This document shows, one piece after another, positions 1 through 55,818 of a stretch of DNA of 55,818 nt. Location of the stretch: positions 1-55,818 of the IMG/VR virus record IMGVR_UViG_3300028822_000225. The stretch is one strand, 5' to 3'. The notes under the pieces were generated by a model. The model did not search any database, had not been told where the DNA came from, and was given only the letters and a program-made list of their open reading frames with translations. The stretch's first letter is position 1. Each line of letters starts with the position of its first letter. Origin of the DNA: a virus. Its lineage: Duplodnaviria > Caudoviricetes. The translations under genes and the position numbers were made by a program.

Positions 1-144
1 CGGCGACTTCTCCAAACCCTAATATTAAACAAACTTCAGAAGAAAAATGAATAAAGAAAAAACAAAAAAACTTTATTTAAGAGAACTAAAGATACCCAGA
101 AAATTTACTTATGATGTTTCTTTAGATATAATTGAAAAAGATTA
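1..144. repeat. Terminal direct repeat, copy 1 (circular overlap)
   Basis: 1..144 is identical to 55675..55818, and the sequence reads continuously across the join. Confidence 0.97.
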
Positions 145-235
145 TTCTGAATTAAAAGAAGATAAGAAATATATTGAAAAAATTATGTTTGCTGAAAGTG
201 TTAGATATTTTGAATTAAAAGGAGTAAGAGTATAA
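47..235 (+). CDS. Hypothetical protein
   Basis: ORF whose ATG overlaps the methyltransferase stop (ATGA) in the circular view. Confidence 0.65.
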   Translation: MNKEKTKKLYLRELKIPRKFTYDVSLDIIEKDYSELKEDKKYIEKIMFAESVRYFELKGVRV

Positions 236-389
236 TGACAAAAGAAACACTACAATTCGAAATAAGTAATTTTTGTGATAACTGCAAAGAGTATGGAACA
301 GTTTATTATGATTACTTACTTGAAAAATATTGGTGTAAAAATTGTAAGAAAGAATCAAATAAAGATTTCACAACAAGGTATAGGAGAAA

Positions 390-950
390 ATGAGAACATT
401 TGTGGTTTTAGGTGTTCCTCGTGGGGGAACAAGTATGATTGCTGGTTTACTTAGAATTTTCGGTATTCATATGGGAGATTATGTTGATGATACTAAACAT
501 GAGGCTCTTGAATTTGCTGGTTTAACTGTTGATGAGTGTATTGATTTGATTGAAATTAGGAATATTCGTGACGAAGATTGGGGTTGGAAGGAACCATGGA
601 TAGGTCTAATACTTAATGATATACATAATTCTTTTGCTAATCCACACTATATTTATATTTCAAGAGACTTAATTGCTTGTTTGAATAGTGATTTGAGACA
701 TAATGATACTTTTAAAGAAAGAGAGAACGCAGAGTCGTTTATCTGGAATAGGAACCTACACTTAGTTAATGAGATGAATAAGGTACTTAGATATGCAGAT
801 AAGAAACTACTATTGAGTTACGAGGAAAGTTTAAAAAGACCAGAAAATTTAATAGAACAACTTGAAACCTTTATTGGTAAAAAACTCTCTAAAGATAAGA
901 GGGAACAAGCAATTAAATTCATAAAACCAGGATATAGGAAAATAAAATGA
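390..950 (+). CDS. Sulfotransferase-family protein (P-loop, PAPS-binding)
   Basis: VVLGVPRGGTS 5'-PSB loop, WGWKEP, ISRD..ACLNS, and LSYEESLKRPE motifs. Confidence 0.8.
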   Translation: MRTFVVLGVPRGGTSMIAGLLRIFGIHMGDYVDDTKHEALEFAGLTVDECIDLIEIRNIRDEDWGWKEPWIGLILNDIHNSFANPHYIYISRDLIACLNSDLRHNDTFKERENAESFIWNRNLHLVNEMNKVLRYADKKLLLSYEESLKRPENLIEQLETFIGKKLSKDKREQAIKFIKPGYRKIK

Positions 951-1098
951 AAAAAGCTAAATTTGGATGTGAACCATTATATAGGGAGGGAGACAAGTTT
1001 AGGGTTGTTAAAAAAAACAAAGACCCCAACCTTATGCCTATAGAAGCCCTACATTTGAGAACTAAACAAGTTTATGGATTTGAGGAGGATGAATTAGA

Positions 1099-1287
1099 AT
1101 GAATGAAAATAACTACTCAGGAGGAATTGGATTTTTAGGACTGCTTGGATTGTTATTCATAGGACTTAAATTAACTGGATACATTACATGGAGTTGGTGG
1201 TATGTGCTTATGCCTTTGTGGGGACCAATAGCGTTAGTAATATTTGTATTAATGATATTAATTGGGATAAATTTAATAAGGAGTTAA
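1099..1287 (+). CDS. Small 2-TM viral membrane protein
   Basis: LFIGLKLTGYITWSWWYVLMPLW resembles a widespread phage membrane family (Fragile-X-F-like TM). GGAGG lies upstream. Confidence 0.7.
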   Translation: MNENNYSGGIGFLGLLGLLFIGLKLTGYITWSWWYVLMPLWGPIALVIFVLMILIGINLIRS

Positions 1288-1288
1288 A

Positions 1289-1684
1289 ATGAGAAAAGGA
1301 AATTTCGTAAATTTAAATGATGCAATTCCACCTGAGGACCAAAAATTAAGAGATAGCGTTCAAAAAACTAAACACACGGAGGAAAAAGTTATGCAGACGA
1401 AATCAAGATACGAAGTAATCTCAGACCTTGAACAGCAAAAGAGAAATCTTATCAAGGAAAGAGATGGTCTTAAAGACGCTTTGAAAGAGAAGGAAAAGGA
1501 TATTAAGGACCTTGAGAGAAAGAAAAGCGATACTGTCTTGTATTTAGATAGACAGATTGAGGATGCCAAAGACGACCTTGAAAACTTCCAGAAAACACTA
1601 GAAGAAAGAAAGGAAACAATTAGTGAACTTATCAAGGGTGTTGATGAGAGTCTTCAAAGATTTAATGAAATGCAGCAGAAATAG
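1289..1684 (+). CDS. Coiled-coil protein
   Basis: Charged heptad-rich sequence. An alternative start at about 1391 has GGAGG upstream. Confidence 0.65.
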   Translation: MRKGNFVNLNDAIPPEDQKLRDSVQKTKHTEEKVMQTKSRYEVISDLEQQKRNLIKERDGLKDALKEKEKDIKDLERKKSDTVLYLDRQIEDAKDDLENFQKTLEERKETISELIKGVDESLQRFNEMQQK

Positions 1685-1727
1685 TTGCATTTCTTTTTAT
1701 ACTCTTCAGAAAACAAAATCAAAAATT

Positions 1728-1842
1728 TGACCCCCACCTGAGGAGATGCCCACTGTCGGGCTACCTTAATAAGATGGATAAGGTATAGTGCCTTAAACAG
1801 GTACATTTATATATCATAAATCGTTTCAAAGTGGGGGATTCA
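1728..1842 (+). ncRNA. Candidate structured RNA (multibranch junction)
   Basis: GC-rich intergenic island. Outer stem CCCCCAC/GTGGGGG encloses four hairpins: GCCC/GGGC, TACCTTA/TAAGGTA, GTGCCT/AGGTAC and ATTTAT/ATAAAT. Confidence 0.55.
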
Positions 1843-1852
1843 TACTCAAAAA

Positions 1853-2077
1853 ATGGACGAAGAATTTGCACAAGAACAGTTTAGAAAGTATTTGAAGAAA
1901 GTAGAAGAAATTTCGGATTTGAAAAATTATATTAAAAAATTAAAGAATACCATAACTGTTTTAGAAGAAGAAAACACAGAATTGAGGAAAGAAAATAAAA
2001 AAATGGGTAAAGAGATAGAAGAATGGATGAAAATATCTCCAAATTGCCATGCTGACCCAGATAGAAAAAATGAATAA
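1853..2077 (+). CDS. Small coiled-coil protein
   Basis: ORF coupled to the next gene. Confidence 0.6.
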   Translation: MDEEFAQEQFRKYLKKVEEISDLKNYIKKLKNTITVLEEENTELRKENKKMGKEIEEWMKISPNCHADPDRKNE

Positions 2078-2330
2078 AAAAGATAAAGAAAAAATAAAAA
2101 GACTAGCAGAAATCCTATATTTTGAAAAAGGAGTGGAGGAGATTAAATTTCTCCCCTTTCTTAGAAATGGCTATCCTAACTGGGTTAGTAAGTTATTTTA
2201 TAATCCAAAAAGAGATTATGTTGGTAAGTGGATAGAAGAAAAGGGAGAAGAAATTAAGGATATTATTTTTGCCTTAGCTGTTGAGGGAGATGTTGATTCT
2301 ATTTTAAGGGAGTTGGAAAAAAATGAGTGA
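2070..2330 (+). CDS. Hypothetical protein
   Basis: Track ORF 2049..2330. The ATG at 2070 overlapping the upstream gene end is the likelier start. Confidence 0.55.
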   Translation: MNKKDKEKIKRLAEILYFEKGVEEIKFLPFLRNGYPNWVSKLFYNPKRDYVGKWIEEKGEEIKDIIFALAVEGDVDSILRELEKNE

Positions 2331-3336
2331 AATTTTTGGACAAGACAAGATATTTAGTCATGTAGATAAAATACACAATTGGCTAGAAGGAGACCCAAAT
2401 ACATTAATCACTATGGAGATGGACCCAACAGATAATTGTAATAACAATTGTCCAGGGTGTGCAGGGGGGAGAACAGGCCAATCATCCTTAACATTGGAAG
2501 AAATGACTGGTTACATTGACCAGATGAAAGATATTGATGTTAGAGGTCTTATTTTTTCAGGGGGAGGTGAACCCTTAGTTAATCCATCTACGCATAAGGC
2601 TATTTCTCATGCTAGAATGTCTGGATTGGATGTTGGTTTTATAACTAATGGTCTTGCTTTAAAAGAGGATTTATATGATACTCTCCTAAATGATTGTACA
2701 TGGATTAGATTTAGTTTAGATGCTGGAACCCCTGAGATGTATAAACAAACTCATGGGATGAATGAAAGAGCCTTTAATAAGGTTCTTGAAAACATTAGAG
2801 GGATTTCTAGTCGTAAAAAAGAAATTGGTTCTGATTGTACATTGGGAGTTGGTTATCTTGCAGGTAAGGAAACTTTGGGTGATATGGTTAATTTCGCAAG
2901 AATAAGCAGCGAATTAGGTGTAGACTATGCACAATTTAGACCCTTTCATAGAGACCGTACTTCAATAGCTCCAGAACTTGCTAAGTCAAAGAAATATGAA
3001 AGAGATGATTTCAAAGTACTTCATTCTGCACAGAAATATAAACATTTTTTAGAGGAAAACCCCAGACCATATAATGAATGTCATGGAGTTAATTTTGCTT
3101 CAGTAATCCAAGCTGATTCAAATTTGACTACTTGCTGTCACATGAGGGGGAAACCTAAGTATTACTTAGGCAATCTAAAAGAAAATACACTTAGGGAAAT
3201 ATGGGAATCGGATAAGAAAAAAGAAGTTTTTGAAAATATTGATTTTAATGATTGTGTTCCTTACTGTAGATGCGATTCGTTCAATAGGGTACTTTATGAT
3301 ATTAAACAAGAAAAGACACATAAGAATTTTTTATAA
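2323..3336 (+). CDS. Radical SAM protein with SPASM/twitch domain
   Basis: CNNNCPGC (CX3CX2C), SGGGEP, ITNG and SLDAG motifs. C-terminal C...TCC...LGNL....L.EIW...C..C.C. Confidence 0.93.
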   Translation: MSEIFGQDKIFSHVDKIHNWLEGDPNTLITMEMDPTDNCNNNCPGCAGGRTGQSSLTLEEMTGYIDQMKDIDVRGLIFSGGGEPLVNPSTHKAISHARMSGLDVGFITNGLALKEDLYDTLLNDCTWIRFSLDAGTPEMYKQTHGMNERAFNKVLENIRGISSRKKEIGSDCTLGVGYLAGKETLGDMVNFARISSELGVDYAQFRPFHRDRTSIAPELAKSKKYERDDFKVLHSAQKYKHFLEENPRPYNECHGVNFASVIQADSNLTTCCHMRGKPKYYLGNLKENTLREIWESDKKKEVFENIDFNDCVPYCRCDSFNRVLYDIKQEKTHKNFL

Positions 3337-3337
3337 A

Positions 3338-3907
3338 ATGATTTACTTTATACATATACCAAGAACAGGCGGTGGAAGTTTAACCAAAGCCATTGAAGAT
3401 AATAATGCGAACATTAAGAGAATAGGGCATAACACTTATAATCCAAAATGGAAATCCGCAAATGATATTTTGGAAGAAGAACAAGGGGCAGAGTTTTTTA
3501 CAATCCTTAGAAATCCTTATGATAGGATAATTTCTGTTTATAAGGCATTAAAGTTTAATCCGGGTACTAGTGATATGGAATTTTATAAAAAATATATGAA
3601 AAAATATAATAATATTAATGAATTTGTGGACGATTTGGATTTCTTAATTAAAAATACAAACAATCCCCACATTAAACCACAAACTTTCTTCATCCCAATG
3701 GAAGAATCGATAGGAATATTTTTTTATGAGAAGATGGAAATGCTTAAAGAATTTTTAGATATTTTTGATAGTAATATATTTAATTCTTTTAAAAGTGCTA
3801 AAAGGCATTTATCTCCTAAGAAAGATATTCAATTAAATGAGGAATCTAAAAAAAAGATAGCAAAGATTTATGAAATAGATTTTGCTTTCGGGGGTTATCA
3901 AAAATGA
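3338..3907 (+). CDS. Sulfotransferase family 2 protein
   Basis: FIHIPRTGGGS, FTILRNPYDRIISVY, HIKPQ and YEIDF..GGY motifs. Start moved to the in-frame ATG at 3338, just after the radical SAM stop. Confidence 0.88.
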   Translation: MIYFIHIPRTGGGSLTKAIEDNNANIKRIGHNTYNPKWKSANDILEEEQGAEFFTILRNPYDRIISVYKALKFNPGTSDMEFYKKYMKKYNNINEFVDDLDFLIKNTNNPHIKPQTFFIPMEESIGIFFYEKMEMLKEFLDIFDSNIFNSFKSAKRHLSPKKDIQLNEESKKKIAKIYEIDFAFGGYQK

Positions 3908-4908
3908 AATTTAAAATAATTGGAGCTGGGTTGACAGGGTTAACAATAGCTAGAATTATGCAAGATGCAGGACATAATGTTACTGTATTTGAGAAAGGTG
4001 AAAATATTGGTGGGCTTTGTAGAGATGTTAAAGAGAGAAAGTCAGGGGTTTGGTATAATCCACACGGAGTTCACATTATGCATTTCAGAGAATCAGATAA
4101 AGAGGCACTCTCATTCATTAAAAAACATGTTAGATTGATTAGTTACAATCACAGAGTCCTGATGCTTGGTAAGGGAACTTTTGGATATTTCCCTCCTAAT
4201 GAATTGTCTCAAGAATTATATAATATTACTAATCCCAGAGATTCTTTCTTTAAGGAATTCATAAAATCTTATTCTAAAAAAATGTGGGGATTAAAATGGA
4301 ATATAATAAAGAAGAAAATTAGTAATAGATTTGCTTTCCAGAACAAGAGAAATTATTCTTTCTTCGGAAGTGAAAAAGTCTTTGTACCAGAAAATTATAC
4401 TAAATTATTTGAAAACCTTTCTAAAGGAATTAAGATAAAATTTGGGAATAGGGTTGATGTTACAGACTACAAATTAGATAAAGAGAAATCTATTTATATC
4501 ATAACATCTCCAATTGATGAATTCTTTTTAAATTGTTATGGTAAATTGAGTTGGAGAGGTATAGAAATTGGAAATCATTTAATCAAAACGAATGAAAATA
4601 TTTTACCTGAAGCAGTAGTAAATACAAATAAACATCCTAAACTACTTAGAATGGTTGAATATAACCAATTACCTCATAATAGGAAAAGTACAGGATATAG
4701 TATAATCTCTTTAGAATATCCTTCTAAAAAAGAGAATCTTTGTTATCCTATCCCAACTAAAAGTAATGAACGAAAGTTAAATAAATACTTAGAGCTTTCT
4801 AAAAGTTATGAAGATATTTACTTTGTTGGGAGGCTTGGGGAATACAAGTATAAAAACATGAATGAAGCGATTGCAGATGCTATTAAATTTTGTGAGAAAT
4901 TCAAATGA
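3904..4908 (+). CDS. glf: UDP-galactopyranose mutase-like flavoprotein
   Basis: GAGLTG FAD motif, IGGLCRD, HGVHI.H, PIDEFF, YP.P and GRLGEYKYKNMNEAI. Confidence 0.85.
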   Translation: MKFKIIGAGLTGLTIARIMQDAGHNVTVFEKGENIGGLCRDVKERKSGVWYNPHGVHIMHFRESDKEALSFIKKHVRLISYNHRVLMLGKGTFGYFPPNELSQELYNITNPRDSFFKEFIKSYSKKMWGLKWNIIKKKISNRFAFQNKRNYSFFGSEKVFVPENYTKLFENLSKGIKIKFGNRVDVTDYKLDKEKSIYIITSPIDEFFLNCYGKLSWRGIEIGNHLIKTNENILPEAVVNTNKHPKLLRMVEYNQLPHNRKSTGYSIISLEYPSKKENLCYPIPTKSNERKLNKYLELSKSYEDIYFVGRLGEYKYKNMNEAIADAIKFCEKFK

Positions 4909-4926
4909 GAACTAATATTCAGGGGA

Positions 4927-5008
4927 GTGTGCAGGAAGTAAAAACCTTGAAAAATCTTTCTAAGAAAGTTTCATTTATCGTTGGTGTATTGTTTCCTTCC
5001 TCGCACAC
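4927..5008. repeat. Bulged stem-loop element, copy A
   Basis: GTGTGCAGGAAG (4927-4938) pairs with CTTCCT-C-GCACAC (4996-5008) around a 57-nt loop. The arms are identical to copy B. Confidence 0.85.
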
Positions 5009-5019
5009 ATTGATTTAAA

Positions 5020-5145
5020 ATGAAAGATAAAAAAAGAAAAGAATTACTTGAATGGAAATATCATAAAGCATTACAACTTAAACAATATGATAGAGCAAAG
5101 GTGTATTTAAAATTATTAAAAGAATTGGAGGAAAAAGAAGAATGA
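5020..5145 (+). CDS. Small 41-aa protein ending in the ELEEKEE junction motif
   Basis: Translated by hand: MKDKKRKELLEWKYHKALQLKQYDRAKVYLKLLKELEEKEE. The stop overlaps the next ATG. Confidence 0.55.
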   Translation: MKDKKRKELLEWKYHKALQLKQYDRAKVYLKLLKELEEKEE

Positions 5146-5405
5146 GTAAAATAAAAACTATAAAAGATTTGAAAGAGGATATTATGTATTTTGATTTTAG
5201 AAAAGAAACATTTAAACACCCTCATTATAAAAGAAAAGATGAAGAAGAATTTAAAGAAAGATTTACAGCGGGAACGATGAATATAGTTTCAGTAGAAGAA
5301 CTAAAAGAAGAAGCAATTAAGTGGGTTAAGGAGTTTAGACATCAGGGGAATTGGGAAGAGAAGTTCATTCGTTTCTTTAATCTCACAGGGGAGGATTTGG
5401 AATGA
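5142..5405 (+). CDS. Paralogue family member (KTLKD...EAIKW...FFN.T.EDL)
   Basis: Shares N- and C-terminal motifs with the ORFs at 9704, 49775 and 52340. Confidence 0.75.
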   Translation: MSKIKTIKDLKEDIMYFDFRKETFKHPHYKRKDEEEFKERFTAGTMNIVSVEELKEEAIKWVKEFRHQGNWEEKFIRFFNLTGEDLE

Positions 5406-6739
5406 AAACACTTGTAGTTGCTAAATATAATGAGGATACCAAATGGACAAGAGATTTTGAAAATGTAGAGATAATTCATAAGGGAGTGGATTTACCTAAT
5501 TTTGGAAGAGAACAACATACTTTCCTTTGGTATATTGTGAATAATTATGAGGAACTTAATGGATATTATTTCTTTGTTCAAGGAAATCCTTTTGACCATT
5601 GTGAGGATTTAAAGGAAGTTTATGAAACTCGTTTAGAAAAGAAATGGACACCTTTAGGGAAGAAACTGGGAAGTAAAAAAGGGGAACGTATTTGTGAATT
5701 GGATGGGAGACCACATCATGGAACAGGAAATTTAAAAATTAAAGAATTCTTATCAGATATTGGGATAAATTATAATCGTAATTTGATTAAATTCTATGCT
5801 GGAGGGCAATATTCTATTCATTCTAGTGAGATAAAAAAGAAACCGAAAGAATATTATGAAAAAGTTCTTAATTTATTTGATAAATATGGAGAAAAGGCAG
5901 GATATATCTTAGAAAGAGTTATGCAATTTGTATTTAATTGGAAGGAATTTGAACATTATGTTGTTACTAGATTTGCTTACCCAACCAATTATCCTTATTT
6001 TGAAGAGAGAAAAAGGATTTTCAAATTATTTTTAATTGAATGTTTAAAAGAACAGACTAATAAAAACTTTAAATTTATAATAATTGGAAACGATAAAACA
6101 CATGAATTAGAAGAAGAACTAAAAGGAATTAATTATCAAATCTTACATGAGGGCTTGGGATTTGTTAAAGAAAAACCTTTAGAAGTTTTCGACCTTCAAT
6201 GTAATTATCTTATAACTACAAGATTTGATGATGATGATTTAGTTCACCCAGAATTTGTGGGAAAGATTCAAGAATTATTCAAAAAATTAGATTATCTTTC
6301 TCCCTATGTAATAGATTTTAAGGGTTTTAGATATGATATGAGAAATCGTAAGGCCTATAAAGTTACTGAGTATGACCCTAGAACTGGTTGGGGAACTTCT
6401 CCTTTCTTAACTTTTGTTGAAAAAGCAGATATAGAAAACATAAAGACTTGTGTCTACCTTAAACATGGGCATATGGGACATAATTTCCATTTACACTATG
6501 TGGACCAAGAATATTGGATTCAGGTTGCACACCATCTTAACATTTCAAACAACAAATTGCCTCGCTTATTTAAATATCCTGAAGTTAAGGAAAGACTCTA
6601 TTTTTCTAAATATATAAAATTCTTACTTGAAAATTTTAATTTAGTTGATTATAGTGATGTTGTTATCACTAATGAATACTTGAAAAAGATTAAAAAAGAG
6701 AAGGATTATTTAGATAAAGAAATTACTAAAGAAAAATGA
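5402..6739 (+). CDS. DUF3431-like domain fused to a putative GT-A (rhamnosyltransferase-like) domain
   Basis: N-terminal LVVAKYNED..W, PNFGRE.HTFL.YIV.NY and FFVQGNPFDH. C-terminal HYVVTRF, CLKEQTNKNF and TTRFDDDD. Confidence 0.75.
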   Translation: MKTLVVAKYNEDTKWTRDFENVEIIHKGVDLPNFGREQHTFLWYIVNNYEELNGYYFFVQGNPFDHCEDLKEVYETRLEKKWTPLGKKLGSKKGERICELDGRPHHGTGNLKIKEFLSDIGINYNRNLIKFYAGGQYSIHSSEIKKKPKEYYEKVLNLFDKYGEKAGYILERVMQFVFNWKEFEHYVVTRFAYPTNYPYFEERKRIFKLFLIECLKEQTNKNFKFIIIGNDKTHELEEELKGINYQILHEGLGFVKEKPLEVFDLQCNYLITTRFDDDDLVHPEFVGKIQELFKKLDYLSPYVIDFKGFRYDMRNRKAYKVTEYDPRTGWGTSPFLTFVEKADIENIKTCVYLKHGHMGHNFHLHYVDQEYWIQVAHHLNISNNKLPRLFKYPEVKERLYFSKYIKFLLENFNLVDYSDVVITNEYLKKIKKEKDYLDKEITKEK

Positions 6740-7608
6740 TAAGTGTAATTACTTGTGTTTGGAACAGAGAGAATGAAAGGATACAAAACTGTATAGATTA
6801 TTTAAAAGACCAAGTAGACGAGATAATAGTTGTCGATTATGGAAGTGATGAACCTATAAAAATTAATAATGCTAAAATAATTAGGTATGATAAAAATCCT
6901 GTATTTAATAAATCTCATGCACTAAATTTAGGAATTAAGGCTGCCAAAAATAAATTTATTATGTGTGTAGATTGTGATATGATTATTCCCGAAGATGTGG
7001 TTTCTGATATAAAAAACACTTTGATAGACGATGCAACTTTTATAATAAATACAAATGTTAATAGGATAAATAAGGGGGACATTGGTAATTGGGATAAGGC
7101 TTTCCCTTGGCATAAGGAAAATATTGGTATGAATCGTGCGAGGTCCTCTGCAAATGGGGGGATGCAAGTATTTTCAAAAGAATGGGTAGAAGAAATTCAT
7201 GGATATGATGAACAATTCATACTATTGGGATGTATGGATAATGATATGGTGAATAGGGCTGTTTTCAGTGAAATGAGAATAATTGATGTTAATATGCCTA
7301 TATATCATCAAGAACATGAAAAGAAGAAGGGAGATGTTTTTGGTAAAGAAAATGAGGAGAAAGTTAACTTTATCACAAACGAGAAACTGCATTACTACAT
7401 AGAAAAAACAAATAATATGATTGTAAAAAATCCAGGTCCTTGGGGAGAAGATGAACCAAATCAAGATAAATTCATAAGTTTATGGACTAATTGGGATGAA
7501 ACATTTCCTGCATTACAAGACAAACGTGAAAAAATGCTTCAAGAAATTAAAAATTTTATAATTGAAAAAAAAATACCTATAAAAAAAATGGATGTGAAAT
7601 GGAAATAA
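6736..7608 (+). CDS. Glycosyltransferase family 2
   Basis: ISVI, EIIVVDYGSD, FNKSHALNLGI, DCD (DxD motif), GYDEQF..GCMDND and HQEH. Confidence 0.9.
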   Translation: MISVITCVWNRENERIQNCIDYLKDQVDEIIVVDYGSDEPIKINNAKIIRYDKNPVFNKSHALNLGIKAAKNKFIMCVDCDMIIPEDVVSDIKNTLIDDATFIINTNVNRINKGDIGNWDKAFPWHKENIGMNRARSSANGGMQVFSKEWVEEIHGYDEQFILLGCMDNDMVNRAVFSEMRIIDVNMPIYHQEHEKKKGDVFGKENEEKVNFITNEKLHYYIEKTNNMIVKNPGPWGEDEPNQDKFISLWTNWDETFPALQDKREKMLQEIKNFIIEKKIPIKKMDVKWK

Positions 7609-7862
7609 AAAAGAGAAAATCAACCTATACTCTGGGGGAAAAGGTAAAATTTTACATAGCTCTTAAATTGAATAAAAACCCTGAATATTGTTGGATGAAT
7701 TTGGTTTTATGGGTATTAGGTTATAGAAGTTTTTGGAGTTTGTTTTTTAAAAATCACCCTGAAAATGATTATAAAGACCAATCTTGCAGAGAAGATAATA
7801 TTTATTGTCCTTATGCTTATTGTGGTAAATGTGAAGAAACAGGGAGGTTTTATAATAAATGA
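7599..7862 (+). CDS. Hypothetical protein with C-terminal cysteines
   Basis: Overlaps both neighbours. Contains C...C..YCGKC. Confidence 0.6.
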   Translation: MEIKKRKSTYTLGEKVKFYIALKLNKNPEYCWMNLVLWVLGYRSFWSLFFKNHPENDYKDQSCREDNIYCPYAYCGKCEETGRFYNK

Positions 7863-8518
7863 AAAAGAAAATCCTTATAGCAATCATAAGTAATAGAAGT
7901 GCTTGGTCTAAACATTTTTCTATGAGTTTGGTTAATTTAATCCATGAAACAAGAATGAAACACAACATTGAATGGATTAATGTTTCTAGTTGTGATGTTA
8001 ATTATATGAGAAATCGTGCATGTCTTATTGCTCAGGCTAAAGGGAATGAGGCTCGGGAATGGAATTATGATTATATTGTTATGTTAGATGATGACCACAT
8101 TTATCCTGAAGATTTCATTAATAAATTTGTGGATTATGATTTACCTGTAGTCACCGGATGCACTAGTCAAAGAACCCCCCCATACAAACAGACTCAATAT
8201 AAACAAATAAAAGGGATTGGGATGAAAGATGAAGAAAATATTGTTAATCCTAAAGAAACTGAGGGGTTAGTTCAAATAGATGCTAGTGGGCCTGTAGGGA
8301 TGTGTATTAAGACAGAAGTCCTTGAAAAAATGAAATATCCTTATTTCGAACAGATTAATCTAAATAATAGTCCAAGTATCCGTGGTGGAGATATTCAATT
8401 TTGTCAACAATTAAAAGAATTAGAAATACTTCTTTATTTGGATAGTTCAGTATCATTTCCCCATTGTGCGGGAGATACATTATATGCAGATAGAGGGCAA
8501 GTTCATTATCACCCATAA
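7859..8518 (+). CDS. GT-A fold glycosyltransferase-like protein
   Basis: MRN..C, YIVMLDDD, VVTG, G.GM.IK.EV, YPYF and GGDIQFC motifs. Confidence 0.8.
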   Translation: MKKKILIAIISNRSAWSKHFSMSLVNLIHETRMKHNIEWINVSSCDVNYMRNRACLIAQAKGNEAREWNYDYIVMLDDDHIYPEDFINKFVDYDLPVVTGCTSQRTPPYKQTQYKQIKGIGMKDEENIVNPKETEGLVQIDASGPVGMCIKTEVLEKMKYPYFEQINLNNSPSIRGGDIQFCQQLKELEILLYLDSSVSFPHCAGDTLYADRGQVHYHP

Positions 8519-8752
8519 TACTCAAAACCAATAAAATGGAGTTCACAACTATTGTTCACCAAATTTCATGTAAGTGTTCTTAGTATTCTAGAAATTAGGC
8601 TACTAAGCAAAAAAATAGGAGTAAATTGGTTTTGTCTTAATCGTCGATATATTAAAAAAATGGATAAAAAAATGGATAAAAGGCTTAAAATTAAAAAAAC
8701 AATAAAATGGTTAGAAAAACCTAAGAGTTGTGAACAACAGTTGTGAACTAAA

Positions 8753-9043
8753 ATGTCTCAAAAAAAGTATTTAAGAACAAGTATTAACTTCGGAAAAAGA
8801 GGAGAATTATCTAGAGAAATTGTAGAGAAGATAATTAAGAAAAAAGGGAATGTGGGTCTCTCTGAAGAAATCAGGAAAGCACTTGTAACACACTTTTCGA
8901 ATAAGCCTGAGTTTAAGGAGGCTAAGATTAATTCCTTAATTGAAGAGAGAAAAAAGCTTCACAAAGAATTAAAAAACCTATCTGAGAAACTAAGTAATAA
9001 TGGGGATGATTTAGAAAAACTTGGATATGAGGTAGATTTATGA
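8753..9043 (+). CDS. Putative ribbon-helix-helix regulator with coiled coil
   Basis: RTSINF strand followed by LSEEIRKAL helix. Confidence 0.5.
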   Translation: MSQKKYLRTSINFGKRGELSREIVEKIIKKKGNVGLSEEIRKALVTHFSNKPEFKEAKINSLIEERKKLHKELKNLSEKLSNNGDDLEKLGYEVDL

Positions 9044-9330
9044 GAGAGAAAAAAGAAAGGAAGAAAATATTTGAGAGTTGTGTTGGAAAAGGGAGAGTTG
9101 TAAAAGTGGAAGATGAGCATGAATCCTTTAGATTTTGGAATAAGGGAACAGTGCATAAACCCTGTTATCTTTTTCAAGATGGGAAGGGTGAGGAAAAAAG
9201 AATAATTGACCCTAATATTAAAGAAGGGGATGGACATATTATAGAGAATAAAGAAGTTTCAAATATTAAAAATGCTAAAGAAGTTTTTTCAAAAACAGGA
9301 AGTATACATGAAAATCATTATTTCAAGTAA
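9040..9330 (+). CDS. Hypothetical protein
   Basis: ATGA overlap with the upstream stop. Confidence 0.55.
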   Translation: MREKKERKKIFESCVGKGRVVKVEDEHESFRFWNKGTVHKPCYLFQDGKGEEKRIIDPNIKEGDGHIIENKEVSNIKNAKEVFSKTGSIHENHYFK

Positions 9331-9346
9331 TCACTATAAAGTTAAT

Positions 9347-9363
9347 GGAAAGTTTTATAAATA
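9347..9363 (+). promoter_or_regulatory. Archaeal-type BRE/TATA promoter
   Basis: GGAAAG-TTTTATAAATA about 22 nt upstream of the ATG at 9383, with no SD sequence. Confidence 0.55.
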
Positions 9364-9382
9364 AGTGTTTTTTTAATTAAAA

Positions 9383-9634
9383 ATGGGAGAGATAATTTTT
9401 GAGGAAAAAAGAACTTATTTAGATACTAAAACCTGTAGAAAATTAATCTTAGACTTCTTGAAATCAAATATGGAATGGAATAATACTAAACAAGTAGCTA
9501 ATAGCATTAAAGTAAATTATGTTACTGTGAAAAATCATTTGGAACACATGAGAGATTCTAACCAAGTAGAGAAGATGAATGTTCCTTATGGAAATAGGCA
9601 GATGACTTTATGGAAGGCAAAATTAAAGAAATAA
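9383..9634 (+). CDS. Winged-helix DNA-binding protein
   Basis: ILDFL...NTKQVANSIKVNYVTVKNHL..M....V plus a wing ending in LW. Confidence 0.8.
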   Translation: MGEIIFEEKRTYLDTKTCRKLILDFLKSNMEWNNTKQVANSIKVNYVTVKNHLEHMRDSNQVEKMNVPYGNRQMTLWKAKLKK

Positions 9635-9703
9635 AACATAATAGAGATAGAGAAATTCTTTAAAAGTAAAGAAAATAAAAATGTACAAATATAAATTAGA
9701 AAA

Positions 9704-9979
9704 ATGAAAACAATTAAAGATGTTAGTAGGATAGTACTAAACCATGATTTATATGATGCAGTAGATAATTATGAAATTAAAAGAATTGTTGTAGAAAATA
9801 TGAAACAAATCCTAAAGAATAACCCTGAAGTTGATATTGAACAAATAAAAGTAGTGGGTATTACAGAATCAGGTAAACTTCAATTTAAGGTTCCAGAGAC
9901 ATTTAAAAATAGGCAAGTAATTATTCTATTAGCTTATTTGAAATGGTTTTTTGATTTAAATGATGAGGATTTGAAATGA
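9704..9979 (+). CDS. Divergent member of the KTLKD paralogue family
   Basis: MKTIKDV...LKWFFDLNDEDLK. Confidence 0.65.
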   Translation: MKTIKDVSRIVLNHDLYDAVDNYEIKRIVVENMKQILKNNPEVDIEQIKVVGITESGKLQFKVPETFKNRQVIILLAYLKWFFDLNDEDLK

Positions 9980-10536
9980 GTGAAAAAGTTAACCCTAGAG
10001 TTGGAAAAGATGCCAGGAATGTAAAAAGTACTAAAGAGAGGAAGAAAGTAATCCAATTAAGGAGTAAGGGAAAAACATGGGATGAGATTGCCAAACAAGT
10101 TGGTATAAATATTATGACTGCTAAAAAATATTATAATGAGGAGATGGGGATGAGTGTAACAATGAGTAAACCACATGGAAATTATTTTCAAAAACACCTT
10201 GAATATATGGAGGAAAGATATAGTGGGGTTGTTGAAACAACTGACCGTTTACACAATATGGCTAAAAAAGCAATAGATACTATAGAAGAACAAGATATTG
10301 ATGATGTTAGGACTTATGTTAAATTTATGAAAACAGCTCCTGTTATACTTCAAATTATTAGGGAAATACGTGAACAAATAGAGGGTCTTCGTAAGGAAAA
10401 TGGAGAAATTACTATGGAAATGAAAAAACGTATGCCAACACTTTCTGACTTCAACAAACAATTAAATGAGGCTATTATTACTTTACAAGAACAAGGATAT
10501 ATAGTAATAAAGAAACCACTCAATATAGATAAGTGA
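9976..10536 (+). CDS. HTH plus coiled-coil protein, candidate terminase small subunit
   Basis: VIQLRSKGKTWDEIAKQVGINIMTAKKY HTH followed by helices. The TerS role is an inference. Confidence 0.5.
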   Translation: MSEKVNPRVGKDARNVKSTKERKKVIQLRSKGKTWDEIAKQVGINIMTAKKYYNEEMGMSVTMSKPHGNYFQKHLEYMEERYSGVVETTDRLHNMAKKAIDTIEEQDIDDVRTYVKFMKTAPVILQIIREIREQIEGLRKENGEITMEMKKRMPTLSDFNKQLNEAIITLQEQGYIVIKKPLNIDK

Positions 10537-10552
10537 AAGGAGGAGAATTAAA

Positions 10553-10969
10553 ATGGATGCAAATAAAAAAGTGTATGAATTAAGTGAAGAAGAAATTACT
10601 CAAAAGAGACTTCAATTAGAGAGGAAAGAATTAGAAGTTGAAAAAAAAGAAATTGAATTAGAAAAATTGAATTTGCTGCTTGAAAAAAAACTTCCTGAAA
10701 TCGCTTCAAAAGAATCTCTTGAAACATTAGAAGAAGAAGTATCTAGTGGAAAGACTTATGAGAATGGTATTTATCGTGAATTAAAACCTTCAGAAATTGA
10801 AGAAAAGAAATTAGATATAGAAATGCAAAAGAAGTTTATAGAACAAAAACTATCAACCCGTTCTCTTAGAAATAATATTGGTATTTTGAGAAGCGAGATA
10901 GACCAAGCAAAGAGAAATCAAATAAACCCTCTTAAAAAACAATTAAGGGAAGGAGTTATAAAACAATGA
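10553..10969 (+). CDS. Coiled-coil protein
   Basis: Strong AGGAGG upstream. E/K-rich heptads. Confidence 0.7.
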   Translation: MDANKKVYELSEEEITQKRLQLERKELEVEKKEIELEKLNLLLEKKLPEIASKESLETLEEEVSSGKTYENGIYRELKPSEIEEKKLDIEMQKKFIEQKLSTRSLRNNIGILRSEIDQAKRNQINPLKKQLREGVIKQ

Positions 10970-11241
10970 GCAATCTAGATATATTATCTGTAACAGAGAG
11001 ACAAATCCTTTTATCTGTTAATAAAAAAAAAGTGAATCATGCATATAATATATGCAGAGGTATTTGTAGCTATGTCCATGGTCTTAACACATTAGATAGA
11101 TTAGAAGTAAAAGGTCTTATTGAAATAAATAAAACCAAAAGAGAAAAAAAGATTACCTTAACAAATAAAGGGAAAGAAGTTATATTATGTTTATTAAACC
11201 TAAAGAAAATAGCAGATGAAGATAATACCGTTCAGAACTAG
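10966..11241 (+). CDS. MarR-like winged-helix protein (archaeal type)
   Basis: LDRLEVKGLIE...REKKITLTNKGKEV. Confidence 0.8.
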   Translation: MSNLDILSVTERQILLSVNKKKVNHAYNICRGICSYVHGLNTLDRLEVKGLIEINKTKREKKITLTNKGKEVILCLLNLKKIADEDNTVQN

Positions 11242-11473
11242 ACTAGATAATAGGTGGAATAGAATTTATGAATTCAATTTCAAACCAAGCAATCCAAAAC
11301 ATGAAATCCATATAACTGAAATTAAAATTGATGAAATAAACGATGAACTTGTTTATACAGATTGTACCTGCAATGATACAATCTATAATAAAAATCCTTT
11401 ATGTAAGCATAAGAAAGAAGCTCTTAGGATATTAAAAGAATTTAAAATTTACCCTTTTGAAGATGAAAAATGA
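11216..11473 (+). CDS. SWIM zinc-finger protein
   Basis: CTC-x9-CKH. Confidence 0.75.
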   Translation: MKIIPFRTRLDNRWNRIYEFNFKPSNPKHEIHITEIKIDEINDELVYTDCTCNDTIYNKNPLCKHKKEALRILKEFKIYPFEDEK

Positions 11474-11844
11474 ACTCGCAACAAAAGAAATTTGCTGAAT
11501 ATAGAATATTACAATCATTGAAATTTCCTCGTAGGAACTCAGGGGAAGTTAAATGTTGGAAAGGAACTAGTTTTGAACACTTTAGAGCAATGTCAGAGAT
11601 TGTTTGGTATCTAGTAAATCAGGGTTATGATGTCCGTACTGAATGTGAATTCACTAAAGGAGGGAGATGTGATATTTTGGCTATCTCAAATGGACAAGCA
11701 TGGATTATTGAGGTATTAAAAAGTGAAACTAAAGAGATGTTCTTAAATAAATTAAACTATTATCCCGACGACATTTCAGATATAATCCCTATTCGTGTAG
11801 AAGATTGGAATATGAATTATGCTGAAGAATTGCTTGGATTGTAA
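11470..11844 (+). CDS. PD-(D/E)XK nuclease-like protein
   Basis: H, TE, GRCDI and IIEV..SE motifs. Confidence 0.7.
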   Translation: MNSQQKKFAEYRILQSLKFPRRNSGEVKCWKGTSFEHFRAMSEIVWYLVNQGYDVRTECEFTKGGRCDILAISNGQAWIIEVLKSETKEMFLNKLNYYPDDISDIIPIRVEDWNMNYAEELLGL

Positions 11845-11963
11845 TATATGTTATAAAACACCCTATATTTAAAATGACTATAGAAAACCTTATAAATAAC
11901 TTTATACTGATATATTTATGATTTCACCTCAAATTAAAATAGATGTAAGGGGGTATAGATAGA

Positions 11964-12560
11964 ATGGAAGACAAATGGTTAGTAACTCTCTTTGTTGTGG
12001 CTGGTTTACTTGTTGGTACTTTAATAGGTGCTACAGGATTCTCTCAAACAGAAATTGTAGAGAAAGAAGTTCCGGTTATACAGGAGAAGTTAGTAGAGAA
12101 AGAATGTCCTTCTTGTCCGGAAGTTACTTGTCCAGAGGTAGAAATGCCTGAAGTTGAGAATGCTGATAATGAGCTTCTTAATGAATTCTTAGAAGATGAG
12201 TTTAGTGATGAATATGGTGCTATAGAATCCAATGCAACAATGTATGCAATGGAAGAACTTGAAGATGATGACTATGAAGTAGTCTTAGAATATCTAGAGT
12301 CAATTGTTGATGGTGCTATAGACGAAGATTCTATTGAAGTAGATGAGGAATCTATGGAAATAGATGTGGAAGTTACAAAACTAGGACTTGGAGAAGATGA
12401 GGACAAGAAAGCAATTGTCACTTTCGAACTTGAAGTTGAATACGAACTCGAAGAGGGAGTAAGAGACGAATATGAGAGAGACCTTGTAGTTGAATATGAG
12501 GTATTTTTCGAAGAAGGTGATTTTGATGACGAAGAAGTTACACTTCTTAACATTGCTTAA
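11964..12560 (+). CDS. Very acidic membrane-anchored or exported protein
   Basis: N-terminal TM segment, CP-repeat stalk (CPSCPEVTCPE) and D/E-rich body. Confidence 0.75.
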   Translation: MEDKWLVTLFVVAGLLVGTLIGATGFSQTEIVEKEVPVIQEKLVEKECPSCPEVTCPEVEMPEVENADNELLNEFLEDEFSDEYGAIESNATMYAMEELEDDDYEVVLEYLESIVDGAIDEDSIEVDEESMEIDVEVTKLGLGEDEDKKAIVTFELEVEYELEEGVRDEYERDLVVEYEVFFEEGDFDDEEVTLLNIA

Positions 12561-12569
12561 TTGTTAAAA

Positions 12570-12601
12570 TTATTTTTTATTTTTTTATTTTTTTATTTCT
12601 T
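12570..12601 (+). terminator. Oligo-T tract, probable archaeal-type terminator
   Basis: T-runs interrupted by single A, directly after the 12560 stop. Confidence 0.45.
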
Positions 12602-12672
12602 GGGCAGATGGTGAAATGTTATCACGCTTCTTTTGCAAGGAAGAGTTCGGGGTTCAATTCCCCGTCAGTCCA
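12602..12672 (+). tRNA. tRNA-Ala(UGC)
   Basis: Cloverleaf with acceptor GGGCAGA/TCAGTCC (G3:U70, one A-A mismatch), anticodon arm CTTCT-TTTGCAA-GGAAG and T-arm CGGGG-TTCAATT-CCCCG. No encoded CCA. Confidence 0.9.
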
Positions 12673-12675
12673 TAA

Positions 12676-12746
12676 GCCTCAATAGTTTAGTGGAAAAATA
12701 CCTAACTGTCTATCAGGAGTCCTGAGTTCGATTCTCAGTTGAGGCG
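12676..12746 (+). tRNA. tRNA-Asp(GUC)
   Basis: Acceptor GCCTCAA/TTGAGGC with discriminator G, anticodon loop CTGTCTA and T-arm CTGAG-TTCGATT-CTCAG. No encoded CCA. Confidence 0.85.
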
Positions 12747-12873
12747 TAGAACTTTTTGTAATTTTATAGTTAATAGAAATGTTTATATATTTCAAGATAT
12801 TTATTATAATACCTCTTTTTACTTGGGGGAGGGTATAGTTCCCACTAGAGGAATTATAATCTCTCTCAAGTTT

Positions 12874-13020
12874 TTATTGATGAGATTTTTTCCATTGCTG
12901 TACAGCAATAGCATACCTTTGAGAACTATCTTGGAATTCTTTTATCATCGCTTGATTTGCCATAAACCTTGCTAAGAAAGAATCCCTATCCTCATTTGGT
13001 TTTGGTTTCAATAAAGGCAT
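12874..13020 (-). CDS. Small 48-aa phage protein not in the ORF track
   Basis: MPLLKPKPNEDRDSFLARFMANQAMIKEFQDSSQRYAIAVQQWKKSHQ resembles the recurrent phage MP.PKP..E....FI.R.M...QR.A....W module. Confidence 0.7.
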   Translation of the reverse strand: MPLLKPKPNEDRDSFLARFMANQAMIKEFQDSSQRYAIAVQQWKKSHQ

Positions 13021-13064
13021 TTTATTTCTTCTTTAAAGAATTCTAACTTTTTAAAACTCCCTAT

Positions 13065-13283
13065 TTAATTAAAAATCTTTAAATCTCTTATACCAAATAG
13101 ACCTAGAATAACAGCTAATTCTGTTGCCAGAGTCTGTAATCCTGAAAGTCCACTAATATTCCCATTAAGAATTCCTGCAATAGTTCCTAATACTGCAGAA
13201 AGACCTCCTAGGAAAGCTGCAACCTTGGTCTTACTTACTTTTCCTTCCTTATTTAGAAAAGGGTTTTCCATTTTTTCCTCCAT
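13065..13283 (-). CDS. Small 2-TM protein, holin-like
   Basis: SKTK followed by two hydrophobic helices and a GIRD tail. It lies at the end of the late operon. Confidence 0.6.
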   Translation of the reverse strand: MEEKMENPFLNKEGKVSKTKVAAFLGGLSAVLGTIAGILNGNISGLSGLQTLATELAVILGLFGIRDLKIFN

Positions 13284-13503
13284 TAGATTTAATTGGTTCT
13301 AAAAATTTATCTTTAATACTTTTAGGCTTTTTATCTTCTAAAAAAGATTCAATCTTTCTTATTCGATTATCCATCTGTGTAAGCATCTCTAGCACTTTCG
13401 ATAATTCTCCACGACTATTTAATAGCAACCCAACTTCCTCCAACTCACAGTTTATTCTTTCAATTTCAGATTTAATTTCCAATATTTCGTATTCTATACG
13501 CAT
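13249..13503 (-). CDS. Coiled-coil hypothetical protein
   Basis: ORF on the late strand. Confidence 0.55.
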   Translation of the reverse strand: MRIEYEILEIKSEIERINCELEEVGLLLNSRGELSKVLEMLTQMDNRIRKIESFLEDKKPKSIKDKFLEPIKSNGGKNGKPFSK

Positions 13504-13533
13504 TTTATATAATGTTTTATTTCCTTTTAAATT

Positions 13534-13785
13534 TTATTGAAGTATAATTTTTTTTAATTTTTTCTTAGCATATTGGATTCTTGTCTCTTCCTCAGACCAT
13601 TTTTTGTTAGATAAAAGAATACCTCCAACTAAAAACAATATCCCTATCCACTCATGCCCAAAAAAATCTCCTAAAGAGATATATCCATAAGAATAAATAT
13701 GTTCGATAATTAAAAAACATCCAACCCCAATGAGACTAATACTTGTTAATTTTTTAAATTCTTTTTTTATATATTCCATTTTCAT
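13534..13785 (-). CDS. 2-TM membrane protein
   Basis: Two hydrophobic stretches. ATG overlaps the upstream stop. Confidence 0.65.
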   Translation of the reverse strand: MKMEYIKKEFKKLTSISLIGVGCFLIIEHIYSYGYISLGDFFGHEWIGILFLVGGILLSNKKWSEEETRIQYAKKKLKKIILQ

Positions 13786-15281
13786 TTATATAAAAGGCCG
13801 ATTGTTTTTACCTGAGCATCTTCTGACCTTAATTCAACCTTAATCTTTAAATCTTTCCCTGTAGTTATCTCCCTACTCCCAGTAAAACTTGTCGGTATAT
13901 AATTAGTTCCTCCATTAAGACTTACATAAACTTCTACATTAGATAAATCCTCCCCCTCAACACGAGGTTCAATATTAGAAACATTTTTATCTAAAATGTA
14001 TAATTCACTTATCCAATTTCCTGAGGAAACCCCATCGGTCTTTAATAATCCCTTATTTGTATCTATTAATGTGTTGGAATGTTCTCCTGTATCATTTTCA
14101 AAATTAAAAATTATTGATTCTTCCATCTCATTAGGGTTATCATTTTCAGATATTTCTGTTTCAAATTTTATTCTACTCTTTAAAATATGGGGTATAGACA
14201 ATTTTTCTTTCTGTATTTCTATATCTGTTTTTGGGGGTTCATCATTACTAAAATTATGTGTAAAGGTATGAACCAAATATTCCCCAGGGGTTAAACCATT
14301 TAAAGGGTCAGATATTCTAACTTTCTCTCCAGGAGCTATTGTTGGGAGCATGAGGCTTGTTACTGTCCCAATTGTTGGAGGGTCTTTTTGTCTTGCTAAT
14401 TCATAATCTGCCCTATCCTTAACCTGTTGTCTTGTAATTATATTTGAATCATTTATTTTAAGTTCCTTAATATCTCCATCTAAATCTGCCTGAGAATTTG
14501 TATCCTCTGCAGTAGCAATAAGAGGAATTCCACCAAATCTTGCTCCATATACCCTTATACGGTTATAAACTCTCTCCAAGTCTTGTGAAAATTCTCCTGT
14601 ATTAATTAGATTATATTCGTGAACAATGGCTTCTGTTGTATTTAATCTAGAATTCCTAGGGAAATAATGAAAATCAAAATCTGCATCTATATATGCATCG
14701 TAATCGGATGTTTTACAAAGTTCTTCTACAACTTCCCAAAAAGGCCTTTCAAAATAATTCACTGTGGATTTGCCTGAATCTGTTTCTATATTATTTGTAG
14801 TTATAACCCCTGAAAAATATTTATTTATTATTTCTGAAAGTATTGTACTCCTAGATTTTTCTGTTGCAGAGTAAGTTATATTTTTCCCTGTTACTCTTGC
14901 TGCAGAACCTCTCCCATAAATAACAATATTGCTTTCTGTTTTAGGTATTTTTTCAATCATCCCAGTAAATCTAAGAGTTGTGGCGGTAGCCCCATAGTCT
15001 AAATATATTTTAACCTTATCATAGAGAGAAAATTTATTACTATATTCTTGTGTGGAATTGTCTATTTTTATTTCAAAAGAACCAATTGTTTCGGTTATAC
15101 CATCTTTATAAGAACCCTCTAAAACAAAATCTGTTACATCATAATTACCAAGACTAGTTTCTATTTCAATTTTATAGATTGGACTAAAAGAAGGAGGAAT
15201 CCAGGTATATATGGGTATTGGTTTCGTTGCTCCTATTGAAGTTATATTTCTTACAGCCATTATATCAAATCCTCCGAACAA
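13782..15281 (-). CDS. Tail hub / baseplate protein (Tal or gpD-like)
   Basis: GSFEIKIDN, KIYLDYG..LRFTGMIE, LHYFP-like and YNRIRVYG motifs. Located downstream of the TMP and Dit genes. The start is probably 15260. Confidence 0.7.
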   Translation of the reverse strand: MFGGFDIMAVRNITSIGATKPIPIYTWIPPSFSPIYKIEIETSLGNYDVTDFVLEGSYKDGITETIGSFEIKIDNSTQEYSNKFSLYDKVKIYLDYGATATTLRFTGMIEKIPKTESNIVIYGRGSAARVTGKNITYSATEKSRSTILSEIINKYFSGVITTNNIETDSGKSTVNYFERPFWEVVEELCKTSDYDAYIDADFDFHYFPRNSRLNTTEAIVHEYNLINTGEFSQDLERVYNRIRVYGARFGGIPLIATAEDTNSQADLDGDIKELKINDSNIITRQQVKDRADYELARQKDPPTIGTVTSLMLPTIAPGEKVRISDPLNGLTPGEYLVHTFTHNFSNDEPPKTDIEIQKEKLSIPHILKSRIKFETEISENDNPNEMEESIIFNFENDTGEHSNTLIDTNKGLLKTDGVSSGNWISELYILDKNVSNIEPRVEGEDLSNVEVYVSLNGGTNYIPTSFTGSREITTGKDLKIKVELRSEDAQVKTIGLLYK

Positions 15282-18200
15282 TAAGTATTATTAGCACATT
15301 GTCTAAAATAAAGATTTGGATTGAATAATCTCCAATTATTATAACTACAATCATAATCTGCCCACATCCAAATATTAGTGGTGTTTAAATATTCTTTGTT
15401 AGAAACTATCTCCTCCCATGATTCATTTAATTGGTATCCATCACTTTTTGAATTTGTAGTACTGATAGTTAAATTTACACAATTAGAGGTGTTTTCTAAA
15501 TAAACACTAAGATTGGAATCTTTCCCTCCATATCCATAATTTGTTATATTTATTATTGGATTAATATCACTCTGTCCATAAGGGGTAACATTATTTTTGC
15601 TAGGAGAATCAGGAACAAATTCTAAAAAATCCACTAAATTAGGAACAAAAGAATAATCCCATCTAGAGTAATAAAAAGTAACATATCTAGTCAAATTAAG
15701 GGAGTTATCATTATTTTGTGCTGTTACTTTTATAGTCTCATTTCCTCCTGCATAATTATAATTTAAATTAGTTATATTAACCGACCCCTCCTGGCTTCTA
15801 AGAGGAATAGTAAAATTAGTAATTCCTTCCCCATAATTATTCAAATAATCTTGAATAAAGGTTGTATTAATAAAAACAGGGTTTGGGTCATAGGTTATAT
15901 TAATCCAATTTATATCTAATTCCCCTGGGGTATCTGTACCTATTTCTAAAGGTATCTTATAAAGATGGGAATATATTTGTGAATCTTCTACAAAAGAAGA
16001 AGATAAATCTGAATTTGTTAAATTAATTATTTTGCTTCCGTTTGATTTTGAAAAAATTCCCGAAATATTATAATCTGATATTCCATCATTACCAAAATCA
16101 AATGTCAAATTAGAAAGATTATTTTTTTCTAATTGGATAGATATTTTTGATATTTCAATAGAATTTGTTTTATCTTTTGGTTCAGAAATATTGAAATCTA
16201 ATCTCCACCTAAGATTTTTACCTGGATTGGAAAAAGAGTGGGCAGAATTTAAGGATACTCCCTCCCAATTTTGACCATCGTCAGCACTCAGGTATGGAGA
16301 AAGTGTTTCATTTTCCGGAAAGAAACCACTTAGAGTAATATTATCTATATTTTGTATATTAGAATTTGGGTTATAAATAGAATTAGAAATTACTGAACTA
16401 TTTTCTCTTTCTGAAAGAGTCCTATTAATATAATCTACTAATAAAGTATTATCTACATAAGGGTCATCTGAACCTTTTGTTATTGATATATAGAAATTTA
16501 AAAAATTAACAATAGAGGCAGAAACATAAGTTACATTATTGTCGTAAACAATTTCTTTAGAATATCCATCAGTATTGCTAGAATTTTCCGTACCATCTAT
16601 TGTAACCTTAAAATGAGAAGTATTAAATTGTTCTATATGGAAAAAAAGTTTGGCTGAAGCCTCACTAGACCCACTAGGTAAATCAGAAGGAGGGATATTC
16701 ATCTCCCATATCTTTTCCCCTCCAAACTGAATAAAATTATCCCCCCCAACTCCAAAATCATTCGACATACTACCAAAAAAATCGACTTCTAAGGGAAAAT
16801 AAATGTCTTCAGATTGAACCCCTGAGATATTATAGGTATAAACAGGGAGGGTAGCACTCGCCAAATCGTCCCCATTATCACTAAAAATTCTTGATTTTAA
16901 ATTCCCTCCTGTTTCTGAAGTACAAACAATTTCTGATGAAGAGGAAACCGGACAAGAATATGTCCATAAACTAGAATTAATAGCTCCATCATTAAAATCA
17001 TCAAAAGTATAATTCTTTTTATTGGATTTTTTTGGTAGGATTTTTCCAATAAGAGCTAGGTGGGCATCAGTTTGAGACTCATCTATATCACTATAATTGG
17101 AAAAAGAGTTAGTATAATTAAAACCAAATTTTTCTGAAGAAATATTAAGAGAAATATTTTTTATATTAGCATTATCATCTAAATAAAAATATATTAATGA
17201 ATCCCCTTTTGAAGAAAAACCAATTGTCTTATTAGTTTCTCCAGTAGTAGTTTTATTGAGATAAATATTTTTATTCCTTAATACTCCTTCATAAATTCTG
17301 TCTCTTGTAGTTGTATTACAACCATAAAATAAAACATTTTTTGCATCACCAGACATATTAAAACTTAAATTAACAACTTCATCATACCTATGAGATGTAA
17401 TGGAAAGATTTTCATCATCAACATGTATCCCTCCAAAAACAAAATTCTTATAAGAACTTCCGTCAGAAAATAACTTTTTGTTAAAATAATTGATTGTTAA
17501 ATTAATTAAATTATCCCAAAAAGAACAAGTATAATTTTTCCCATAATCTGGATGGTCTATACTAAAACAAATATTGTCAAGAGTATTTGTTCCGTTTAAT
17601 TCAATATCAGTACCCAATTCTGCAGAGACATTATCATACTCTCTCTGAATGGAAAAATTTATAATCTCTTCACCATATTTTCTAACTCCCGCATTTTCCT
17701 TATTCCCTGCCTTATCAATAATAGATACATTCCAATAATACATTGTTCCTCCTGAAAGGCCTGTCCAATTAATTGTTCTTTTTCCATCACTAGAACTTGT
17801 TGAATTAACAATTCCTTCTCTAGTATATAAATTAAAAACTATTTCATCTTCTTTTGTTTCAGTTATACTAACATTTACAAATATCCAATCTTTATTATTA
17901 AAATTTGCAGAAGTATTGGAATCATCACTATTTGGGGTGTAAGAAATAATAGGGGATATACTGTCTATATAAGTTATCCTACTTTCTGAAGAATTGTTTC
18001 TCCCAGACAAATCAAACACTGTAAAATTAAATGTATAATTTCCATTAGGGACATCATAAAAAATTATTGAATTGTTATCATTTTCTGTTTTCATATTGTA
18101 AGAGGTAATATTATATTCTCCTGTTTCATTATAAAGACGAAAAGTTATATTTTTTGTATTATTTTCATTAACAATTGCATCTATTGTTATATTTGGAGTC

Positions 18201-19762
18201 GAATACCATGTATCATTATCATTTGTACCAGAACCATAAAGAACCCCCGGATTTGTGGTGTCAATATAAAAAGTTGAATAATTACAAGTTTTTTGTCCCA
18301 AAGTATCATTAGAACAAATCATCCAATCATTTTCACCTTCAGAACTAGAAATACCTGTAACATTATTGTGGCATACTACTGTTGTATTTGTTTCCCCTCC
18401 ATTTAGGGAGTACCAACAGGAATCGGCTTCTCCATTTAATACTTTTAAAGAATAATTTAGAGTTGATTTTTGTGTTTGATAATATGTTTCTTCTTCAGGA
18501 AAGGTAAAATTAATTAAAGGGTCTTGATAAGATAAAACAGTAAAGTTAAATAAATAAAAATCCATGCTATCGGAAGGGCCATCACTTTCAGCGGCTATCT
18601 GTTCGAAGATTATATGCCAATTTTCTATCACCGATATATCTTTTGTAGCAAGTATTTCTGTATCATTTGAAAATGTTACTGTTTCTGCAGAAGAGTCTAT
18701 ATCTAAAGAATAATCTACTGGAGATTGTTCTAATTCTGTTTCTGAAAAAGAATAGATTAGAGTTGAATTCCATTCGTCTACCTTATCATTCATTGTGGAA
18801 GATGTTCCACAGGTTGGGCCTGAAGATGATTCATCTTTTGTAAAATAAAGATTAGATACCGCACTATCTTCTGTTCCATTTATTGTAAAATTTATTTGAT
18901 AATCTTCCCCCTCTTTAAAGTCTTGGTTTGTCCAAAAAGCAGCCCATCTTCTCACAGAATTACCTGGAGCCGAATTAGCTAAAACATAAGCCCTCAAAGA
19001 ACCATCAGTATAAAAATTACCTTCCTCTACTACACTTTCACTTCCTGGATTAGAACCTCCCTGACAACTGTATGTTTTGTTATCCCATAAACTCTCATTA
19101 ATACTAGAATCCTCAAAATCATCATTCCAATAATATCTGCTTGTATAATAGGGGTCAAAAAGTCTAACATAAAAAGTCTCGTTATTTGAATTAATATCAT
19201 ATTGTGCCGAAAGCGAATTAGAACCATAAGGCCAACCAATCCACGCCCACCTATAATCTTTTTGAAGTTCAACATTCATATTCTTCCCAAAAGATAATTC
19301 TGTTTCATCAATTAATTTTCTTTTTTCCCCTGTATCAGTTAAATCATCTACTGTATAACGATAGAATTTTCCTTTAGCATTCAAAACAGTAACTTTATGG
19401 CTAATTGGGAAATATTCAACCCCCTCTACATCTCCTCTAAAATAATATGTATCAATAATTACTTGTCCTCTTTGATAAGGGGTTCTACGTTCTATCCAGA
19501 TTTCTTGTGTTTCATTATTTATTCTTTTATCTATTTGTATTCCATCGGTTTGTCTGTACATTATACTAGTACCATCGAATAGACGATTTTCTTCGCGGCC
19601 AGCAACAGTCCAAATCCAAGAATAGTTTTCATGAGGAACATAAAAAGTTGTTTTATCATTATCTACACGGATTCTTACCTTATCCATATATTGGATATAA
19701 ATTATACTACTAGAGACAATAATAAGGAGTAATATCCCTATTGTTATTTTTTTCTTGTCCAT
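15260..19762 (-). CDS. 1500-aa N-terminally anchored surface or adhesin-like protein with Ig-like repeats
   Basis: KKK followed by a TM segment. Contains DDFED/DDFND lectin-like domains, Ig-like units (CWYSLNGG, D..GN) and many N-X-S/T sequons. Confidence 0.75.
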   Translation of the reverse strand: MDKKKITIGILLLIIVSSSIIYIQYMDKVRIRVDNDKTTFYVPHENYSWIWTVAGREENRLFDGTSIMYRQTDGIQIDKRINNETQEIWIERRTPYQRGQVIIDTYYFRGDVEGVEYFPISHKVTVLNAKGKFYRYTVDDLTDTGEKRKLIDETELSFGKNMNVELQKDYRWAWIGWPYGSNSLSAQYDINSNNETFYVRLFDPYYTSRYYWNDDFEDSSINESLWDNKTYSCQGGSNPGSESVVEEGNFYTDGSLRAYVLANSAPGNSVRRWAAFWTNQDFKEGEDYQINFTINGTEDSAVSNLYFTKDESSSGPTCGTSSTMNDKVDEWNSTLIYSFSETELEQSPVDYSLDIDSSAETVTFSNDTEILATKDISVIENWHIIFEQIAAESDGPSDSMDFYLFNFTVLSYQDPLINFTFPEEETYYQTQKSTLNYSLKVLNGEADSCWYSLNGGETNTTVVCHNNVTGISSSEGENDWMICSNDTLGQKTCNYSTFYIDTTNPGVLYGSGTNDNDTWYSTPNITIDAIVNENNTKNITFRLYNETGEYNITSYNMKTENDNNSIIFYDVPNGNYTFNFTVFDLSGRNNSSESRITYIDSISPIISYTPNSDDSNTSANFNNKDWIFVNVSITETKEDEIVFNLYTREGIVNSTSSSDGKRTINWTGLSGGTMYYWNVSIIDKAGNKENAGVRKYGEEIINFSIQREYDNVSAELGTDIELNGTNTLDNICFSIDHPDYGKNYTCSFWDNLINLTINYFNKKLFSDGSSYKNFVFGGIHVDDENLSITSHRYDEVVNLSFNMSGDAKNVLFYGCNTTTRDRIYEGVLRNKNIYLNKTTTGETNKTIGFSSKGDSLIYFYLDDNANIKNISLNISSEKFGFNYTNSFSNYSDIDESQTDAHLALIGKILPKKSNKKNYTFDDFNDGAINSSLWTYSCPVSSSSEIVCTSETGGNLKSRIFSDNGDDLASATLPVYTYNISGVQSEDIYFPLEVDFFGSMSNDFGVGGDNFIQFGGEKIWEMNIPPSDLPSGSSEASAKLFFHIEQFNTSHFKVTIDGTENSSNTDGYSKEIVYDNNVTYVSASIVNFLNFYISITKGSDDPYVDNTLLVDYINRTLSERENSSVISNSIYNPNSNIQNIDNITLSGFFPENETLSPYLSADDGQNWEGVSLNSAHSFSNPGKNLRWRLDFNISEPKDKTNSIEISKISIQLEKNNLSNLTFDFGNDGISDYNISGIFSKSNGSKIINLTNSDLSSSFVEDSQIYSHLYKIPLEIGTDTPGELDINWINITYDPNPVFINTTFIQDYLNNYGEGITNFTIPLRSQEGSVNITNLNYNYAGGNETIKVTAQNNDNSLNLTRYVTFYYSRWDYSFVPNLVDFLEFVPDSPSKNNVTPYGQSDINPIINITNYGYGGKDSNLSVYLENTSNCVNLTISTTNSKSDGYQLNESWEEIVSNKEYLNTTNIWMWADYDCSYNNWRLFNPNLYFRQCANNTYCSEDLI

Positions 19763-20199
19763 TATATATTAACTCCTTCTAAAAATTTAACTTCAACCTC
19801 ATACCTTCCATGGTCGTCTCCACTATACGTGGGATTATCTTGAGATTCCTCCGAAACAGTACATTCTTCTACATACCCTGTTATAGAGTCTGTGGAACCA
19901 GCTAATCCCACACAATCATCATAGGCAAGGGTTACCGTTCCCCCATTTAGACCTGCTCCACGAAAAATAGTTACCAAGTTTTCTTTATCTGTTGCTGTTT
20001 GAATCCATCCTTTTATATTAAGATAATGAGTAACTCTAAGTAAATCCACTATTTTTGTTGATTTTGGACCTGATGATTGGTTACTTTTTGTCTGAGGAGG
20101 GGTTATTGGGAAAAGTTTATTCTTGTATTCTTCATCCACCCGTGTAGAATAAATAGTCACTGAAGTTCCACCTTTTGACAAAGTTATATTTGATGCCAT
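19762..20199 (-). CDS. Distal tail (Dit)-like protein
   Basis: Directly follows the TMP gene. 145 aa with a beta-rich pattern. Confidence 0.55.
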   Translation of the reverse strand: MASNITLSKGGTSVTIYSTRVDEEYKNKLFPITPPQTKSNQSSGPKSTKIVDLLRVTHYLNIKGWIQTATDKENLVTIFRGAGLNGGTVTLAYDDCVGLAGSTDSITGYVEECTVSEESQDNPTYSGDDHGRYEVEVKFLEGVNI

Positions 20200-21686
20200 T
20201 ATGTATTTACGAGCCTCCTTGTCTCATTTACCATTTTACGATTATTTCTTTCTAACATACTTTCAAATTCTTTCTTATCTGATACATTTACATTATATGT
20301 AACATTTAGATTAACATTCCCCCCAAATCCATTCTTACTCCCAATAATAGTATCATTCATATCTGTCTTTATTAATCTCCCCCCTGGCTGTAATATAAAA
20401 TCTTCTACTTCCTCTATTTTTTCCCCTGTAAAAGGGTCCCTCCCCCATTTTTTTAATCTATTCATCTTATCTATATTTTTTCTTGTATCCACCACTCCAA
20501 GGTTAGCATCATAAACAATATCTGTTGGTTCTTGTCCGCCAAATATATCTTTTAATGGAACACCTTCCTTAAACATTTCGAAAGAAGATTCTACCTCATC
20601 AATCGTATTTTGAACTTTTTCTCTTATCCAATTTCCAGTTTTTTCCATCCATTTGAATTTTATTTCTGCCAAAACCAAAAAAGTTAATGCACCAACAGTT
20701 ATTGCTGCAGGTAGAGAAGCTCCAACCAAAAGTGCAGCAATCCCTGCAGAAATCCCAGATATAAAAAAATCTTGAAGAGACTTAGAAATCTGTTCCTCTT
20801 TCATCCCTTTAAATGCAAAGGTTATTGCTGCAGTTATTGCTATTGCCGTCCCAACCCCTTTTAAAATACCTTTTAGTCCAGAAACCTTACCTTTTGCTGT
20901 ATTTGCAGAATTACCAATTCCAGTTATATTTGCTGCTGTTTGCCCAAAATTCATCATCTTCAAACTAGCCAAACCAAGCCCTAATTGGCCTATTACAAAT
21001 AATGCTCCACCGATTACACTACCCAAGACAACCATAACACCTATCACTCTACGAGTAGATTCTGGCATATCCATCATCCACTCCATAATTGGAAAAAGAA
21101 TATTAAGTAAATCTTCTGCAATAGGTAAAAAGAAAACTCCAAGTGTTTGTCCAAGTAAGTCGGTAATTCCCATCCATTCCATAGAAGTCTTAATTAACCC
21201 ATTAAAGGTTCTCTGTAAAGACATACCAAAAAACATAACTCCTAACAATTCAAATTGGAATCCTTGTGCAGATTCAGACATGCCATCAAAAGTTCTAATT
21301 TGATTTTGTCCATATCCTCCTAATCTTTGGAATGAGGTCCCAATTCCAGAGTATCTCTCATTTATGGATGTTGCTAAATTTGATGTTTGTTCTCTAATGC
21401 TTTGTTGGTTTTTAATAAAAGAATTGGCAGCAGCTCTCCCTGATTGAACAAGTTCTTTATTAAATCTAGAAACAGTATCGGTAGTGGATTCAAATACTGA
21501 ACCCAACATCCGTAGATTTGTTGCTTCTTCCTGTCTCAATCTAATATTATTCGCCAAAATTGAGGATTGGGACCTATTTATCTTTTGATTTTTTTGGATA
21601 TTTTGTGCCAACATATCCATAGATTTCCTCACAAATTCAAAACCTTTCTGTTGTGCTTCTATCAAAACTCCTAATTTTGTAACCAT
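20199..21686 (-). CDS. Tape measure protein
   Basis: Follows the tail tube and chaperone genes. Helical and A/G-rich with hydrophobic segments and a C-terminal NLNVTYNVNV. Confidence 0.8.
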   Translation of the reverse strand: MVTKLGVLIEAQQKGFEFVRKSMDMLAQNIQKNQKINRSQSSILANNIRLRQEEATNLRMLGSVFESTTDTVSRFNKELVQSGRAAANSFIKNQQSIREQTSNLATSINERYSGIGTSFQRLGGYGQNQIRTFDGMSESAQGFQFELLGVMFFGMSLQRTFNGLIKTSMEWMGITDLLGQTLGVFFLPIAEDLLNILFPIMEWMMDMPESTRRVIGVMVVLGSVIGGALFVIGQLGLGLASLKMMNFGQTAANITGIGNSANTAKGKVSGLKGILKGVGTAIAITAAITFAFKGMKEEQISKSLQDFFISGISAGIAALLVGASLPAAITVGALTFLVLAEIKFKWMEKTGNWIREKVQNTIDEVESSFEMFKEGVPLKDIFGGQEPTDIVYDANLGVVDTRKNIDKMNRLKKWGRDPFTGEKIEEVEDFILQPGGRLIKTDMNDTIIGSKNGFGGNVNLNVTYNVNVSDKKEFESMLERNNRKMVNETRRLVNT

Positions 21687-21687
21687 T

Positions 21688-21900
21688 TTATTTCTTCTTT
21701 TTCATAGCTTTTTTTTCTAGCTCATGCCTTTTATTTATCATTTTAAGGAGGTAATTCATTGTTGGGATGGGGAGTTCATTGAGTTCTTTTAATGTCCATC
21801 CAAATTCCTTCATAAGAACATACATATTCTCAATAAGATTTTCCTCATAACCTTCTTTAGCGAGAATATCTCTTCTCAAATCAGGAATTTTGTTTTTCAT
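21688..21900 (-). CDS. Tail assembly chaperone, downstream (T-like) part
   Basis: LMKEFGWTLKELNELP motif typical of the ORF immediately before TMP genes. Confidence 0.65.
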   Translation of the reverse strand: MKNKIPDLRRDILAKEGYEENLIENMYVLMKEFGWTLKELNELPIPTMNYLLKMINKRHELEKKAMKKKK

Positions 21901-22258
21901 TCTCTTCTAATAATTTCTTTTTAGCATCTGACACATCAATGTTGTTAACACTACTTACAGCATTCATTATCTCTTCTAAGAACTTAACTCTAACTTGATT
22001 GATTTCCTCGTCTTTTGCATCAGGGTCAATCTGTTTCAAGACTAATTTAATAACCTCTTTGGTTGCATTAGCCTGAATAGTCGGGTCTTTGCTAGACATC
22101 TTAGTAAGTAGGGGAAGTTCATTTATAGTGAAAGGTTTCAACATATACTTTTCACCAGCTATTTCAACTTCCTGTGGTTTTGCCAAAAACTTATCAAGTT
22201 TTCCCATTTTTTCCTCCGAATGATTTAATTGGTTGACCAGAAATACTTTTTCTGACAT
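21881..22258 (-). CDS. Tail assembly chaperone (G-like)
   Basis: EVEIAGEKYMLKPFT motif and gene position. The likely start is MGKLDK at about 22207, with GGAGG upstream. Confidence 0.65.
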   Translation of the reverse strand: MSEKVFLVNQLNHSEEKMGKLDKFLAKPQEVEIAGEKYMLKPFTINELPLLTKMSSKDPTIQANATKEVIKLVLKQIDPDAKDEEINQVRVKFLEEIMNAVSSVNNIDVSDAKKKLLEENEKQNS

Positions 22259-22493
22259 TTTCTGAAGTATCTTCAGGTTGATTATTAATTAATTGGATTG
22301 CTAATTCTGAATTCAAAAATTTGGATTTGAATAATTCGTATTCATTTGCTTGTTTTATTAAATAAGCAAGAACTTGGCCATAATCATCACAAAATTCATC
22401 TTTTGCTCTTTCCTTTATGTAGGTCTTTGCCCAACTAGGAAGTCTACTTATGACCAAGCCTTTCAATTCAATCTTATCCTTAATTTCACTCAT
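22194..22493 (-). CDS. Hypothetical protein
   Basis: Lies between the tail tube and chaperone genes. Confidence 0.6.
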   Translation of the reverse strand: MSEIKDKIELKGLVISRLPSWAKTYIKERAKDEFCDDYGQVLAYLIKQANEYELFKSKFLNSELAIQLINNQPEDTSENVRKSISGQPIKSFGGKNGKT

Positions 22494-22495
22494 TC

Positions 22496-23080
22496 TTAAC
22501 TACTAGTGTACGAACTAACTTCACTTAATGTCTTACCAGTAGAACCGTCTGTAGACTCATAAGTTATGTTAGATGTACCAGATTTATTGAACGGTGTCAC
22601 TTTATATGTAATAGTGAATTTCCATACGCCATCAGTGAAACTTGCATTCACATTAGTAAAATGACCATTTTGGAATGTATATCTTATAGCAGCATCCCCT
22701 TCAGAGGTAGCACTAGTTGCATTAGTTTGACTAGCGTTATCTGTAGCGAGAACAACTAATTGATATTCATATCTTGTTAGGTCTGTACTTATACTAAGTG
22801 GTTGTGTTGTATCCTGTGAGTGCATTAGGTCGTAAAAACCATTACCAGTTGTGCTAGTAGAACCAAGTTCAACAGCATAACCCTCTAAAGTTATTTCTGT
22901 AGGTTCTTGTGGGTTGAATTTTTTCAATCTTCCCCCCGCAATTGTGGCAATCTGGTCAAAATCTTTTGCACCACCAGAGATGTCAACAGTTTCAATCATA
23001 GCCTTGAAATCCATATCACTTCCGTCTTTCTTAGTTATACTAAGATAAGTGCTTCCATCACTAAATGTATCATAGGCCAT
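22496..23080 (-). CDS. Major tail tube protein
   Basis: S/T-rich beta protein with EITLEG and W.FTIT motifs. AGGAG upstream and canonical position. Confidence 0.75.
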   Translation of the reverse strand: MAYDTFSDGSTYLSITKKDGSDMDFKAMIETVDISGGAKDFDQIATIAGGRLKKFNPQEPTEITLEGYAVELGSTSTTGNGFYDLMHSQDTTQPLSISTDLTRYEYQLVVLATDNASQTNATSATSEGDAAIRYTFQNGHFTNVNASFTDGVWKFTITYKVTPFNKSGTSNITYESTDGSTGKTLSEVSSYTSS

Positions 23081-23081
23081 A

Positions 23082-23282
23082 TTATTTTCTCCTTATTGTT
23101 TTAGTTTTCTTCCTAGGAATCCTAGTACTGCTATTCTTCTTTTCTACTGGTCTGAATATTTCGAATGAACGAGAATCATAAACAATTTTTTCCCCTTCAA
23201 TAATCCCTTTCGGAGGAACTACAACAATTTTTCCATGAATCCAAAGCCTTTTTGGAGATTTGGTCTTATTTCTTAATTTCAT
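23082..23282 (-). CDS. Small basic hypothetical protein
   Basis: Coupled to both neighbours. Confidence 0.55.
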   Translation of the reverse strand: MKLRNKTKSPKRLWIHGKIVVVPPKGIIEGEKIVYDSRSFEIFRPVEKKNSSTRIPRKKTKTIRRK

Positions 23283-23782
23283 CTTGATTTTTGTATCGCC
23301 CTCTGTACGAATTTATTTAAGTGAGTAGGTATTTTGGGTCTAAATCTTCTAAGTGCAGGTTCAACGAAAGGTCCTCTCCAATGCACAGTAACATATCCTT
23401 CAGGTTGTACTCCAAGTTCCTTGGCCGTTTTACCAACAGTAGAACCAGGCATACTTTCATGTCTTTTTAATACTCCTATTGATACTTGATGCATTCTAAA
23501 TCCTTCTTCCAACATCCTCATATATTCTTCTGTTCTACCAAAACCAACATAAACTATTGCTCCTTGTTTTGTTTTTTTGTATTCTATACTTTTAAATCCT
23601 TTCTTAGAAGACCATTGGCTTGAACCATATCCTCTAATCTTAAAACTTCTCCTTATATTGTCTCTAAGTAATCTTGACATTTGAGGGATTCCTACATCCC
23701 TAACTTCTCTTCGAATATTTGGGGGAAGGCTTCTAAGTAATTTCTGTGTCTCTTTCAACCCTGTTACTCTAACTTGCATCAT
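23279..23782 (-). CDS. HK97 gp10-like neck / tail completion protein
   Basis: V.GLKE...L, Y...LEEG and PFVEPAL motifs. Confidence 0.75.
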   Translation of the reverse strand: MMQVRVTGLKETQKLLRSLPPNIRREVRDVGIPQMSRLLRDNIRRSFKIRGYGSSQWSSKKGFKSIEYKKTKQGAIVYVGFGRTEEYMRMLEEGFRMHQVSIGVLKRHESMPGSTVGKTAKELGVQPEGYVTVHWRGPFVEPALRRFRPKIPTHLNKFVQRAIQKSR

Positions 23783-23783
23783 T

Positions 23784-24272
23784 TTAATGTGAACGTGTCT
23801 TAGTGTACCTAGTTATAAAACTATATGTAACACTTCGTACATGAACTTTAATTTGGTCTCTTTGAGCAGAATCAGAATCCATACTAGCCATAGTTATTTT
23901 ATGTATCTTGTTATCAGCTAAATCATCTTTCCTAGTCTCAATAGAATTCATTATTTTATTCATAAACTTGTCGGCTGCTTCTGAATTTGTAGTCCATATT
24001 TCTATTGTAATCTCTCCTGTCAATTGTTCTTTATCTAATGTAAATGATTCACTTGAAAAAGTGGGAGAACTTATTACAAGAAGAGGATAAGTGCTTTTTT
24101 TGTCTATTTGGGTATCTGGGAAAGAACTTGTTGCTTTAGTTAAATTATGAGTGATATTATGAGAATCAGTAACGCTTTCACCGACTACGTCAGAGACTAA
24201 ACTATCATAAAAGTTTTTCCAAGATTCGCTTACTAATGTTGTTTTTGTTAAAGCACTTGCCAATTTACTCAC
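23784..24272 (-). CDS. Tail terminator-like protein
   Basis: YPLLVI and ITIEIWT motifs. Size and position fit. Confidence 0.65.
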   Translation of the reverse strand: MSKLASALTKTTLVSESWKNFYDSLVSDVVGESVTDSHNITHNLTKATSSFPDTQIDKKSTYPLLVISSPTFSSESFTLDKEQLTGEITIEIWTTNSEAADKFMNKIMNSIETRKDDLADNKIHKITMASMDSDSAQRDQIKVHVRSVTYSFITRYTKTRSH

Positions 24273-24332
24273 CCGAGTTTATTTTGCTCTCCTGAGCTAA
24301 TAATTTATAGTTTTATAACTTTATAAAAGTTG

Positions 24333-24926
24333 TTATACTTTATTGCATCGCACTTCATGGCATTGAGTAGCTCCCTGAAGTCTATGTGTTATAACATCTT
24401 TTATTTCATAATTATTCTCATCAAATTTAATCTTATTTGCTACAGATAGTCCCGTTACTGTAGACTTGGCGAAAAAGGTTTTATCTCCTGGACTATATCT
24501 TCCTTCACGATTAAATTCTTCATCTCCATTAATATCATTATGAACTACTGTAATTGTTGAACTACTTGTTGTTTGAGACATATCTCCCCATGCAGAATAA
24601 GTAGTTTCACTAGCAGTAATCAATATTACATCTTCACCATATCTATCAATTTGTCTGTCTACTATAGTAACACTTACACTCTCAGCAGTTGTAGTATAAA
24701 TAATTGAGATATTCATATCATCATAAATCTTCCGTGTAAAAGTAATTGTGCTGCTAGAATCATTATGGGTTACATTATAGTCGCTTGTACTTACTAAAAG
24801 ACCACTTACATAAACTTCAAAATTCTCGCTTTCAGTGAGTTCAGTATTATTCAAAGTTAGTACTCTATTCGTCTCTCCTGAATTTCCTGTACATTCACTT
24901 CCGGTTCTATCTTCTTGTGTAGCCAT
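24333..24926 (-). CDS. Head closure (stopper) protein with an extra N-terminal domain
   Basis: C-terminal YGEDV.L...DKTFF...KIKFD...YEIKDV. N-terminal VYVSG...DY.V...ITF beta domain. Confidence 0.65.
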   Translation of the reverse strand: MATQEDRTGSECTGNSGETNRVLTLNNTELTESENFEVYVSGLLVSTSDYNVTHNDSSSTITFTRKIYDDMNISIIYTTTAESVSVTIVDRQIDRYGEDVILITASETTYSAWGDMSQTTSSSTITVVHNDINGDEEFNREGRYSPGDKTFFAKSTVTGLSVANKIKFDENNYEIKDVITHRLQGATQCHEVRCNKV

Positions 24927-24957
24927 ATTTTTATAAGGTTATAATTTTATTTAAACT

Positions 24958-27900
24958 TTATGTAGGTACTATCCCCTCCCTAACATTTGTGTAATATTTA
25001 CATCCGGGAGGAATTATTAGTTTTCCTGGTTCTTCTTTCCAACAATTTTCTGAGATTACTTCTTCCACAATTGTGACATTCCAATGGCTTGTTTCATTTG
25101 AAATACTCATGTTACTTGTTACATTTGCAAATGCAAAAAATTCATAAGTATCTAAATCTCCTGTTGCATTTACATAGAAAGTCACTGTTTCACTTTGTCC
25201 TGAACTTAAACTGCTTGTTGTTAATGGATTTGAACTTGCATTTGTATAAAAAGCATCTGTTCCGTTAGTAAAATCTGATTCTATTGGTATTAATCCTGAT
25301 TTTGTGGTTGAGGAAACCTCTGAATATGTGATATTGAGATAAGGTCTCAAAGAGGTATTTGAATGTTCTTTAGAATAAAAATGTGTATCTTCGGTAACAT
25401 CCGCCTCACTCTTAAAGAATATACTGGAATTAGGGTACAAATTTACATAATCACTGTTTATCCAGGACGTAATATCACATTTTTTCCACCCAGTGCTTCC
25501 GGCATAGAAAGTATCCAATATTGCACCAACACTTTCATTATCTGTTGTTCCATCCTCCTCATTCCATGACCTATTAGTATATTCATAACATCCATAATCA
25601 TAAAAACTCTGGTCATATATGTTTAGATAAAGGGTAGCATTATCTATCTGCTGACCTTCTGGTATCCCACTAATATTAAACATCATCAATGTAGGGTATA
25701 CACCCACAATATCATCTAAATTCTGTGTTGCTACAGTAAGATTATGGGATGCACCACCCCTATAGTTGTCATAGTCATTAAGTATTTCTGTATCAGGGGT
25801 CTCTAATATAACTATCGGGTCTAAACTAACATTAACAGTACCACAACTACCAGAAAGACAAGTAACATTAAGAGTTACATTAAAGAATTCATTTTGAGTT
25901 GCATTATAGTTATTATCTACTAAATTTGGATATATTCTTTCTATTGAAGTATCTATTGTTTCTTCAGTTGTGAAATTCCATGTATCTGAAGTTGTTGTGG
26001 AAGTTCCATCTGTTACATTAACATACCATTGATAATCTGTAAGTTCGGATAGACCAGACCAAGTGCAAAGAACATCGCTTCCATTTTCTATGTTTGTGTT
26101 ATTATTACAGATGGTTGTGTGGTCTGAATTGTTTATGAAAGTTACATTCATAGCATCTCCATCTGAATCTGTTATTGTTACATTCAAAAGAGGGTTAAGA
26201 GATTGTCCTGAGGCATCATCTGTTGGAGCATTTAGTGTTGGAGAGGATGGAGCAGAGTTTCCTGCACTTTCTGTCTCCTCAGCATCAAGTGAAACATGAT
26301 TTGATTTTTCGTATAAAGTGCTTACTTCTGAACTTGAGAGCGCTCTGTCGTATATTTGGACTTCGTCTATAATAGAATTTTCTTGAGTAAGCCAATAACC
26401 TTGAGAAGAATGCCATTTAACATTAAGTTTAGTATACATATTTTCGGGTGGAACAACATCAGAAACATTCCCAATATTTATTCCATTAAGATATACTTCT
26501 ATTTTATTACCTGAAGGATTACTATCATCCAAAACAATACCTAAAAAATAAAATTCACCATAGTTTAAAGAATGTGAAATTATATCACCAAATCCAATTC
26601 CATTTAAATTACCTGTTACTCCAACAGTATCATCTGTAGGATTAATAAAAGAACTCCAGTGGTCTTTATCAGGGTCGGGGCCAGAACCCGTTGTTTCATT
26701 TGCATTTCCAAAAAGGTAAGCATTTCCTCCAGTTGTATTTGAAGCTATTTTAATCCATCCTGTATATGTTTTTTGAGAATCTCCAACACCCAATCTGTTT
26801 GAAGACAATGTAACATCTTCTTCACTACCATCTGTCTGGTCTGTAAAACTAAAAGAATTATTTATTTTACCTGTTACTCCTCTTGTTGCTCCGTTATTTG
26901 TTCCATCATTTCCTCCTATATAATCTTTTACATCTCCTGAACTTCTATCTAAAGCATAATGAGCAACTAAACCTTCAGGAGGATTAGGACAACTACTTCT
27001 ATTATTTAAAGTATCAATTATACATGTTTCGGTTGTATTATTTGCAGTTACAGCATCAGTATCATTATTATAATAAACACTTGCACTTGAACCTGAAGGA
27101 ACACCATATAAAACCTCGTTATTTCCGTCTCCATCTATATCTGAAGTACAAGAAGTTCCTCCCGAACAATTAAGTGGAAGTAATAAATTTGAACTTGAGT
27201 TTGTTATGTTTCTTTTGTATGTGAAAGAACTATTCCACCATGGGTCTAATAAATATAAATTTCCATCATTATAAGCACTAATCACATTTTCTCCATAACT
27301 ACTCGGATAACCTGCAAAATCATATTTTCCCTGAGTTCCAGGGATTACTTCCATATATGCTCTAACTTTATAAGTTTGATTTGCTTCTATTGGAACATTG
27401 CTTGCATAATACCAAGTATCTTTTCCATTCAAATCTCTATTAATTTTTCCTAATTCCCCTGAAATATCTTGCCATTCTGTATATTCCCAATGTTTTGTTT
27501 CCCAAGTTAAATTATAGTCGTTACTGGATTGAGTATAACTATCAAAACAAAAGACTTCTGTTGTTTCATTAGTTCCATTCAAACCCAAATAACTTACTTC
27601 TTGGTGTATATTATTATATTCATTCCCATAATCACAAGGCAATTCTGTGGGAGCATTATTTGTTACATTATAAACTGTCTTTGTGTGTGTTGTATTCCAT
27701 GTTTCATTTGTTGGATTATATAACGCCGCACTTCTTGGAATTGTATTTGATGTATTAAACCCCCAGATTACATTTATATCTCCAGTGTATGTTTTTGATT
27801 TAATATCAAATTCTACATAATCTGAACTTTTTAATGTATGTGGTTCTGCTGAAATATAAGCATTAGAATCATTTACAAATACCTTACTTCCCTCTATTTG

Positions 27901-28425
27901 TGCTTGTATACCTTCCCAAACAGGGTCTATTCTATCTACTCCACTAAATGCTCCCCACTTAATATTATCAAAAGGATTATTTTTATATGCAGTAATTCTT
28001 AATTGATAATCTCTATCTTCTCTAAAAGCATAAGAATACTTGTTGTCTTCCATATTATTTTCTGGAGCTCCACACCAAGTATATTGACAGGTTTCGTTTA
28101 AAGGAATTTCTCTCCAACCACTTCCCCAACTTCTTTCTAATTTCCAGCTTTTTACATTTGGGTCAAAGTCAAAAGGAGTATTCCTGCCCCAGGGGTCATA
28201 ATTTACTGGATAAATAAAAATATCTTCTTCTGCTGTGAAGTTAATAAAAGCATAACAAGGGTCTTCTATTGTACCTGCACAAACCATATCATCAGAATAG
28301 CTTACATTACTAATTGCTCCTATTGCAAATAAATACATAAAGATTAATCCGATTAGAGTTCCACCCGTTAATCCTGCTTTTTTCCAATATTTTTTAACTG
28401 TTTCGGTATAAATTCGTTTAGCCAT
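24958..28425 (-). CDS. 1155-aa TM-anchored protein with LamG, Ig/FN3-like and DNRLRE-like domains
   Basis: N-terminal TM segment. LamG motifs GLVAHYALD and IDEVQIYDRALS. DNRLRE-like FNISGIP..IDNATL and SKE...RPYLNI. Many sequons. Confidence 0.8.
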   Translation of the reverse strand: MAKRIYTETVKKYWKKAGLTGGTLIGLIFMYLFAIGAISNVSYSDDMVCAGTIEDPCYAFINFTAEEDIFIYPVNYDPWGRNTPFDFDPNVKSWKLERSWGSGWREIPLNETCQYTWCGAPENNMEDNKYSYAFREDRDYQLRITAYKNNPFDNIKWGAFSGVDRIDPVWEGIQAQIEGSKVFVNDSNAYISAEPHTLKSSDYVEFDIKSKTYTGDINVIWGFNTSNTIPRSAALYNPTNETWNTTHTKTVYNVTNNAPTELPCDYGNEYNNIHQEVSYLGLNGTNETTEVFCFDSYTQSSNDYNLTWETKHWEYTEWQDISGELGKINRDLNGKDTWYYASNVPIEANQTYKVRAYMEVIPGTQGKYDFAGYPSSYGENVISAYNDGNLYLLDPWWNSSFTYKRNITNSSSNLLLPLNCSGGTSCTSDIDGDGNNEVLYGVPSGSSASVYYNNDTDAVTANNTTETCIIDTLNNRSSCPNPPEGLVAHYALDRSSGDVKDYIGGNDGTNNGATRGVTGKINNSFSFTDQTDGSEEDVTLSSNRLGVGDSQKTYTGWIKIASNTTGGNAYLFGNANETTGSGPDPDKDHWSSFINPTDDTVGVTGNLNGIGFGDIISHSLNYGEFYFLGIVLDDSNPSGNKIEVYLNGINIGNVSDVVPPENMYTKLNVKWHSSQGYWLTQENSIIDEVQIYDRALSSSEVSTLYEKSNHVSLDAEETESAGNSAPSSPTLNAPTDDASGQSLNPLLNVTITDSDGDAMNVTFINNSDHTTICNNNTNIENGSDVLCTWSGLSELTDYQWYVNVTDGTSTTTSDTWNFTTEETIDTSIERIYPNLVDNNYNATQNEFFNVTLNVTCLSGSCGTVNVSLDPIVILETPDTEILNDYDNYRGGASHNLTVATQNLDDIVGVYPTLMMFNISGIPEGQQIDNATLYLNIYDQSFYDYGCYEYTNRSWNEEDGTTDNESVGAILDTFYAGSTGWKKCDITSWINSDYVNLYPNSSIFFKSEADVTEDTHFYSKEHSNTSLRPYLNITYSEVSSTTKSGLIPIESDFTNGTDAFYTNASSNPLTTSSLSSGQSETVTFYVNATGDLDTYEFFAFANVTSNMSISNETSHWNVTIVEEVISENCWKEEPGKLIIPPGCKYYTNVREGIVPT

Positions 28426-31400
28426 TTATACCTCCTCAATTATCATATAACCACTTGCATTTACATACTGTTTCCAACAATTTGCTCCATTACAAAAGGT
28501 TTGATAACTTGAATTGGTTACATTATTATTGCTCATATCAAGATTTCCAGTCATTGTATCTCCAGTATCATCTAAATATTGGTCATCTAATGCTGTATTG
28601 CTCAATGTTAGTGAACCATAAGTTCCACTTACTTCTCCTCCGAAGGAATCTCCTAATTCAATATACTCATCATCAAGACTTCCAGAAACAATATTTCCTG
28701 ATGAATCCAATTCTCCTGCATCTTCCCATTCTATGTTTCCACTTGCATCTATATTTGCACTTGAACCCAAAACACCTGTATTATCTACATCTAATTCTTC
28801 TCCATCACAAGATAAATAATTTCCATCGTGTTCAGAGCAATGTGCTTCATCTTCATAACTTAAACCAATTACCCAATCATATATTTGGTCTGCTGTACTT
28901 AGATGTGTTGTATCTCCATTGCTTGGTGTTGCTGTTGGAACATCTCCTATTGCATCCCAAAATGTTCCCTGTAACCATGAAATTACATTTGCTCCATTGA
29001 ATCCTATTGAATCTCCTGCATCATCATAAGTAAAATTAGCTGTAAAGGCACTTCCTACTGCATCCTGCATTTCTTCTGTTGTGTTATAAGTATTTGTGTC
29101 CGTGTCATCAAAATAAGCACTTGAACTTTGACAAGTTCCATTCCCAAGTAAGACTTCATCTGTTGCACACTCTGTACTTGCATTTGTATCAGTTGTATAA
29201 TCTAATTCAGAATCATAGGTGATAGCATCACAAGAACCATCTACTGAACAGTTTGAAATTGTTGTGTCTGTATCTCTTGCATCTATTGTATTATTTAAAT
29301 ATGTTTCATTGAAATCTAAATTAACTGAACCACTCGCACTTCCACCTAATAAGTATGGAGTCAAACCAGTCAAAACCTCTGTTATATCTCCACTTCCTGT
29401 TCCTGCATCACTTAGGCAATTTCCTCCCTCAATACAAATATCTTGAGTAGTATTTATTGTCCCATTAGCTAAAACAGAACCATTTATATGCAGTTTTCTT
29501 AGTGGTGAGCTTGTGCCTATTCCTATTTCTCCACTTTCTTTAATTGTCATTATTTCATTATTAGAACTATCCAAAAAATACATGTAAGTATCTGTGTCCC
29601 TTAGTCTAAATGTAAGGTCTCCTATTGTTGCATAAGGTCTTACTCCCCCTGAACCTATATTTAAATAAGCTGAAACTCCCCCTGAACCTATATTTAAATA
29701 AGCTGAACTACCTGTGGAAATTGAACCTCCGGGAATCGAAACACTTAATAAATCATCCCCATTATGTTCAAACATCATAAATCCTCCCCACGGTTTGGGT
29801 TCTACATATATACCTATTTCTTCCTCTACTTCTTGAGAACCATCCCATCTCGAGCCAGTAACTCCTAGTCTATAACTTTCATATAAAGTATTATCTGCGT
29901 CTGCTGTTCCCTTTTTTCCTACAGACATATTTCCACCTTCAATATTATAATCTCCTGTCGCTGTGTCTCCGTCGTTTTTTAAATAAGCATCATCATTTGA
30001 AATTGCATTTATAGCCCTTGCTTCTGTAAAATATAAATTAGTGCTTCCTTCTGTTAGGTTATCTGTGTCTTTTCCAGAAAACCATGAATCAATAAAATTA
30101 GTTAAAAAAGTATCAAATATTCCTAATTTTCCATCTGCTTGTTCTTCTAATTCACTCGTGTTATAAAGATTATCATCTATAATATTTGTATTTGTGTCTG
30201 CTTCGTATTGTTCTGTTTCACAGGTTCCATCTCCACTTAAATAAGTGTCTGTTCCTGAACAAGCAGTTGAAGCATTTGTATCAGTTGTATAATCTAATTC
30301 TGAGTCGTATGTAATTAATCCACAAGAGTTATCTACTGAACAATTTGTATCTGCTTCATAATCATCTCCATCATCCAATCCACTTGGAACATTAGTCAAA
30401 TTATCCCAGTGGCTTATTATTAAATTGTTTAAATCACCTGCCACATCATAATTATCCCAATAATTACTTGAATTAACATTGAAATTTCCTTCGTTTCCTA
30501 TATTTGTTATATTGTTGTTACTCATATTTAAGTTTCCAGACATATTTACATTTTTAACACTTAAAGTATCTGTTGTTTTATTATAAGAAAAATTACAATC
30601 TTGATATAATTCTCCTTCGCCATTAGCAAAAATAACACATCCTGAATTAAAATTATCTAATTCTCTGTCTATATCTATTAAAATTTGTCCTTGATTTTCA
30701 CTACTTCTTATTACTGTTCCTACCCTAAAAGATTTGTTTGGAAAAGAAGGTTTAACATTAGTATATTCTCCTGCATTAGTTGCAGAAACATATAAAAAAT
30801 CTCCTTCTGAATATGTAGATGTATTTAATTCTCTAACCCTTCCAAAAGTTGTAATATATCCTACTGCGTTATTAGAAATAGAATTTTCTGTAACCATTCC
30901 AATCATTCTTGAAGTTGAAAGATTATCTGATTTTGCTAATTTTACCTGTGGATTATCTCCAGTAGAACCCATTATATAAACTACATCTCCATTGTTAATA
31001 GTGCTTCCTTCTGTATTTTTAACTCTCATTAATAATTCTTCTCCAATATTTACTGCAACATCTTCTTCGTCATTAAAATAAACTAACGTTTTTTGCTCAT
31101 CATCGTAAAAAACCCTTCCTTCTGAATAAGAAGGAGTACTTCCTTGAGGATAATAATCTGTATAAGTAAAATTAGAATTAGTGCCATTTATATGAGTAAA
31201 TCTATTATCTGATTGTGTTTCGTTGTAAAATCCAAGAGATTGAACAAAACTCATAACTATTCTATTGTCTATTAATAAATTAATAAAACTATCTAAAATT
31301 CCTAATTTTCCATCTGTTTGTTCTTCTAATTCACTTGCATTGTAAAGATTATCATCTATTATGTTATTTCCTGATGATATTCCAGTCAATTGGCTTCCAT

Positions 31401-31575
31401 TTCCATAATAAATTGTATAATTACTTGTTGTTCCCTGTGCATATTTAACATTTGTAAGATTATGGTCTCCGTCTCTTAAATTTATATTATCATAACCATA
31501 AGGAGTCCAATCTGCTGAAGATATTAATCCTATTAAGACTATACTTGCAATTAGGAAGGTTATTATTTTTTTCAT
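28426..31575 (-). CDS. 1049-aa fibre-like protein with signal peptide
   Basis: Signal peptide MKKIITFLIASIVLIGLISSA. Contains a cement-like domain (GDVVYI...IGMV...G.ITTFG), fibre motifs (IGIGTSSP..KLHING, GDTMTGNL) and internal repeats. Confidence 0.75.
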   Translation of the reverse strand: MKKIITFLIASIVLIGLISSADWTPYGYDNINLRDGDHNLTNVKYAQGTTSNYTIYYGNGSQLTGISSGNNIIDDNLYNASELEEQTDGKLGILDSFINLLIDNRIVMSFVQSLGFYNETQSDNRFTHINGTNSNFTYTDYYPQGSTPSYSEGRVFYDDEQKTLVYFNDEEDVAVNIGEELLMRVKNTEGSTINNGDVVYIMGSTGDNPQVKLAKSDNLSTSRMIGMVTENSISNNAVGYITTFGRVRELNTSTYSEGDFLYVSATNAGEYTNVKPSFPNKSFRVGTVIRSSENQGQILIDIDRELDNFNSGCVIFANGEGELYQDCNFSYNKTTDTLSVKNVNMSGNLNMSNNNITNIGNEGNFNVNSSNYWDNYDVAGDLNNLIISHWDNLTNVPSGLDDGDDYEADTNCSVDNSCGLITYDSELDYTTDTNASTACSGTDTYLSGDGTCETEQYEADTNTNIIDDNLYNTSELEEQADGKLGIFDTFLTNFIDSWFSGKDTDNLTEGSTNLYFTEARAINAISNDDAYLKNDGDTATGDYNIEGGNMSVGKKGTADADNTLYESYRLGVTGSRWDGSQEVEEEIGIYVEPKPWGGFMMFEHNGDDLLSVSIPGGSISTGSSAYLNIGSGGVSAYLNIGSGGVRPYATIGDLTFRLRDTDTYMYFLDSSNNEIMTIKESGEIGIGTSSPLRKLHINGSVLANGTINTTQDICIEGGNCLSDAGTGSGDITEVLTGLTPYLLGGSASGSVNLDFNETYLNNTIDARDTDTTISNCSVDGSCDAITYDSELDYTTDTNASTECATDEVLLGNGTCQSSSAYFDDTDTNTYNTTEEMQDAVGSAFTANFTYDDAGDSIGFNGANVISWLQGTFWDAIGDVPTATPSNGDTTHLSTADQIYDWVIGLSYEDEAHCSEHDGNYLSCDGEELDVDNTGVLGSSANIDASGNIEWEDAGELDSSGNIVSGSLDDEYIELGDSFGGEVSGTYGSLTLSNTALDDQYLDDTGDTMTGNLDMSNNNVTNSSYQTFCNGANCWKQYVNASGYMIIEEV

Positions 31576-31576
31576 T

Positions 31577-31834
31577 TTATATTATAATTGATATTACTAA
31601 TGCCCCCGAAAAACCAATCAAAGCACCAATAATTCCTATCATAAATTTAATTAATTTATTATCTGAAGGAAGCGACCTATTTGAAAGATGATTGTATAAT
31701 TGTCTATTAGTTTTTTCCAAATCCTCAAATGACTTCCTTATCTCTTTTTTGAATTCATCAAATTCCTTAACGAGATTTTCCACCATATTTCTTGTCACTT
31801 TACCATACGTACAGCCCCCATTAGATTTGGACAT
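31577..31834 (-). CDS. Coiled-coil protein with C-terminal TM helix
   Basis: Amphipathic N-terminal half and hydrophobic C-terminus. Confidence 0.65.
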   Translation of the reverse strand: MSKSNGGCTYGKVTRNMVENLVKEFDEFKKEIRKSFEDLEKTNRQLYNHLSNRSLPSDNKLIKFMIGIIGALIGFSGALVISIII

Positions 31835-32474
31835 TTGCCTCCCTCCAATTCGATTTTAATGTTGAATATCCTAATACCTCTTTCATAATATCCTTATATT
31901 TTTTCATATATTCTCCATAACCTGCACTAAGTTTCTGAGATATTGTTACATTCCCAAATTTTACTGAACCATCAATTCCAGCATCTCTTTTAAGATAAGC
32001 ATAGGCACTAGTTAAATATGATGCAGCTAAGCCTAGCAATGCATCTGGTGTCATGGGGTCTATCGGAGTATAGGTGTAAGAAACAAATAATTTGTAAGAA
32101 GAAGAATACGCACTAGATAAAACAAATTTCCCTTCATTATAAGTTACAGAACTCACAGTCGCAGTTGTTTCTGTTCCATCGTCGTGAACAGCATAAACAG
32201 TTATATCATCTGTATCCACAGTACCATCCAAATTAGTATCTCCTAGATAGTTTCCGTACCATTTTTTAATATAATACGTTGTATTATCCCCATCAATCTT
32301 ATTTTCTCTGGTGTTATCAATATAAAGAATTCTCTCTCTAGTAACCTTTGTGTTTATTTTTCTCATTAACTCCTTAGTTGCCTCTAAGATTAAATTAGAA
32401 ATAATAGAATCAGAGACTTCGCTAGAAGTAACATTGCTAATTCTTCTAACTTCCGAAACTGTTGTGAGAGCCAT
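31821..32474 (-). CDS. Head-tail adaptor protein
   Basis: TTVSEVR..S...SD..I..LI.EA N-terminus and LAASYL. Located after the capsid genes. Confidence 0.7.
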   Translation of the reverse strand: MALTTVSEVRRISNVTSSEVSDSIISNLILEATKELMRKINTKVTRERILYIDNTRENKIDGDNTTYYIKKWYGNYLGDTNLDGTVDTDDITVYAVHDDGTETTATVSSVTYNEGKFVLSSAYSSSYKLFVSYTYTPIDPMTPDALLGLAASYLTSAYAYLKRDAGIDGSVKFGNVTISQKLSAGYGEYMKKYKDIMKEVLGYSTLKSNWREANVQI

Positions 32475-32476
32475 AT

Positions 32477-32656
32477 TTACCTCCCTGCTTCAACAACTGC
32501 TGTTTTATTAGTAGCAGGGTCGAAATATATCACGCTTATTGCATGTAAATTCTTATCGCTCAATTCTTGGGCTAATTCAGAAATCACATTATCTGTTGTA
32601 GCTGCATCACTAACAAGTTTTCTATATCTTCCATAGTTTGTTGTTGTTACTGCCAT
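32477..32656 (-). CDS. 59-aa hypothetical protein not in the ORF track
   Basis: MAVTTTNYGRYRKL...VVEAGR exactly fills the gap. Its end supplies GGAGG for the next gene. Confidence 0.6.
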   Translation of the reverse strand: MAVTTTNYGRYRKLVSDAATTDNVISELAQELSDKNLHAISVIYFDPATNKTAVVEAGR

Positions 32657-32657
32657 T

Positions 32658-32966
32658 TTACTCTATCTCCGGTTCTTTAGAACCACTCTGAATATCAAGA
32701 ATGTCTTTAATAAGGCCCTTTTTACTCCTACCTCTAGCTCCAACAGTGTATCCAATCTCTCTCAATTCATCGAAAGTGTGTCCTTCCAATTCCTTCTTAG
32801 TCCAGACCTTATCTTTTAATCCCTCATTTCTTGTTTTATGGAAATATTCTTCCATATTAGAGGAACTATCAAATTTTCTTAATCTGTTTAGAACTTTTTG
32901 AGCTTCATTGGATTTCCCTGCTCTTACTAAGTCTTTATACTTCGTTTTAAGTTCAGCTTTATACAT
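32658..32966 (-). CDS. Protein with a Rho-N/HeH-like motif
   Basis: LEGHTFDELREIG...G.SKKGLIKDI. Such proteins commonly follow capsid genes. Confidence 0.6.
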   Translation of the reverse strand: MYKAELKTKYKDLVRAGKSNEAQKVLNRLRKFDSSSNMEEYFHKTRNEGLKDKVWTKKELEGHTFDELREIGYTVGARGRSKKGLIKDILDIQSGSKEPEIE

Positions 32967-32987
32967 TCTCTATTTACCTAAGTTTAG

Positions 32988-33287
32988 TTATGCAAACCCA
33001 GTAGCCGGGTCGTCCATTGCCATATAACCCACAGTTATATCTGTTCCAGTTACAGTAGCCCCATCACAGTGTATCGTAAAACCCGATGTGCTTCTAAGAC
33101 TAGCATTACAAGTAATTGTATCATCGCTTGTCTGAGCTACAGGTAAACAAATTGGTGTGTTTTTGAACTTTCTTTTAAAAGTTACAGCCTTTGTTCCGTC
33201 TCCATTAGAGTCCAAAGTAACTGTCGCACTTCCAGCTTGTATGTTCTGAAACTTTCCATAACCACTTCTTAAACCATATCTTCCCAT
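32988..33287 (-). CDS. Small head-decoration or H-type-lectin-like protein
   Basis: IQAGS...VTF...F...P...STSGFTI...YMA pattern. Confidence 0.6.
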   Translation of the reverse strand: MGRYGLRSGYGKFQNIQAGSATVTLDSNGDGTKAVTFKRKFKNTPICLPVAQTSDDTITCNASLRSTSGFTIHCDGATVTGTDITVGYMAMDDPATGFA

Positions 33288-33310
33288 AGTTTTTTCTCCT
33301 TCAAAATTTA

Positions 33311-33367
33311 ATTGAAATGTTACTCGGAGGTATCCCCCGAGTCAACCTTACGGTTTCCACATTCAAT
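33311..33367 (-). ncRNA. Three-way structured element downstream of the capsid gene
   Basis: Minus strand: ATTGAATGT closing stem, AACC-GTAA-GGTT GNRA hairpin and ACTCGGGGG-ATA-CCTCCGAGT hairpin. Confidence 0.55.
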
Positions 33368-33411
33368 AGTTTTATGCTTCCCAAAAAATAAATTGGAAGC
33401 TAAAAAATAAT

Positions 33412-34473
33412 TTACTCGTTAGATACGTAGATTTTTACTACCGCATCATCATGTACAATTGCTGTATCATAAGCTGTCTCTAGTACAATAGATACTTGTT
33501 TTCTCCATTGGATAGGAGCCATATCTATTACTGGTTCTTGTCCCCAACATAATGTACAAGCTTTCTTCGGTTTAGCAAGAACACAAAGTGTACCTGCTAC
33601 AGCCGCAGTGTTTCCATCTGGTGCAGCTGCACTACTAGCGAAAGTTTCTACATTATCAGTTACAATAACCCTTATACCAAGGTACTTACCTATTTCCCCG
33701 TTTTGTACTACCTCGTTACTACCATACTCTGAAGCATTGGTAAACTGAGAGTCTTGTCTCATAGCCATCTCTTGAGCTGGACCTATGAAAAGTACGAATG
33801 GGTCGTCAGGTGTATTAGACCAAGGATTCTTGGAATTTGTTGCTTTAGTAATTGTACCCGAACTGTTATAATACATTGTGCTATCTTTAAGATACCTAGC
33901 AGCCTTAGCAATCATGTCAGTAGTAAGTATATCACCACTAGCAAGATTATCAGTACCATCTCTATCATTAGCATATATGTTCAATGCTCCTTGAGTAGTA
34001 TCCCCAGAATTTGTTGCATCACCCAATTTTTGAGCAATAGCATAGTCTATTCTATCACCAATAGCTTCAGATAATTCAGCTTTAGCTTCCTGAACTACAT
34101 TGAATGCATTAGTTCTTATAGAATAATTTGTAACAGTAAATCTAGCAGTAACTACACTTGGTGTTAATTGAACCCCTGTAAGTGTGCTAAGACTTGTATT
34201 GGAGATGTCACTAGTTGTAGCCTCCCCAGTATCGAAAGTTACACCACCCCTACCAAGGTATTTTGTCCTTTTCTTAACGATATAATCGTGATGACCTTCT
34301 GGAAGATAAACTACATTTACAAAATTAGCAAAGTAGAATCTCTTCTGAGCAGCATCCATTACTTCATTAGCGAACAAAATTGGATGGTTAGTGTATGCAC
34401 TTGAGATAGCTGTACCTTGTACAGTTGATGCCTGAGTCTCATTAGACAAGTCTAAAAATTTTTGATTACTCAT
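33412..34473 (-). CDS. Major capsid protein (HK97 fold)
   Basis: 353 aa following the protease/scaffold gene. Motifs LSEAIG.RID, FVLFIGP, NGEIGKYLGIRVIVT and AVVKI. Confidence 0.9.
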   Translation of the reverse strand: MSNQKFLDLSNETQASTVQGTAISSAYTNHPILFANEVMDAAQKRFYFANFVNVVYLPEGHHDYIVKKRTKYLGRGGVTFDTGEATTSDISNTSLSTLTGVQLTPSVVTARFTVTNYSIRTNAFNVVQEAKAELSEAIGDRIDYAIAQKLGDATNSGDTTQGALNIYANDRDGTDNLASGDILTTDMIAKAARYLKDSTMYYNSSGTITKATNSKNPWSNTPDDPFVLFIGPAQEMAMRQDSQFTNASEYGSNEVVQNGEIGKYLGIRVIVTDNVETFASSAAAPDGNTAAVAGTLCVLAKPKKACTLCWGQEPVIDMAPIQWRKQVSIVLETAYDTAIVHDDAVVKIYVSNE

Positions 34474-35543
34474 CTTAATTTCGCTTGACTCAACAGCATT
34501 TCGGCGAACTCTGCATCTCCTTTTGAATAACCTTTTGGAATCTTCACTGTGTTATCTACGACAGACATAGATTTCACATCTTTCTTTTTAGAAAGATTTT
34601 CAGAAGACTCTTCTTCCTTCTTCTCTTCTTTTGGTTCCTCTTGAGATTCAGAAAGTTTAGCTATTTTTTCTCCAAGAGACTTGAGTTCTTTTATAACGAG
34701 ATTTAATTTAGAACTTAATTCTTCTGATTTGTCTTCAGATTCTTTCCCTGATTCTTCTGTTGTTTCTTCCTTAGATTCCTCTTCAGAATTTTCAACAGTT
34801 TCTTCTTTGGGTTCCTCTTTAGACTCTTCAGAAGGTTGTTCTATAACTTCATCTTTTTTCTCGTCTTCCATCTTCTCTGTTAAATCTTGACCCCCTTTCA
34901 TCTCTGTTGATTCTGATTCATCTTCCATATCCTCTTTTTTCTTTTTCTTCTTTTTTTCCCAATATTTTTTCTCATTTGTTTCTCCCCCAATTGATTCTCC
35001 TGAAACTCCTCCAGAACTTGTTACAGATAATTCCATTGGTTTTACTCTCATAGTTTTTTCTTCTTTTAATTTTTCAGATAGGTTGATATAAGCATTTTTA
35101 CATGCAGGGTCATAGACTACAGAAAAGTTAGCAAATTTTTTAATATTGAAATTTCCATCATCATCTTCTACACCAAGAACTCTGGCAGAAACACCTAATT
35201 TAGCACCACCTTTTACTAATTTCAATGCAAGGTCTTTATCCCAAATTTCCAAATCTCCCACAAGTTCCCCGCTGTCAGTCACCTCTAAATTAAGAACATT
35301 CCCTAACCAATTAGTTGCTCTTTCTTCGTGTTCATAAATAAGTGCATAATTTTTCTTATCGCTCCAATCTGTTAATTCAAAACCCTCTTTAATACTATTA
35401 GCAGTAAAGTTTAATCCATTCCATTTTCCTGGGGTTAATAATGTTTTTCCTTTTAGAATTACAGGTAATTTCAACTCGTTTTGTTCAACTTCATATTCTT
35501 GCTTTGCTAAAGTCATTTCTTGCATAAAAAAATTAAGTTTCAC
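34470..35543 (-). CDS. Prohead protease fused to an acidic scaffold
   Basis: PGKWNG, IYEH, GVS and SVV.DPAC protease motifs, then an E/K/S-rich C-terminal half. The start may be a downstream ATG. Confidence 0.8.
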   Translation of the reverse strand: MKLNFFMQEMTLAKQEYEVEQNELKLPVILKGKTLLTPGKWNGLNFTANSIKEGFELTDWSDKKNYALIYEHEERATNWLGNVLNLEVTDSGELVGDLEIWDKDLALKLVKGGAKLGVSARVLGVEDDDGNFNIKKFANFSVVYDPACKNAYINLSEKLKEEKTMRVKPMELSVTSSGGVSGESIGGETNEKKYWEKKKKKKKEDMEDESESTEMKGGQDLTEKMEDEKKDEVIEQPSEESKEEPKEETVENSEEESKEETTEESGKESEDKSEELSSKLNLVIKELKSLGEKIAKLSESQEEPKEEKKEEESSENLSKKKDVKSMSVVDNTVKIPKGYSKGDAEFAEMLLSQAKLR

Positions 35544-35598
35544 TCCTTTATAAAATTTGTTATAGTTTTATAACTTTATAATATTATAACAAATCCCC

Positions 35599-36963
35599 TT
35601 ATTCTTCTTTAGCTTGAGGTTTTTTTGTCTCCTCGTTAGGAGGAAAGGGTGCTGAAGGCAATTTCTTTGGGTTAGATTTTGCAGTTCCTCTGAATGCTTT
35701 GTATGCTTTTTCATTTTCTTCAATATCTTCTGCCGACAACATATAGGGTCTAACCTCATCGGGTGCTAGAACACCATTTCTAACTGCAGCCATTAATCTT
35801 TCATTCTTTGAATCCTTTTCTTCTGCGATTATGTCTCCAAAATCAATAGACGCTACTTCAGGGATGTTATTTGTTTCTGCTATTCTTTTAAGAACATATT
35901 TTCTGAACGCACTAGAAAATTTCTTAACAATCTGTTCAAGACTTAATTCTAATGTCATGTGCATAGTTTGAAGGGTTTGCTTATTTGCTGTTTCCCCCTC
36001 ACCAGTAGCCATAGCCATAGGCATACCTGAACTAGCTGTCTGATTTAGTTTCAAATAAGAAAGGGTCTCGTCAACAACCTTGCTATCTTGAATAGGTAGG
36101 GTATCTAATTTAACCCAGTAAGGGAAACTAAAATAACGATTATGCTTGAAATTAGAGACTTGGTCTAATACATCAGAGATTTCTTGTGGTCCTGGCTCGT
36201 GGTCTTCATTACCTACAGTAGCGATAATTGTGTTAGCCCCTCTTGTATATATTTCATTTGTTCTTGCATCTTCTAAAAGCATTTTACGATTAGTAGACTT
36301 GTGTGCCGGTTCAATTAGTCCTATTCCATAGAAACGTTCCCCATAAGTATGCAATTTGAAATGAGCTATACGTTTAGGTAAAAAGAAAATTTGATTAGAA
36401 TCTTTGGATATTTTGCTCCTATATTCTTGGGGAACAGGGTCTCCTTTTCCCTCCGCAGAATATCCAAAAGGGAGGTTCATAACATATCCGAGAGGTTTCC
36501 CATACATATCCACTGCGATTTCCTTATTATTATTTAGAGCATAATCCATCTTTTTTTCGGGAATTAGTTTCAAATCAACTACTTTCTTATCTTTAGAATC
36601 ATAAATTAATTCTACGAAAGCATTCCCATACATCAACATGTCTTGTAAGATATATTCAATAAGTTCTTCCTTTGTTACTTCTTCTCCAACGAATCCGATG
36701 TCTTCAAAGAATTGGTCCCACCATTTCTGCCATCTAGCTGTTTTACTTTTTATTTGAAAACCTGCACGAAGAATAAGTTGGAGTTGTTTATTTATTGTAT
36801 TAAATGTAACTGGGTCAAAACGATAATCTCTTTCCAATTCCTCACGTTTTACCCTATCGGTTCCCTTAACCCCTAAGGGGATTCCCATAGGTCTTCCAGC
36901 TGCCTCACCTCTAGCTAAATTAACTGCACTTACCCCTTTTAATGTATCACTTAAAAATCCCAT
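35599..36963 (-). CDS. Portal protein
   Basis: DMLMYGNAFVEL, IAHFK, YGIGLIEPA and GVLAPDEVR motifs. Confidence 0.9.
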   Translation of the reverse strand: MGFLSDTLKGVSAVNLARGEAAGRPMGIPLGVKGTDRVKREELERDYRFDPVTFNTINKQLQLILRAGFQIKSKTARWQKWWDQFFEDIGFVGEEVTKEELIEYILQDMLMYGNAFVELIYDSKDKKVVDLKLIPEKKMDYALNNNKEIAVDMYGKPLGYVMNLPFGYSAEGKGDPVPQEYRSKISKDSNQIFFLPKRIAHFKLHTYGERFYGIGLIEPAHKSTNRKMLLEDARTNEIYTRGANTIIATVGNEDHEPGPQEISDVLDQVSNFKHNRYFSFPYWVKLDTLPIQDSKVVDETLSYLKLNQTASSGMPMAMATGEGETANKQTLQTMHMTLELSLEQIVKKFSSAFRKYVLKRIAETNNIPEVASIDFGDIIAEEKDSKNERLMAAVRNGVLAPDEVRPYMLSAEDIEENEKAYKAFRGTAKSNPKKLPSAPFPPNEETKKPQAKEE

Positions 36964-37241
36964 TATTTAAACCTTATGGACCTAATCCATTTAACTAATT
37001 TAGTTTCTAGAAGATATATTGTAAACCCGTATCCTACAAAAGAGTACCATGTGAAAGGATTTCTGAAAATAACAAAAATAGCTAAACTAGACATCCCTCC
37101 AAATAAAATAACTTGCCCAATTATGTTAAAAATAACTTTCCTATCTTGTTCATCTAATTTAAAAATTTTAATATTTTTTAAGAAATTAGTGGATTTTTTC
37201 CATTTTTTCTTTAATTTTTTCCAAATTTCATTAAATTTCAT
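36963..37241 (-). CDS. 2-TM membrane protein between terminase and portal
   Basis: Two hydrophobic helices. A TATA box lies about 22 nt upstream. Confidence 0.65.
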   Translation of the reverse strand: MKFNEIWKKLKKKWKKSTNFLKNIKIFKLDEQDRKVIFNIIGQVILFGGMSSLAIFVIFRNPFTWYSFVGYGFTIYLLETKLVKWIRSIRFK

Positions 37242-37280
37242 AAAAAATAATAGAATTATAACTTTATAAAAGTTGTTATA

Positions 37281-38747
37281 CTACCGAGACATTCCTATAG
37301 ATGTAGCGGTTCTAATATTAACTGCGTGTTTCACAGCCATAGCGAGAGTAATAAGTATATCATCATGTTGTGCGGTGGATAAAAATACCTGATTGTCACT
37401 TTCAGATTTCTTTCTCATAAACCCAATCGCTTGTTCTACCATAGTATCGGTAAGTTCTAATGCTTTTGCATCTCTCGGATGTCTTGGTATTCTAATTGAT
37501 TCGCTCTCAAAAACATTAGAAAGGGTTATAAGAAGTCCCTTTCTAGATTGATGGTCAAATTTCTGAAAAATTGTTGTACATCCGTTTGCTCTAAGTTGTC
37601 TAGCCACTTCGGTACCCACATTGTTTGGGTCTAATACTAATTTAACAGTTCTCCCATTCTGAAAAGTATTATACAATTCAAGGAGTCTATCTCTTTTAAA
37701 TGGAACAGGTTTCCCTTTCCAAATCTCTATATGTTTAATAGTTAAGATGTCATCTAATTTTTCTAATACAAGGAAACAGTCATAATCTGCTTTTGGCCCT
37801 TTACTAACAGCAAAGTCTCCGGCGATAAAATACTGTGCTTCAGGTCTAACTGAGTAATCAAATTTAAGGGATTCATCAAATCCTTTTGCTATAATATTAA
37901 CTGAGAATATAGCATCCTCCCCCTCGATTATATTACATTGATAAGTTAATTCGAATGCAGCATCCCCCATTGCTTGTCTTTCTCTAAGCAAATATTCTAC
38001 ACTAAAACGTTCGGGCCAATTAGAATAAACCTTGTTCTCGTCATAAGGAGGCTCCGCCCTAGTACCATCTTCATTAATAAGTGCAGGTGTTAGAAGGAAG
38101 GCATATCCTTGTGGTTTCCTAGCCTTAAGTTGACCAATAAGAAGGGTGGTTCCTTTTGTGGTACTTATTAAACAAATCTTACCTCCTGGGATTATACGGC
38201 TAGTCACTTCAGAAAAATATAAATCTGGGTTTTCGTATGTATCTGCTTCATCACAAATAATTAGGTCTGCACGATATGAACGAATATTAATATTATAAGG
38301 AACATTTGTTACAAGAGAATTGTCTACTAACTTAATTTGGGTTTTATTCCAAACAGTCTCCTTTTCTGGTTTAAATAATTTTTTTGTTAATTCATTTAGG
38401 TGAATATAGTGTTTGATTCTTTCAAGAAGATTTGTTTCCGCCTGTTTCATTGCTTTAGAAACCAATAGAACTTTTGCTCCAGGATGATTAAGAATATAAT
38501 ATAATGTGTAAGCTACTCCCACAATTTCTGTCTTTGAAAAACCTGCTGCTGATTCTATTACACTCGCTTTATTATTTTGTATAGTATAGAACCAATCCAT
38601 CTGGTATTTGTGTATCCCTCCAAATTCATTAATTTCTAGAAGCCTTTCACAAAAGAATTTGAAGTCTACCTTACACCTTAAAAGAAATTGAACATAAGAC
38701 ATATCTCCCAAAATATCTTCTTCTGTTTTATATAATCCTTTTTCCAT
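37281..38747 (-). CDS. terL: Terminase large subunit
   Basis: Variant Walker A (AAGFSKT), Walker B (LIICDEA), IST coupling motif, RNase H-like GDFA and HDD...LAMA. Confidence 0.92.
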   Translation of the reverse strand: MEKGLYKTEEDILGDMSYVQFLLRCKVDFKFFCERLLEINEFGGIHKYQMDWFYTIQNNKASVIESAAGFSKTEIVGVAYTLYYILNHPGAKVLLVSKAMKQAETNLLERIKHYIHLNELTKKLFKPEKETVWNKTQIKLVDNSLVTNVPYNINIRSYRADLIICDEADTYENPDLYFSEVTSRIIPGGKICLISTTKGTTLLIGQLKARKPQGYAFLLTPALINEDGTRAEPPYDENKVYSNWPERFSVEYLLRERQAMGDAAFELTYQCNIIEGEDAIFSVNIIAKGFDESLKFDYSVRPEAQYFIAGDFAVSKGPKADYDCFLVLEKLDDILTIKHIEIWKGKPVPFKRDRLLELYNTFQNGRTVKLVLDPNNVGTEVARQLRANGCTTIFQKFDHQSRKGLLITLSNVFESESIRIPRHPRDAKALELTDTMVEQAIGFMRKKSESDNQVFLSTAQHDDILITLAMAVKHAVNIRTATSIGMSR

Positions 38748-38944
38748 AATTCAATAGAATTTTACAGATTTATAAATGTTTATAAACTCACTCTAATCCT
38801 TCTTTCAAGACCAGATAGTTTTACTTTTGGACTACCTTTTCTTGCTGGTTCTAATCCACTTGTATGAGCATAACTCCCCCAATGACTTAAATAACTTCCG
38901 GTTAAAAGGAAATGTTTTTGTTTTTCTGTTATTTTTTTCTTTTT

Positions 38945-39130
38945 TCATTTTGGTATGTAAAGTCTTTTATAGTGATTGCATCCTTTTTCAAGACAATGTT
39001 CTGGACTTGTTGGAACTCCTTGATGGAATCCAAAGTCACAATAGTCTATATATCTTCCTTTTTCATCTTTCTTTGGTTTGAATTCAACCACTCTATTTTC
39101 TAATTTATTTAATTTTAATCGTTTAGCCAT
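38945..39130 (-). CDS. Small Cys/His protein
   Basis: YC...HQG...C...C.HY. Confidence 0.55.
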   Translation of the reverse strand: MAKRLKLNKLENRVVEFKPKKDEKGRYIDYCDFGFHQGVPTSPEHCLEKGCNHYKRLYIPK

Positions 39131-39852
39131 ATTTCATCCACGAGATAGTTAAATAACTCTCTCCAATTTTTAACTGTTGGAACACTTGAGGGTCTGTTTT
39201 TTCTATTGTAATCGCGGTCCATAAGGATTGGTTGTGTTGATAGACTCTTTCCCATAGTGTCAATCACATTTTCGAGATTATCTTCAACTAAATAATCTAA
39301 TTTTCTCTTTCTTGCTTCATCTCCTTTATTCCCTGAAAATATTATACATTGGTTTCTATCAAGTAATCCATCATCTTTGAGTCTTAGGAAAGTGTCTTCA
39401 GCATTTTGTTTGTGCCAATTTCGGTCTGTTATATAATATATTTGATTAGAACGGCTTAATTTTTTAATTAGGTTAATTGATTCTTCGTATTCAGGTATCC
39501 ATAAAAAAGGTCTATGTTGTGCAAATCTACAAAGGAGGCTCTTACTTTCTTCTTTTGAATCAATAAGGTCATACCTTTCTTCAAGATTGTATTTGTCTGG
39601 TCTTACTAAATCAGAACCATTATTCATTTTCAACCACTCTGAGAAAGGGGTTTCAAAATCATACACTACCCCATCTAAATCTAATCCAATTACTTTGTGT
39701 TTTTCTTCTTGTTTTCTTTTCATTTTCTCCTGATGCTTTTTAATCCTTCTTTTGTGGAAAGCCTTTAGCTTCTCTTCCAAGTTCTTCAAGTTTTGATTCA
39801 TCATAAACCTCAAACATATCATAGTGAAATTCTTTATAATAAGGACAATCAT
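39115..39852 (-). CDS. HAD-family 5'(3')-deoxyribonucleotidase (NT5C-like)
   Basis: GLDLDGVV, ITDR, K...DYLVEDN, YNR and V.NW.E motifs. The real start is probably about 39723. Confidence 0.85.
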   Translation of the reverse strand: MIVLIIKNFTMICLRFMMNQNLKNLEEKLKAFHKRRIKKHQEKMKRKQEEKHKVIGLDLDGVVYDFETPFSEWLKMNNGSDLVRPDKYNLEERYDLIDSKEESKSLLCRFAQHRPFLWIPEYEESINLIKKLSRSNQIYYITDRNWHKQNAEDTFLRLKDDGLLDRNQCIIFSGNKGDEARKRKLDYLVEDNLENVIDTMGKSLSTQPILMDRDYNRKNRPSSVPTVKNWRELFNYLVDEIWLND

Positions 39853-39961
39853 AATTGTTTGGGTGATTATCTGAGTAATCTTTAGTACAACCCTTACAGT
39901 AATTTAGAAATCTATTTAGGCAAGTCTTTTCCCTATCCATAAAAATTAAAGGGTTTTCCAT
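39740..39961 (-). CDS. Small Cys-rich protein
   Basis: C...YCKGC...HPNNYDCP.Y. Confidence 0.55.
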   Translation of the reverse strand: MENPLIFMDREKTCLNRFLNYCKGCTKDYSDNHPNNYDCPYYKEFHYDMFEVYDESKLEELGREAKGFPQKKD

Positions 39962-39974
39962 TTTATAAATGTTA

Positions 39975-40481
39975 TTATACTTCTTTATATGAAACTTTTA
40001 TTTTTCCTTTTTCCTTAAATTTAGATGCTATTAAGAATTTGGAGCAGTAATTATTGTTTAAGTAAAATAGGGCTTTTTCTTTTTCTTCTTTATCTAAGTA
40101 TCCATTCGTTTTACATTCTACGAATATTATTTCATAATGCTTATATACTAATTGTTCCCCATATTCTCCTTCTTCAAATTTACTTTTTAGTACCTTTTTT
40201 TGTAATATATAAGCGATAAAATCTGGAAACCCTGTTTGCATCATTCTAAACCTTCCTGGTTTAGCTGGAACGAGTTTTCCTATTTTCACTTCTTTACCTG
40301 TTATATCATAAACTTGATGTTCATATCCTGTTAGGTCTTTTTCTTTCTGTTTTATAAATTCCACATTATTACCCCAACGGCTAACTATCCAACCTTTTAA
40401 CTCAAGGTTTTCTCTAACTCTTCTTTCAAAGTCTGCTCCAGAGCGTTTATTTTTTTTTCCTTGTTTAACTTTATCTACCAT
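39975..40481 (-). CDS. Archaeal-type Holliday junction resolvase (Hjc-like)
   Basis: G..FER.V...LE..GW.V.R, GFPDFIA and FVECK motifs. Confidence 0.8.
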   Translation of the reverse strand: MVDKVKQGKKNKRSGADFERRVRENLELKGWIVSRWGNNVEFIKQKEKDLTGYEHQVYDITGKEVKIGKLVPAKPGRFRMMQTGFPDFIAYILQKKVLKSKFEEGEYGEQLVYKHYEIIFVECKTNGYLDKEEKEKALFYLNNNYCSKFLIASKFKEKGKIKVSYKEV

Positions 40482-40500
40482 TTTTTTAAATTCTTCAGGT

Positions 40501-40758
40501 TTATTTTTTATTTTGATTATGTTTCGAATATTCAGGATACTTATCGGCAGTTAATCTATCCCAAACATCAAGAGCAAGGTCTTCAAAAGCGAAATCAATA
40601 ACAGTTTTAGAAATACTCTCATTTTTTATTTTGGTGCCAATTTCACAAACCTTCCTTTTATTGTTTTTCTTTTTCAAATTAACATTTAATATAAGTTCAA
40701 GGTAGTACCCTTCATTAATTGATTCTTTAGGTGTTTTTCTTTTCATTTTCTTCCCCAT
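40501..40758 (-). CDS. Hypothetical protein
   Basis: ORF on the late strand. Confidence 0.5.
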   Translation of the reverse strand: MGKKMKRKTPKESINEGYYLELILNVNLKKKNNKRKVCEIGTKIKNESISKTVIDFAFEDLALDVWDRLTADKYPEYSKHNQNKK

Positions 40759-40805
40759 TATATTCTTTACCTGTTAGTTCTGGATTCTCAAATTTATTTC
40801 CTTAC

Positions 40806-41042
40806 TCATTTAAACACATTAACCTCCTCAATATCCTGATTAAGCATCTCAACTTCCTCATCATAATCAATTAGTATAAACTGTATACGTTTACCCGCAA
40901 ATATACTAGGTAAATTAATAACCCCCATACCTCTAGAATCTCTAACAACCTTACGGTCCAATAAGTAACCATACTTACCATCAATTCCTTTTAGTTTCTT
41001 AGGTTTGTTTTTTTTCCAAGGTCCTTTAGCCATAATATTCAC
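40806..41042 (-). CDS. DUF2080-like (AbrB-type) small protein
   Basis: RKVV......G.I.LP..FAGKR..I matches the archaeal DUF2080 pattern. A TTTAAAT box lies upstream. Confidence 0.6.
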   Translation of the reverse strand: MNIMAKGPWKKNKPKKLKGIDGKYGYLLDRKVVRDSRGMGVINLPSIFAGKRIQFILIDYDEEVEMLNQDIEEVNVFK

Positions 41043-41244
41043 TATACATACTCATTTAAATACTTTTCTCTAAACTCCCTAGTAGTATCATATGTATTTA
41101 AATCCTGATTTTGGTGTGTTTGCGGAGAAGGTAACACTAACCATTATTTTTCATAAGAGAGTAGTGACAAAATGAACCTTCTTTTTACTACTTACAAGTG
41201 TATAGGAACATTTATAAATAAGTTTTCATTAGTAAAAACAGAAC

Positions 41245-41298
41245 TTATAAAACTATAAGGTTATAACATTATAACTTTATAATATTATAAGTTTATAA
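41245..41298. repeat. Seven TTATAA hexamers at 8-bp period
   Basis: TTATAA-aa-CTATAA-gg-TTATAA-ca-TTATAA-ct-TTATAA-ta-TTATAA-gt-TTATAA. Confidence 0.9.
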
Positions 41299-41613
41299 CA
41301 CAGCTGGAATAAAAATAAATTTCATTTCAAAAAACCCACAGAGTAAAGACCATAAGGTTATTGTGGGTTTTATATTTTCCACTGGAAATAAAGGTATATG
41401 TAAAAAGTCAATTTGCCCACAGGTAAAAACTCTAAATACATATGAGATTGCCTTATAAAAAAAATAATCTCCACAAGAAATAAAGGTATAGGTAATAAAT
41501 AAATACATATGAGTTTGCCTTTGTAAAGAAAAAAAAGAGGGTTTTTATAACTCCACCCCGAGCAACACAAAAATAAGAAAAATAAATATTCAAATAAAAA
41601 AAAATATAATAAA

Positions 41614-41913
41614 ATGAGATTGAAAAAACTAAAACAACAAAAGAATAAAGAACAAAAAGAGAAGAATTTTATTTCTTATGATGATTACTCAAGAAGGCTT
41701 AATTTATTTAATCAAGTTAATGTTTATTATAAAAGGAGTTTATTTAAGTTTTATAGTGGGTTATGTTGTTTATTTATTGGAATTATTCCCAATGGTTTGG
41801 GTTTTATTTTTTATCCTTTAGGTTTTTATCTTCTTAATATTAATAAGAAAGATGTTTATAGTAAGATTTATCTTTATAGAATTAAATTTAAATATGGATT
41901 TAAGATCATATGA
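41614..41913 (+). CDS. Membrane protein
   Basis: Hydrophobic GLCCLFIGIIPNGLGFIFYPLGF segment. Confidence 0.55.
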   Translation: MRLKKLKQQKNKEQKEKNFISYDDYSRRLNLFNQVNVYYKRSLFKFYSGLCCLFIGIIPNGLGFIFYPLGFYLLNINKKDVYSKIYLYRIKFKYGFKII

Positions 41914-42502
41914 GTTTATGGTATTTGTTTATAAAATGGTTAATGTTATTTTAAAAAATATTGATAAAATTAAAAGTTATAATGTTATAGGATTATATTA
42001 TTATAATGTTATAATTTTATTTAAACTCGTATGTAGTTACAAATATTTAAATAGTAGTGGTGCTTTAATATAATATGAAACAAGAACAGATAATAAATAA
42101 AATGATTAATTCAGAAATAGAGTTTGATCTTAAAATGAACTATGTGCTTATAGTTTATTATAGGAATGGTTTAAGGTTTAAATATGTTAATAAGGAGTGT
42201 TTAAAATGATGATTGAAAAAAGGTTTAAATCTTATAATGATTATTTAAATTTTTTGTATTCTTTTAAAAGGATAGAGGTATTAAGTAGATTTGATATAAA
42301 TAAAAAAGAGTATGTAGTCCTTTATGAGGAGGGTTTAAAATGAGTTATAAAATAATAAATGATACAGAAGCATTAATGACTAAAATAGATGATTTAATAA
42401 TTGATATTGAAGATTTGAGATATAATAAAAACTATTCTGAAGTTGCTTGTAATGTTAAAGGGTTTATATTTGATATTTTAAGAGAAATGAAAGGGGGTTT
42501 AA

Positions 42503-42925
42503 GTGAGAATGATATATGAGGAAATAGACGAAAGTCTTTTTATAAGTCGTTTTGAGGATTTTAAAAGGGTTGAAACAGATGAGAAGGGTGGAAACTTTAC
42601 TTATAAGGGTTTAAGATATTTATTTAATTATCTTGATGATTTAAGTGAAGACACAGACGAAAATATACAGCTTGATGTAATTGCTTTATGTTGTGATTTT
42701 TCAGAATATAAAGACATTAAAGAGTATTTAAGGGATTATGGAAACCAACACGAGGTCCTTAAAAAAGAAATTGAAAACCTTAAAGATACTTTTGAAGAGA
42801 AAACAAAAAAAGAAAACCTCTTAAAAGACCTTTACAGCAGGTTAGAAGAAGAAATAAACGAGAAAACAACACTTATAAAGTTTTCAGACGATTTGAACGA
42901 GGGCTTTATAATTGGGAGTTATTAA
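42503..42925 (+). CDS. Conserved phage early protein
   Basis: F...R..NFTY.GL..LF.YL...LDVIALCCDF.E recalls a widespread phage hypothetical family. Confidence 0.7.
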   Translation: MRMIYEEIDESLFISRFEDFKRVETDEKGGNFTYKGLRYLFNYLDDLSEDTDENIQLDVIALCCDFSEYKDIKEYLRDYGNQHEVLKKEIENLKDTFEEKTKKENLLKDLYSRLEEEINEKTTLIKFSDDLNEGFIIGSY

Positions 42926-42972
42926 TTTTTATTTTTTTTATTTTTTTTATTTTTTTTATTTTTTTTATTTTG
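42925..42972 (+). terminator. Oligo-T repeat tract
   Basis: (T5-8 A)n directly after the stop codon. Confidence 0.55.
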
Positions 42973-43026
42973 TCTTTTATCCTAAGACATAAAACAAGGA
43001 TAGAATTAAACAAGGAGTTTAAAAAA

Positions 43027-45556
43027 ATGGAATTGAACGAGATAGACCAACAAGAGATAGCAAGACTTATAACAGAAGGAAATACGAGTGGGATTTTAGA
43101 TGATGAAGGGGGTTATCGTATTGTATGGGATTTAAAGGTTAATAAGTTTAAAGATTAAAGTAACGAAGAAGTGATTACAAAACTTTAAGTAATATAAGGT
43201 TATAAGAATAGATGGAATTAGAAGAAAAAATTAAGGGATTGACTAAAATAGTCAGGAAATTAAATAATGAAATGGTTAGAGTGACACCTTATTGTATTAA
43301 GGATTATTCTAATTGTTTTAAAGACAGGGAATGTTTTTATTATAGGGAATACAAATGGGAATGCAAAAAGAATTTAGTTTAAAGAGCTGTAATAATTGTA
43401 ATAGGTTAGTTCGTAGGAGTTGGAGATTTAGGGGGGAATTTCTGTGCTATTGGTGTTACCATAAGAAATTAAGGGAATTTCATAAGGAGATTGAAGGGGA
43501 AATAGAAGGAAAAATATCAAAACATTTTCCTGAACCAAAACTTTGTGGAGAATGTAAAAAGATTCTCTCAGATCAGGTTAAAAGTGGCTTATGTAGAGAG
43601 TGTTATCAGAGAGAATACAATAAGAAAAAGAAGGAGAGAAAACTATAACTCTATAAAATTGTAACTAATCAGTGGTGAGATAAATATATAAATGAGTATG
43701 TATTTAATATATCATATTAAATTAGGAGGATTTAAAATGAAACAAAAAAAACGACGAGAACCTGCATACAGCAGAAAAATAGGTAAGTTACTTACTGAAG
43801 ATAAAATTAAATATAGAGGAAACTCTGACAATTTAAAGGCAGAAATGTCTATTATGCCTAATTTGTCTGTAACTATTGCTTAAAATGGAAGTAGAATTAA
43901 GTAGTATATCTATGAAGATGTCAGATTTTAGGGTCTGTGAGGATTGTGGTAGCTTTAACTTCTATGAAAATGATGTATGTAGTAGATGTTTTAGTGAGAA
44001 CGAAGACGGGAAAGCACACTTTAGAGAAGTTACTGACGAAGATATAAGTAATGAATATAACTTTTGGATAGATGAAGAAGGTTATACAGAGGAAGAAGCA
44101 GATAACTTACTTGTGGAGGTTTAAAATGGGACATATAGCAGAAATGTATTTTGATATAGAAGAATGCCCTTATTGTAAGGGAACTAAATTAAAGGCGATT
44201 ATAACTAAAACAGATATTGCTTATTTTGATGATGGAAAGTATTGGATTGATGAGATGGAGAGTGATTTTCCAGATGATGTAAGTATAATTTGTTGTGATT
44301 GTAACAAGGAGATAGAAAATGAAAAAGATATTTAATGTAGATATAGTTTATGAAGGTAGTCAATCTGAACTTATGGATGATTTAAATTCCTTAGATGGAA
44401 TTATTAAATTTGAGATTGTTTTAGAGGAGGATTATTGAAAATGAAATGTCTGAAATGTAAGAAAGATATTAACTATTTATTAGTTAGTTTTGTAAAACAC
44501 CACGATGGAACTCTAAGTATTGATGAGTATGGATTTGAGGAATATGAGGAAGAACCAGCTATTCAGGATTGGGAGGAAGAAAAATACTTTTGTCCAGAAT
44601 GTGATGAATTGCTTTTTGAATGTGGTGATGAAGCAATAAATTTTTTGAAAGGGGAGAAAAATGACGAAAGCACAGATTGATGACCTTTTTTGTGAGTGTG
44701 ATAATTGTTTTAAGGAAACTCAAGAGAATATTAACCTGACAGGAGAGGAAAGGAATTTTTTAATTGGTTTGCTTGAAGAAACGAGAAATAAATTTGATGT
44801 TGGTGAGATACTTGACTATTCTCATATAGTTAAGGACTTGCTTGATAAGTTGTATTTATAAAATGGAATATGAAGTAGAATTTGTAGGTCACCATATAAT
44901 TGATGTGGAAGCTAAAAGTCCAGAGGAAGCAGAGGAGAAAGCCATAAAAGAATTTGGTGGGTTTGACCGATTTGATGTAAATGTGAATGAGATAGGAAAT
45001 GAAACCGAATGAGATTATACCCAAAAATATTAAAGTTAATGTGTATTGGGTATTAGATGAAGAAGATAATATCGTATTTGATTTTGACCTTATGAGAGAG
45101 GAATTTGAAAGTAAATTGAAAGATTTAAAGAGTCTTGCTGGGGGGGTTAAATTGGAGGGATATGCAAATGGATAAAGAACCACTAAAAAGAACCTTAAAG
45201 AAAGCACAGGATTTAATTAAAAAACATCCTATTGATTTTTTTGAGATAAGCGAAGGTAGAGATGATAAAATGGTTGAAATCAAGATAAGAATTGATTTAA
45301 AATAAAAGGATTTAAAAAAATGGATAGAGAATTTGAAGAGTTATATAACTTATATCTTGAAGAGTGGTATAAAAATCACTCGGAAGGAGAACCCGCCTGT
45401 TATGAGGAGTGGGTTGATAATGAACTAAATGATTTAAGGGGGAGGTATAGAAGATACCTTAAAGAAGCTGTCTTGGAAGATAAAGACTTTGATGAAGCTA
45501 TGGTTGAAGATTTTTATACCTTTTGTGAGGAAGAGATAACAGACCCTATTTGGTAA
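43027..45556 (+). other. Cluster of small early ORFs, several with CxxC zinc ribbons
   Basis: Track ORFs 42970 (likely start 43027), 43355, 43876, 44072, 44435, 44661 and 45320, plus short ORFs under 60 aa such as one at about 44863. Several have GGAGG/GGAG-TTTAAAATG starts. Confidence 0.65.
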
Positions 45557-45658
45557 AATGGATGAATTTGAATTAATAGATGTGGAACTTCGTGACAAGA
45601 AAGTAGAACAAGAAGTTGAAGAAGAATTAAAACAAATAGAAAGGGAGTTTATAGGAAA

Positions 45659-46276
45659 ATGAAAAAAACACACACAAGACAAAAACTTGAAGATAAGAAA
45701 ATTATCAATCAAAGGATTGAGGAGTTGAAGAAAGAATTTAAGAAATTTACTTCAAACAGGATAGGAGAGATGTATAAAATATTAAGTAAGATTGTTGAGA
45801 TTAGGAAACAGGAAAACCGAAGATATGCTCCTCGTTCTTTAGAATGGGAGAAAGACCTTAATCTAAATTCTATGCAAATTAGATATATCTTTTCTTACCA
45901 ATACATTTCAGGTATGTCTGAAAGATTGATAGAAGAAGGGAAAATCACAGACACAGCGGTATGTTGTCTTATTTATAGATTTAGTTTCTTAAAAGAACCC
46001 CAATGGCAAAATCGTATGGTTCAAAAATATCTAAATAAAGAGATAAGGATTTCTGAAAGTGCGGAGATGGGTGTTAATGAACTAAAAGATTTTCTTTTGG
46101 GAAAAAAGATAATCAGAAAAGATGATAAATATATTCTTACTGCAACAAAAACACTTCGTTCTATGTCATCTCGTCTAAGAAAAAAACAAGATGTCTTAAA
46201 GAAATCTAAACACAAAAAATCACTATTATATCAAATAAATGAACTAAAGAGAGAAGTGGAAGGATATTTGAAATGA
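45659..46276 (+). CDS. Basic helical hypothetical protein
   Basis: 205-aa ORF coupled to the next gene. Confidence 0.7.
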   Translation: MKKTHTRQKLEDKKIINQRIEELKKEFKKFTSNRIGEMYKILSKIVEIRKQENRRYAPRSLEWEKDLNLNSMQIRYIFSYQYISGMSERLIEEGKITDTAVCCLIYRFSFLKEPQWQNRMVQKYLNKEIRISESAEMGVNELKDFLLGKKIIRKDDKYILTATKTLRSMSSRLRKKQDVLKKSKHKKSLLYQINELKREVEGYLK

Positions 46277-46554
46277 AATATACAACAATCGCAGTTATGC
46301 CAGAAGTGAAAGAGAAATTTGAGAAGTTTAAGGATTTCTTACGAAGTGAAAAAAAGGTGTCAGATAGCCAATTTGTTGATTTCCTTATAGAAAGTAATCT
46401 AAAATATTCTGAATATCTATTCAAATTGAAAGAAGAGGGATGGAAGAAAGAATATACAGACCTTTGTATGAAGGAAACACCTCAAATTAGTTATACTGAT
46501 TTTCGTTTAAATAAAATTAAGGAGGAATTGTCTGATGGAAGAAGTAATCAATAA
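46273..46554 (+). CDS. RHH-like protein
   Basis: YTTIAV..EVKEK...SDSQFV..LI. Confidence 0.6.
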   Translation: MKYTTIAVMPEVKEKFEKFKDFLRSEKKVSDSQFVDFLIESNLKYSEYLFKLKEEGWKKEYTDLCMKETPQISYTDFRLNKIKEELSDGRSNQ

Positions 46555-47050
46555 GACAGAAAACCCTGACTCTATTGAATGGAGATTGACAACAGGGAAA
46601 AGTGTTAAAGTGTATGGAGATGCAAATAAACCTGAAGAATTTAAACAAAAACTTCAGAATGCAATAAATATACTAAAACAATTTGAGGAAGAAAAATGAT
46701 AGATTATAGGGTTTGTATGTGGGCATTCATAATAATTTGGATACTTACTGCATATCTTTTAATTAGGAGGATTGAGGAAGTAAAGAAACTTAAAGAACTT
46801 CTTGGTTTTGAAGAGGGGCTTGAGTTGAAATACAAATGAGAGAAATAGAACAAAGAGTTGAGATACTTGAACAACAGGTATGGAATTTAATTAAAGCATT
46901 AAATAGTATGTCTAAGGTTGAGTTATCTCTATCTGCAAGACTTAGGAAACTTGAAAATGAACGAACTAAATGAAGCAATACAAGAAATATTTGATAGTAT
47001 TCAAGACATAGATATGAAAGAAAATCTTAGAAAAGATTGGGAGAAATTAA

Positions 47051-47335
47051 ATGGTAAGTGAAACAAGTAGAGAAGCATTTAGAGAACTTGATAAGGAAAC
47101 AAGACAGATAGAAGTGCTTAGAGCATTAAGAGAGATACAACCCGCTAACAATAAGATGATTGCAAAGAAACTTTTTTTGGGTATTAATCAAGTTACTCCA
47201 AGAATATACGAACTAAGAAATCAGAAGAAGTTTGTAACATTTAGTCATAAAGATAAGTGTCCTTACACTCTAAAAAATAGTATGTTTTGGAAATTAACTA
47301 AATTGGGAGAGGATAGATTAGATGGAGATAAATAA
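47051..47335 (+). CDS. Winged-helix protein
   Basis: ETSREAF, NKMIAKKL..GINQVTPRIYEL. Confidence 0.75.
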   Translation: MVSETSREAFRELDKETRQIEVLRALREIQPANNKMIAKKLFLGINQVTPRIYELRNQKKFVTFSHKDKCPYTLKNSMFWKLTKLGEDRLDGDK

Positions 47336-47519
47336 AACACATAAACAATTCTATTTGAAGGGTGTTGAGGATTTTAGTAATTTTTTTATAAATATGGTTC
47401 CTGAGCCTGATAAAGAATCTCTAAAAAATCTTATTTCTGCTATAAAAGAACAACTTGAAAGGAATATTAATCTAATAATAGAATTAAATAAAACCCAAAA
47501 CAAGAATGAAAATCAGTAA
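47322..47519 (+). CDS. Hypothetical protein
   Basis: Overlaps both neighbours. Confidence 0.5.
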   Translation: MEINKTHKQFYLKGVEDFSNFFINMVPEPDKESLKNLISAIKEQLERNINLIIELNKTQNKNENQ

Positions 47520-48126
47520 ATTATTTGATAAGCCAAAGATAATAGGAATATGCTCGGATGTTAATAGTGGGAAGTCTAATCTAATCTATTACCTAATTTC
47601 AAAACTAAGGAAATACTATGATTTTGACCTTTTTACTTATGGTCTTAGGTTTAATATAAATGATAATAAAATATACTCTATTGAGGAACTTGAGGAGATT
47701 CGTAATTCAGTAGTCTTTATAGATGAATTTTTTTCTCTTTTTGATTTGGAAGATAGGAAGAAAGCCAAATTAATAGAAAGAACTATTAGGTTGATTAATC
47801 ACAATAACAACATATTAGTTCTTTGTGGATTGCCTGAAAACTTTAGGAAGTTTATAAGCAATAAACTTGATGCAGTGTTTTTTGGTAAATCAACTCTTGG
47901 AGATTTCATTAATGGTAGCCGTCTGAAACAGATTTGTTTAAGTTATAAAGGAAATGAGTTGGGTTCTACCAAGTTAAATCTGTCTAAAGGAGAGGTTATT
48001 TTCTTTAATAGGAGTTATGAAAAAGTTAATATCCCTTATTTGCCTCAATATGATAGCAAGAAAGATAATGAACCTATCTTAAAATGTGCAAAAAAATGTT
48101 CCAAAAAAAATGTGCAAAAAAAATAA
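47506..48126 (+). CDS. P-loop ATPase (small, Zot/AAA-like)
   Basis: Walker A IIGICSDVNSGKS and Walker B VVFIDE. Confidence 0.8.
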   Translation: MKISKLFDKPKIIGICSDVNSGKSNLIYYLISKLRKYYDFDLFTYGLRFNINDNKIYSIEELEEIRNSVVFIDEFFSLFDLEDRKKAKLIERTIRLINHNNNILVLCGLPENFRKFISNKLDAVFFGKSTLGDFINGSRLKQICLSYKGNELGSTKLNLSKGEVIFFNRSYEKVNIPYLPQYDSKKDNEPILKCAKKCSKKNVQKK

Positions 48127-48159
48127 GGTAAAAAAAATGTGCTAAAAAGGTGCAAAAAG

Positions 48160-48459
48160 ATGAAAACACTGGATATTGAAAAATTAAAGGAGAAAGCAAA
48201 TAGTTTTGAAAGAAAACCAAGTGGGAAGATTAAAGATTCTATTCTCAGAGCAAGGAGGATACTTAAAATCCTTGAAAGAGATAACTTCTCTTGTGTAGAA
48301 TGTGGAAAAAATACTAAATTAACTATTGACCACATAGAAAAGAATAAATTTAAAAGATATGGAAAATCTTGTTATTATAAAATAAACGAATGTCAGACAC
48401 TCTGTTCGGAATGTCATACAAAAAAGAATATAAAAATAAAGTTACTAATTAGTAACTAA
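48160..48459 (+). CDS. HNH endonuclease
   Basis: RDNFSCVECG, LTIDHI and N.CQTLCSECH..K. The ATG at 48160 is preferred over the track start at 48139. Confidence 0.88.
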   Translation: MKTLDIEKLKEKANSFERKPSGKIKDSILRARRILKILERDNFSCVECGKNTKLTIDHIEKNKFKRYGKSCYYKINECQTLCSECHTKKNIKIKLLISN

Positions 48460-48463
48460 TTAG

Positions 48464-48916
48464 TTACCAATTAGGATTATCTAAAATAGCTTTAACCATC
48501 TGTGCAAATTGTTGTATGTTCTGCTGAGTTAAAGGCATCTTCTCTTCAAACGACTCATTATGTGCTTTCAACCACTCTATTGCTCTTGCTACACAACTTT
48601 GTTTGATGATTGATTCTTGTCTTTCATCTTTAAAGGCGTTTGCTGGTTGTGTTTGAACAGCAGGTGTTTGAGAATTTTGCGAAGAAGGAACCTCCTTATT
48701 TCCACTGGAAAGAACTTTTACTTTAGTAGCTTTGTAAGATTTCCCTTCTCCCTCGTGTTCAGTTATATTAACTGAACAAGGAACCTTATCCTTAAGGAAA
48801 TTACTTACTGCCTCTGTTGTTCCAATAAAGTTTCCTTCATCTGTTAAAAGATAATGTCCGTATTGAGATTTTCCTGTCTTTTTTATATTATGTGCTTTGT
48901 CTTCCATTTCAATCAC
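48464..48916 (-). CDS. Putative ssDNA-binding or recombination protein
   Basis: OB-like N-terminus, Q/P linker and RQESIIKQSC..A C-terminal helix seen in phage SSB-like proteins. Confidence 0.5.
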   Translation of the reverse strand: MIEMEDKAHNIKKTGKSQYGHYLLTDEGNFIGTTEAVSNFLKDKVPCSVNITEHEGEGKSYKATKVKVLSSGNKEVPSSQNSQTPAVQTQPANAFKDERQESIIKQSCVARAIEWLKAHNESFEEKMPLTQQNIQQFAQMVKAILDNPNW

Positions 48917-49124
48917 CCCCTTTCATTTTTACACCAAAGTCTTCTTTTAAACCATTTTTTGTATCTTTTGGTGATTGTTTAAGTTTTTTAGTTGATTTAG
49001 TTATTGATATTCCTTTTCTGAATCTTTTCGAATTATCTTCTTTTAACTCATCAAAATGTTTGCTACAAACATTATGGGTTCTAATAATTCCTACTACTTC
49101 TTTTTTACATAATTCACATTTCAT
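48909..49124 (-). CDS. Zinc-finger protein
   Basis: CELC...CSKH. Confidence 0.6.
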   Translation of the reverse strand: MKCELCKKEVVGIIRTHNVCSKHFDELKEDNSKRFRKGISITKSTKKLKQSPKDTKNGLKEDFGVKMKGGD

Positions 49125-49404
49125 TTTTATTATTTCTCTTTTCTCTGCATTTATAACATCTTCGAGGGTAGTTAATCTTTTTTACCTTTGGGTTATTTTC
49201 TCCATCAGGATAAGTAACAATTGGGTTAACCTTTATCCCACAATCATAACATCTTTTTAAATTATTTCGTTTAAGCCTGTTTCTTCTACTTCTTATTTTA
49301 GGTAAACAATCACTACAATAACCACTGACATTATTTAATCCCAAACTTTTTCCACATTCTAAACAGGTCATTCTTCTCCACTTATGCTGTGTTCTTTTAA
49401 CCAT
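49114..49404 (-). CDS. Double zinc-ribbon protein
   Basis: Four CxxC pairs. A TATA box lies about 23 nt upstream. Confidence 0.7.
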   Translation of the reverse strand: MVKRTQHKWRRMTCLECGKSLGLNNVSGYCSDCLPKIRSRRNRLKRNNLKRCYDCGIKVNPIVTYPDGENNPKVKKINYPRRCYKCREKRNNKNEM

Positions 49405-49646
49405 AATAAATTATAGTTAGAGTTCCTTATAAATCTTTGTAACCACTACTTAGTTATATTGGGAGGTGGTTGGCCTTATTCAGACCAACCCAAAAATGAA
49501 ACTCCGAACGAAAAACCAGCCTCATCGTAATGTCTTAGTTCCCATAAGTTGATTCATTTAAAAGAATATTCTTCCCTTTTTATAAATTATTGTAGTCACT
49601 AAATTATAGTTAGAAATGTTTATAAATAACCATACTATTTATTTAT

Positions 49647-49778
49647 ATGGTAATGAAGATAGTTTGTCTTGATTGTGGGGAAGAATTCTTAGAGGATAAT
49701 GTCAAAACTCTAAAAATTAAATTCGAAGCACACAAAAAAGAACACGCTAAAAGAAACCAGGAGATGAAAAGAAAATGA
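49647..49778 (+). CDS. 43-aa C2H2 zinc-finger protein not in the ORF track
   Basis: MVMKIVCLDCGEEF...FEAHKKEH. TTTATAAA at 49619-49626 upstream. The stop overlaps the ATG at 49775. Confidence 0.7.
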   Translation: MVMKIVCLDCGEEFLEDNVKTLKIKFEAHKKEHAKRNQEMKRK

Positions 49779-50131
49779 GTAAACTTAAAACCCTTAAAGA
49801 TTTGAAAAGAATAGAAGACGACCATCAGATCCTGAATATTGATGAAATAGAAGAATATTCTGGATATGGGAGAACTAAAGAAGATGTAATAAAAGAAGGA
49901 GATAAAGATAGTTATGCTTCATTTTATGATTTAAAACAAGAAGCGATTAGGTGGATAAAGGTATTAGAAGAAGATGCAAAAGAAATCGCAAATAATAATG
50001 TAATTCCCTACCACCAGGGAGAACAGCAGATAAGATGTTATGAATTCCAAAAGAAGATGGAATTAGTTAGTTGGATTAAAAACTTCTTTAATATCACAAA
50101 AGAAGATTTAGAAGGAGAAAAAGAAGAATGA
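49775..50131 (+). CDS. KTLKD paralogue family member
   Basis: MSKLKTLKDL...LKQEAIRWIK...WIKNFFNITKEDLE. Confidence 0.75.
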   Translation: MSKLKTLKDLKRIEDDHQILNIDEIEEYSGYGRTKEDVIKEGDKDSYASFYDLKQEAIRWIKVLEEDAKEIANNNVIPYHQGEQQIRCYEFQKKMELVSWIKNFFNITKEDLEGEKEE

Positions 50132-50697
50132 GTGAAGAAAGCATTGTAAGTCAAATGAAGAAAGAATATGAGGGAGAAATAAAAACATTTGAAGAATGGA
50201 CTAAAATTCTTGCAGAAAAATTAATTGGAATAAAAATAATAACTTCAAATAAAGTTAAGGCGATAAGAACTGAGCGAGAGAGAAATAAAAGATATTTGAG
50301 CGAGAGAGAAATAAAAGATATTAAGTTTAGATTTAAAAAAATGAAAGATAAAATCAAAGAAAAGTTAGAGAAAGAGATTGAAGAAATTAAACCAATAAAA
50401 ATGATTATGGTTTGTGATGAAGTTGGTTGTGCTTCAAATAGAGAGGGATTTTGTCAAAGAGCAATAAAATGTGATGGAAAAAAAGGAGATATTGATTACA
50501 AGAGGGTGATTAAAACAAAACAATTAGAACAACACGAAGAAACAAAAAAAGCAGAACGAGAGAGGATTAGGGAGATAGCAAGAAGGCTTAATGATAAGTT
50601 CAGAGCAGATAATACTCCTCAAACATTAAGTGGTGATGAATTTAATGATGTTTGGGAAGAAGAATTAATAAAAAAATTGGGAGAAAAAGAAGAATGA
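50128..50697 (+). CDS. Apparent fusion of two cassettes; the second belongs to the MKDKIKE...EETKKAERER family
   Basis: Internal MKDKIKEKLEK at 50341 and a 26-bp duplication at 50271-50322. Confidence 0.65.
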   Translation: MSEESIVSQMKKEYEGEIKTFEEWTKILAEKLIGIKIITSNKVKAIRTERERNKRYLSEREIKDIKFRFKKMKDKIKEKLEKEIEEIKPIKMIMVCDEVGCASNREGFCQRAIKCDGKKGDIDYKRVIKTKQLEQHEETKKAERERIREIARRLNDKFRADNTPQTLSGDEFNDVWEEELIKKLGEKEE

Positions 50698-50918
50698 AAA
50701 GTAATTATAAAACTAAAGGATTTGTTTTAATCTATTCTGAAATTGGAGATTATGACCATTTAGAATATTGGTTTAACACTTATGATGAAGCAGAAAAAGA
50801 GTTTAAAGAACTTGAAAAGGAGTATAATGATAAAGGGTTTTTTGGTTATATTGCAGAAATTAAATTATGTAGAAGTTTAGATGAATTTGGTGAATTAAGA
50901 GAGAGTGAGTTTGAATGA
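50694..50918 (+). CDS. Hypothetical protein
   Basis: ATG lies within a junction motif (track start 50652). Confidence 0.6.
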   Translation: MKSNYKTKGFVLIYSEIGDYDHLEYWFNTYDEAEKEFKELEKEYNDKGFFGYIAEIKLCRSLDEFGELRESEFE

Positions 50919-51018
50919 AAACAAAAGTATATGAAAAAATTGATGAAGAAGGGAAAAAGATAATATACTACGACCCTTTTAGACAATTTATAGAAGAAGA
51001 ATTGGAGGAAAAAGAAGA

Positions 51019-51594
51019 ATGAGATATAGAGAGAAAAAAATAATGAATTTTATCCCTAAAGATGTTGAAAGTGTTTTGGATGTTGGTAGTGCAGGAAATA
51101 TTTTTAATAAGAACTATAAAACAACTACACTTGATGCTGTGTTCGATGCAGATATAAAACAAGACCTTAATTTAAATCAAAAACTTCCTTTCAAAGATAA
51201 TTCTTTTGATTTGGTTGTGATGAATCAAATATTAGAACATTTGGTCTATCCTCAAGAACTAATAGATGAAGCAAAAAGAGTTTCAAAGAAATATATTTTA
51301 ATTGGTTTGCCTAATGAATATTTAATAAAATTCAGATTATATCATTTTTTGGGTTTTCCTATGAAAGATACTTTTATAGGTACAGGTTATAATCCCTTTG
51401 GACATAAACCTAGTTTTACAATTCCAACAATTAAAAAATTTATTGATTTATTTTTTTCCGACACAAAATTAGTCAATTCTTTTTATATCCCTTTTTTATC
51501 AGATAGGTTGGGAATATTTTCAGAGTATTTAACTAAATTAAGACCCAATTTATTTGCTAATGAGGTTTATTATTTGTTAGGGGTTGTTGAATGA
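51019..51594 (+). CDS. Class I SAM-dependent methyltransferase (Methyltransf_11-like)
   Basis: VLDVGSAG, LPFKDNSFDLV and LEHL..P...EAKRV motifs. Confidence 0.88.
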   Translation: MRYREKKIMNFIPKDVESVLDVGSAGNIFNKNYKTTTLDAVFDADIKQDLNLNQKLPFKDNSFDLVVMNQILEHLVYPQELIDEAKRVSKKYILIGLPNEYLIKFRLYHFLGFPMKDTFIGTGYNPFGHKPSFTIPTIKKFIDLFFSDTKLVNSFYIPFLSDRLGIFSEYLTKLRPNLFANEVYYLLGVVE

Positions 51595-51665
51595 AAGCTA
51601 AAAAAACTAGAGGGAAAAGAAGAATGAAACAGATAAAGAGATAAAAAAACAGAATAAAAAACAAA

Positions 51666-51929
51666 ATGAATGAAGCAATAATAAACCATATAATAAGCAT
51701 TATAACAGTAACATTATCAATTATCTTATTACTTACATCTATACTTGTTTTAGGTATACAAGACAATAAAAAAACAGATTTAGAAAATAAATTAGAGAAA
51801 AAACAAGAGATTATTAATGAACTTTGTAAGACATTTCAAGAATATAAACCTGACGAAGATTTTACTAGTAGAGCAATCTCTGAAAAAGAAGTAAAATATC
51901 TTTATTTATGTAATCAAAATGAAAGATAA
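51666..51929 (+). CDS. N-terminal TM protein
   Basis: Hydrophobic N-terminus followed by a coiled coil. Confidence 0.6.
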   Translation: MNEAIINHIISIITVTLSIILLLTSILVLGIQDNKKTDLENKLEKKQEIINELCKTFQEYKPDEDFTSRAISEKEVKYLYLCNQNER

Positions 51930-52194
51930 AATCAAAGAAAAGTTAGAGAAAGGTTTAGATTTACTTAAACATGTAGAAGATTATGATTTTGACGTCTTTA
52001 GTGAGAATGCTGAACTTTTGGAATATACACACTTTCAAGGAAGATTAAAACAACACGAGGAAACAAAAAAAGCAGAAAGAGAGAGATTTTTAAGATTGAT
52101 AGAACGACACGAGTTTGAACACGGGGATTTTCAAGGACTAATTATAAGTTCTGTAGAATTATTAAAAAAAGAATTGGAGGAAAAAGAAGAATGA
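51919..52194 (+). CDS. MKDKIKE...EETKKAERER paralogue
   Basis: Shares DNA blocks with the ORF segments at 50341 and 53547. Confidence 0.7.
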   Translation: MKDKIKEKLEKGLDLLKHVEDYDFDVFSENAELLEYTHFQGRLKQHEETKKAERERFLRLIERHEFEHGDFQGLIISSVELLKKELEEKEE

Positions 52195-52216
52195 AAAGAG
52201 ATAATACTCAAAGGGA

Positions 52217-52299
52217 GTGTGCAGGAAGTAAATACTTTGAGAGCAATAATTCTAATACCAGAGCTTGTTTTATTGTTTTTGTGCTACTTCCTCGCACAC
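52217..52299. repeat. Bulged stem-loop element, copy B
   Basis: GTGTGCAGGAAG(TA) pairs with (TA)CTTCCT-C-GCACAC. 58 nt lie between the core arms. Confidence 0.85.
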
Positions 52300-52339
52300 A
52301 ATAATTTAAAATGAAAACACTTAAAGAGATAAAGGAAAA

Positions 52340-52648
52340 ATGAAAGAACTTAAAACATTAAAAGATATTGAATTTTTTGATGACCATGATAACCATATAG
52401 CAAAGGAATATAATGACAGTGTTAAGAATGATTTGAAAGCCGAAGCTGTGAAGTGGATTTATAAATTTGATGAAGACCCTTATTATATGGAGCAGGAAAA
52501 TGGAGAGATAATGAAATGGATTATGTATTTTTTTAATATAACAAATGAAGAATTGGAGGAAAAAGAAGATGATTGTGATAAAGGAAAAGAAAAAGGAGAT
52601 GACATAAGAATCTGTGGATATAAAATATTGGAGGAAAAAGAAGAATGA
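52340..52648 (+). CDS. KTLKD paralogue with read-through extension
   Basis: MKELKTLKDI...LKAEAVKWI...FFNITNEELEEKE. Confidence 0.75.
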   Translation: MKELKTLKDIEFFDDHDNHIAKEYNDSVKNDLKAEAVKWIYKFDEDPYYMEQENGEIMKWIMYFFNITNEELEEKEDDCDKGKEKGDDIRICGYKILEEKEE

Positions 52649-53541
52649 AAGACAAAAAGTATAAATTAACAAATGAGAAAAAAGAAGTTTTTGGGAGAAC
52701 ATTATATAGAATAGAGGCAATTAGAAATTTTGGAATTATAGAAAAAGGAGAATTGGGGGGATTTATTGAAAAAGAAGAAAATTTATCTCATTATAGAAAT
52801 GCCTGGGTGTATGGAGATGCTAAGGTGTATGGGTATGCTGAGGTGTATGGAGATGCTGAGGTGTGTGGAGATGCTGAGGTGTATGGGTATGCTGAGGTGT
52901 ATGGAGATGCTGAGGTGTATGGAGATGCTGAGGTGTGTGGAGATGCTAGGGTGTGTGGAGATGCTAAGGTGTGTGGAGATGCTAGGGTGTATGGAGATGC
53001 CTGGGTGTATGAAAAGGCTAGGGTGTATGAAAAGGCTAAGGTGTGTGGAGATGCTAGGGTGTGTGGAGATGCTAAGGTGTGTGGAGATGCTAGGGTGTAT
53101 GGAGATGCTGAGTTGTTTGGAAATGCAACAATAAAAGAACAGCAAAAAATAACAACAGGATTTATTACAAAACCTTTAGAAGGAAAATATAGTTTTATGG
53201 CACAAATAGGTTTTTATCCTACTGATGAATTTATTTTATATAAAAGAGTGAATAAAGTCAGCGAGGGAAAATATTCAAGTGGTTATGATAAAAATTTTAT
53301 ATATAAAGATGGAAAAATAAAAAATTTTATATATAAAGATGGAAAAATAGTTGAAGTTAAAAATCCAGATATGTCCAACAAATCTTGTTCAAAAGGAATA
53401 CATCTATCTAATCCACTATATTGGGAACAAGGAGATACTATAATAGCCTGTCAAGTAAAATGGAAAGATGTTATAACAATACAAGAGGGAAAGGTCAGAG
53501 TAAAAAAATGTTATGTAATTGGAGAAGTAAATGATTTTTAA
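52645..53541 (+). CDS. Hexapeptide-repeat (left-handed beta-helix-like) phage protein
   Basis: LYRIEAIRNFG...GELGGFIEKEENLS N-terminus, about 17 V(Y/C)GDAx repeats (18-bp unit, about 52801-53112) and a CSKGIH...GKVRV C-terminal domain. Confidence 0.85.
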   Translation: MKDKKYKLTNEKKEVFGRTLYRIEAIRNFGIIEKGELGGFIEKEENLSHYRNAWVYGDAKVYGYAEVYGDAEVCGDAEVYGYAEVYGDAEVYGDAEVCGDARVCGDAKVCGDARVYGDAWVYEKARVYEKAKVCGDARVCGDAKVCGDARVYGDAELFGNATIKEQQKITTGFITKPLEGKYSFMAQIGFYPTDEFILYKRVNKVSEGKYSSGYDKNFIYKDGKIKNFIYKDGKIVEVKNPDMSNKSCSKGIHLSNPLYWEQGDTIIACQVKWKDVITIQEGKVRVKKCYVIGEVNDF

Positions 53542-53849
53542 TGAAGATGAAAGATAAAATAAAAGAACAAATAAGAATGATGCAAGAAAAAAACATTAAT
53601 AGAGTTTATATTCCTAATGGAGCTTTCAGAAGATTAGAAGTTATGATAGATAAAGCAATAGAAGAAACAAAAAAAGCAGAACGAGAGAGGATTTTGGATT
53701 TGGTTAATGAATTGGCTTCTTGGACTTGTGAATGTAATTGTATCACTTTTGATAATGGAAAATGTAGAAATTGTGGGAAATCTCCAAAATATGGAGAATT
53801 AGATGTTGAAGAATTTAAAAGAAAATTGGAGGAAAAAGAAAATGGTTAA
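53541..53849 (+). CDS. MKDKIKE...EETKKAERER paralogue with zinc ribbon
   Basis: Shared blocks plus CEC...CRNC. Confidence 0.7.
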   Translation: MKMKDKIKEQIRMMQEKNINRVYIPNGAFRRLEVMIDKAIEETKKAERERILDLVNELASWTCECNCITFDNGKCRNCGKSPKYGELDVEEFKRKLEEKENG

Positions 53850-54078
53850 CATAGAAATAATGATTGAAAACTGGTGTGAAGAAAAAAGGATTGATATTGA
53901 TAAAATTCCAGATGAAATACTTAGACAAACAGAAAATAGGATAGATGATGATTTTGATAATTTTTTAAGAGAAAAAGGTAAAAAAATAGTTGATGAGTGG
54001 TGTTGGATGTTTATAGAACAAGAGTTGGAAGATAATCCTGAATGGAAAATAAAAGAATTGGAGGAAAAAGGAGAATGA
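53842..54078 (+). CDS. Acidic hypothetical protein
   Basis: Starts and ends in junction motifs (track start 53803). Confidence 0.6.
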   Translation: MVNIEIMIENWCEEKRIDIDKIPDEILRQTENRIDDDFDNFLREKGKKIVDEWCWMFIEQELEDNPEWKIKELEEKGE

Positions 54079-54257
54079 AAAGTAGCAATATAATTCCACA
54101 GGAAATGAAGGGGTATTATACCAACGATAAAACAGATGTTTTTCCAGACCATTATTTCCAATGGAAAGTTCGTTTAACCTATATTCCCAGCAGGAAGAAC
54201 AAATTTAAATTTTCAAGCAGGAAGAACAAATTTAAATTTTCACTCCCAGCGTTATAA
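54075..54257 (+). CDS. Small hypothetical protein with a 27-bp duplication
   Basis: ATG lies in a junction motif. SRKNKFKFS occurs twice. Confidence 0.45.
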   Translation: MKSSNIIPQEMKGYYTNDKTDVFPDHYFQWKVRLTYIPSRKNKFKFSSRKNKFKFSLPAL

Positions 54258-54258
54258 A

Positions 54259-54627
54259 ATGGAAGAAAATCAAAAAATAGCACAAATAAGAAAGTTGAAG
54301 AGAATGAATAAAAAATTGTTAAACATAGTTCCACTTATTGAAAAAAAAGCTGGACAAAAATTAAAATTACTCCACAACAATTCTTTTTATGATAGGTGTG
54401 AAGAATATGTTGATGGAAAAGCATTAGGAGTTTCCAACTTTTATTACGAATGGTTTAAAGAAGGAACTATGACTTCTGTTGAATTTATGTATGGTGTTGA
54501 GTTAATGAATAACAATTTTTATTTCGTCTTTGAGAAGTGTAATATAATTGTTCAAGATGAAGTTAAGAAGTTTCTCAACTTTCAAGACTTTTTTGATTTT
54601 CTTAAAAAGAGGGGGAAACTATCGTGA
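54259..54627 (+). CDS. Hypothetical protein
   Basis: 122-aa ORF. Confidence 0.65.
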   Translation: MEENQKIAQIRKLKRMNKKLLNIVPLIEKKAGQKLKLLHNNSFYDRCEEYVDGKALGVSNFYYEWFKEGTMTSVEFMYGVELMNNNFYFVFEKCNIIVQDEVKKFLNFQDFFDFLKKRGKLS

Positions 54628-54636
54628 AAATTAAAA

Positions 54637-54747
54637 CTTCTGGGAATATCAATTTAGGAGTTCCGAAAATCAAAGATTTTCTCCATCCTAATTTCTGCTT
54701 CGCAGAAACTATCCTAAACAACAATATTAAACGAAATAAACTTGCCC
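54637..54747. other. Branched hairpin site upstream of the methyltransferase
   Basis: TTTAGGA/TCCTAAA stem enclosing GAAAATC-AAA-GATTTTC and TTTCTGC-TTC-GCAGAAA, followed by AATATTAAAC at 54723-54732. Confidence 0.75.
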
Positions 54748-54764
54748 CCTCGCAGAGATGAAAA

Positions 54765-55724
54765 ATGAGATACTTCAGTATATTTACAGGAATCGGTGGA
54801 TTTGAATATGGAATACAACAAGCATTACCAAACGCAGAATGTGTCGGATACTCAGAGATTGACAAATACGCAATCCAAACTTACGAAAGACACTTCAAAC
54901 ACAAAAACTATGGAGACGCAACAAAAATTAAGCCAGAAGAATTACCAGACTTTGATATGCTCTGTGGAGGATTTCCTTGTCAAGCATTCTCAATCGCTGG
55001 AAAACGGAGAGGTTTCAAAGATACCAGAGGCACGATGTTTTTTGAGATTGCAAGAATACTTGAAGTTAAAAGACCTAAGATTGTATTCCTCGAAAATGTC
55101 AAAGGGTTACTCAATCACCAAAAAGGGGAAACTTTCAGAGTCATCATTCAAACGCTTTCAGAATTGGGGTATGATGTTCAATGGATGGTTCTTAACAGCG
55201 AATTTTTTGGAGTTCCCCAGCAACGGGAAAGAGTCTATATTATTGGACTACTTAGAGGAAAATCCATCAGAGAAATCATTTCTTTCAAAACAAGAAATAA
55301 AAAAGATAGTGAGTTGTTATCAACCAAGAGAGTTCAAAACTGGAAAAAGACAAGGTGCAATTACATTAAATACGAAGATTCCGAAAAAAGCGTGGACTCT
55401 TACATCAACGAGAATAATTGGGAGGACTTCATTTGTGATTCCAAGATGAGAACTTTAACACCAATAGAATATGAAAGATTGCAGGGATTCCCTGATGGAT
55501 GGACAGAAGGAGTATCCGACACACAGAGATACAAACAATGTGGTAATGCTGTAACAACTAAAGTAATAAAATCCATCATGGAGAAACTAATCGTGGGCAA
55601 GTTTACTCAAGGGGCTACGCCCTCGTTTAATAAGGATTTAGAGGTTTCGGCTACGCCTACACCCAAATCGCCTTCGGCGACTTCTCCAAACCCTAATATT
55701 AAACAAACTTCAGAAGAAAAATGA
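54765..55724 (+). CDS. dcm: DNA (cytosine-5) methyltransferase
   Basis: FTGIGG (motif I), GGFPCQ (IV), LENV (VI), Q.RERV (VIII), R.LTP.E.ERLQGFP (IX) and YKQCGNAV (X). Confidence 0.95.
   Translation: MRYFSIFTGIGGFEYGIQQALPNAECVGYSEIDKYAIQTYERHFKHKNYGDATKIKPEELPDFDMLCGGFPCQAFSIAGKRRGFKDTRGTMFFEIARILEVKRPKIVFLENVKGLLNHQKGETFRVIIQTLSELGYDVQWMVLNSEFFGVPQQRERVYIIGLLRGKSIREIISFKTRNKKDSELLSTKRVQNWKKTRCNYIKYEDSEKSVDSYINENNWEDFICDSKMRTLTPIEYERLQGFPDGWTEGVSDTQRYKQCGNAVTTKVIKSIMEKLIVGKFTQGATPSFNKDLEVSATPTPKSPSATSPNPNIKQTSEEK
54796..55449 (+). CDS. Nested +1-frame ORF inside the methyltransferase gene
   Basis: 217 stop-free codons in an AT-rich gene, containing WGMMFNG and LLDYLEENPSEKSFLS. Confidence 0.55.
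   Translation: MDLNMEYNKHYQTQNVSDTQRLTNTQSKLTKDTSNTKTMETQQKLSQKNYQTLICSVEDFLVKHSQSLENGEVSKIPEARCFLRLQEYLKLKDLRLYSSKMSKGYSITKKGKLSESSFKRFQNWGMMFNGWFLTANFLEFPSNGKESILLDYLEENPSEKSFLSKQEIKKIVSCYQPREFKTGKRQGAITLNTKIPKKAWTLTSTRIIGRTSFVIPR
55595..55716. other. Branched hairpin site downstream of the methyltransferase catalytic region
   Basis: Hairpins GGGC-TAC-GCCC, GGC-TAC-GCC and TCGCC-TTC-GGCGA, with the last two inside a GTTTAATA/TATTAAAC stem. AATATTAAAC at 55695-55704. Confidence 0.75.
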
Positions 55725-55818
55725 ATAAAGAAAAAACAAAAAAACTTTATTTAAGAGAACTAAAGATACCCAGAAAATTTACTTATGATGTTTCTTTAGA
55801 TATAATTGAAAAAGATTA
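55675..55818. repeat. Terminal direct repeat, copy 2
   Basis: Identical to 1..144. Confidence 0.97.

Follow-up and report, generated by a model that had tools for sequence, protein, structure and literature searches.

A bulged hairpin at two cistron junctions of a tailed-virus genome, a possible split ribosome-binding site

In phage operator hairpins, a single bulged base is a classic determinant of protein recognition, and the coat-protein operators of MS2 and PP7 combine a sequence-invariant stem with a single bulged nucleotide beside a start codon. A different use of a hairpin is described for T4 genes 38 and 25, where a stem between the Shine-Dalgarno (SD) and the AUG shortens the distance between them from 22 to 5 nt in gene 38 and from 27 to 11 nt in gene 25, the gene 25 split site being located at the 26-25 junction (PMC3014915). 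Folded recombination sites are represented by attC, with cores R' 5'-RYYYAAC-3' and R'' 5'-GTTRRRY-3' given for the hairpin base (PMC5027507). Against this background, we describe a hairpin that resembles the T4 gene 25 and 38 split sites as characterized there, in how it would work and not by homology, such that an SD-like box adjoins the 5' side of a stable hairpin and the AUG lacks a proximal SD.

Two hairpin copies and their gene junctions

The window, that is the whole stretch of 55,818 nt analysed here, represents a tailed-virus genome, complete at 55.8 kb and bounded by terminal repeats of 144 bp, from a virus whose host is possibly a DPANN archaeon. It carries two copies of an 82-base hairpin (4927-5008 and 52217-52299, 82-83 nt), 3.4 and 4.8 kb from the terminal repeat, in a block whose coding strand is + throughout. 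Copy 1 pairs G4927-G4938 with C4996-C5008 and copy 2 pairs G52217-G52228 with C52287-C52299, each stem consisting of 12 bp in two 6-bp halves that are parted only by a 1-nt bulge. The original prediction of identical arms sharing a single extrahelical C was borne out, with 34/34 arm bases equal between the copies and the bulge at 5002 and 52293, and both copies are indeed followed on the 3' side by ATTTAAAATGAAA. The 5' arm of copy 1 reads GTGTGCAGGAAG (4927..4938) and its 3' arm CTTCCT-C-GCACAC (4996..5008); the arms of copy 2 lie at 52217..52228 and 52287..52299, and two more pairs (52229-52230 with 52285-52286) extend that stem to 14 bp. In the window, the 20-mer GGGAGTGTGCAGGAAGTAAA has just two occurrences (4923-4942, 52213-52232), as does the 14-mer CTTCCTCGCACACA (4996-5009, 52287-52300), and allowing 3 or 2 mismatches adds none (shuffle expectation 0.00 and 0.10).

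The loops (57 nt, 4939..4995, and 58 nt, 52229..52286) have the lengths originally given for them and had been called unrelated, but aligning them revealed 39/62 shared columns (z = 3.9, with 0/2000 shuffles reaching the score), and by this alignment they are diverged homologues. Within the loop, the 16 nt that follow the 5' arm have diverged less than the rest. Loops aligning as a decayed duplication had been named in advance as refuting the original inference; they do align, but the 34/34 arms stand far above that background. Set against the loops and against the KTLKD proteins beside the two copies, which are 37-42% identical, this arm identity argues for conservation of the arms.

Both copies sit at junctions of tightly coupled + strand genes. 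Upstream of copy 1, a UDP-galactopyranose mutase homologue (3904..4908; Pfam GLF, E = 2.5e-34) ends in a TGA that overlaps, as ATGA, the start of a 37-codon mini-ORF (4905..5018) holding the whole hairpin, whose TAA falls 1 nt ahead of the ATG of a 41-codon ORF (5020..5145, ending ...ELEEKEE*), and the last codons of the latter carry GGAGG and the ATGA junction for KTLKD-family paralogue 1 (5142..5405). Upstream of copy 2, a 91 aa gene ending ...ELEEKEE* (51919..52194) is ATGA-coupled to the second 37-codon mini-ORF (52191..52304), which stops with a TAA 6 nt ahead of the ATG of a 10-codon ORF, MKTLKEIKEK* (52311..52343, read from sequence), itself ATGA-coupled to KTLKD-family paralogue 2 (52340..52648). 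The coupled mini-ORFs at 4905-5018 and 52191-52304 and the KTLKD paralogues starting at 5142 and 52340 are thus confirmed, and so is the claim that the mini-ORFs read both arms in different frames (sequence and stop map). Identical 3' arm nucleotides read PSSHT in copy 1 and LPRTQ in copy 2, or YFLAH in the other open frame of copy 2 (GTG 52219 to TGA 52314), and with the frame differing between the copies, the constraint does not act on a peptide, which supports the earlier view that conservation lies at the nucleic-acid level. The frames are open through the hairpin, against ~0.21 per frame expected with a shuffled loop, and this openness fits ribosome transit. A third KTLKD paralogue (49775-50131) is preceded by a 43-codon + strand ORF (49647..49778) that has no hairpin and shares VKTLK and F-x-A-H (GCACACA) with the element in a weak alignment, and this ORF is possibly an unfolded paralogue of the hairpin unit.

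The geometry around the stem is constant in copy 1, copy 2 and the one relative outside this virus (L065, below). A GGGAG box (4923..4927 and 52213..52217) adjoins the stem base and overlaps its first base by 1 nt in 3/3 sequences, and the last stem base stands exactly 11 nt from the ATG in 3/3 sequences, despite the differing letters of the A/U-rich spacers ATTGATTTAAA (with the ATG, 5009..5022; no SD inside) and AATAATTTAAA (with the ATG of the 10-codon ORF, 52300..52313). Scanning from -20 to -4, we found no SD-like motif within 20 nt of the ATGs at 5020 and 52311, whereas other genes of the genome have as their SD a GGGAG or GGAGG spaced 3-12 nt from the start (read from the start listing). 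The chance level for an SD-like motif ending in the interval -1 to +2 nt is only 2-4% of positions. The distance from SD to AUG is ~92 nt along the linear sequence and effectively 11 nt when the hairpin is folded. The flanks of the copies are homologous to each other (leader TAATAYTCA...GGGA, and tail), and the element covariance model aligns a junction in the related L004 (3454-3484, ACAGGGA joined to TGATTTAAAATGAAAA) with all 85 hairpin positions deleted, such that the flanks, once joined, look like a usual SD-spacer-ATG junction in this phage group. Under loose criteria, the SD-hairpin-ATG arrangement occurs at 4/94 starts and at 69/2000 random positions, and it is no general habit of the genome.

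Folding in contexts of ~200 nt gave arm pairing probabilities near 1 in all three sequences, with the GGGA box, spacer and AUG ~0.9 unpaired in copy 2 and L065; in the minimum-free-energy fold of copy 1, part of the G-run (AUUCAGG) pairs with 5048-5056.

Relatives of the element

Arm-anchored scans of viral and metagenome contigs returned only two real loci, L032 from the same virus and L065 from one mosaic relative. Exact arms gave 0 loci in viral contigs; the 16-mer 5' arm gave 8 loci there, all in unrelated high-G+C phages, a relaxed core gave 9 and a leader-anchored pattern 12, all unrelated, and in metagenome contigs 34 of 36 loci were chance matches in unrelated DNA. A covariance model of the hairpin (R1), run over 21 sources, exceeded 100 bits only for its own three sequences and found no hairpin in 4 related viral records or in 5 genomes with KTLKD relatives. 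Two weak matches of this model in 151 DPANN-class genomes were rejected, one (L089) with 4/12 pairs non-standard and the other (L090) lying on the antisense strand over the end of what by eye is a cell-division-type gene, ~0.6 such matches being expected. Upstream of the KTLKD genes of relatives L003-L014 and L068-L074, no equivalent stem was found. The 10-11-mer TGCAGGAAGT(A) forms an inverted pair with 110-nt spacing in L003, where the arm order is opposite, and in L070 it lies in an apparent coding region (by eye); neither occurrence was taken as homologous. Rfam 15 and tRNA scans of the window brought only two tRNAs to gathering score and nothing at the element at E <= 5. On these searches, the element appears to be lineage-restricted.

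The mosaic relative L065 shares with the window only 178 nt (94%) around the element, between mosaic flanks. It contributes the sole arm change seen, the last 3' base going from C to T and turning a G:C pair into G:U, which pairs in + strand RNA and is a C/A mismatch on the other strand; together with the coding strand, this change favors, by sequence, a + strand RNA as the active form. The KTLKD gene behind the hairpin is truncated in L065 and the hairpin is retained. The searches gave no natural variants with compensatory arm changes, the sequences found being three in number and near-identical or paralogous. No variant appears inside either hairpin in contigs from three DNA runs, which, these being contigs, is no evidence of invariance; no RNA run is listed as containing the virus. 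The single candidate population variant breaks in the GGAGGAAAAAGAAGAATGA junction repeat, outside the hairpin (a weak case, with a side of 24 nt), and it is this junction repeat, not the hairpin, that looks recombinogenic in this genome. Other junction repeats in the genome, 23 nt long, likewise show 100% identity, at 3 sites.

What the hairpin may do

Directly observed are the stem with its conservation and geometry, the strand and the open frames, whereas action in RNA, use of GGGAG as an SD and any effect on translation are what we infer. We tentatively favor, at less than even probability, an mRNA hairpin acting in cis, either to bridge a split ribosome-binding site or to gate translational coupling. 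The hairpin would be a fold of the + strand polycistronic mRNA placed exactly at the cistron junction, its 12-bp G+C-rich stem looping out ~82 nt, so that GGGAG would lie effectively 11 nt from an AUG lacking its own SD. Two routes to that AUG could then coexist: 30S subunits might read the bridged ('split') ribosome-binding site on the folded hairpin, or ribosomes might translate the mini-ORF through the hairpin and terminate 1-6 nt before the AUG (termination-reinitiation), with the hairpin setting the balance between bridged initiation and termination-reinitiation. The KTLKD gene start would in turn be reached through ATGA coupling from the small downstream ORF. Several observations weigh against bridging. 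Structural constraint alone should allow compensatory arm changes, of which zero were seen; invariant arms beside diverged loops indicate a sequence-specific recognition that the bridging model leaves unexplained; at 82 nt, the insert has five times the length of those in T4; and the directly served ORFs are short and not conserved (41, 10 and 26 codons). Because four to five other ATGA-coupled starts in the start listing (counted by eye) also have no SD, reinitiation alone may suffice, and the geometry argument is post hoc and based on one evolutionary event. If bridging is true, this would be by far the longest known structured insert holding a split ribosome-binding site together, and it might be the first case in a virus of an archaeal (DPANN-type) host, which, if so, would show independent evolution of a T-even phage trick. 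The element would also offer a compact and testable example of the way in which cassettes of small genes that shuffle fast in viral accessory regions keep their translation linked.

The unexplained arm invariance is what gives weight to a sequence-specific RNA hairpin read by a protein, either as a translational operator (phage or host repressor) or as a processing or stability site with the arms and bulged C as determinants, a reading we consider unlikely overall yet plausible. Zero changes in 26 paired bases plus the bulge, beside loops at 39/62, suggest constraint on sequence and not just on pairing, and the conserved 20-nt block extends beyond the stem (GGGA and TAAA). Copy 2 forms a long irregular helix (folding z = -4.1), its loop self-folding into an extended A-U/G-U helix, but this upper helix differs between the copies and is not conserved, the element belongs to no Rfam family, and neither an RNA-binding protein or RNase nor a cognate binding protein of the kind that accompanies phage operators was recognised in the 94 ORFs scanned. 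A protein-read hairpin overlaps with the bridging explanation and does not exclude it; if the arms are a protein recognition site, the element would mark a regulator of the widespread, uncharacterised viral KTLKD family.

That the hairpin is instead a functionless relic, a decayed duplicate of a small cassette ORF (a KTLKD gene start plus junction, or an ORF of the 49647 type) with arms kept identical by short-tract gene conversion, we regard as plausible but improbable. The signals of such an ancestry are weak, as the best non-training match of a KTLKD 5'-end profile in the window, at 4935-4959 in the register of GTG 4929, reaches E = 0.27 and the rest are short motifs: frames from that GTG read VQEVKTLKNL and VQEVNTLR, copy 2 and L065 end ...YFLAHNNLK* and ...YFLAHIDLK* where the KTLKD family has ...FFNLTEEDLK*, and the 49647 ORF shares the motifs given above. 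Short identical tracts are common here (the 23-nt junction repeats), which suits gene conversion, and a relic would explain why the hairpin persists in L065 ahead of a truncated KTLKD gene. Gene conversion, however, predicts one contiguous tract, whereas here two separate ones coincide exactly with the complementary arms. Stems of this kind (>=11 bp, >=5 G/C, loop 20-110 nt) number only 4 in the whole 55.8 kb, two of them being these copies, and the arms are G+C-rich by contrast with a genome at 31% G+C. A relic origin would in any case be compatible with present function.

The original prediction had offered an attC-like folded recombination site, and a folded single-stranded or cruciform DNA site of this logic, or a replication or packaging signal, marking KTLKD cassettes, now seems very improbable. 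A bulged hairpin with a variable loop and favourable DNA folds of copy 1 (z = -3.3 and -3.4) speaks for it, as does the element being a conserved island among shuffled cassettes in the comparison with L065. The attC cores RYYYAAC/GTTRRRY are nonetheless absent from both strands at 4895-5035 and 52185-52325, 0/94 ORFs scanned matched an integrase or recombinase Pfam family at E <= 1e-3 and none an HUH or transposase family, and the genome holds only two copies. The homologous flanks mean that the copies were not inserted into unrelated sites, the candidate population break falls in the GGAGGAAAAAGAAGAATGA repeat, the G:U of L065 is a mismatch in - strand DNA, and the terminal repeat is kilobases away from either copy. 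A bolder variant, to which we give a slightly smaller chance, would make the hairpin the folded-nucleic-acid address tag of a virus-borne cassette system, in which an unrecognised phage or host enzyme reads the bulged stem on single-stranded DNA or RNA to move, copy or silence KTLKD cassettes, with attC-like logic unrelated to integrons and possibly in a DPANN-archaeal virus.

Slimmer again is the chance of a small hydrophobic-peptide gene, type I toxin-like, whose ribosome-binding site is locked in a 5'-3' fold, with AGGAAG in the 5' arm as SD, a UUG 8 nt downstream as start and CUUCCUC as internal anti-SD. AGGAAG, 8 nt and TTG are conserved in both copies (4933-4949 and 52223-52239), the 16 nt past the 5' arm exceed the rest of the loop in conservation, and copy 2 and L065 would encode a strongly hydrophobic peptide, (M)RAIILIPELVLLFLCYFLAHNNLK. 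In copy 1, on the other hand, the product KNLSKKVSFIVGVLFPSSHTLI is not a membrane helix, the 3' arm is read in different frames, SD and start codon are weak, and the searches gave no antisense promoter and no family match. The scaffold for a variable guide or antisense RNA that had also been proposed would suit an invariant stem with a more variable loop but is barely credible, since the loops are homologous and not exchanged (z = 3.9), the best complementary loop matches in the genome are 12-13 nt (E >= 0.03), and the element lies inside open coupled frames with no promoter or terminator found for a discrete small RNA.

Other mechanisms were rejected more directly. A MITE-like insertion has the inverted repeats, yet the borders show no target-site duplication, the copy flanks are homologous and public collections gave no further copies. 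Ribosomal bypass or frameshifting was dropped on reading, which revealed no matched take-off and landing codons, and the only heptamer that resembles a slippery site, AAAGGGA in copy 2, falls in a closed frame and has no counterpart in copy 1. A TATA-box reading of TTTAAAA would place it 35 nt from the next ATG (far more in copy 1), against -28 seen elsewhere. A promoter or terminator role was dropped: scanning gave 0 promoter-like sites on the + strand at copy 1 and, at copy 2, none that overlaps the element, and the regions 4600-5400 and 51900-52700 contain 0 terminator-like sites.

Comparison with described systems

Like attC as described in PMC5027507, the element is an imperfect inverted-repeat hairpin beside small gene cassettes, and its terminal loop varies. 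Extrahelical bases number one here, a C in the 3' arm, and two or three in the attC sites described. The element differs from that description in having no unpaired central spacer between R and L boxes and no array, and in its sequence-invariant arms, attC sequence being not conserved (PMC5027507). The bulge would disrupt a duplex half-site and be tolerable in a hairpin.

Promoter-early stem-loops (PeSLs) of T4-type phages, in the account of PMC2839356, are likewise short conserved stem-loop cassettes between small non-essential genes in plastic regions, and conserved islands among shuffled ORFs, much as L065 and the window compare here. Unlike the PeSLs of that account, neither copy has a sigma-70-like promoter or a terminator-like U-run, and the element lies inside open coupled frames and not between transcription units (PMC2839356).

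With the T4 gp43 operator, as presented in PMC3014915, the element shares an invariant stem, a single bulged nucleotide and a position near a start codon. The MS2/PP7 and gp43 operators are ~20 nt with loops of 4-8 nt and include or abut the SD or AUG, whereas the loop here is 57-58 nt.

Set beside the T4 split sites as reported (PMC3014915), the hairpin has no sequence relation to them, its host is possibly archaeal, and a translational function is inferred here; its looped-out segment is 82-83 nt where that of T4 is ~16-17 nt, and it adds a bulged C, a long, partly structured loop and two paralogous copies per genome. The likeness lies in the arrangement: an intercistronic junction with the upstream frame running through, confinement to one phage lineage and, as in T4 gene 25, an effective hairpin-to-AUG spacing of 11 nt.

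The duplicated hairpins and their relatives

The original prediction of twin stems with the same single bulged C was confirmed in both coordinates and pairing: on the + strand, copy 1 (4927-4938/4996-5008) and copy 2 (52217-52228/52287-52299) each form 12 pairs around one bulged C (5002 and 52293, respectively), with two additional pairs in copy 2. Also as described, each copy lies in a 37-codon ORF with ATGA overlaps (4905-5018 and 52191-52304) and is followed by the shared tail ATTTAAAATGAAA and a downstream gene of the KTLKD small-protein family, and the two ORFs read the arms in different frames; a 1-nt indel lies immediately before the G-run, and loop lengths between the conserved blocks are 53 versus 54 nt. 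The loops, predicted to be unrelated, proved homologous (39/62 aligned columns identical; z = 3.9, a score reached by 0/2000 shuffles). With arms identical at 34/34 positions against these diverged loops and adjacent KTLKD paralogues of only 37-42% protein identity, we infer an old duplication whose arms were kept far above background divergence.

Both conserved blocks occur exactly twice in the window, where allowing 2-3 mismatches added no further copies (expected 0.00 and 0.10). The whole window contains just four long-range, G+C-containing stems of this kind, the other two lying inside ORFs (2149-2249: 13 bp, one mismatch, 73-nt loop; 16840-16914: 11 bp, one bulge, 52-nt loop). In folding of + strand RNA, copy 1 reached -22.4 kcal/mol (z = -1.7) and copy 2 -29.7 kcal/mol (z = -4.1), with arm pairing probability near 1 in ~200-nt contexts.

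Arm-anchored and leader-anchored scans of IMG/VR returned chance matches only, two weak matches in 151 DPANN-class genomes were rejected, and the KTLKD-bearing relatives hold no equivalent stem. A single metagenome scan yielded 36 loci, two of them real: L032, a contig of the same virus that crosses the terminus with both copies unchanged, and L065, a 1,325-bp fragment from a different virus with mosaic flanks and 94% identity to the window over 178 nt only, around a copy-2-type element. The L065 mini-ORF is intact, its loop differs at two bases, its tail is of the copy-1 type with the 11-nt spacing preserved, and its last 3' arm base is T, turning G:C into G:U. The element is lineage-restricted, unusual in size and duplicated. 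Between both hairpin copies L032 is ~148 nt shorter than the window (8 gap openings in the alignment to that half), and our guess is a differing repeat number in an 18-nt tandem repeat (17 overlapping registers, 52724-53173) that encodes YdcK-type beta-solenoid repeats inside gene 52645-53541. Among the KTLKD relatives, L003 has a G+C-rich, ORF-poor stretch (1440-2230, no Rfam match) within otherwise A+T-rich sequence; the stretch contains an inverted pair (ACTTCCTGCA, 110 nt, TGCAGGAAGT) with a 10-mer in common with the element arm, in opposite order.

Genome setting and cassette junctions

Spanning 55,818 bases at 31% G+C, the window is a complete IMG/VR virus record and carries direct terminal repeats of 144 bp (1-144 = 55675-55818). 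Genes for portal protein, terminase-like ATPase and tail proteins occupy the - strand from ~13 to 41.5 kb, and a + strand block of ~27 kb runs from 41.6 kb across the terminus to 12.9 kb, including many small ATGA-coupled ORFs and a virus-borne glycan-modification cluster (390-8518; two sulfotransferases, a radical-SAM/SPASM enzyme, UDP-galactopyranose mutase, a rhamnosyltransferase-like protein and a GT2 glycosyltransferase) with hairpin copy 1 mid-cluster. At the end of this block lie tRNA-Ala(TGC) and tRNA-Asp(GTC) (12601-12746), directly preceded by a long (T7-8 A)n tract (12557-12601), with a second such tract (42919-42978) ~1.3 kb inside the block start. Several SD-less genes have TTATAAA or TTTATAA exactly -28 nt from the ATG (36963(-), 37281(-), 49114(-), 49647(+), 9383(+)), and the motif TTATAACTTTATAAAAGTTGTTATACT recurs near 24298-24339, 35525-35594, 37241-37282, 41255-41299 and 41976-42027; these are possible TATA-box promoters of leaderless mRNAs, hinting at an archaeal host, and TTATAAA at -28 is compatible with archaeal leaderless transcripts while proving nothing.

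KTLKD proteins (window 5142-5405, 49775-50131 and 52340-52648; L003-L014 and L068-L074 in relatives) are widespread viral small proteins with the signature M-x-x-LKTLKD ... LK-x-EAIKW-x-K ... FFNLT-x-EDLK-stop, no Pfam match and, among 9 family members, only 3 weak, single-member PHROG matches; the seven relative loci in the genome collection are titled 'Candidatus Woesearchaeota' MAG (3) or bacterial (4). The last codons of KTLKD genes (GAGGATTTAAAATGA) also provide the SD and ATGA of the following gene. Seven copies of a 23-nt junction repeat, GAATTGGAGGAAAAAGAAGAATG, are present, three of them identical, with 0 expected (5122-5144, 50674-50696, 50999-51021, 52171-52193, 52550-52572, 52625-52647, 54055-54077); it encodes ...ELEEKEE-stop while supplying GGAGG and an ATGA overlap to the next gene, and looks like a recombination-prone seam of small-gene cassettes. 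One weak contig from run X1 (depth 6.6, shorter side only 24 nt) joins two such repeats (L032 1469->1937 = window 52184->52652), skipping 467 nt with hairpin copy 2, the 10-codon ORF and the KTLKD gene at 52340, and is possibly a co-occurring variant without the copy-2 cassette.

A candidate split ribosome-binding site

At the element, GGGAG shares one nucleotide with the first stem base, and 11 A/U-rich nt lead from the last stem base to the start ATG of a short ORF (41, 10 and 26 codons in copy 1, copy 2 and L065, respectively) that in the window copies is ATGA-coupled to the KTLKD gene. No SD-like motif lies within 20 nt of this ATG. In contrast, 38/94 starts have an SD-like motif; judged by eye, so do most ATGA-coupled starts, and other starts in the genome have GGGAG or GGAGG 3-12 nt upstream, so an effective 11 nt is within range. 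The element's covariance model matches an ordinary junction in the relative L004 (ACAGGGA joined to TGATTTAAAATGAAAA) to the element flanks with the entire hairpin deleted, and TGATTTAAAATGAAA recurs at junctions of several relatives, which places the hairpin precisely at the point where, in a generic junction, the SD adjoins the spacer. Only 2-4% of positions have an SD-like motif ending equally close, an argument that is post hoc and represents one evolutionary event.

We tentatively read the element as a cis-acting mRNA hairpin that may bridge GGGAG to the SD-less AUG. Its features match those of the split translation-initiation regions known from phage T4, where a hairpin between SD and AUG shortens the distance from 22 to 5 nt in gene 38 and from 27 to 11 nt in gene 25, the gene 25 site lying at the 26-25 junction (PMC3014915). 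The hairpin would join GGGAG and AUG across the looped-out segment, and ribosomes on the mini-ORF would melt it and stop translating 1-6 nt short of that AUG, offering a second, coupled route. Frames are open throughout the hairpin in every copy versus ~0.21 per frame for shuffled loops, modest support for ribosome transit, and the G:U pair of L065 together with the coding strand points to + strand RNA. Against bridging, the SD-hairpin-ATG geometry is no general habit of this genome (by loose criteria, 4/94 starts versus 69/2000 random positions), the insert exceeds the T4 precedents fivefold in length, the copy 1 G-run can partly pair elsewhere, and the ORFs that it would serve are short and lack conservation, the L065 KTLKD gene being truncated.

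Alternative readings and known systems

The unchanged arms also count against bridging, as they suggest sequence-specific reading beyond pairing alone. An operator recognised by a protein, or a hairpin for processing or stability, would account for the invariant arms and bulge, but we recognised no reader protein among the 94 ORFs scanned and consider this rather unlikely. An improbable reading as a neutral relic has some support: frames from GTG 4929 and 52219 read VQEVKTLKNL and VQEVNTLR, recalling the KTLKD-family start, the ends of copy 2 and L065 (YFLAHNNLK-stop and YFLAHIDLK-stop) recall the family's FFNLTEEDLK-stop, a profile built on the 5' ends of KTLKD genes scores best, outside its training set, at 4935-4959 (E = 0.27), and a 43-codon ORF upstream of the third KTLKD paralogue has VKTLK and F-x-A-H in common. 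The element probably arose from the starts and junctions of cassette genes. Such an origin is no evidence against present function, since gene conversion would not single out exactly the two complementary tracts.

Folded-DNA roles, including the attC-like recombination site first proposed, are very unlikely. Of the attC-specific traits, the variable loop agreed; the conserved cores and an unpaired central spacer were absent, none of the 94 ORFs scanned matched an integrase or recombinase family, and the element has one extrahelical base where described attC sites have two or three (PMC5027507). A hok-like locked small-peptide gene, compatible with copy 2 and not with copy 1, is more doubtful again, and a scaffold presenting a guide RNA, also proposed originally, found no support and is hardly credible.

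Among known systems, the element is no attC site. To PeSLs its likeness is limited to a conserved stem-loop island amid shuffled small genes, whereas it differs from them in having neither promoter nor terminator. Closest in its proposed mode of working, with no sequence relationship, is the T4-type split ribosome-binding site.

Follow-up and report, generated by a model that had tools for sequence, protein, structure and literature searches.

The window analysed here (55,818 nt) is the complete genome of a tailed virus, the host of which is probably an archaeon. It carries a 144-nt terminal repeat in which bases 1–144 are identical to 55675–55818, and plus-strand, co-directional open reading frames (ORFs) continue from 49647 over this join to 12560, in line with the circular join and continuous array proposed in the earlier note. 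The array is headed by a TTTATAAAT box, a candidate promoter of the TATA type that would give a leaderless start. The virus group is marine and sedimentary, low in G+C, and probably archaeal.

The 24-nt sequence GAATTGGAGGAAAAAGAAGAATGA is present in three exact copies in this genome, and a scan allowing up to three mismatches identified three further copies (six matches in total), whereas none was found in any of 100 dinucleotide-preserving shuffles. When up to seven mismatches were allowed, four more copies were added, so that the repeated junction motif described previously, with three exact copies and seven variants, is real, and the positions formerly given roughly as 50675, 51607, 52627, and 53824 fall at 50674, 51604, 52625, and 53823, respectively (Table 1). 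At seven mismatches there is a background of five other plus-strand and seven minus-strand matches; the copy at 50108 was therefore accepted because of its location at an ATGA junction and not because of its score, and its last 18 nt agree at 17 positions. Possible decayed extra copies lie at 49755 (14/24), 51023 (17/24), and 54022.

Table 1. Motif copies and associated features in the window
Feature	Position	Strand	Context
TTTATAAAT box	49619..49649	+	ATG of ORF 49647–49778, the first on the + strand, lies 28 nt downstream
Family-A paralog	49775..50131	+	Other members 52340–52648, 5142–5405, 9704–9979; predicted helical
Motif variant, 7 mismatches, AGGAG core, ATGA	50108..50131	+	Junction of family-A gene 49775–50131 with gene 50128–50697
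Family-B paralog, 70-aa N-terminal extension	50128..50697	+	Other members 51919–52194, 53541–53849, 5020–5145
Motif variant, 3 mismatches, GGGAG core, peptide KLGEKEE	50674..50697	+	Junction of family-B gene 50128–50697 with ORF x1 (50694–50918)
Motif, exact	50999..51022	+	Junction of 35-aa ORF x2 (50915–51022) with methyltransferase gene 51019–51594
Motif variant, 4 mismatches	51604..51627	+	In frame, 10 codons past the methyltransferase stop (KLKKLEGKEE*); then only a 6-codon ORF
Motif, exact	52171..52194	+	Closes family-B gene 51919–52194; element X directly after
Element X, ~125 nt, non-coding hairpin	52194..52316	+	Second copy 4903–5025
Motif copy, 20/24 (4 mismatches)	52550..52573	+	Inside ORF 52340–52648; stop lost, GAAGAATGA to GAAGATGAT
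Motif variant, 2 mismatches	52625..52648	+	Junction with YdcK-type beta-solenoid gene 52645–53541
Motif variant, 5 mismatches, GGAGG and spacer kept	53823..53846	+	Junction of family-B gene 53541–53849 with ORF x4 (53839–54078); overlap ATGGTTAA
Decayed copy, 16/24 (counted by eye), TGA to TGG	54022..54045	+	Inside x4
Motif variant, 1 mismatch, peptide ELEEKGE	54055..54078	+	Junction of x4 with x5 (54075–54257)
Motif, exact	5122..5145	+	Junction of family-B 41-aa mini-gene 5020–5145 with family-A gene 5142–5405

The conserved block extends over about 28 nt, with sharp edges at about −6 and +24, and is built from a GGAGG-type Shine–Dalgarno (SD) core, followed by 10 nt of A-rich spacer and a stop/start overlap reading ATGA. 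All 10 copies have an SD core (GGAGG, GGGAG, AGGAG, or GAGGG) 8–10 nt upstream of the ATG, with a consensus spacer of 10 nt, and eight end in ATGA; the exceptions are the copy at 53823, with an overlap of 8 nt, and that at 52550, where the family-A gene runs through another 25 codons before reaching the next copy. Throughout the genome, 26 junctions have a 4-nt overlap, and many other genes have an SD-like core upstream; at these other junctions, the spacers are about 3–14 nt and the sequences differ, the roughly 18 other ATGA junctions also differing from one another. The genes beginning at motif ATGs include those for the methyltransferase, the beta-solenoid protein, and paralogs of families A and B, and the copies at 51604 and 52171 are followed only by a mini-ORF and a non-coding element, respectively. 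The methyltransferase gene at 51019 has Pfam support, with a second in-frame ATG at codon 9 that leaves its exact start uncertain, and the N-terminus of the beta-solenoid protein (52645) aligns with the N-termini of its homologues in the 40 loci printed. The earlier note regarded the motif as a portable joint for both expression and recombination; its expression half is upheld by the SD core, the prevalence of ATGA, and these two anchored downstream genes, and we infer that downstream translation is coupled to upstream translation at the block junctions.

An ATGA overlap preceded by an SD motif is a well-established route to translational coupling in both archaea and bacteria (Huber et al. 2019, PMC6728339), and such junctions share with ours the 4-nt overlap, an SD core within the last codons of the upstream gene, and co-directional, tightly packed genes. 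Unlike at ordinary ATGA junctions, one block of about 28 nt, spacer included, recurs here about ten times in 4.3 kb, with one distant copy, and fixes the C-terminal peptide of several proteins. The block contains no promoter hexamers, and no inverted repeat or stem was seen in it. Promoter-like (sigma-70) sites were not enriched in positions 48900–55818 (24 observed versus 31.4 expected), an intrinsic-terminator scan found no terminator-like sites, and an Rfam scan returned only two tRNAs. A reading of GGAGG-AAAAAG as a −1 or +1 frameshift signal was dropped, as the run contains just five A's, the distance between the SD and the Lys codon is 2 nt, and neither classical pattern fits.

The genes that the block closes are less diverse than the earlier note assumed when it stated that unrelated genes end identically: six of the 10 copies close paralogs of families A and B, ORFs x2 and x4 are weakly alike (E = 0.12), and three motif sites look like gene remnants or leftover 3′ ends. 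Pairs within family A were detected with BLASTP at E-values of 6e-8, 2e-6, and 4.5e-4, and pairs within family B at 5.6e-6, 4.4e-4, and 0.007, the latter sharing the blocks MKDKIKEKLEK and HEETKKAERER as well as the motif. On its sequence, we read the copy at 51604 as the leftover 3′ end of a family-B gene. The block closes all four family-B members, but it is absent from the ends of two of the four family-A members in the window and from the family-A homologue of a relative (G001). A protein search with family B returned only itself and one 34%-identical protein, and a family-B homologue from another contig ends in ...WIEKEIGK, again without the block; matches to family A in the Atlas were confined to unnamed viral clusters. 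Because some A members and homologues of both families lack it, the block must have been gained by some genes, and simple vertical inheritance is insufficient to explain its distribution.

Across codons 2–7 of the 10 copies, there are seven non-synonymous differences and one synonymous difference, and the Glu-to-Gly changes move the G-run yet preserve it, every copy retaining a GGAG-like core. At codons 4–7, 36 Glu/Lys codons end in A and none in G, compared with a genome usage of about 76% A-ending; the corresponding probability, 0.76^36 = 5e-5, assumes independent copies, which these are not. This pattern of variation indicates that selection acts on an RNA signal rather than on the peptide ELEEKEE. 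A reading in which this acidic tail marks several proteins at the C-terminus for interaction, sorting, or turnover, with the DNA identity as a by-product, would account for the sharing of the tail and for the use of the commonest codons at positions 4–7. However, the non-conservative Glu-to-Gly change occurs in four copies with the SD core retained, and seven of the 10 copies use TTG and GAG (15% of Leu and 23% of Glu codons, respectively), which fits an SD and not codon bias. Together with the absence of the tail from the family-B homologue elsewhere and from two family-A members, this makes the peptide reading very improbable. Predicted RNA accessibility also distinguishes the block: the mean unpaired probability at −16 to +3 was 0.79 for eight motif starts, compared with 0.54 for 21 other plus-strand starts and 0.49 for 120 random positions. 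The stop-less copy inside x4 has decayed, whereas at the matching position the x4-like ORF x2 has an exact copy at a live junction. The likeness of the copies would be maintained by selection rather than by recent copying.

Outside this virus, the block was found as single copies in unrelated sequences. An exact scan with its 21-mer gave no loci among viral contigs and nine among metagenomes, one of which was the same virus and eight of which were other, unrelated single copies; in six of these eight, an ORF of at least 35 aa begins at the ATG of the 21-mer. A genome scan gave five loci with one copy each, classed here as Bacillota/Firmicutes from their record titles, and in four of the five, an ORF of at least 87 aa begins at the ATG. 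These occurrences bear on the possibility that a single translational repressor or RNA-binding factor recognises the block and, in the manner of T4 RegA, switches off a set of early genes together. The conservation of the whole initiation region at the nucleotide level, spacer included, is more than an SD needs and would suit an operator, as would the confinement of the copies to one transcription block. We nevertheless consider it improbable, because the 21-mer also precedes ORFs in unrelated genomes that would be without such a factor, paralogy accounts for the multiplicity of the copies, and no candidate regulator was found among the proteins scanned.

The probable explanation, to which we give a likelihood of roughly 0.6, is that the block is a reused SD and stop/start-overlap junction that has been copied with duplicated gene ends and is under selection as RNA, not as peptide. 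The block would serve as a translation-initiation junction within an extended series of small, co-directional genes of early type in a tailed virus, where the ribosome ending one gene would be handed on to the next or a new ribosome would load at the block. The approximately ten copies would mainly represent the 3′ ends of small paralogs (family B, two family-A members, and x2/x4) duplicated in a plastic region, and the block-bearing last codons would be kept after gene deletion or fusion because the next gene needs them. The anatomy of the block, the paralogy, the substitution pattern, and the predicted accessibility are consistent with this explanation, as is the independent, single-copy use of the 21-mer directly before ORFs elsewhere. 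Against it stand the family-A members and the family-A and family-B homologues without a block, and the near-identity of the spacer; SD function alone needs no fixed 10-nt spacer, so this near-identity has to come from shared ancestry or from some additional constraint. Should the block be no more than a reused ribosome-binding junction, an RNA signal would be dictating protein C-termini, making unrelated proteins look alike and outliving gene decay, which calls for caution in annotation and in repeat-based inference.

A further difficulty for reuse as a junction is that otherwise diverged family-B paralogs contain patches of 100% nucleotide identity (e.g., the first 37 of the 55 nt of an N-terminal block, repeat family D13). 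The sequences suggest that these patches derive from recent exchange, and recombination is therefore active in the array region. In the recombination half of the earlier proposal, crossovers take place at the 24–30-nt direct repeats, and small genes can thereby be added, removed, or rearranged without giving up translational coupling. This role is compatible with the junction explanation, to which it would add a second function. Several features would fit it: the mosaic B paralogs, the presence of the block at the ends of at least three unrelated kinds of gene (A, B, and x2/x4), and the arrangement of two duplicated segments, in which the modules run in the order X, B, motif, A at 4903–5405, where the lone copy at 5122 lies, and B, motif, X, A at 51919–52648. 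The left edge of element X, which is non-coding because its indels are not multiples of three and its closing stem is conserved, adjoins ATGA in both segments. The beta-solenoid gene, which is widely distributed, also lies exactly behind a copy. Of 556 relatives, 80 loci were kept (696 kb); they contained six matches to the 19-nt core at up to three mismatches, none of them at the start of the homologue, so that the junction before this gene is resident and was not imported.

A search with the large terminase retrieved two loci, of which one (G001) was the only complete relative found, and searches via the methyltransferase, family B, and the ORF at 54259 found none. What G001 has in common with this virus is limited to the structural genes and a few others. 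The two genomes differ most in the array region, as gene exchange would predict; G001 has no motif copies at up to three mismatches. A second assembly of the same virus (L006) is collinear, with three tandem-repeat indels and no substitutions, and the searches yielded neither a close but distinct relative nor a genome with gene gain or loss bounded by the block. The only signs of alternative neighbours at the motif are contig joints in run X1 (Logan contigs only, placed at 90% likeness); runs X2 and X3 contained almost none of the stretch and carry no weight here. One contig joins 52184 to 52652 with nine other letters between them (depth 6.6, side 24), 50691 is linked to 52550 in a second contig (side 30), and loose contig ends start or stop at 50660, 50661, 52161, 52204, and 53840. 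The sides of these joints are just 20–40 nt, and the main X1 contigs read straight across copies (e.g., 50539–51945 and 53811–54101); the joints may come from other viruses sharing the block or family-B blocks. Moreover, pairs of copies spaced 24–75 nt apart, with remnant codons in the interval, occur at four sites; this is the mark of untidy deletion, whereas a clean crossover would leave no scar. With no rearranged relative found and only weak contig-level hints of alternative neighbours, we regard a recombination joint as unlikely, and quite unlikely in its more specific form, in which the coding block of about 28 nt doubles as a crossover site for small-gene exchange between co-infecting relatives of a probably archaeal tailed virus.

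PeSL cassettes of T4-type phages are intergenic, with a sigma-70-type promoter and a stem-loop terminator, and both breakpoints and mini-circles have been demonstrated for them (Arbiol et al. 2010, PMC2839356; Comeau et al. 2014, PMC4122927). The present array resembles PeSLs in having a repeated short regulatory motif that spans stop, SD, and start in a plastic region of small ORFan genes, but here the block is coding and lacks a promoter and a stem, and possible breakpoints on it are confined to the short-sided X1 contig joints. Unlike integron-like arrays, it has no inverted repeat, and no integrase or recombinase domain was detected among the proteins scanned, which cover the small ORFs only partly; this also weighs against a recombination joint. 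In the literature that we searched, which was not exhaustive, no description was found of a coding SD/stop-start block that serves repeatedly as a joint between cassettes, and we know of nothing comparable in this virus group. If the crossover reading is true, a gene landing behind the block would be expressed at once via coupling; the block would do at the level of translation, and without a promoter, what the PeSL does in T4-type phages, with each lineage homogenising its own junction sequence, and shuffling in viral plastic regions would be organised by translation signals rather than by promoters. In mosaic lambdoid phages, modules meet at short conserved sequences that form boundaries or linkers, and the idea of short shared gene-border sequences guiding the exchange of neighbouring modules is common to both. 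Unlike the lambdoid boundary sequences, which are compared between genomes, the repeats here lie within one genome and are absent from the closest relative, G001, whose own junction sequence, GAGTTAGAATGA, is weaker and occurs three times.

The 24-nt gene-junction block, composed of a GGAGG Shine–Dalgarno (SD) core, an A-rich spacer, and an ATGA stop/start overlap, was present as an exact 24-mer at positions 5122, 50999, and 52171. Allowing up to three mismatches added copies at 50674, 52625, and 54055, and an additional scan recovered those at 51604, 52550, 53823, and 50108. The repetition, reported as ten copies in the earlier note, held up against a null at up to three mismatches, with no match in any of the 100 shuffles. 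Counting column by column across the ten copies showed that the block is sharply bounded, from about −6 to +24, with flanks at background level even among paralogs. ATGA ended eight of the ten copies, the exceptions being the copy at 52550, which lies inside an ORF, and that at 53823, which has another overlap; the commonest ATGA-ending 12-mer occurred seven times in this genome versus three in the nearest complete relative, G001. We favor, with a probability of roughly 60%, the interpretation that the block is a reused translational-coupling junction, which would have been copied along with duplicated gene ends and then kept by selection on its RNA signal.

In terms of the genes concerned, six of the ten copies terminated members of two small paralogous families, A and B, within which the BLASTP E-values ranged from 6e-8 to 0.007. 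The block stood at the end of all four family-B members and two of the four family-A members; both remaining A members stop earlier, as does their G001 homologue. The proposal that unrelated genes end identically therefore applies between the families but not within them, where the ends are those of paralogs. The 35-aa ORF x2 (50915–51022) bore a weak likeness to the small ORF x4 (53839–54078), with 48% identity over 25 residues (E = 0.12). Leftover-like sequence is seen at three sites, and the contrast between the decayed copy in x4 and the exact, live copy in x2 indicates that the block erodes once it is away from a junction. The isolated, distant copy at 5122 sits in a duplicated segment together with one gene from each family (B and A) and element X, which is non-coding and 125 nt long.

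Coordinates of the features in the window
Feature	Position	Remarks
Family A genes	49775–50131, 52340–52648, 5142–5405, 9704–9979	
Family B genes	50128–50697, 51919–52194, 53541–53849, 5020–5145	last member 41 aa
Leftover-like site	51604	methyltransferase frame resumes past its stop as KLKKLEGKEE*
Leftover-like site	52550	family-A gene at 52340 lacks its stop here; read-through of 25 codons to 52625
Leftover-like site	54022	decayed copy in x4, 16/24, TGA to TGG; 11 codons 5' of live copy at 54055
Element X (~125 nt)	4903–5025, 52194–52316	two copies, 74–80% identity
Glycan-modifying gene cluster	390–8518	two or three sulfotransferases, radical-SAM/SPASM enzyme, UDP-galactopyranose mutase, rhamnosyl- and family-2 glycosyltransferases
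TTTATAA[AG] boxes	9354; 38776 (− strand); 49433 (− strand); 49619	
Genes behind these boxes	ATG at 9383, 49647, 49404 (− strand)	also the terminase
AT-rich repeated elements	24298–24339, 35525–35594, 37241–37282, 39940–39981, 41260–41298, 41976–42027	minus-strand structural block

Across codons 2–7 of the ten copies, one synonymous difference was counted against seven non-synonymous ones. The Glu-to-Gly changes shifted the G-run yet retained it (GGAGG, GGGAG, AGGAG, and GAGGG), and the core codons TTG (15%) and GAG (23%) are minority choices genome-wide. At codons 4–7, all 36 Glu/Lys codons were A-ending versus approximately 76% expected, a statistic that treats non-independent copies as independent. 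This substitution pattern is consistent with selection acting on an RNA signal and counts against a conserved peptide, so that ELEEKEE is very unlikely to have been maintained as a functional acidic tail. The block junctions were also predicted to be unusually open, with an unpaired fraction of 0.79 versus 0.54 at 21 other starts and 0.49 at 120 random sites. A role for the block as a shared translational operator appears improbable.

The earlier note further described the block as a portable expression and recombination joint. The second of these roles is compatible with translational coupling but seems doubtful to us. Two observations favor active exchange in the region: identical stretches of DNA recur among the otherwise diverged B paralogs, and X, B, and A are arranged in different orders in the two duplicated segments. 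However, at four places two copies lie 24–75 nt apart and are separated by leftover codons, a pattern left by untidy deletions that argues against clean motif-to-motif crossover. Furthermore, the promoter/stem–loop (PeSL) cassettes of T4-type phages are defined by breakpoint evidence, which this block lacks. One sequencing run (X1) contained the virus in the form of assembled contigs, of which the main ones were collinear with the window and spanned several copies uninterrupted. One minor contig joined 52184 to 52652, with nine other letters between, another joined 50691 to 52550, and loose ends occurred at 50660, 50661, 52161, 52204, and 53840; the sides of all these were only 20–40 nt. They are hints, nothing more, that related sequences in the sample have other neighbors at the block.

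In both copies of element X, the left edge adjoins ATGA. Its closing stem (GTGTGCAGGAAG ... CTTCCTCGCACAC) is perfectly conserved and its interior variable, with indels of lengths not divisible by three; the overlying 37-aa ORFs are therefore probably not genes. Folding z-scores were −4.5 for one copy (52212–52302) and −1.0 for the other (4920–5006), and a search of Rfam gave no match.

The virus's terminase recurred in two viral contigs at 76% identity. The complete one of these, G001 (51.6 kb), contained no copy at up to three mismatches and lacked nearly all the array genes; it is too distant for breakpoint placement. Its ATGA junctions are of its own kind: near 31231 and 30581 (L003–L005), a recurring word, GAGTTAGAATGA, occurred three times, two occurrences having 16 nt in common, and yielded C-termini ending in ELE. 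The 52625 copy precedes the beta-solenoid gene, whose family has 556 relatives in viral contigs. Among 80 of their loci (696 kb), the 19-nt core matched six times at up to three mismatches, never at the homologue's start; this junction is therefore resident rather than imported. At 52724–53162, this YdcK-type gene contains approximately 17–24 tandem 18-nt units encoding the hexapeptide YGDAxV. The stretch was shorter by 91 nt in L006, a second assembly of the same virus, and two other tandem duplications, one of 30 nt at 53290 and one of 27 nt at 54189, were missing from both L006 and the X1 contigs, reflecting either copy-number variation or assembly collapse.

The exact 21-mer had no match in the viral contig collection but was found at nine metagenome and five genome loci. 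L006, one of the former, carried four copies with identical spacing, three tandem-repeat indels being its sole differences, and every other locus had a single copy. An ORF began at the 21-mer's ATG in four of the five genome loci (at least 87 aa) and six of the eight remaining metagenome loci (at least 35 aa). The sequence is thus a strong ribosome-binding start of general use among low-G+C organisms. Multiplicity is what sets this virus's block apart. ATGA/SD coupling (PMC6728339) and regulatory cassettes in plastic regions (PMC2839356, PMC4122927) have already been described, and the present case is a variant on both.

Bases 1–144 of the window recur at 55675–55818; the record is thus a complete genome of approximately 55.7 kb with terminal repeats. 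The G+C content was approximately 30%. Genes for the major head protein, portal, large terminase, and baseplate/tail proteins lie on the minus strand. From 49647 through the circular join to 12560, the plus strand carries ORFs that include those for two methyltransferases, the beta-solenoid protein, sulfotransferases, a radical-SAM/SPASM enzyme, UDP-galactopyranose mutase, and glycosyltransferases, of which those at 6736 and 7859 are also conserved in G001. Two neighboring tRNA genes, Ala(TGC) and Asp(GTC), occupy 12601–12746, where the plus-strand gene block gives way to the minus-strand block. Four first-in-unit genes without an SD had TTTATAA[AG] exactly 28–29 nt 5' of the ATG, which looks like an archaeal TATA box with leaderless transcripts; a promoter/terminator scan found no enrichment of bacterial-type signals. 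The terminase's sole match in the phage collection was a haloarchaeal tailed virus (23% identity). The TATA-like boxes and this match lead us to infer that the host may be an archaeon, perhaps one of low G+C content. In the structural block, intergenic AT-rich elements (TTATAACTTTATAA...GTTATACT; repeat families D8, D9, and D17) recur and are possible late promoters or regulator sites.

Follow-up and report, generated by a model that had tools for sequence, protein, structure and literature searches.

The window, by which we mean the whole stretch of 55,818 bases analysed here, is a complete 55.8-kb tailed-virus record in which many ORFs have no known family. It carries a terminal repeat of 144 bases, window 1-144 being equal to 55675-55818, so the genome runs on from site 2 into window position 1 and the end of the record falls inside that site. 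The features of the region are collected in Table 1. Its central gene encodes a C-5 cytosine DNA methyltransferase whose homologues align over residues 1 to about 276; from about residue 277 onward the protein is translated site 2, and this tail is common to only 3 of 13 aligned homologues. The frame entering from upstream stops at 54759-54761, within the leader of the methyltransferase cassette. A remnant of a further site (site 0) has its end at 54185, which makes 54186-54728 look like another cassette; the sequence suggests that the window carries two cassettes, not one. No Pfam family was found for the 122-aa ORF of this cassette A. Its leader pairs with the 5' block of site 1 at -12.4 kcal/mol and is similar to the leaders of cassettes at loci L030 and L036 that terminate in a site of this kind. 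By motif comparison, the motif separating the 45-aa GTG ORF from the 122-aa ORF is shorter by one base than its counterparts in other cassettes.

Table 1. Features at the right end of the window (positions are those of the window)
Feature	Position	Strand	Description
Site 0 (first-site remnant)	54155-54185	+	One hairpin, 3' strand and box ending at 54185; resembles the 3' third of other sites
Cassette A	54186-54728	+	Leader with 27-base tandem duplication, 122-aa ORF, site 1 at 3' end
122-aa ORF of cassette A	54259-54627	+	No known family
45-aa GTG ORF	54624-54761	+	Frame-0 read-through of site 1
Site 1	54639-54736	+	Diverged three-way-junction recombination site (putative); box 54723-54732
Methyltransferase cassette	54729-55700	+	972 bases; one register, boundary placeable anywhere within the 10-base box
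Leader of methyltransferase cassette	54729-54764	+	Arms 54729-54734 and 54737-54747, stop codon, ribosome-binding region
C-5 cytosine DNA methyltransferase	54765-55724	+	319 aa; PF00145, E 1.6e-89
5' block of site 2	55580-55622	+	Conserved motif 55580-55593, outer arm 55595-55605, invariant small hairpin 55612-55622
Site 2	55623-55708	+	Intact three-way junction: two stacked closing helices and two hairpins; box 55695-55704
Terminal repeat	55675-55818	.	Equal to window 1-144
Right flank	55701-55724	+	Supplies the methyltransferase stop codon, overlapping the next gene's ATG (55721)

A preliminary description of this region had proposed that the methyltransferase gene is a single-gene cassette between two folded sites whose outer arms pair across the sites. 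The elements on which it relied are present. The 10-base box occurs twice in direct orientation (54723-54732 and 55695-55704), spaced 972 bases; 54725-54734 is the exact reverse complement of 55623-55632 and 54737-54747 that of 55595-55605, the two arms together making one bipartite duplex; hairpins with three-base loops occur in both sites; and both are stop-free in the frame named. A 6-base pairing of 54637 with 55711 also exists, but is too short to count as evidence by itself. Among window pairs with matching geometry, 1 in 3000 equalled the core cross-site duplex (-23.2 kcal/mol) and 25 in 1500 equalled the whole-site duplex. Plain local alignment of site 1 with site 2 was not significant, random windows reaching the score in 103/978 and 135/976 cases, and in end-to-end alignment they did so in 2/594 and 0/585.

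The weightiest evidence is comparative and comes from a covariance-model search, as suggested in that description. A model built from other loci (R2, run with filters off) recovers site 2 at 78.4 bits (E 2.4e-15) and identifies site-bearing contigs of both viruses and DPANN archaea. Site 1 is the best forward match in the window after site 2, at a borderline 19.7 bits (E 0.12); no other window position scored better than E 0.44, and site 0 gave no match at E<=10. Site 1 folds into the two hairpins with the closing helices absent. By these model comparisons, site 1 is a diverged copy of the site family typified by site 2. An Rfam scan of 54400-55818, with an Rfam release that lacks a standard attC model, returned nothing at the sites, and blastn of site 2 against 50,697 GenBank phage records gave no match.

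The sites share a distinctive fold. The minimum-energy structure is a three-way junction in 20 of 22 sites, the exceptions being site 1 and the site at L064. Across 24 distinct sites, 91.6% of 746 cells of the alignment pair, compared with at most 50.6% in slid controls, and 126 cells are changed on both sides, compared with 38.9 +/- 4.9 in shuffles, none of 500 of which reached 126; these counts were made on an alignment itself fitted to the model's structure. A second inverted pair is evident, with compensatory changes in 9 of the 18 pairs of helix 1 in the inner closing helix and a variable tip sequence, and the two stacked helices are separated by only a 2-base bulge. Taken as modelled, the sites are a covarying family of three-way junctions. 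The folding strand is most likely the bottom strand, which is the more stable in 20/22 sites and in 23/25 of a second set, an excess that may partly reflect the energy model's loop bonuses. The inner stems carry 18 A.C mismatch cells on the coding strand, each equivalent to G.T on the bottom strand, and only 2 G.T cells.

These sites are organised as cassette arrays. In the window and 17 other loci, the model finds 41 forward-strand sites, with a maximum of six in 2.6 kb (L029); arrays of three to six sites occur at L029, L030, L031, L036, L041, L070 and L096. The sites are direct-oriented and always lie at gene 3' ends, at least two of them within 4 kb and each behind one promoterless ORF, as are sites 1 and 2 at their spacing of 972 bases. 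DNA methyltransferases of three families make up 12 of the 18 ORFs in or adjoining the virus-type arrays. Frame 0 is open through 33 of the 41 sites, the other frames through 2 and 6, and for 13 of 27 stop codons the distance to the following start is between -4 and +10 bases. Since the cassettes have no promoter of their own and the frame runs through the site to stop in the next leader beside the next start, expression is probably by translational coupling, as judged from the sequence.

The boundaries of the cassettes coincide with the box. One and the same methyltransferase leader stands behind three different, unrelated upstream sites (in the window, L027 and L030), with the join inside the shared box, and these three independent left junctions are confined to a 9-base stretch even though the upstream sites differ. 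At the other end, seven different sequences occur behind 5' blocks of the methyltransferase type. The 5' block of site 2 is the same in 9 metagenome loci, with no change at any base, even at synonymous positions, and in other cassettes its outer arm covaries with the leader. Both leader arms of the methyltransferase cassette are complementary to the 3' block of that same cassette. When the leaders of 23 virus-type cassettes were compared with 38 candidate blocks, the best partner was the 5' block of the same cassette in 13 and ranked first or second in 18; at L041 the partner of the block is the start of the cassette to which it belongs, and the next cassette's start does not pair with it. A bulge-helix-bulge RNA splicing motif, which has a 3-4-3 geometry, was considered for this long-range pairing and rejected because the geometry does not fit.

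Population data point to the same crossover. The preliminary description had predicted that exchange in the shared box would yield an empty site and a circle of about 972 bases, and had asked for relatives with an empty site or different cargo. The first product was found: in public run X1 a contig of depth 5.9 joins 54722 to 55695, skipping 972 bases, with just 20 letters per side and with 10 letters that fit either side of the join. Depths in this run were 20.5 for the left flank, 9.62 for the cassette and 17.8 for the right flank, and contigs break at the boxes. Filled and empty alleles thus coexist in run X1, which may be the window's own source; the contig documents a presence/absence polymorphism and does not show active excision. 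The second product was not seen, the circle junction being absent from the public runs, which are stored as contigs from which rare forms are dropped. Different cargo is represented by run X12, in which 54621-54728 recurs with 1 difference before a different cassette. In the same run a loose end places the box letters and the predicted cassette start ahead of 54227, and a form at depth 152-186 looks like a leader joined directly to site 1 without cargo. Comparative and population evidence for excision or insertion at the outer box hence comprises three left and seven right junction contexts and the 972-base-skip contig. A candidate allele without both cassettes (a joint 54180->55696 in run X2) was discarded as too weak, with depth 3.6, a side of 20 and 85% likeness. 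What runs X2, X3 and X12 contain is limited to conserved stretches of the cassette and of the sites. Outside run X1 there was no near-identical virus lacking the cassette, nor were close relatives found among viral contigs via two neighbouring proteins, and a back-translated pattern of the methyltransferase tail had no match in viral contigs.

Relatives of the sites on large contigs of DPANN archaea bear on the identity of the recombinase. A pattern scan of genome contigs gave 79 stretches, mostly chance matches in bacteria, of which six, picked by archaeal label or hairpin filter, were given to the model; five held sites and one (L107) held none. In the DPANN class, 22 of 151 sampled genomes bear sites. 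The core is a canonical GTT in 23 of 25 sites on the large contigs, with ..TAAC on the 5' side, and at 6 of 10 loci the first cassette is preceded by a divergent, XerA-like tyrosine recombinase. The best family for these array-adjacent enzymes, two of which are encoded at L176:8253-9080 and L177:757-1542, is NF040815 (archaeal XerA / integron integrase). Against TIGR02249 they score 194-204 bits, below the cut-off of 265, in two matching stretches that omit about positions 180-237, and by this profile comparison the recombinases adjoining chromosomal arrays lack the IntI-specific domain. Of five genomes checked, one had such an enzyme as its only XerA-like copy; identities between array-adjacent genes and the other XerA-like genes are 37-48% and do not define two clear groups. 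The array-adjacent recombinases could be housekeeping XerA genes that are there by chance.

In the complete virus window, no tyrosine, serine or Y1-HUH recombinase was found, and PF01797 (Y1 HUH transposase) was absent; one other viral record contained one sub-threshold Y1-HUH match. Nor was any non-methyltransferase protein common to the window and 15 site-bearing loci, and therefore no candidate viral recombinase emerged. With no recognisable recombinase in the window, the enzyme probably acts in trans, as had been proposed, and the tyrosine type is the one that co-occurs with relatives of the sites.

We considered whether the sites might act as RNA, in the form of a terminator, a processing signal or a translation-coupling element, with the mosaics at the box made by ordinary homologous recombination. 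Their position on the coding strand, the single translated frame and the stops beside following start codons would all suit such a role, attC sites are thought to contain weak terminators (PMC9892861, in the part of that report available), and the 3' 25-40 bases common to many sites could seed homologous exchange. We nevertheless regard this as improbable. Mismatches and stability both favour the non-coding strand, and left junctions so tightly confined beside differing upstream sites do not suit ordinary exchange. In addition, the leader pairs with a block 0.2-1.1 kb downstream and tracks the ends of its own cassette, not its neighbours, and the tyrosine recombinases beside homologous sites at host loci find no place in this account.

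Slightly less likely still is that another recombinase is responsible, either an HUH rolling-circle nuclease nicking after the box or an unrecognised viral enzyme, and that the likeness to integrons is convergent. The virus-type box, which presumably resembles the nick-site nonamer of the Rep proteins of small circular ssDNA viruses, carries A/T in the place of the conserved G/C required by integron integrases, classical integron cassettes do not have the long complementarity between cassette ends, and the many window ORFs without a family leave room for such an enzyme. Against this stand the missing Y1-HUH family match in the window, the absence, at 15 site-bearing loci, of any window protein besides methyltransferases, and chromosomal relatives of the sites with canonical cores and neighbouring tyrosine recombinases. 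A third reading, in which sites 1 and 2 are chance palindromes or arose by separate insertion of a small non-autonomous element (a MITE, or IS200/IS605-type ends), is very improbable: the abundant cargo-less form in run X12 might be taken as MITE-like, but the sites are direct and not inverted and always sit at gene 3' ends, neither a Y1 transposase nor a matching Rfam family was found, and chance palindromes are excluded by the model score and the covariation.

We consider it probable that the methyltransferase gene is an integron-type gene cassette with a folded attC-like site at its 3' end and a recombinase supplied in trans, a reading supported by the covarying three-way junctions, the shared leader and the empty-site contig. 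Of the earlier wording 'integron-like but non-canonical', the first part holds; the sites are nearer to true integron attC than was assumed, because their chromosomal relatives carry canonical core triplets. In the proposed mechanism, one strand of the site, most likely the bottom one, would fold into two stacked helices (the R-box and L-box equivalents) under a branched two-hairpin tip. A tyrosine recombinase acting in trans, for which the XerA-like enzyme beside homologous DPANN arrays is a likely candidate, would then exchange strands within the shared box. The exchange would release a 972-base circle and leave one hybrid 'empty' site, or else a site already present would take up a circle. 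Within the circle, the cassette leader may pair with the 5' block of its own site, lengthening the stem by about 21 base pairs. Without a promoter of its own, the cassette would depend on a reading frame that traverses the site and ends in the next leader beside the next start codon. The C-5 methyltransferase probably shields viral DNA from host restriction, and arrays of such cassettes would allow the viruses to reshuffle their methylation repertoire.

Bacterial integrons and CALINs, i.e. attC clusters without an integrase, offer the closest comparison. In both, a single promoterless ORF is followed by an imperfect palindromic site, and the sites form direct-oriented arrays; both kinds of site have two stacked pairing boxes with a variable tip, and the bottom strand, favoured in integrons, is here the one that the computed folds favour. 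In bacterial integrons, too, the crossover lies inside the outer box, so that a cassette's own site pairs with its opening bases, and CALINs likewise can lack an integrase on the replicon. However, the crossover reads AAT/ATT, in place of the conserved AAC/GTT of attC, in the two window sites and in every one of the 41 virus-type sites, although the pattern that seeded the search favoured the ATT form; we know of no enzyme that cuts at an ATT-type crossover. Virus-type sites also differ from bacterial attC in that the tip forms a conserved junction of two hairpins in which the linker motifs are fixed, the complementarity reaches 11-16 bases past the outer box, the site is translated in one frame and only the 2-base bulge parts the two boxes. 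The neighbouring recombinases, unlike those of classical integrons, lack the IntI-specific domain. A further parallel is provided by CTX phage, in which a folded single strand mimics dif and the host Xer recombinase is exploited. Such elements share with the proposed system a folded single strand as substrate of a host Xer-type tyrosine recombinase and insertion in tandem. Their units are whole phages and not single genes, and no dif-like core was identified at our sites.

Integrons are familiar mainly as platforms on which bacteria carry resistance genes. Archaeal integrons have been on record only since 2022 (Ghaly et al. 2022, PMC9668308; 75 of 6718 genomes), with integrases that have the IntI-specific domain; in that study, recombination of archaeal attC sites was assayed after delivery by conjugation. 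As far as the available part of that survey goes, its attC arrays, in archaeal metagenome-assembled genomes including Nanoarchaeota (DPANN), are likewise mostly without an integrase. It differs in that our sites, the chromosomal ones of which may overlap with its own, occur in 22 of 151 sampled genomes of one class, that the recombinases here are XerA-like and without the IntI-specific domain, and that viruses are not covered in that part. In the portion of the literature searched, there was no report of integrons in archaeal viruses. We infer that the host of this virus is a DPANN archaeon, and viruses of these tiny archaea seem to swap such methyltransferase cassettes, altering the marking of their DNA. 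More tentatively, and as a possibility that we rate somewhat below an even chance, DPANN archaea and their viruses may run an integron-like system of their own, with a XerA-type enzyme without the IntI domain and distinct three-way-junction sites. Its viral cassettes would have an A/T crossover pair and long end complementarity, be translated through, and mainly shuffle methyltransferases of the three families as an anti-restriction repertoire. Such a system could have arisen independently or be sister to the bacterial integrons, and within the class (about 15% of the genomes sampled) it would be much commoner than the published archaeal survey suggests.

The site family is well defined and comes with a working search model, a natural sample that holds filled and empty alleles together, and a candidate recombinase without the domain thought to define integron integrases. 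Three questions thereby become testable: whether Xer-type enzymes drive cassette exchange, how viruses of ultra-small archaea match host restriction systems, and why a recombination site should be kept translatable. Clusters of attC sites in viruses have a precedent in bacteriophages, both virulent and temperate phages carrying CALINs (PMC9892861). According to the available part of that report, those are phages of bacteria with sites recognised by the standard attC model, whereas the virus studied here has a presumed DPANN archaeal host, its sites belong to a lineage-specific family and a presence/absence polymorphism is seen in a natural sample. The cargo is similar in one case, a Polaribacter phage CALIN that encodes two putative DNA methyltransferases (PMC9892861).

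The preliminary description held that two related sites flank the methyltransferase gene, with arms that pair across it, and all of its sequence elements were recovered from the window. The 10-base box is present in two copies 972 bases apart, as a listing of repeats confirmed, and the arms 5' of the methyltransferase start (11 and 10 bases) are exact reverse complements of two stretches from codon 277 onwards, between which sits a small G+C hairpin. Of 3000 window pairs with matching geometry, one equalled the bipartite duplex so formed (-23.2 kcal/mol), a rarity that is suggestive rather than decisive, given that 56 kb had been scanned to find it. Global alignment of site 1 with site 2 was matched by 2/594 and 0/585 random windows; local alignment alone showed nothing out of the ordinary. 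A covariance model run over the window with filters off scored site 2 at 78.4 bits (E 2.4e-15) and site 1 at 19.7 bits (E 0.12), with no match better than E 0.44 in the rest of the window. The observation is real. The gene also contains a perfect 14-base inverted repeat, longer than these arms.

The gene encodes a C-5 cytosine methyltransferase (PF00145, E 1.6e-89) whose homologues on viral contigs align only over residues 1 to about 276, so that site 2 forms a C-terminal extension. Of 13 aligned homologues, 3 share the beginning of this tail and a short motif close to where it ends, the middle being variable. A degenerate pattern back-translated from the conserved tail peptide had no match in viral contigs and found nine loci in metagenomes. 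All nine share identical first 38 bases, synonymous positions included; past this point they diverge yet still form two hairpins, with fixed motifs between and after these and the box last. Identity at synonymous positions, together with a varying stretch that still folds, therefore points to a conserved nucleic-acid structure and not a conserved peptide.

The minimum-energy fold was a three-way junction (outer closing helix, 2-base bulge, inner closing helix and two hairpins) in 20 of 22 sites, the exceptions being site 1 of the window, which lacked the closing helices, and one at locus L064, with two hairpins only. Two covariance models were built. Among 24 distinct sites aligned to the first, in an alignment fitted to the model's own structure, standard pairs occupied 91.6% of 746 cells, 19 of 33 pairs showed changes on both sides, and 126 cells had changed on both sides compared with 38.9 +/- 4.9 after shuffling (0/500 shuffles reached 126); sliding the partners by 1-3 columns lowered pairing to 31-51%. 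The inner closing helix had already emerged from an independent MAFFT/RNAalifold analysis, in which 7 of its 10 pairs showed compensatory changes. Rfam held no family matching the sites. Two near-identical sites, at loci L025 and L026, differ in that the 4-base loop of the first hairpin is inverted, as if the loop had been flipped.

Such conservation could reflect a structure in the mRNA. However, with DNA energy parameters the bottom strand was the more stable in 20/22 virus-type and 23/25 chromosomal sites, and inner-stem mismatches were A.C on the coding strand, hence G.T on the bottom strand, in 18 cells (many from related sites, and so not 18 independent events), G.T on the coding strand occurring in only 2. 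Both biases speak for folding of the bottom DNA strand, as in integrons, and against a structure at the mRNA level.

Across the window and 17 further loci the model identified 41 sites on the forward strand, all in direct orientation and each at the 3' end of an ORF. They form arrays of six within 2.6 kb (L029), four (L030, L036, L041 and L070) or three (L031 and L096). Of 18 ORFs in or beside arrays, 12 encode DNA methyltransferases, which fall into three unrelated families (PF00145, PF01555 and PF05063); one encodes an HNH nuclease, and five could be assigned to no family. Irrespective of cargo, sites are preceded by a conserved motif some 14 bases long, in the window and at L027, L030, L031 and L041. 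The leader of the window methyltransferase recurs nearly identically behind three different upstream sites (window, L027 and L030), the sequence before the final five box bases being different in each, and seven different sequences follow the methyltransferase-type site, which places the point of exchange within the box.

A cassette begins with the reverse complement of the block that immediately precedes its own terminal site. This rule applied, with a different sequence each time, to five consecutive L029 cassettes and to those of L030, L036 and L041; in L041 the partner of a block is the start of the cassette that it belongs to, not the adjoining next cassette. When every leader of 38 complete cassettes was tested against every candidate block, the own block was the best partner in 13/23 virus-type cassettes (first or second in 18/23) and in only 2/15 from large DPANN contigs; own and non-own duplex energies differed at p = 2.5e-7 (Mann-Whitney). 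Complementarity of own ends is what a circular intermediate would lead one to expect. Joined in silico, the predicted circular form of the window's methyltransferase cassette gave one long closed structure (top strand -27.0, bottom strand -32.2 kcal/mol).

The public sequencing run X1 covers 89% of the words sampled from window 52000-55818 and may derive from the source sample of the window. Its contigs break exactly at the boxes, and an additional one skips the 972 bases, 10 letters fitting either side; its 20-letter sides are what a 31-mer graph yields for a junction-only contig. The empty site that had been predicted thus exists alongside the filled form, which demonstrates a polymorphism but not that excision is going on. 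The run contigs contained no circle junction, though a rare one would not show in them. Run X12 contains the site-1 stretch again, with a single difference, ahead of another cassette, and a loose end there carries the box letters and the start predicted by the own-ends rule ahead of 54227. Together with the sequence at 54155-54185 this identifies a degenerate third site, which makes the stretch with the 122-aa ORF a second cassette, A. X12 also contains, at high depth, a cassette leader joined straight to site 1 with no ORF between; this form may be a cargo-less mini-cassette that exists in many copies. The cassette A leader carries a tandemly duplicated 27-base unit, of which an X1 contig has one copy only.

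Contigs and other features; positions refer to the window unless another locus is named.
Feature	Locus	Positions	Depth
X1 left flank contig	window	54158-54732	20.5
X1 cassette contig	window	54703-55704	9.62
X1 right flank contig	window	from 55695	17.8
X1 junction contig	window	54722 joined to 55695	5.9
X12 leader joined to site 1	window	54227-54246 + 54621-54728	152-186
Methyltransferase gene (+)	window	54765-55724	
Site 1; site 2	window	54639-54736; 55623-55708	
Methyltransferase cassette	window	54729-55700	
Cassette A	window	54186-54728	
Duplicated 27-base unit	window	54189-54242	
14-base inverted repeat	window	54840-54853 / 55510-55523	
Pre-site motif	window	55580-55593; 54612-54624	
Terminal repeat	window	1-144 = 55675-55818	
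Sites with inverted loop	L025; L026	161-246; 878-963	
Putative glycan-modifying block	window	390-7608	
Beta-solenoid protein	window	52645-53541	
HNH ORF	window	48139-48459	
HNH cassette ORF	L029	127-609	
Four large ORFs	L168	718-9064	
DDE transposase	L170	2450-3316	

Of the three reading frames, the one in which the last box codon is ATT stays open across 33/41 sites (the other two across 2 and 6), and the read-through ORF ends 9-102 bases inside the next leader. In 13/27 cases the distance between its stop and the following start is -4 to +10 bases, eight of them ATGA overlaps; in the window, the methyltransferase stop overlaps the ATG of the next gene. Reading through site 1 in frame 0 gives the 45-aa ORF, which is parted from the 122-aa ORF by a conserved pre-site motif one base shorter than in other cassettes, which brings a stop codon into frame. 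The translational coupling proposed earlier is therefore plausible, judging by the open frame and the stop/start overlaps.

Six-frame searches of the complete virus gave no match to tyrosine recombinase, serine recombinase or Y1-HUH families, nor was a recombinase found among 34 window ORFs scanned against Pfam, and the window and other site-bearing loci had no protein in common apart from methyltransferases. The second model found sites in 22/151 sampled genomes of the class containing a Woesearchaeota-labelled genome, several on contigs of 300-600 kb. In 6 of 10 chromosomal loci retrieved (25 sites), a tyrosine recombinase of 262-302 aa (split in one) is encoded shortly before the first cassette, on the opposite strand, the same layout as in integrons. 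The best family for these recombinases was archaeal XerA / integron integrase NF040815 (3 of 4 tested above cut-off); TIGR02249 (integron integrase) fell under cut-off, its two-piece match skipping positions ~180-237, the location of the IntI-specific domain. A second XerA-like gene occurred elsewhere in 3 of 5 genomes checked; one had the array-adjacent gene only. Chromosomal sites have the canonical core: their 5' side reads ..TAAC, and the boundary triplet is GTT in 23/25. Virus-type sites have ATT in 41/41, a set seeded by a search pattern that favoured ATT. The chromosomal cassettes whose cargo was tested encode a serine hydrolase and a HIT protein, not a methyltransferase. On one 457-kb DPANN contig (L168), four large ORFs (406-1025 aa) directly 5' of the array may be a type I restriction-modification system, by size and order; on another (L170), a DDE transposase with an IS240-type domain adjoins the array-adjacent recombinase.

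The mechanism first put forward, an integron-like single-gene cassette with a recombinase supplied in trans, is the best supported of those considered, and we regard the element as one that works in the manner of an integron cassette. It is not classed with the canonical attC/IntI system because the core triplet and IntI domain, defining features of that system, were looked for and are absent from the window. Integrons are described in 75 of 6718 genomes of Archaea, Nanoarchaeota included, with integrases bearing the IntI-specific domain (PMC9668308), and attC-site clusters, some with methyltransferase genes, are known in bacteriophages (PMC9892861); in literature listings we found no report of such cassettes in archaeal viruses or of XerA-type recombinases beside attC-like arrays. 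Part of the chromosomal sites may already be catalogued in the 2022 archaeal integron paper (PMC9668308). The element bears on integron research, archaeal viruses and restriction-modification arms races.

The window is a complete IMG/VR virus record of 55,818 bases (GC ~30%), with the element at its right end; owing to the 144-base terminal repeat, the gene 3' of site 2 resumes at window position 47. It encodes a phage-type portal protein (PF04860), a weak terminase match and two tRNA genes. Two sulfotransferases, a radical-SAM/SPASM enzyme, a UDP-galactopyranose mutase and two glycosyltransferases form one block, which looks like a glycan-modifying gene set. A 298-aa protein has YdcK-type beta-solenoid repeats, a short motif in a highly repetitive run, and there is an HNH endonuclease ORF; another HNH ORF forms a cassette in the L029 array.
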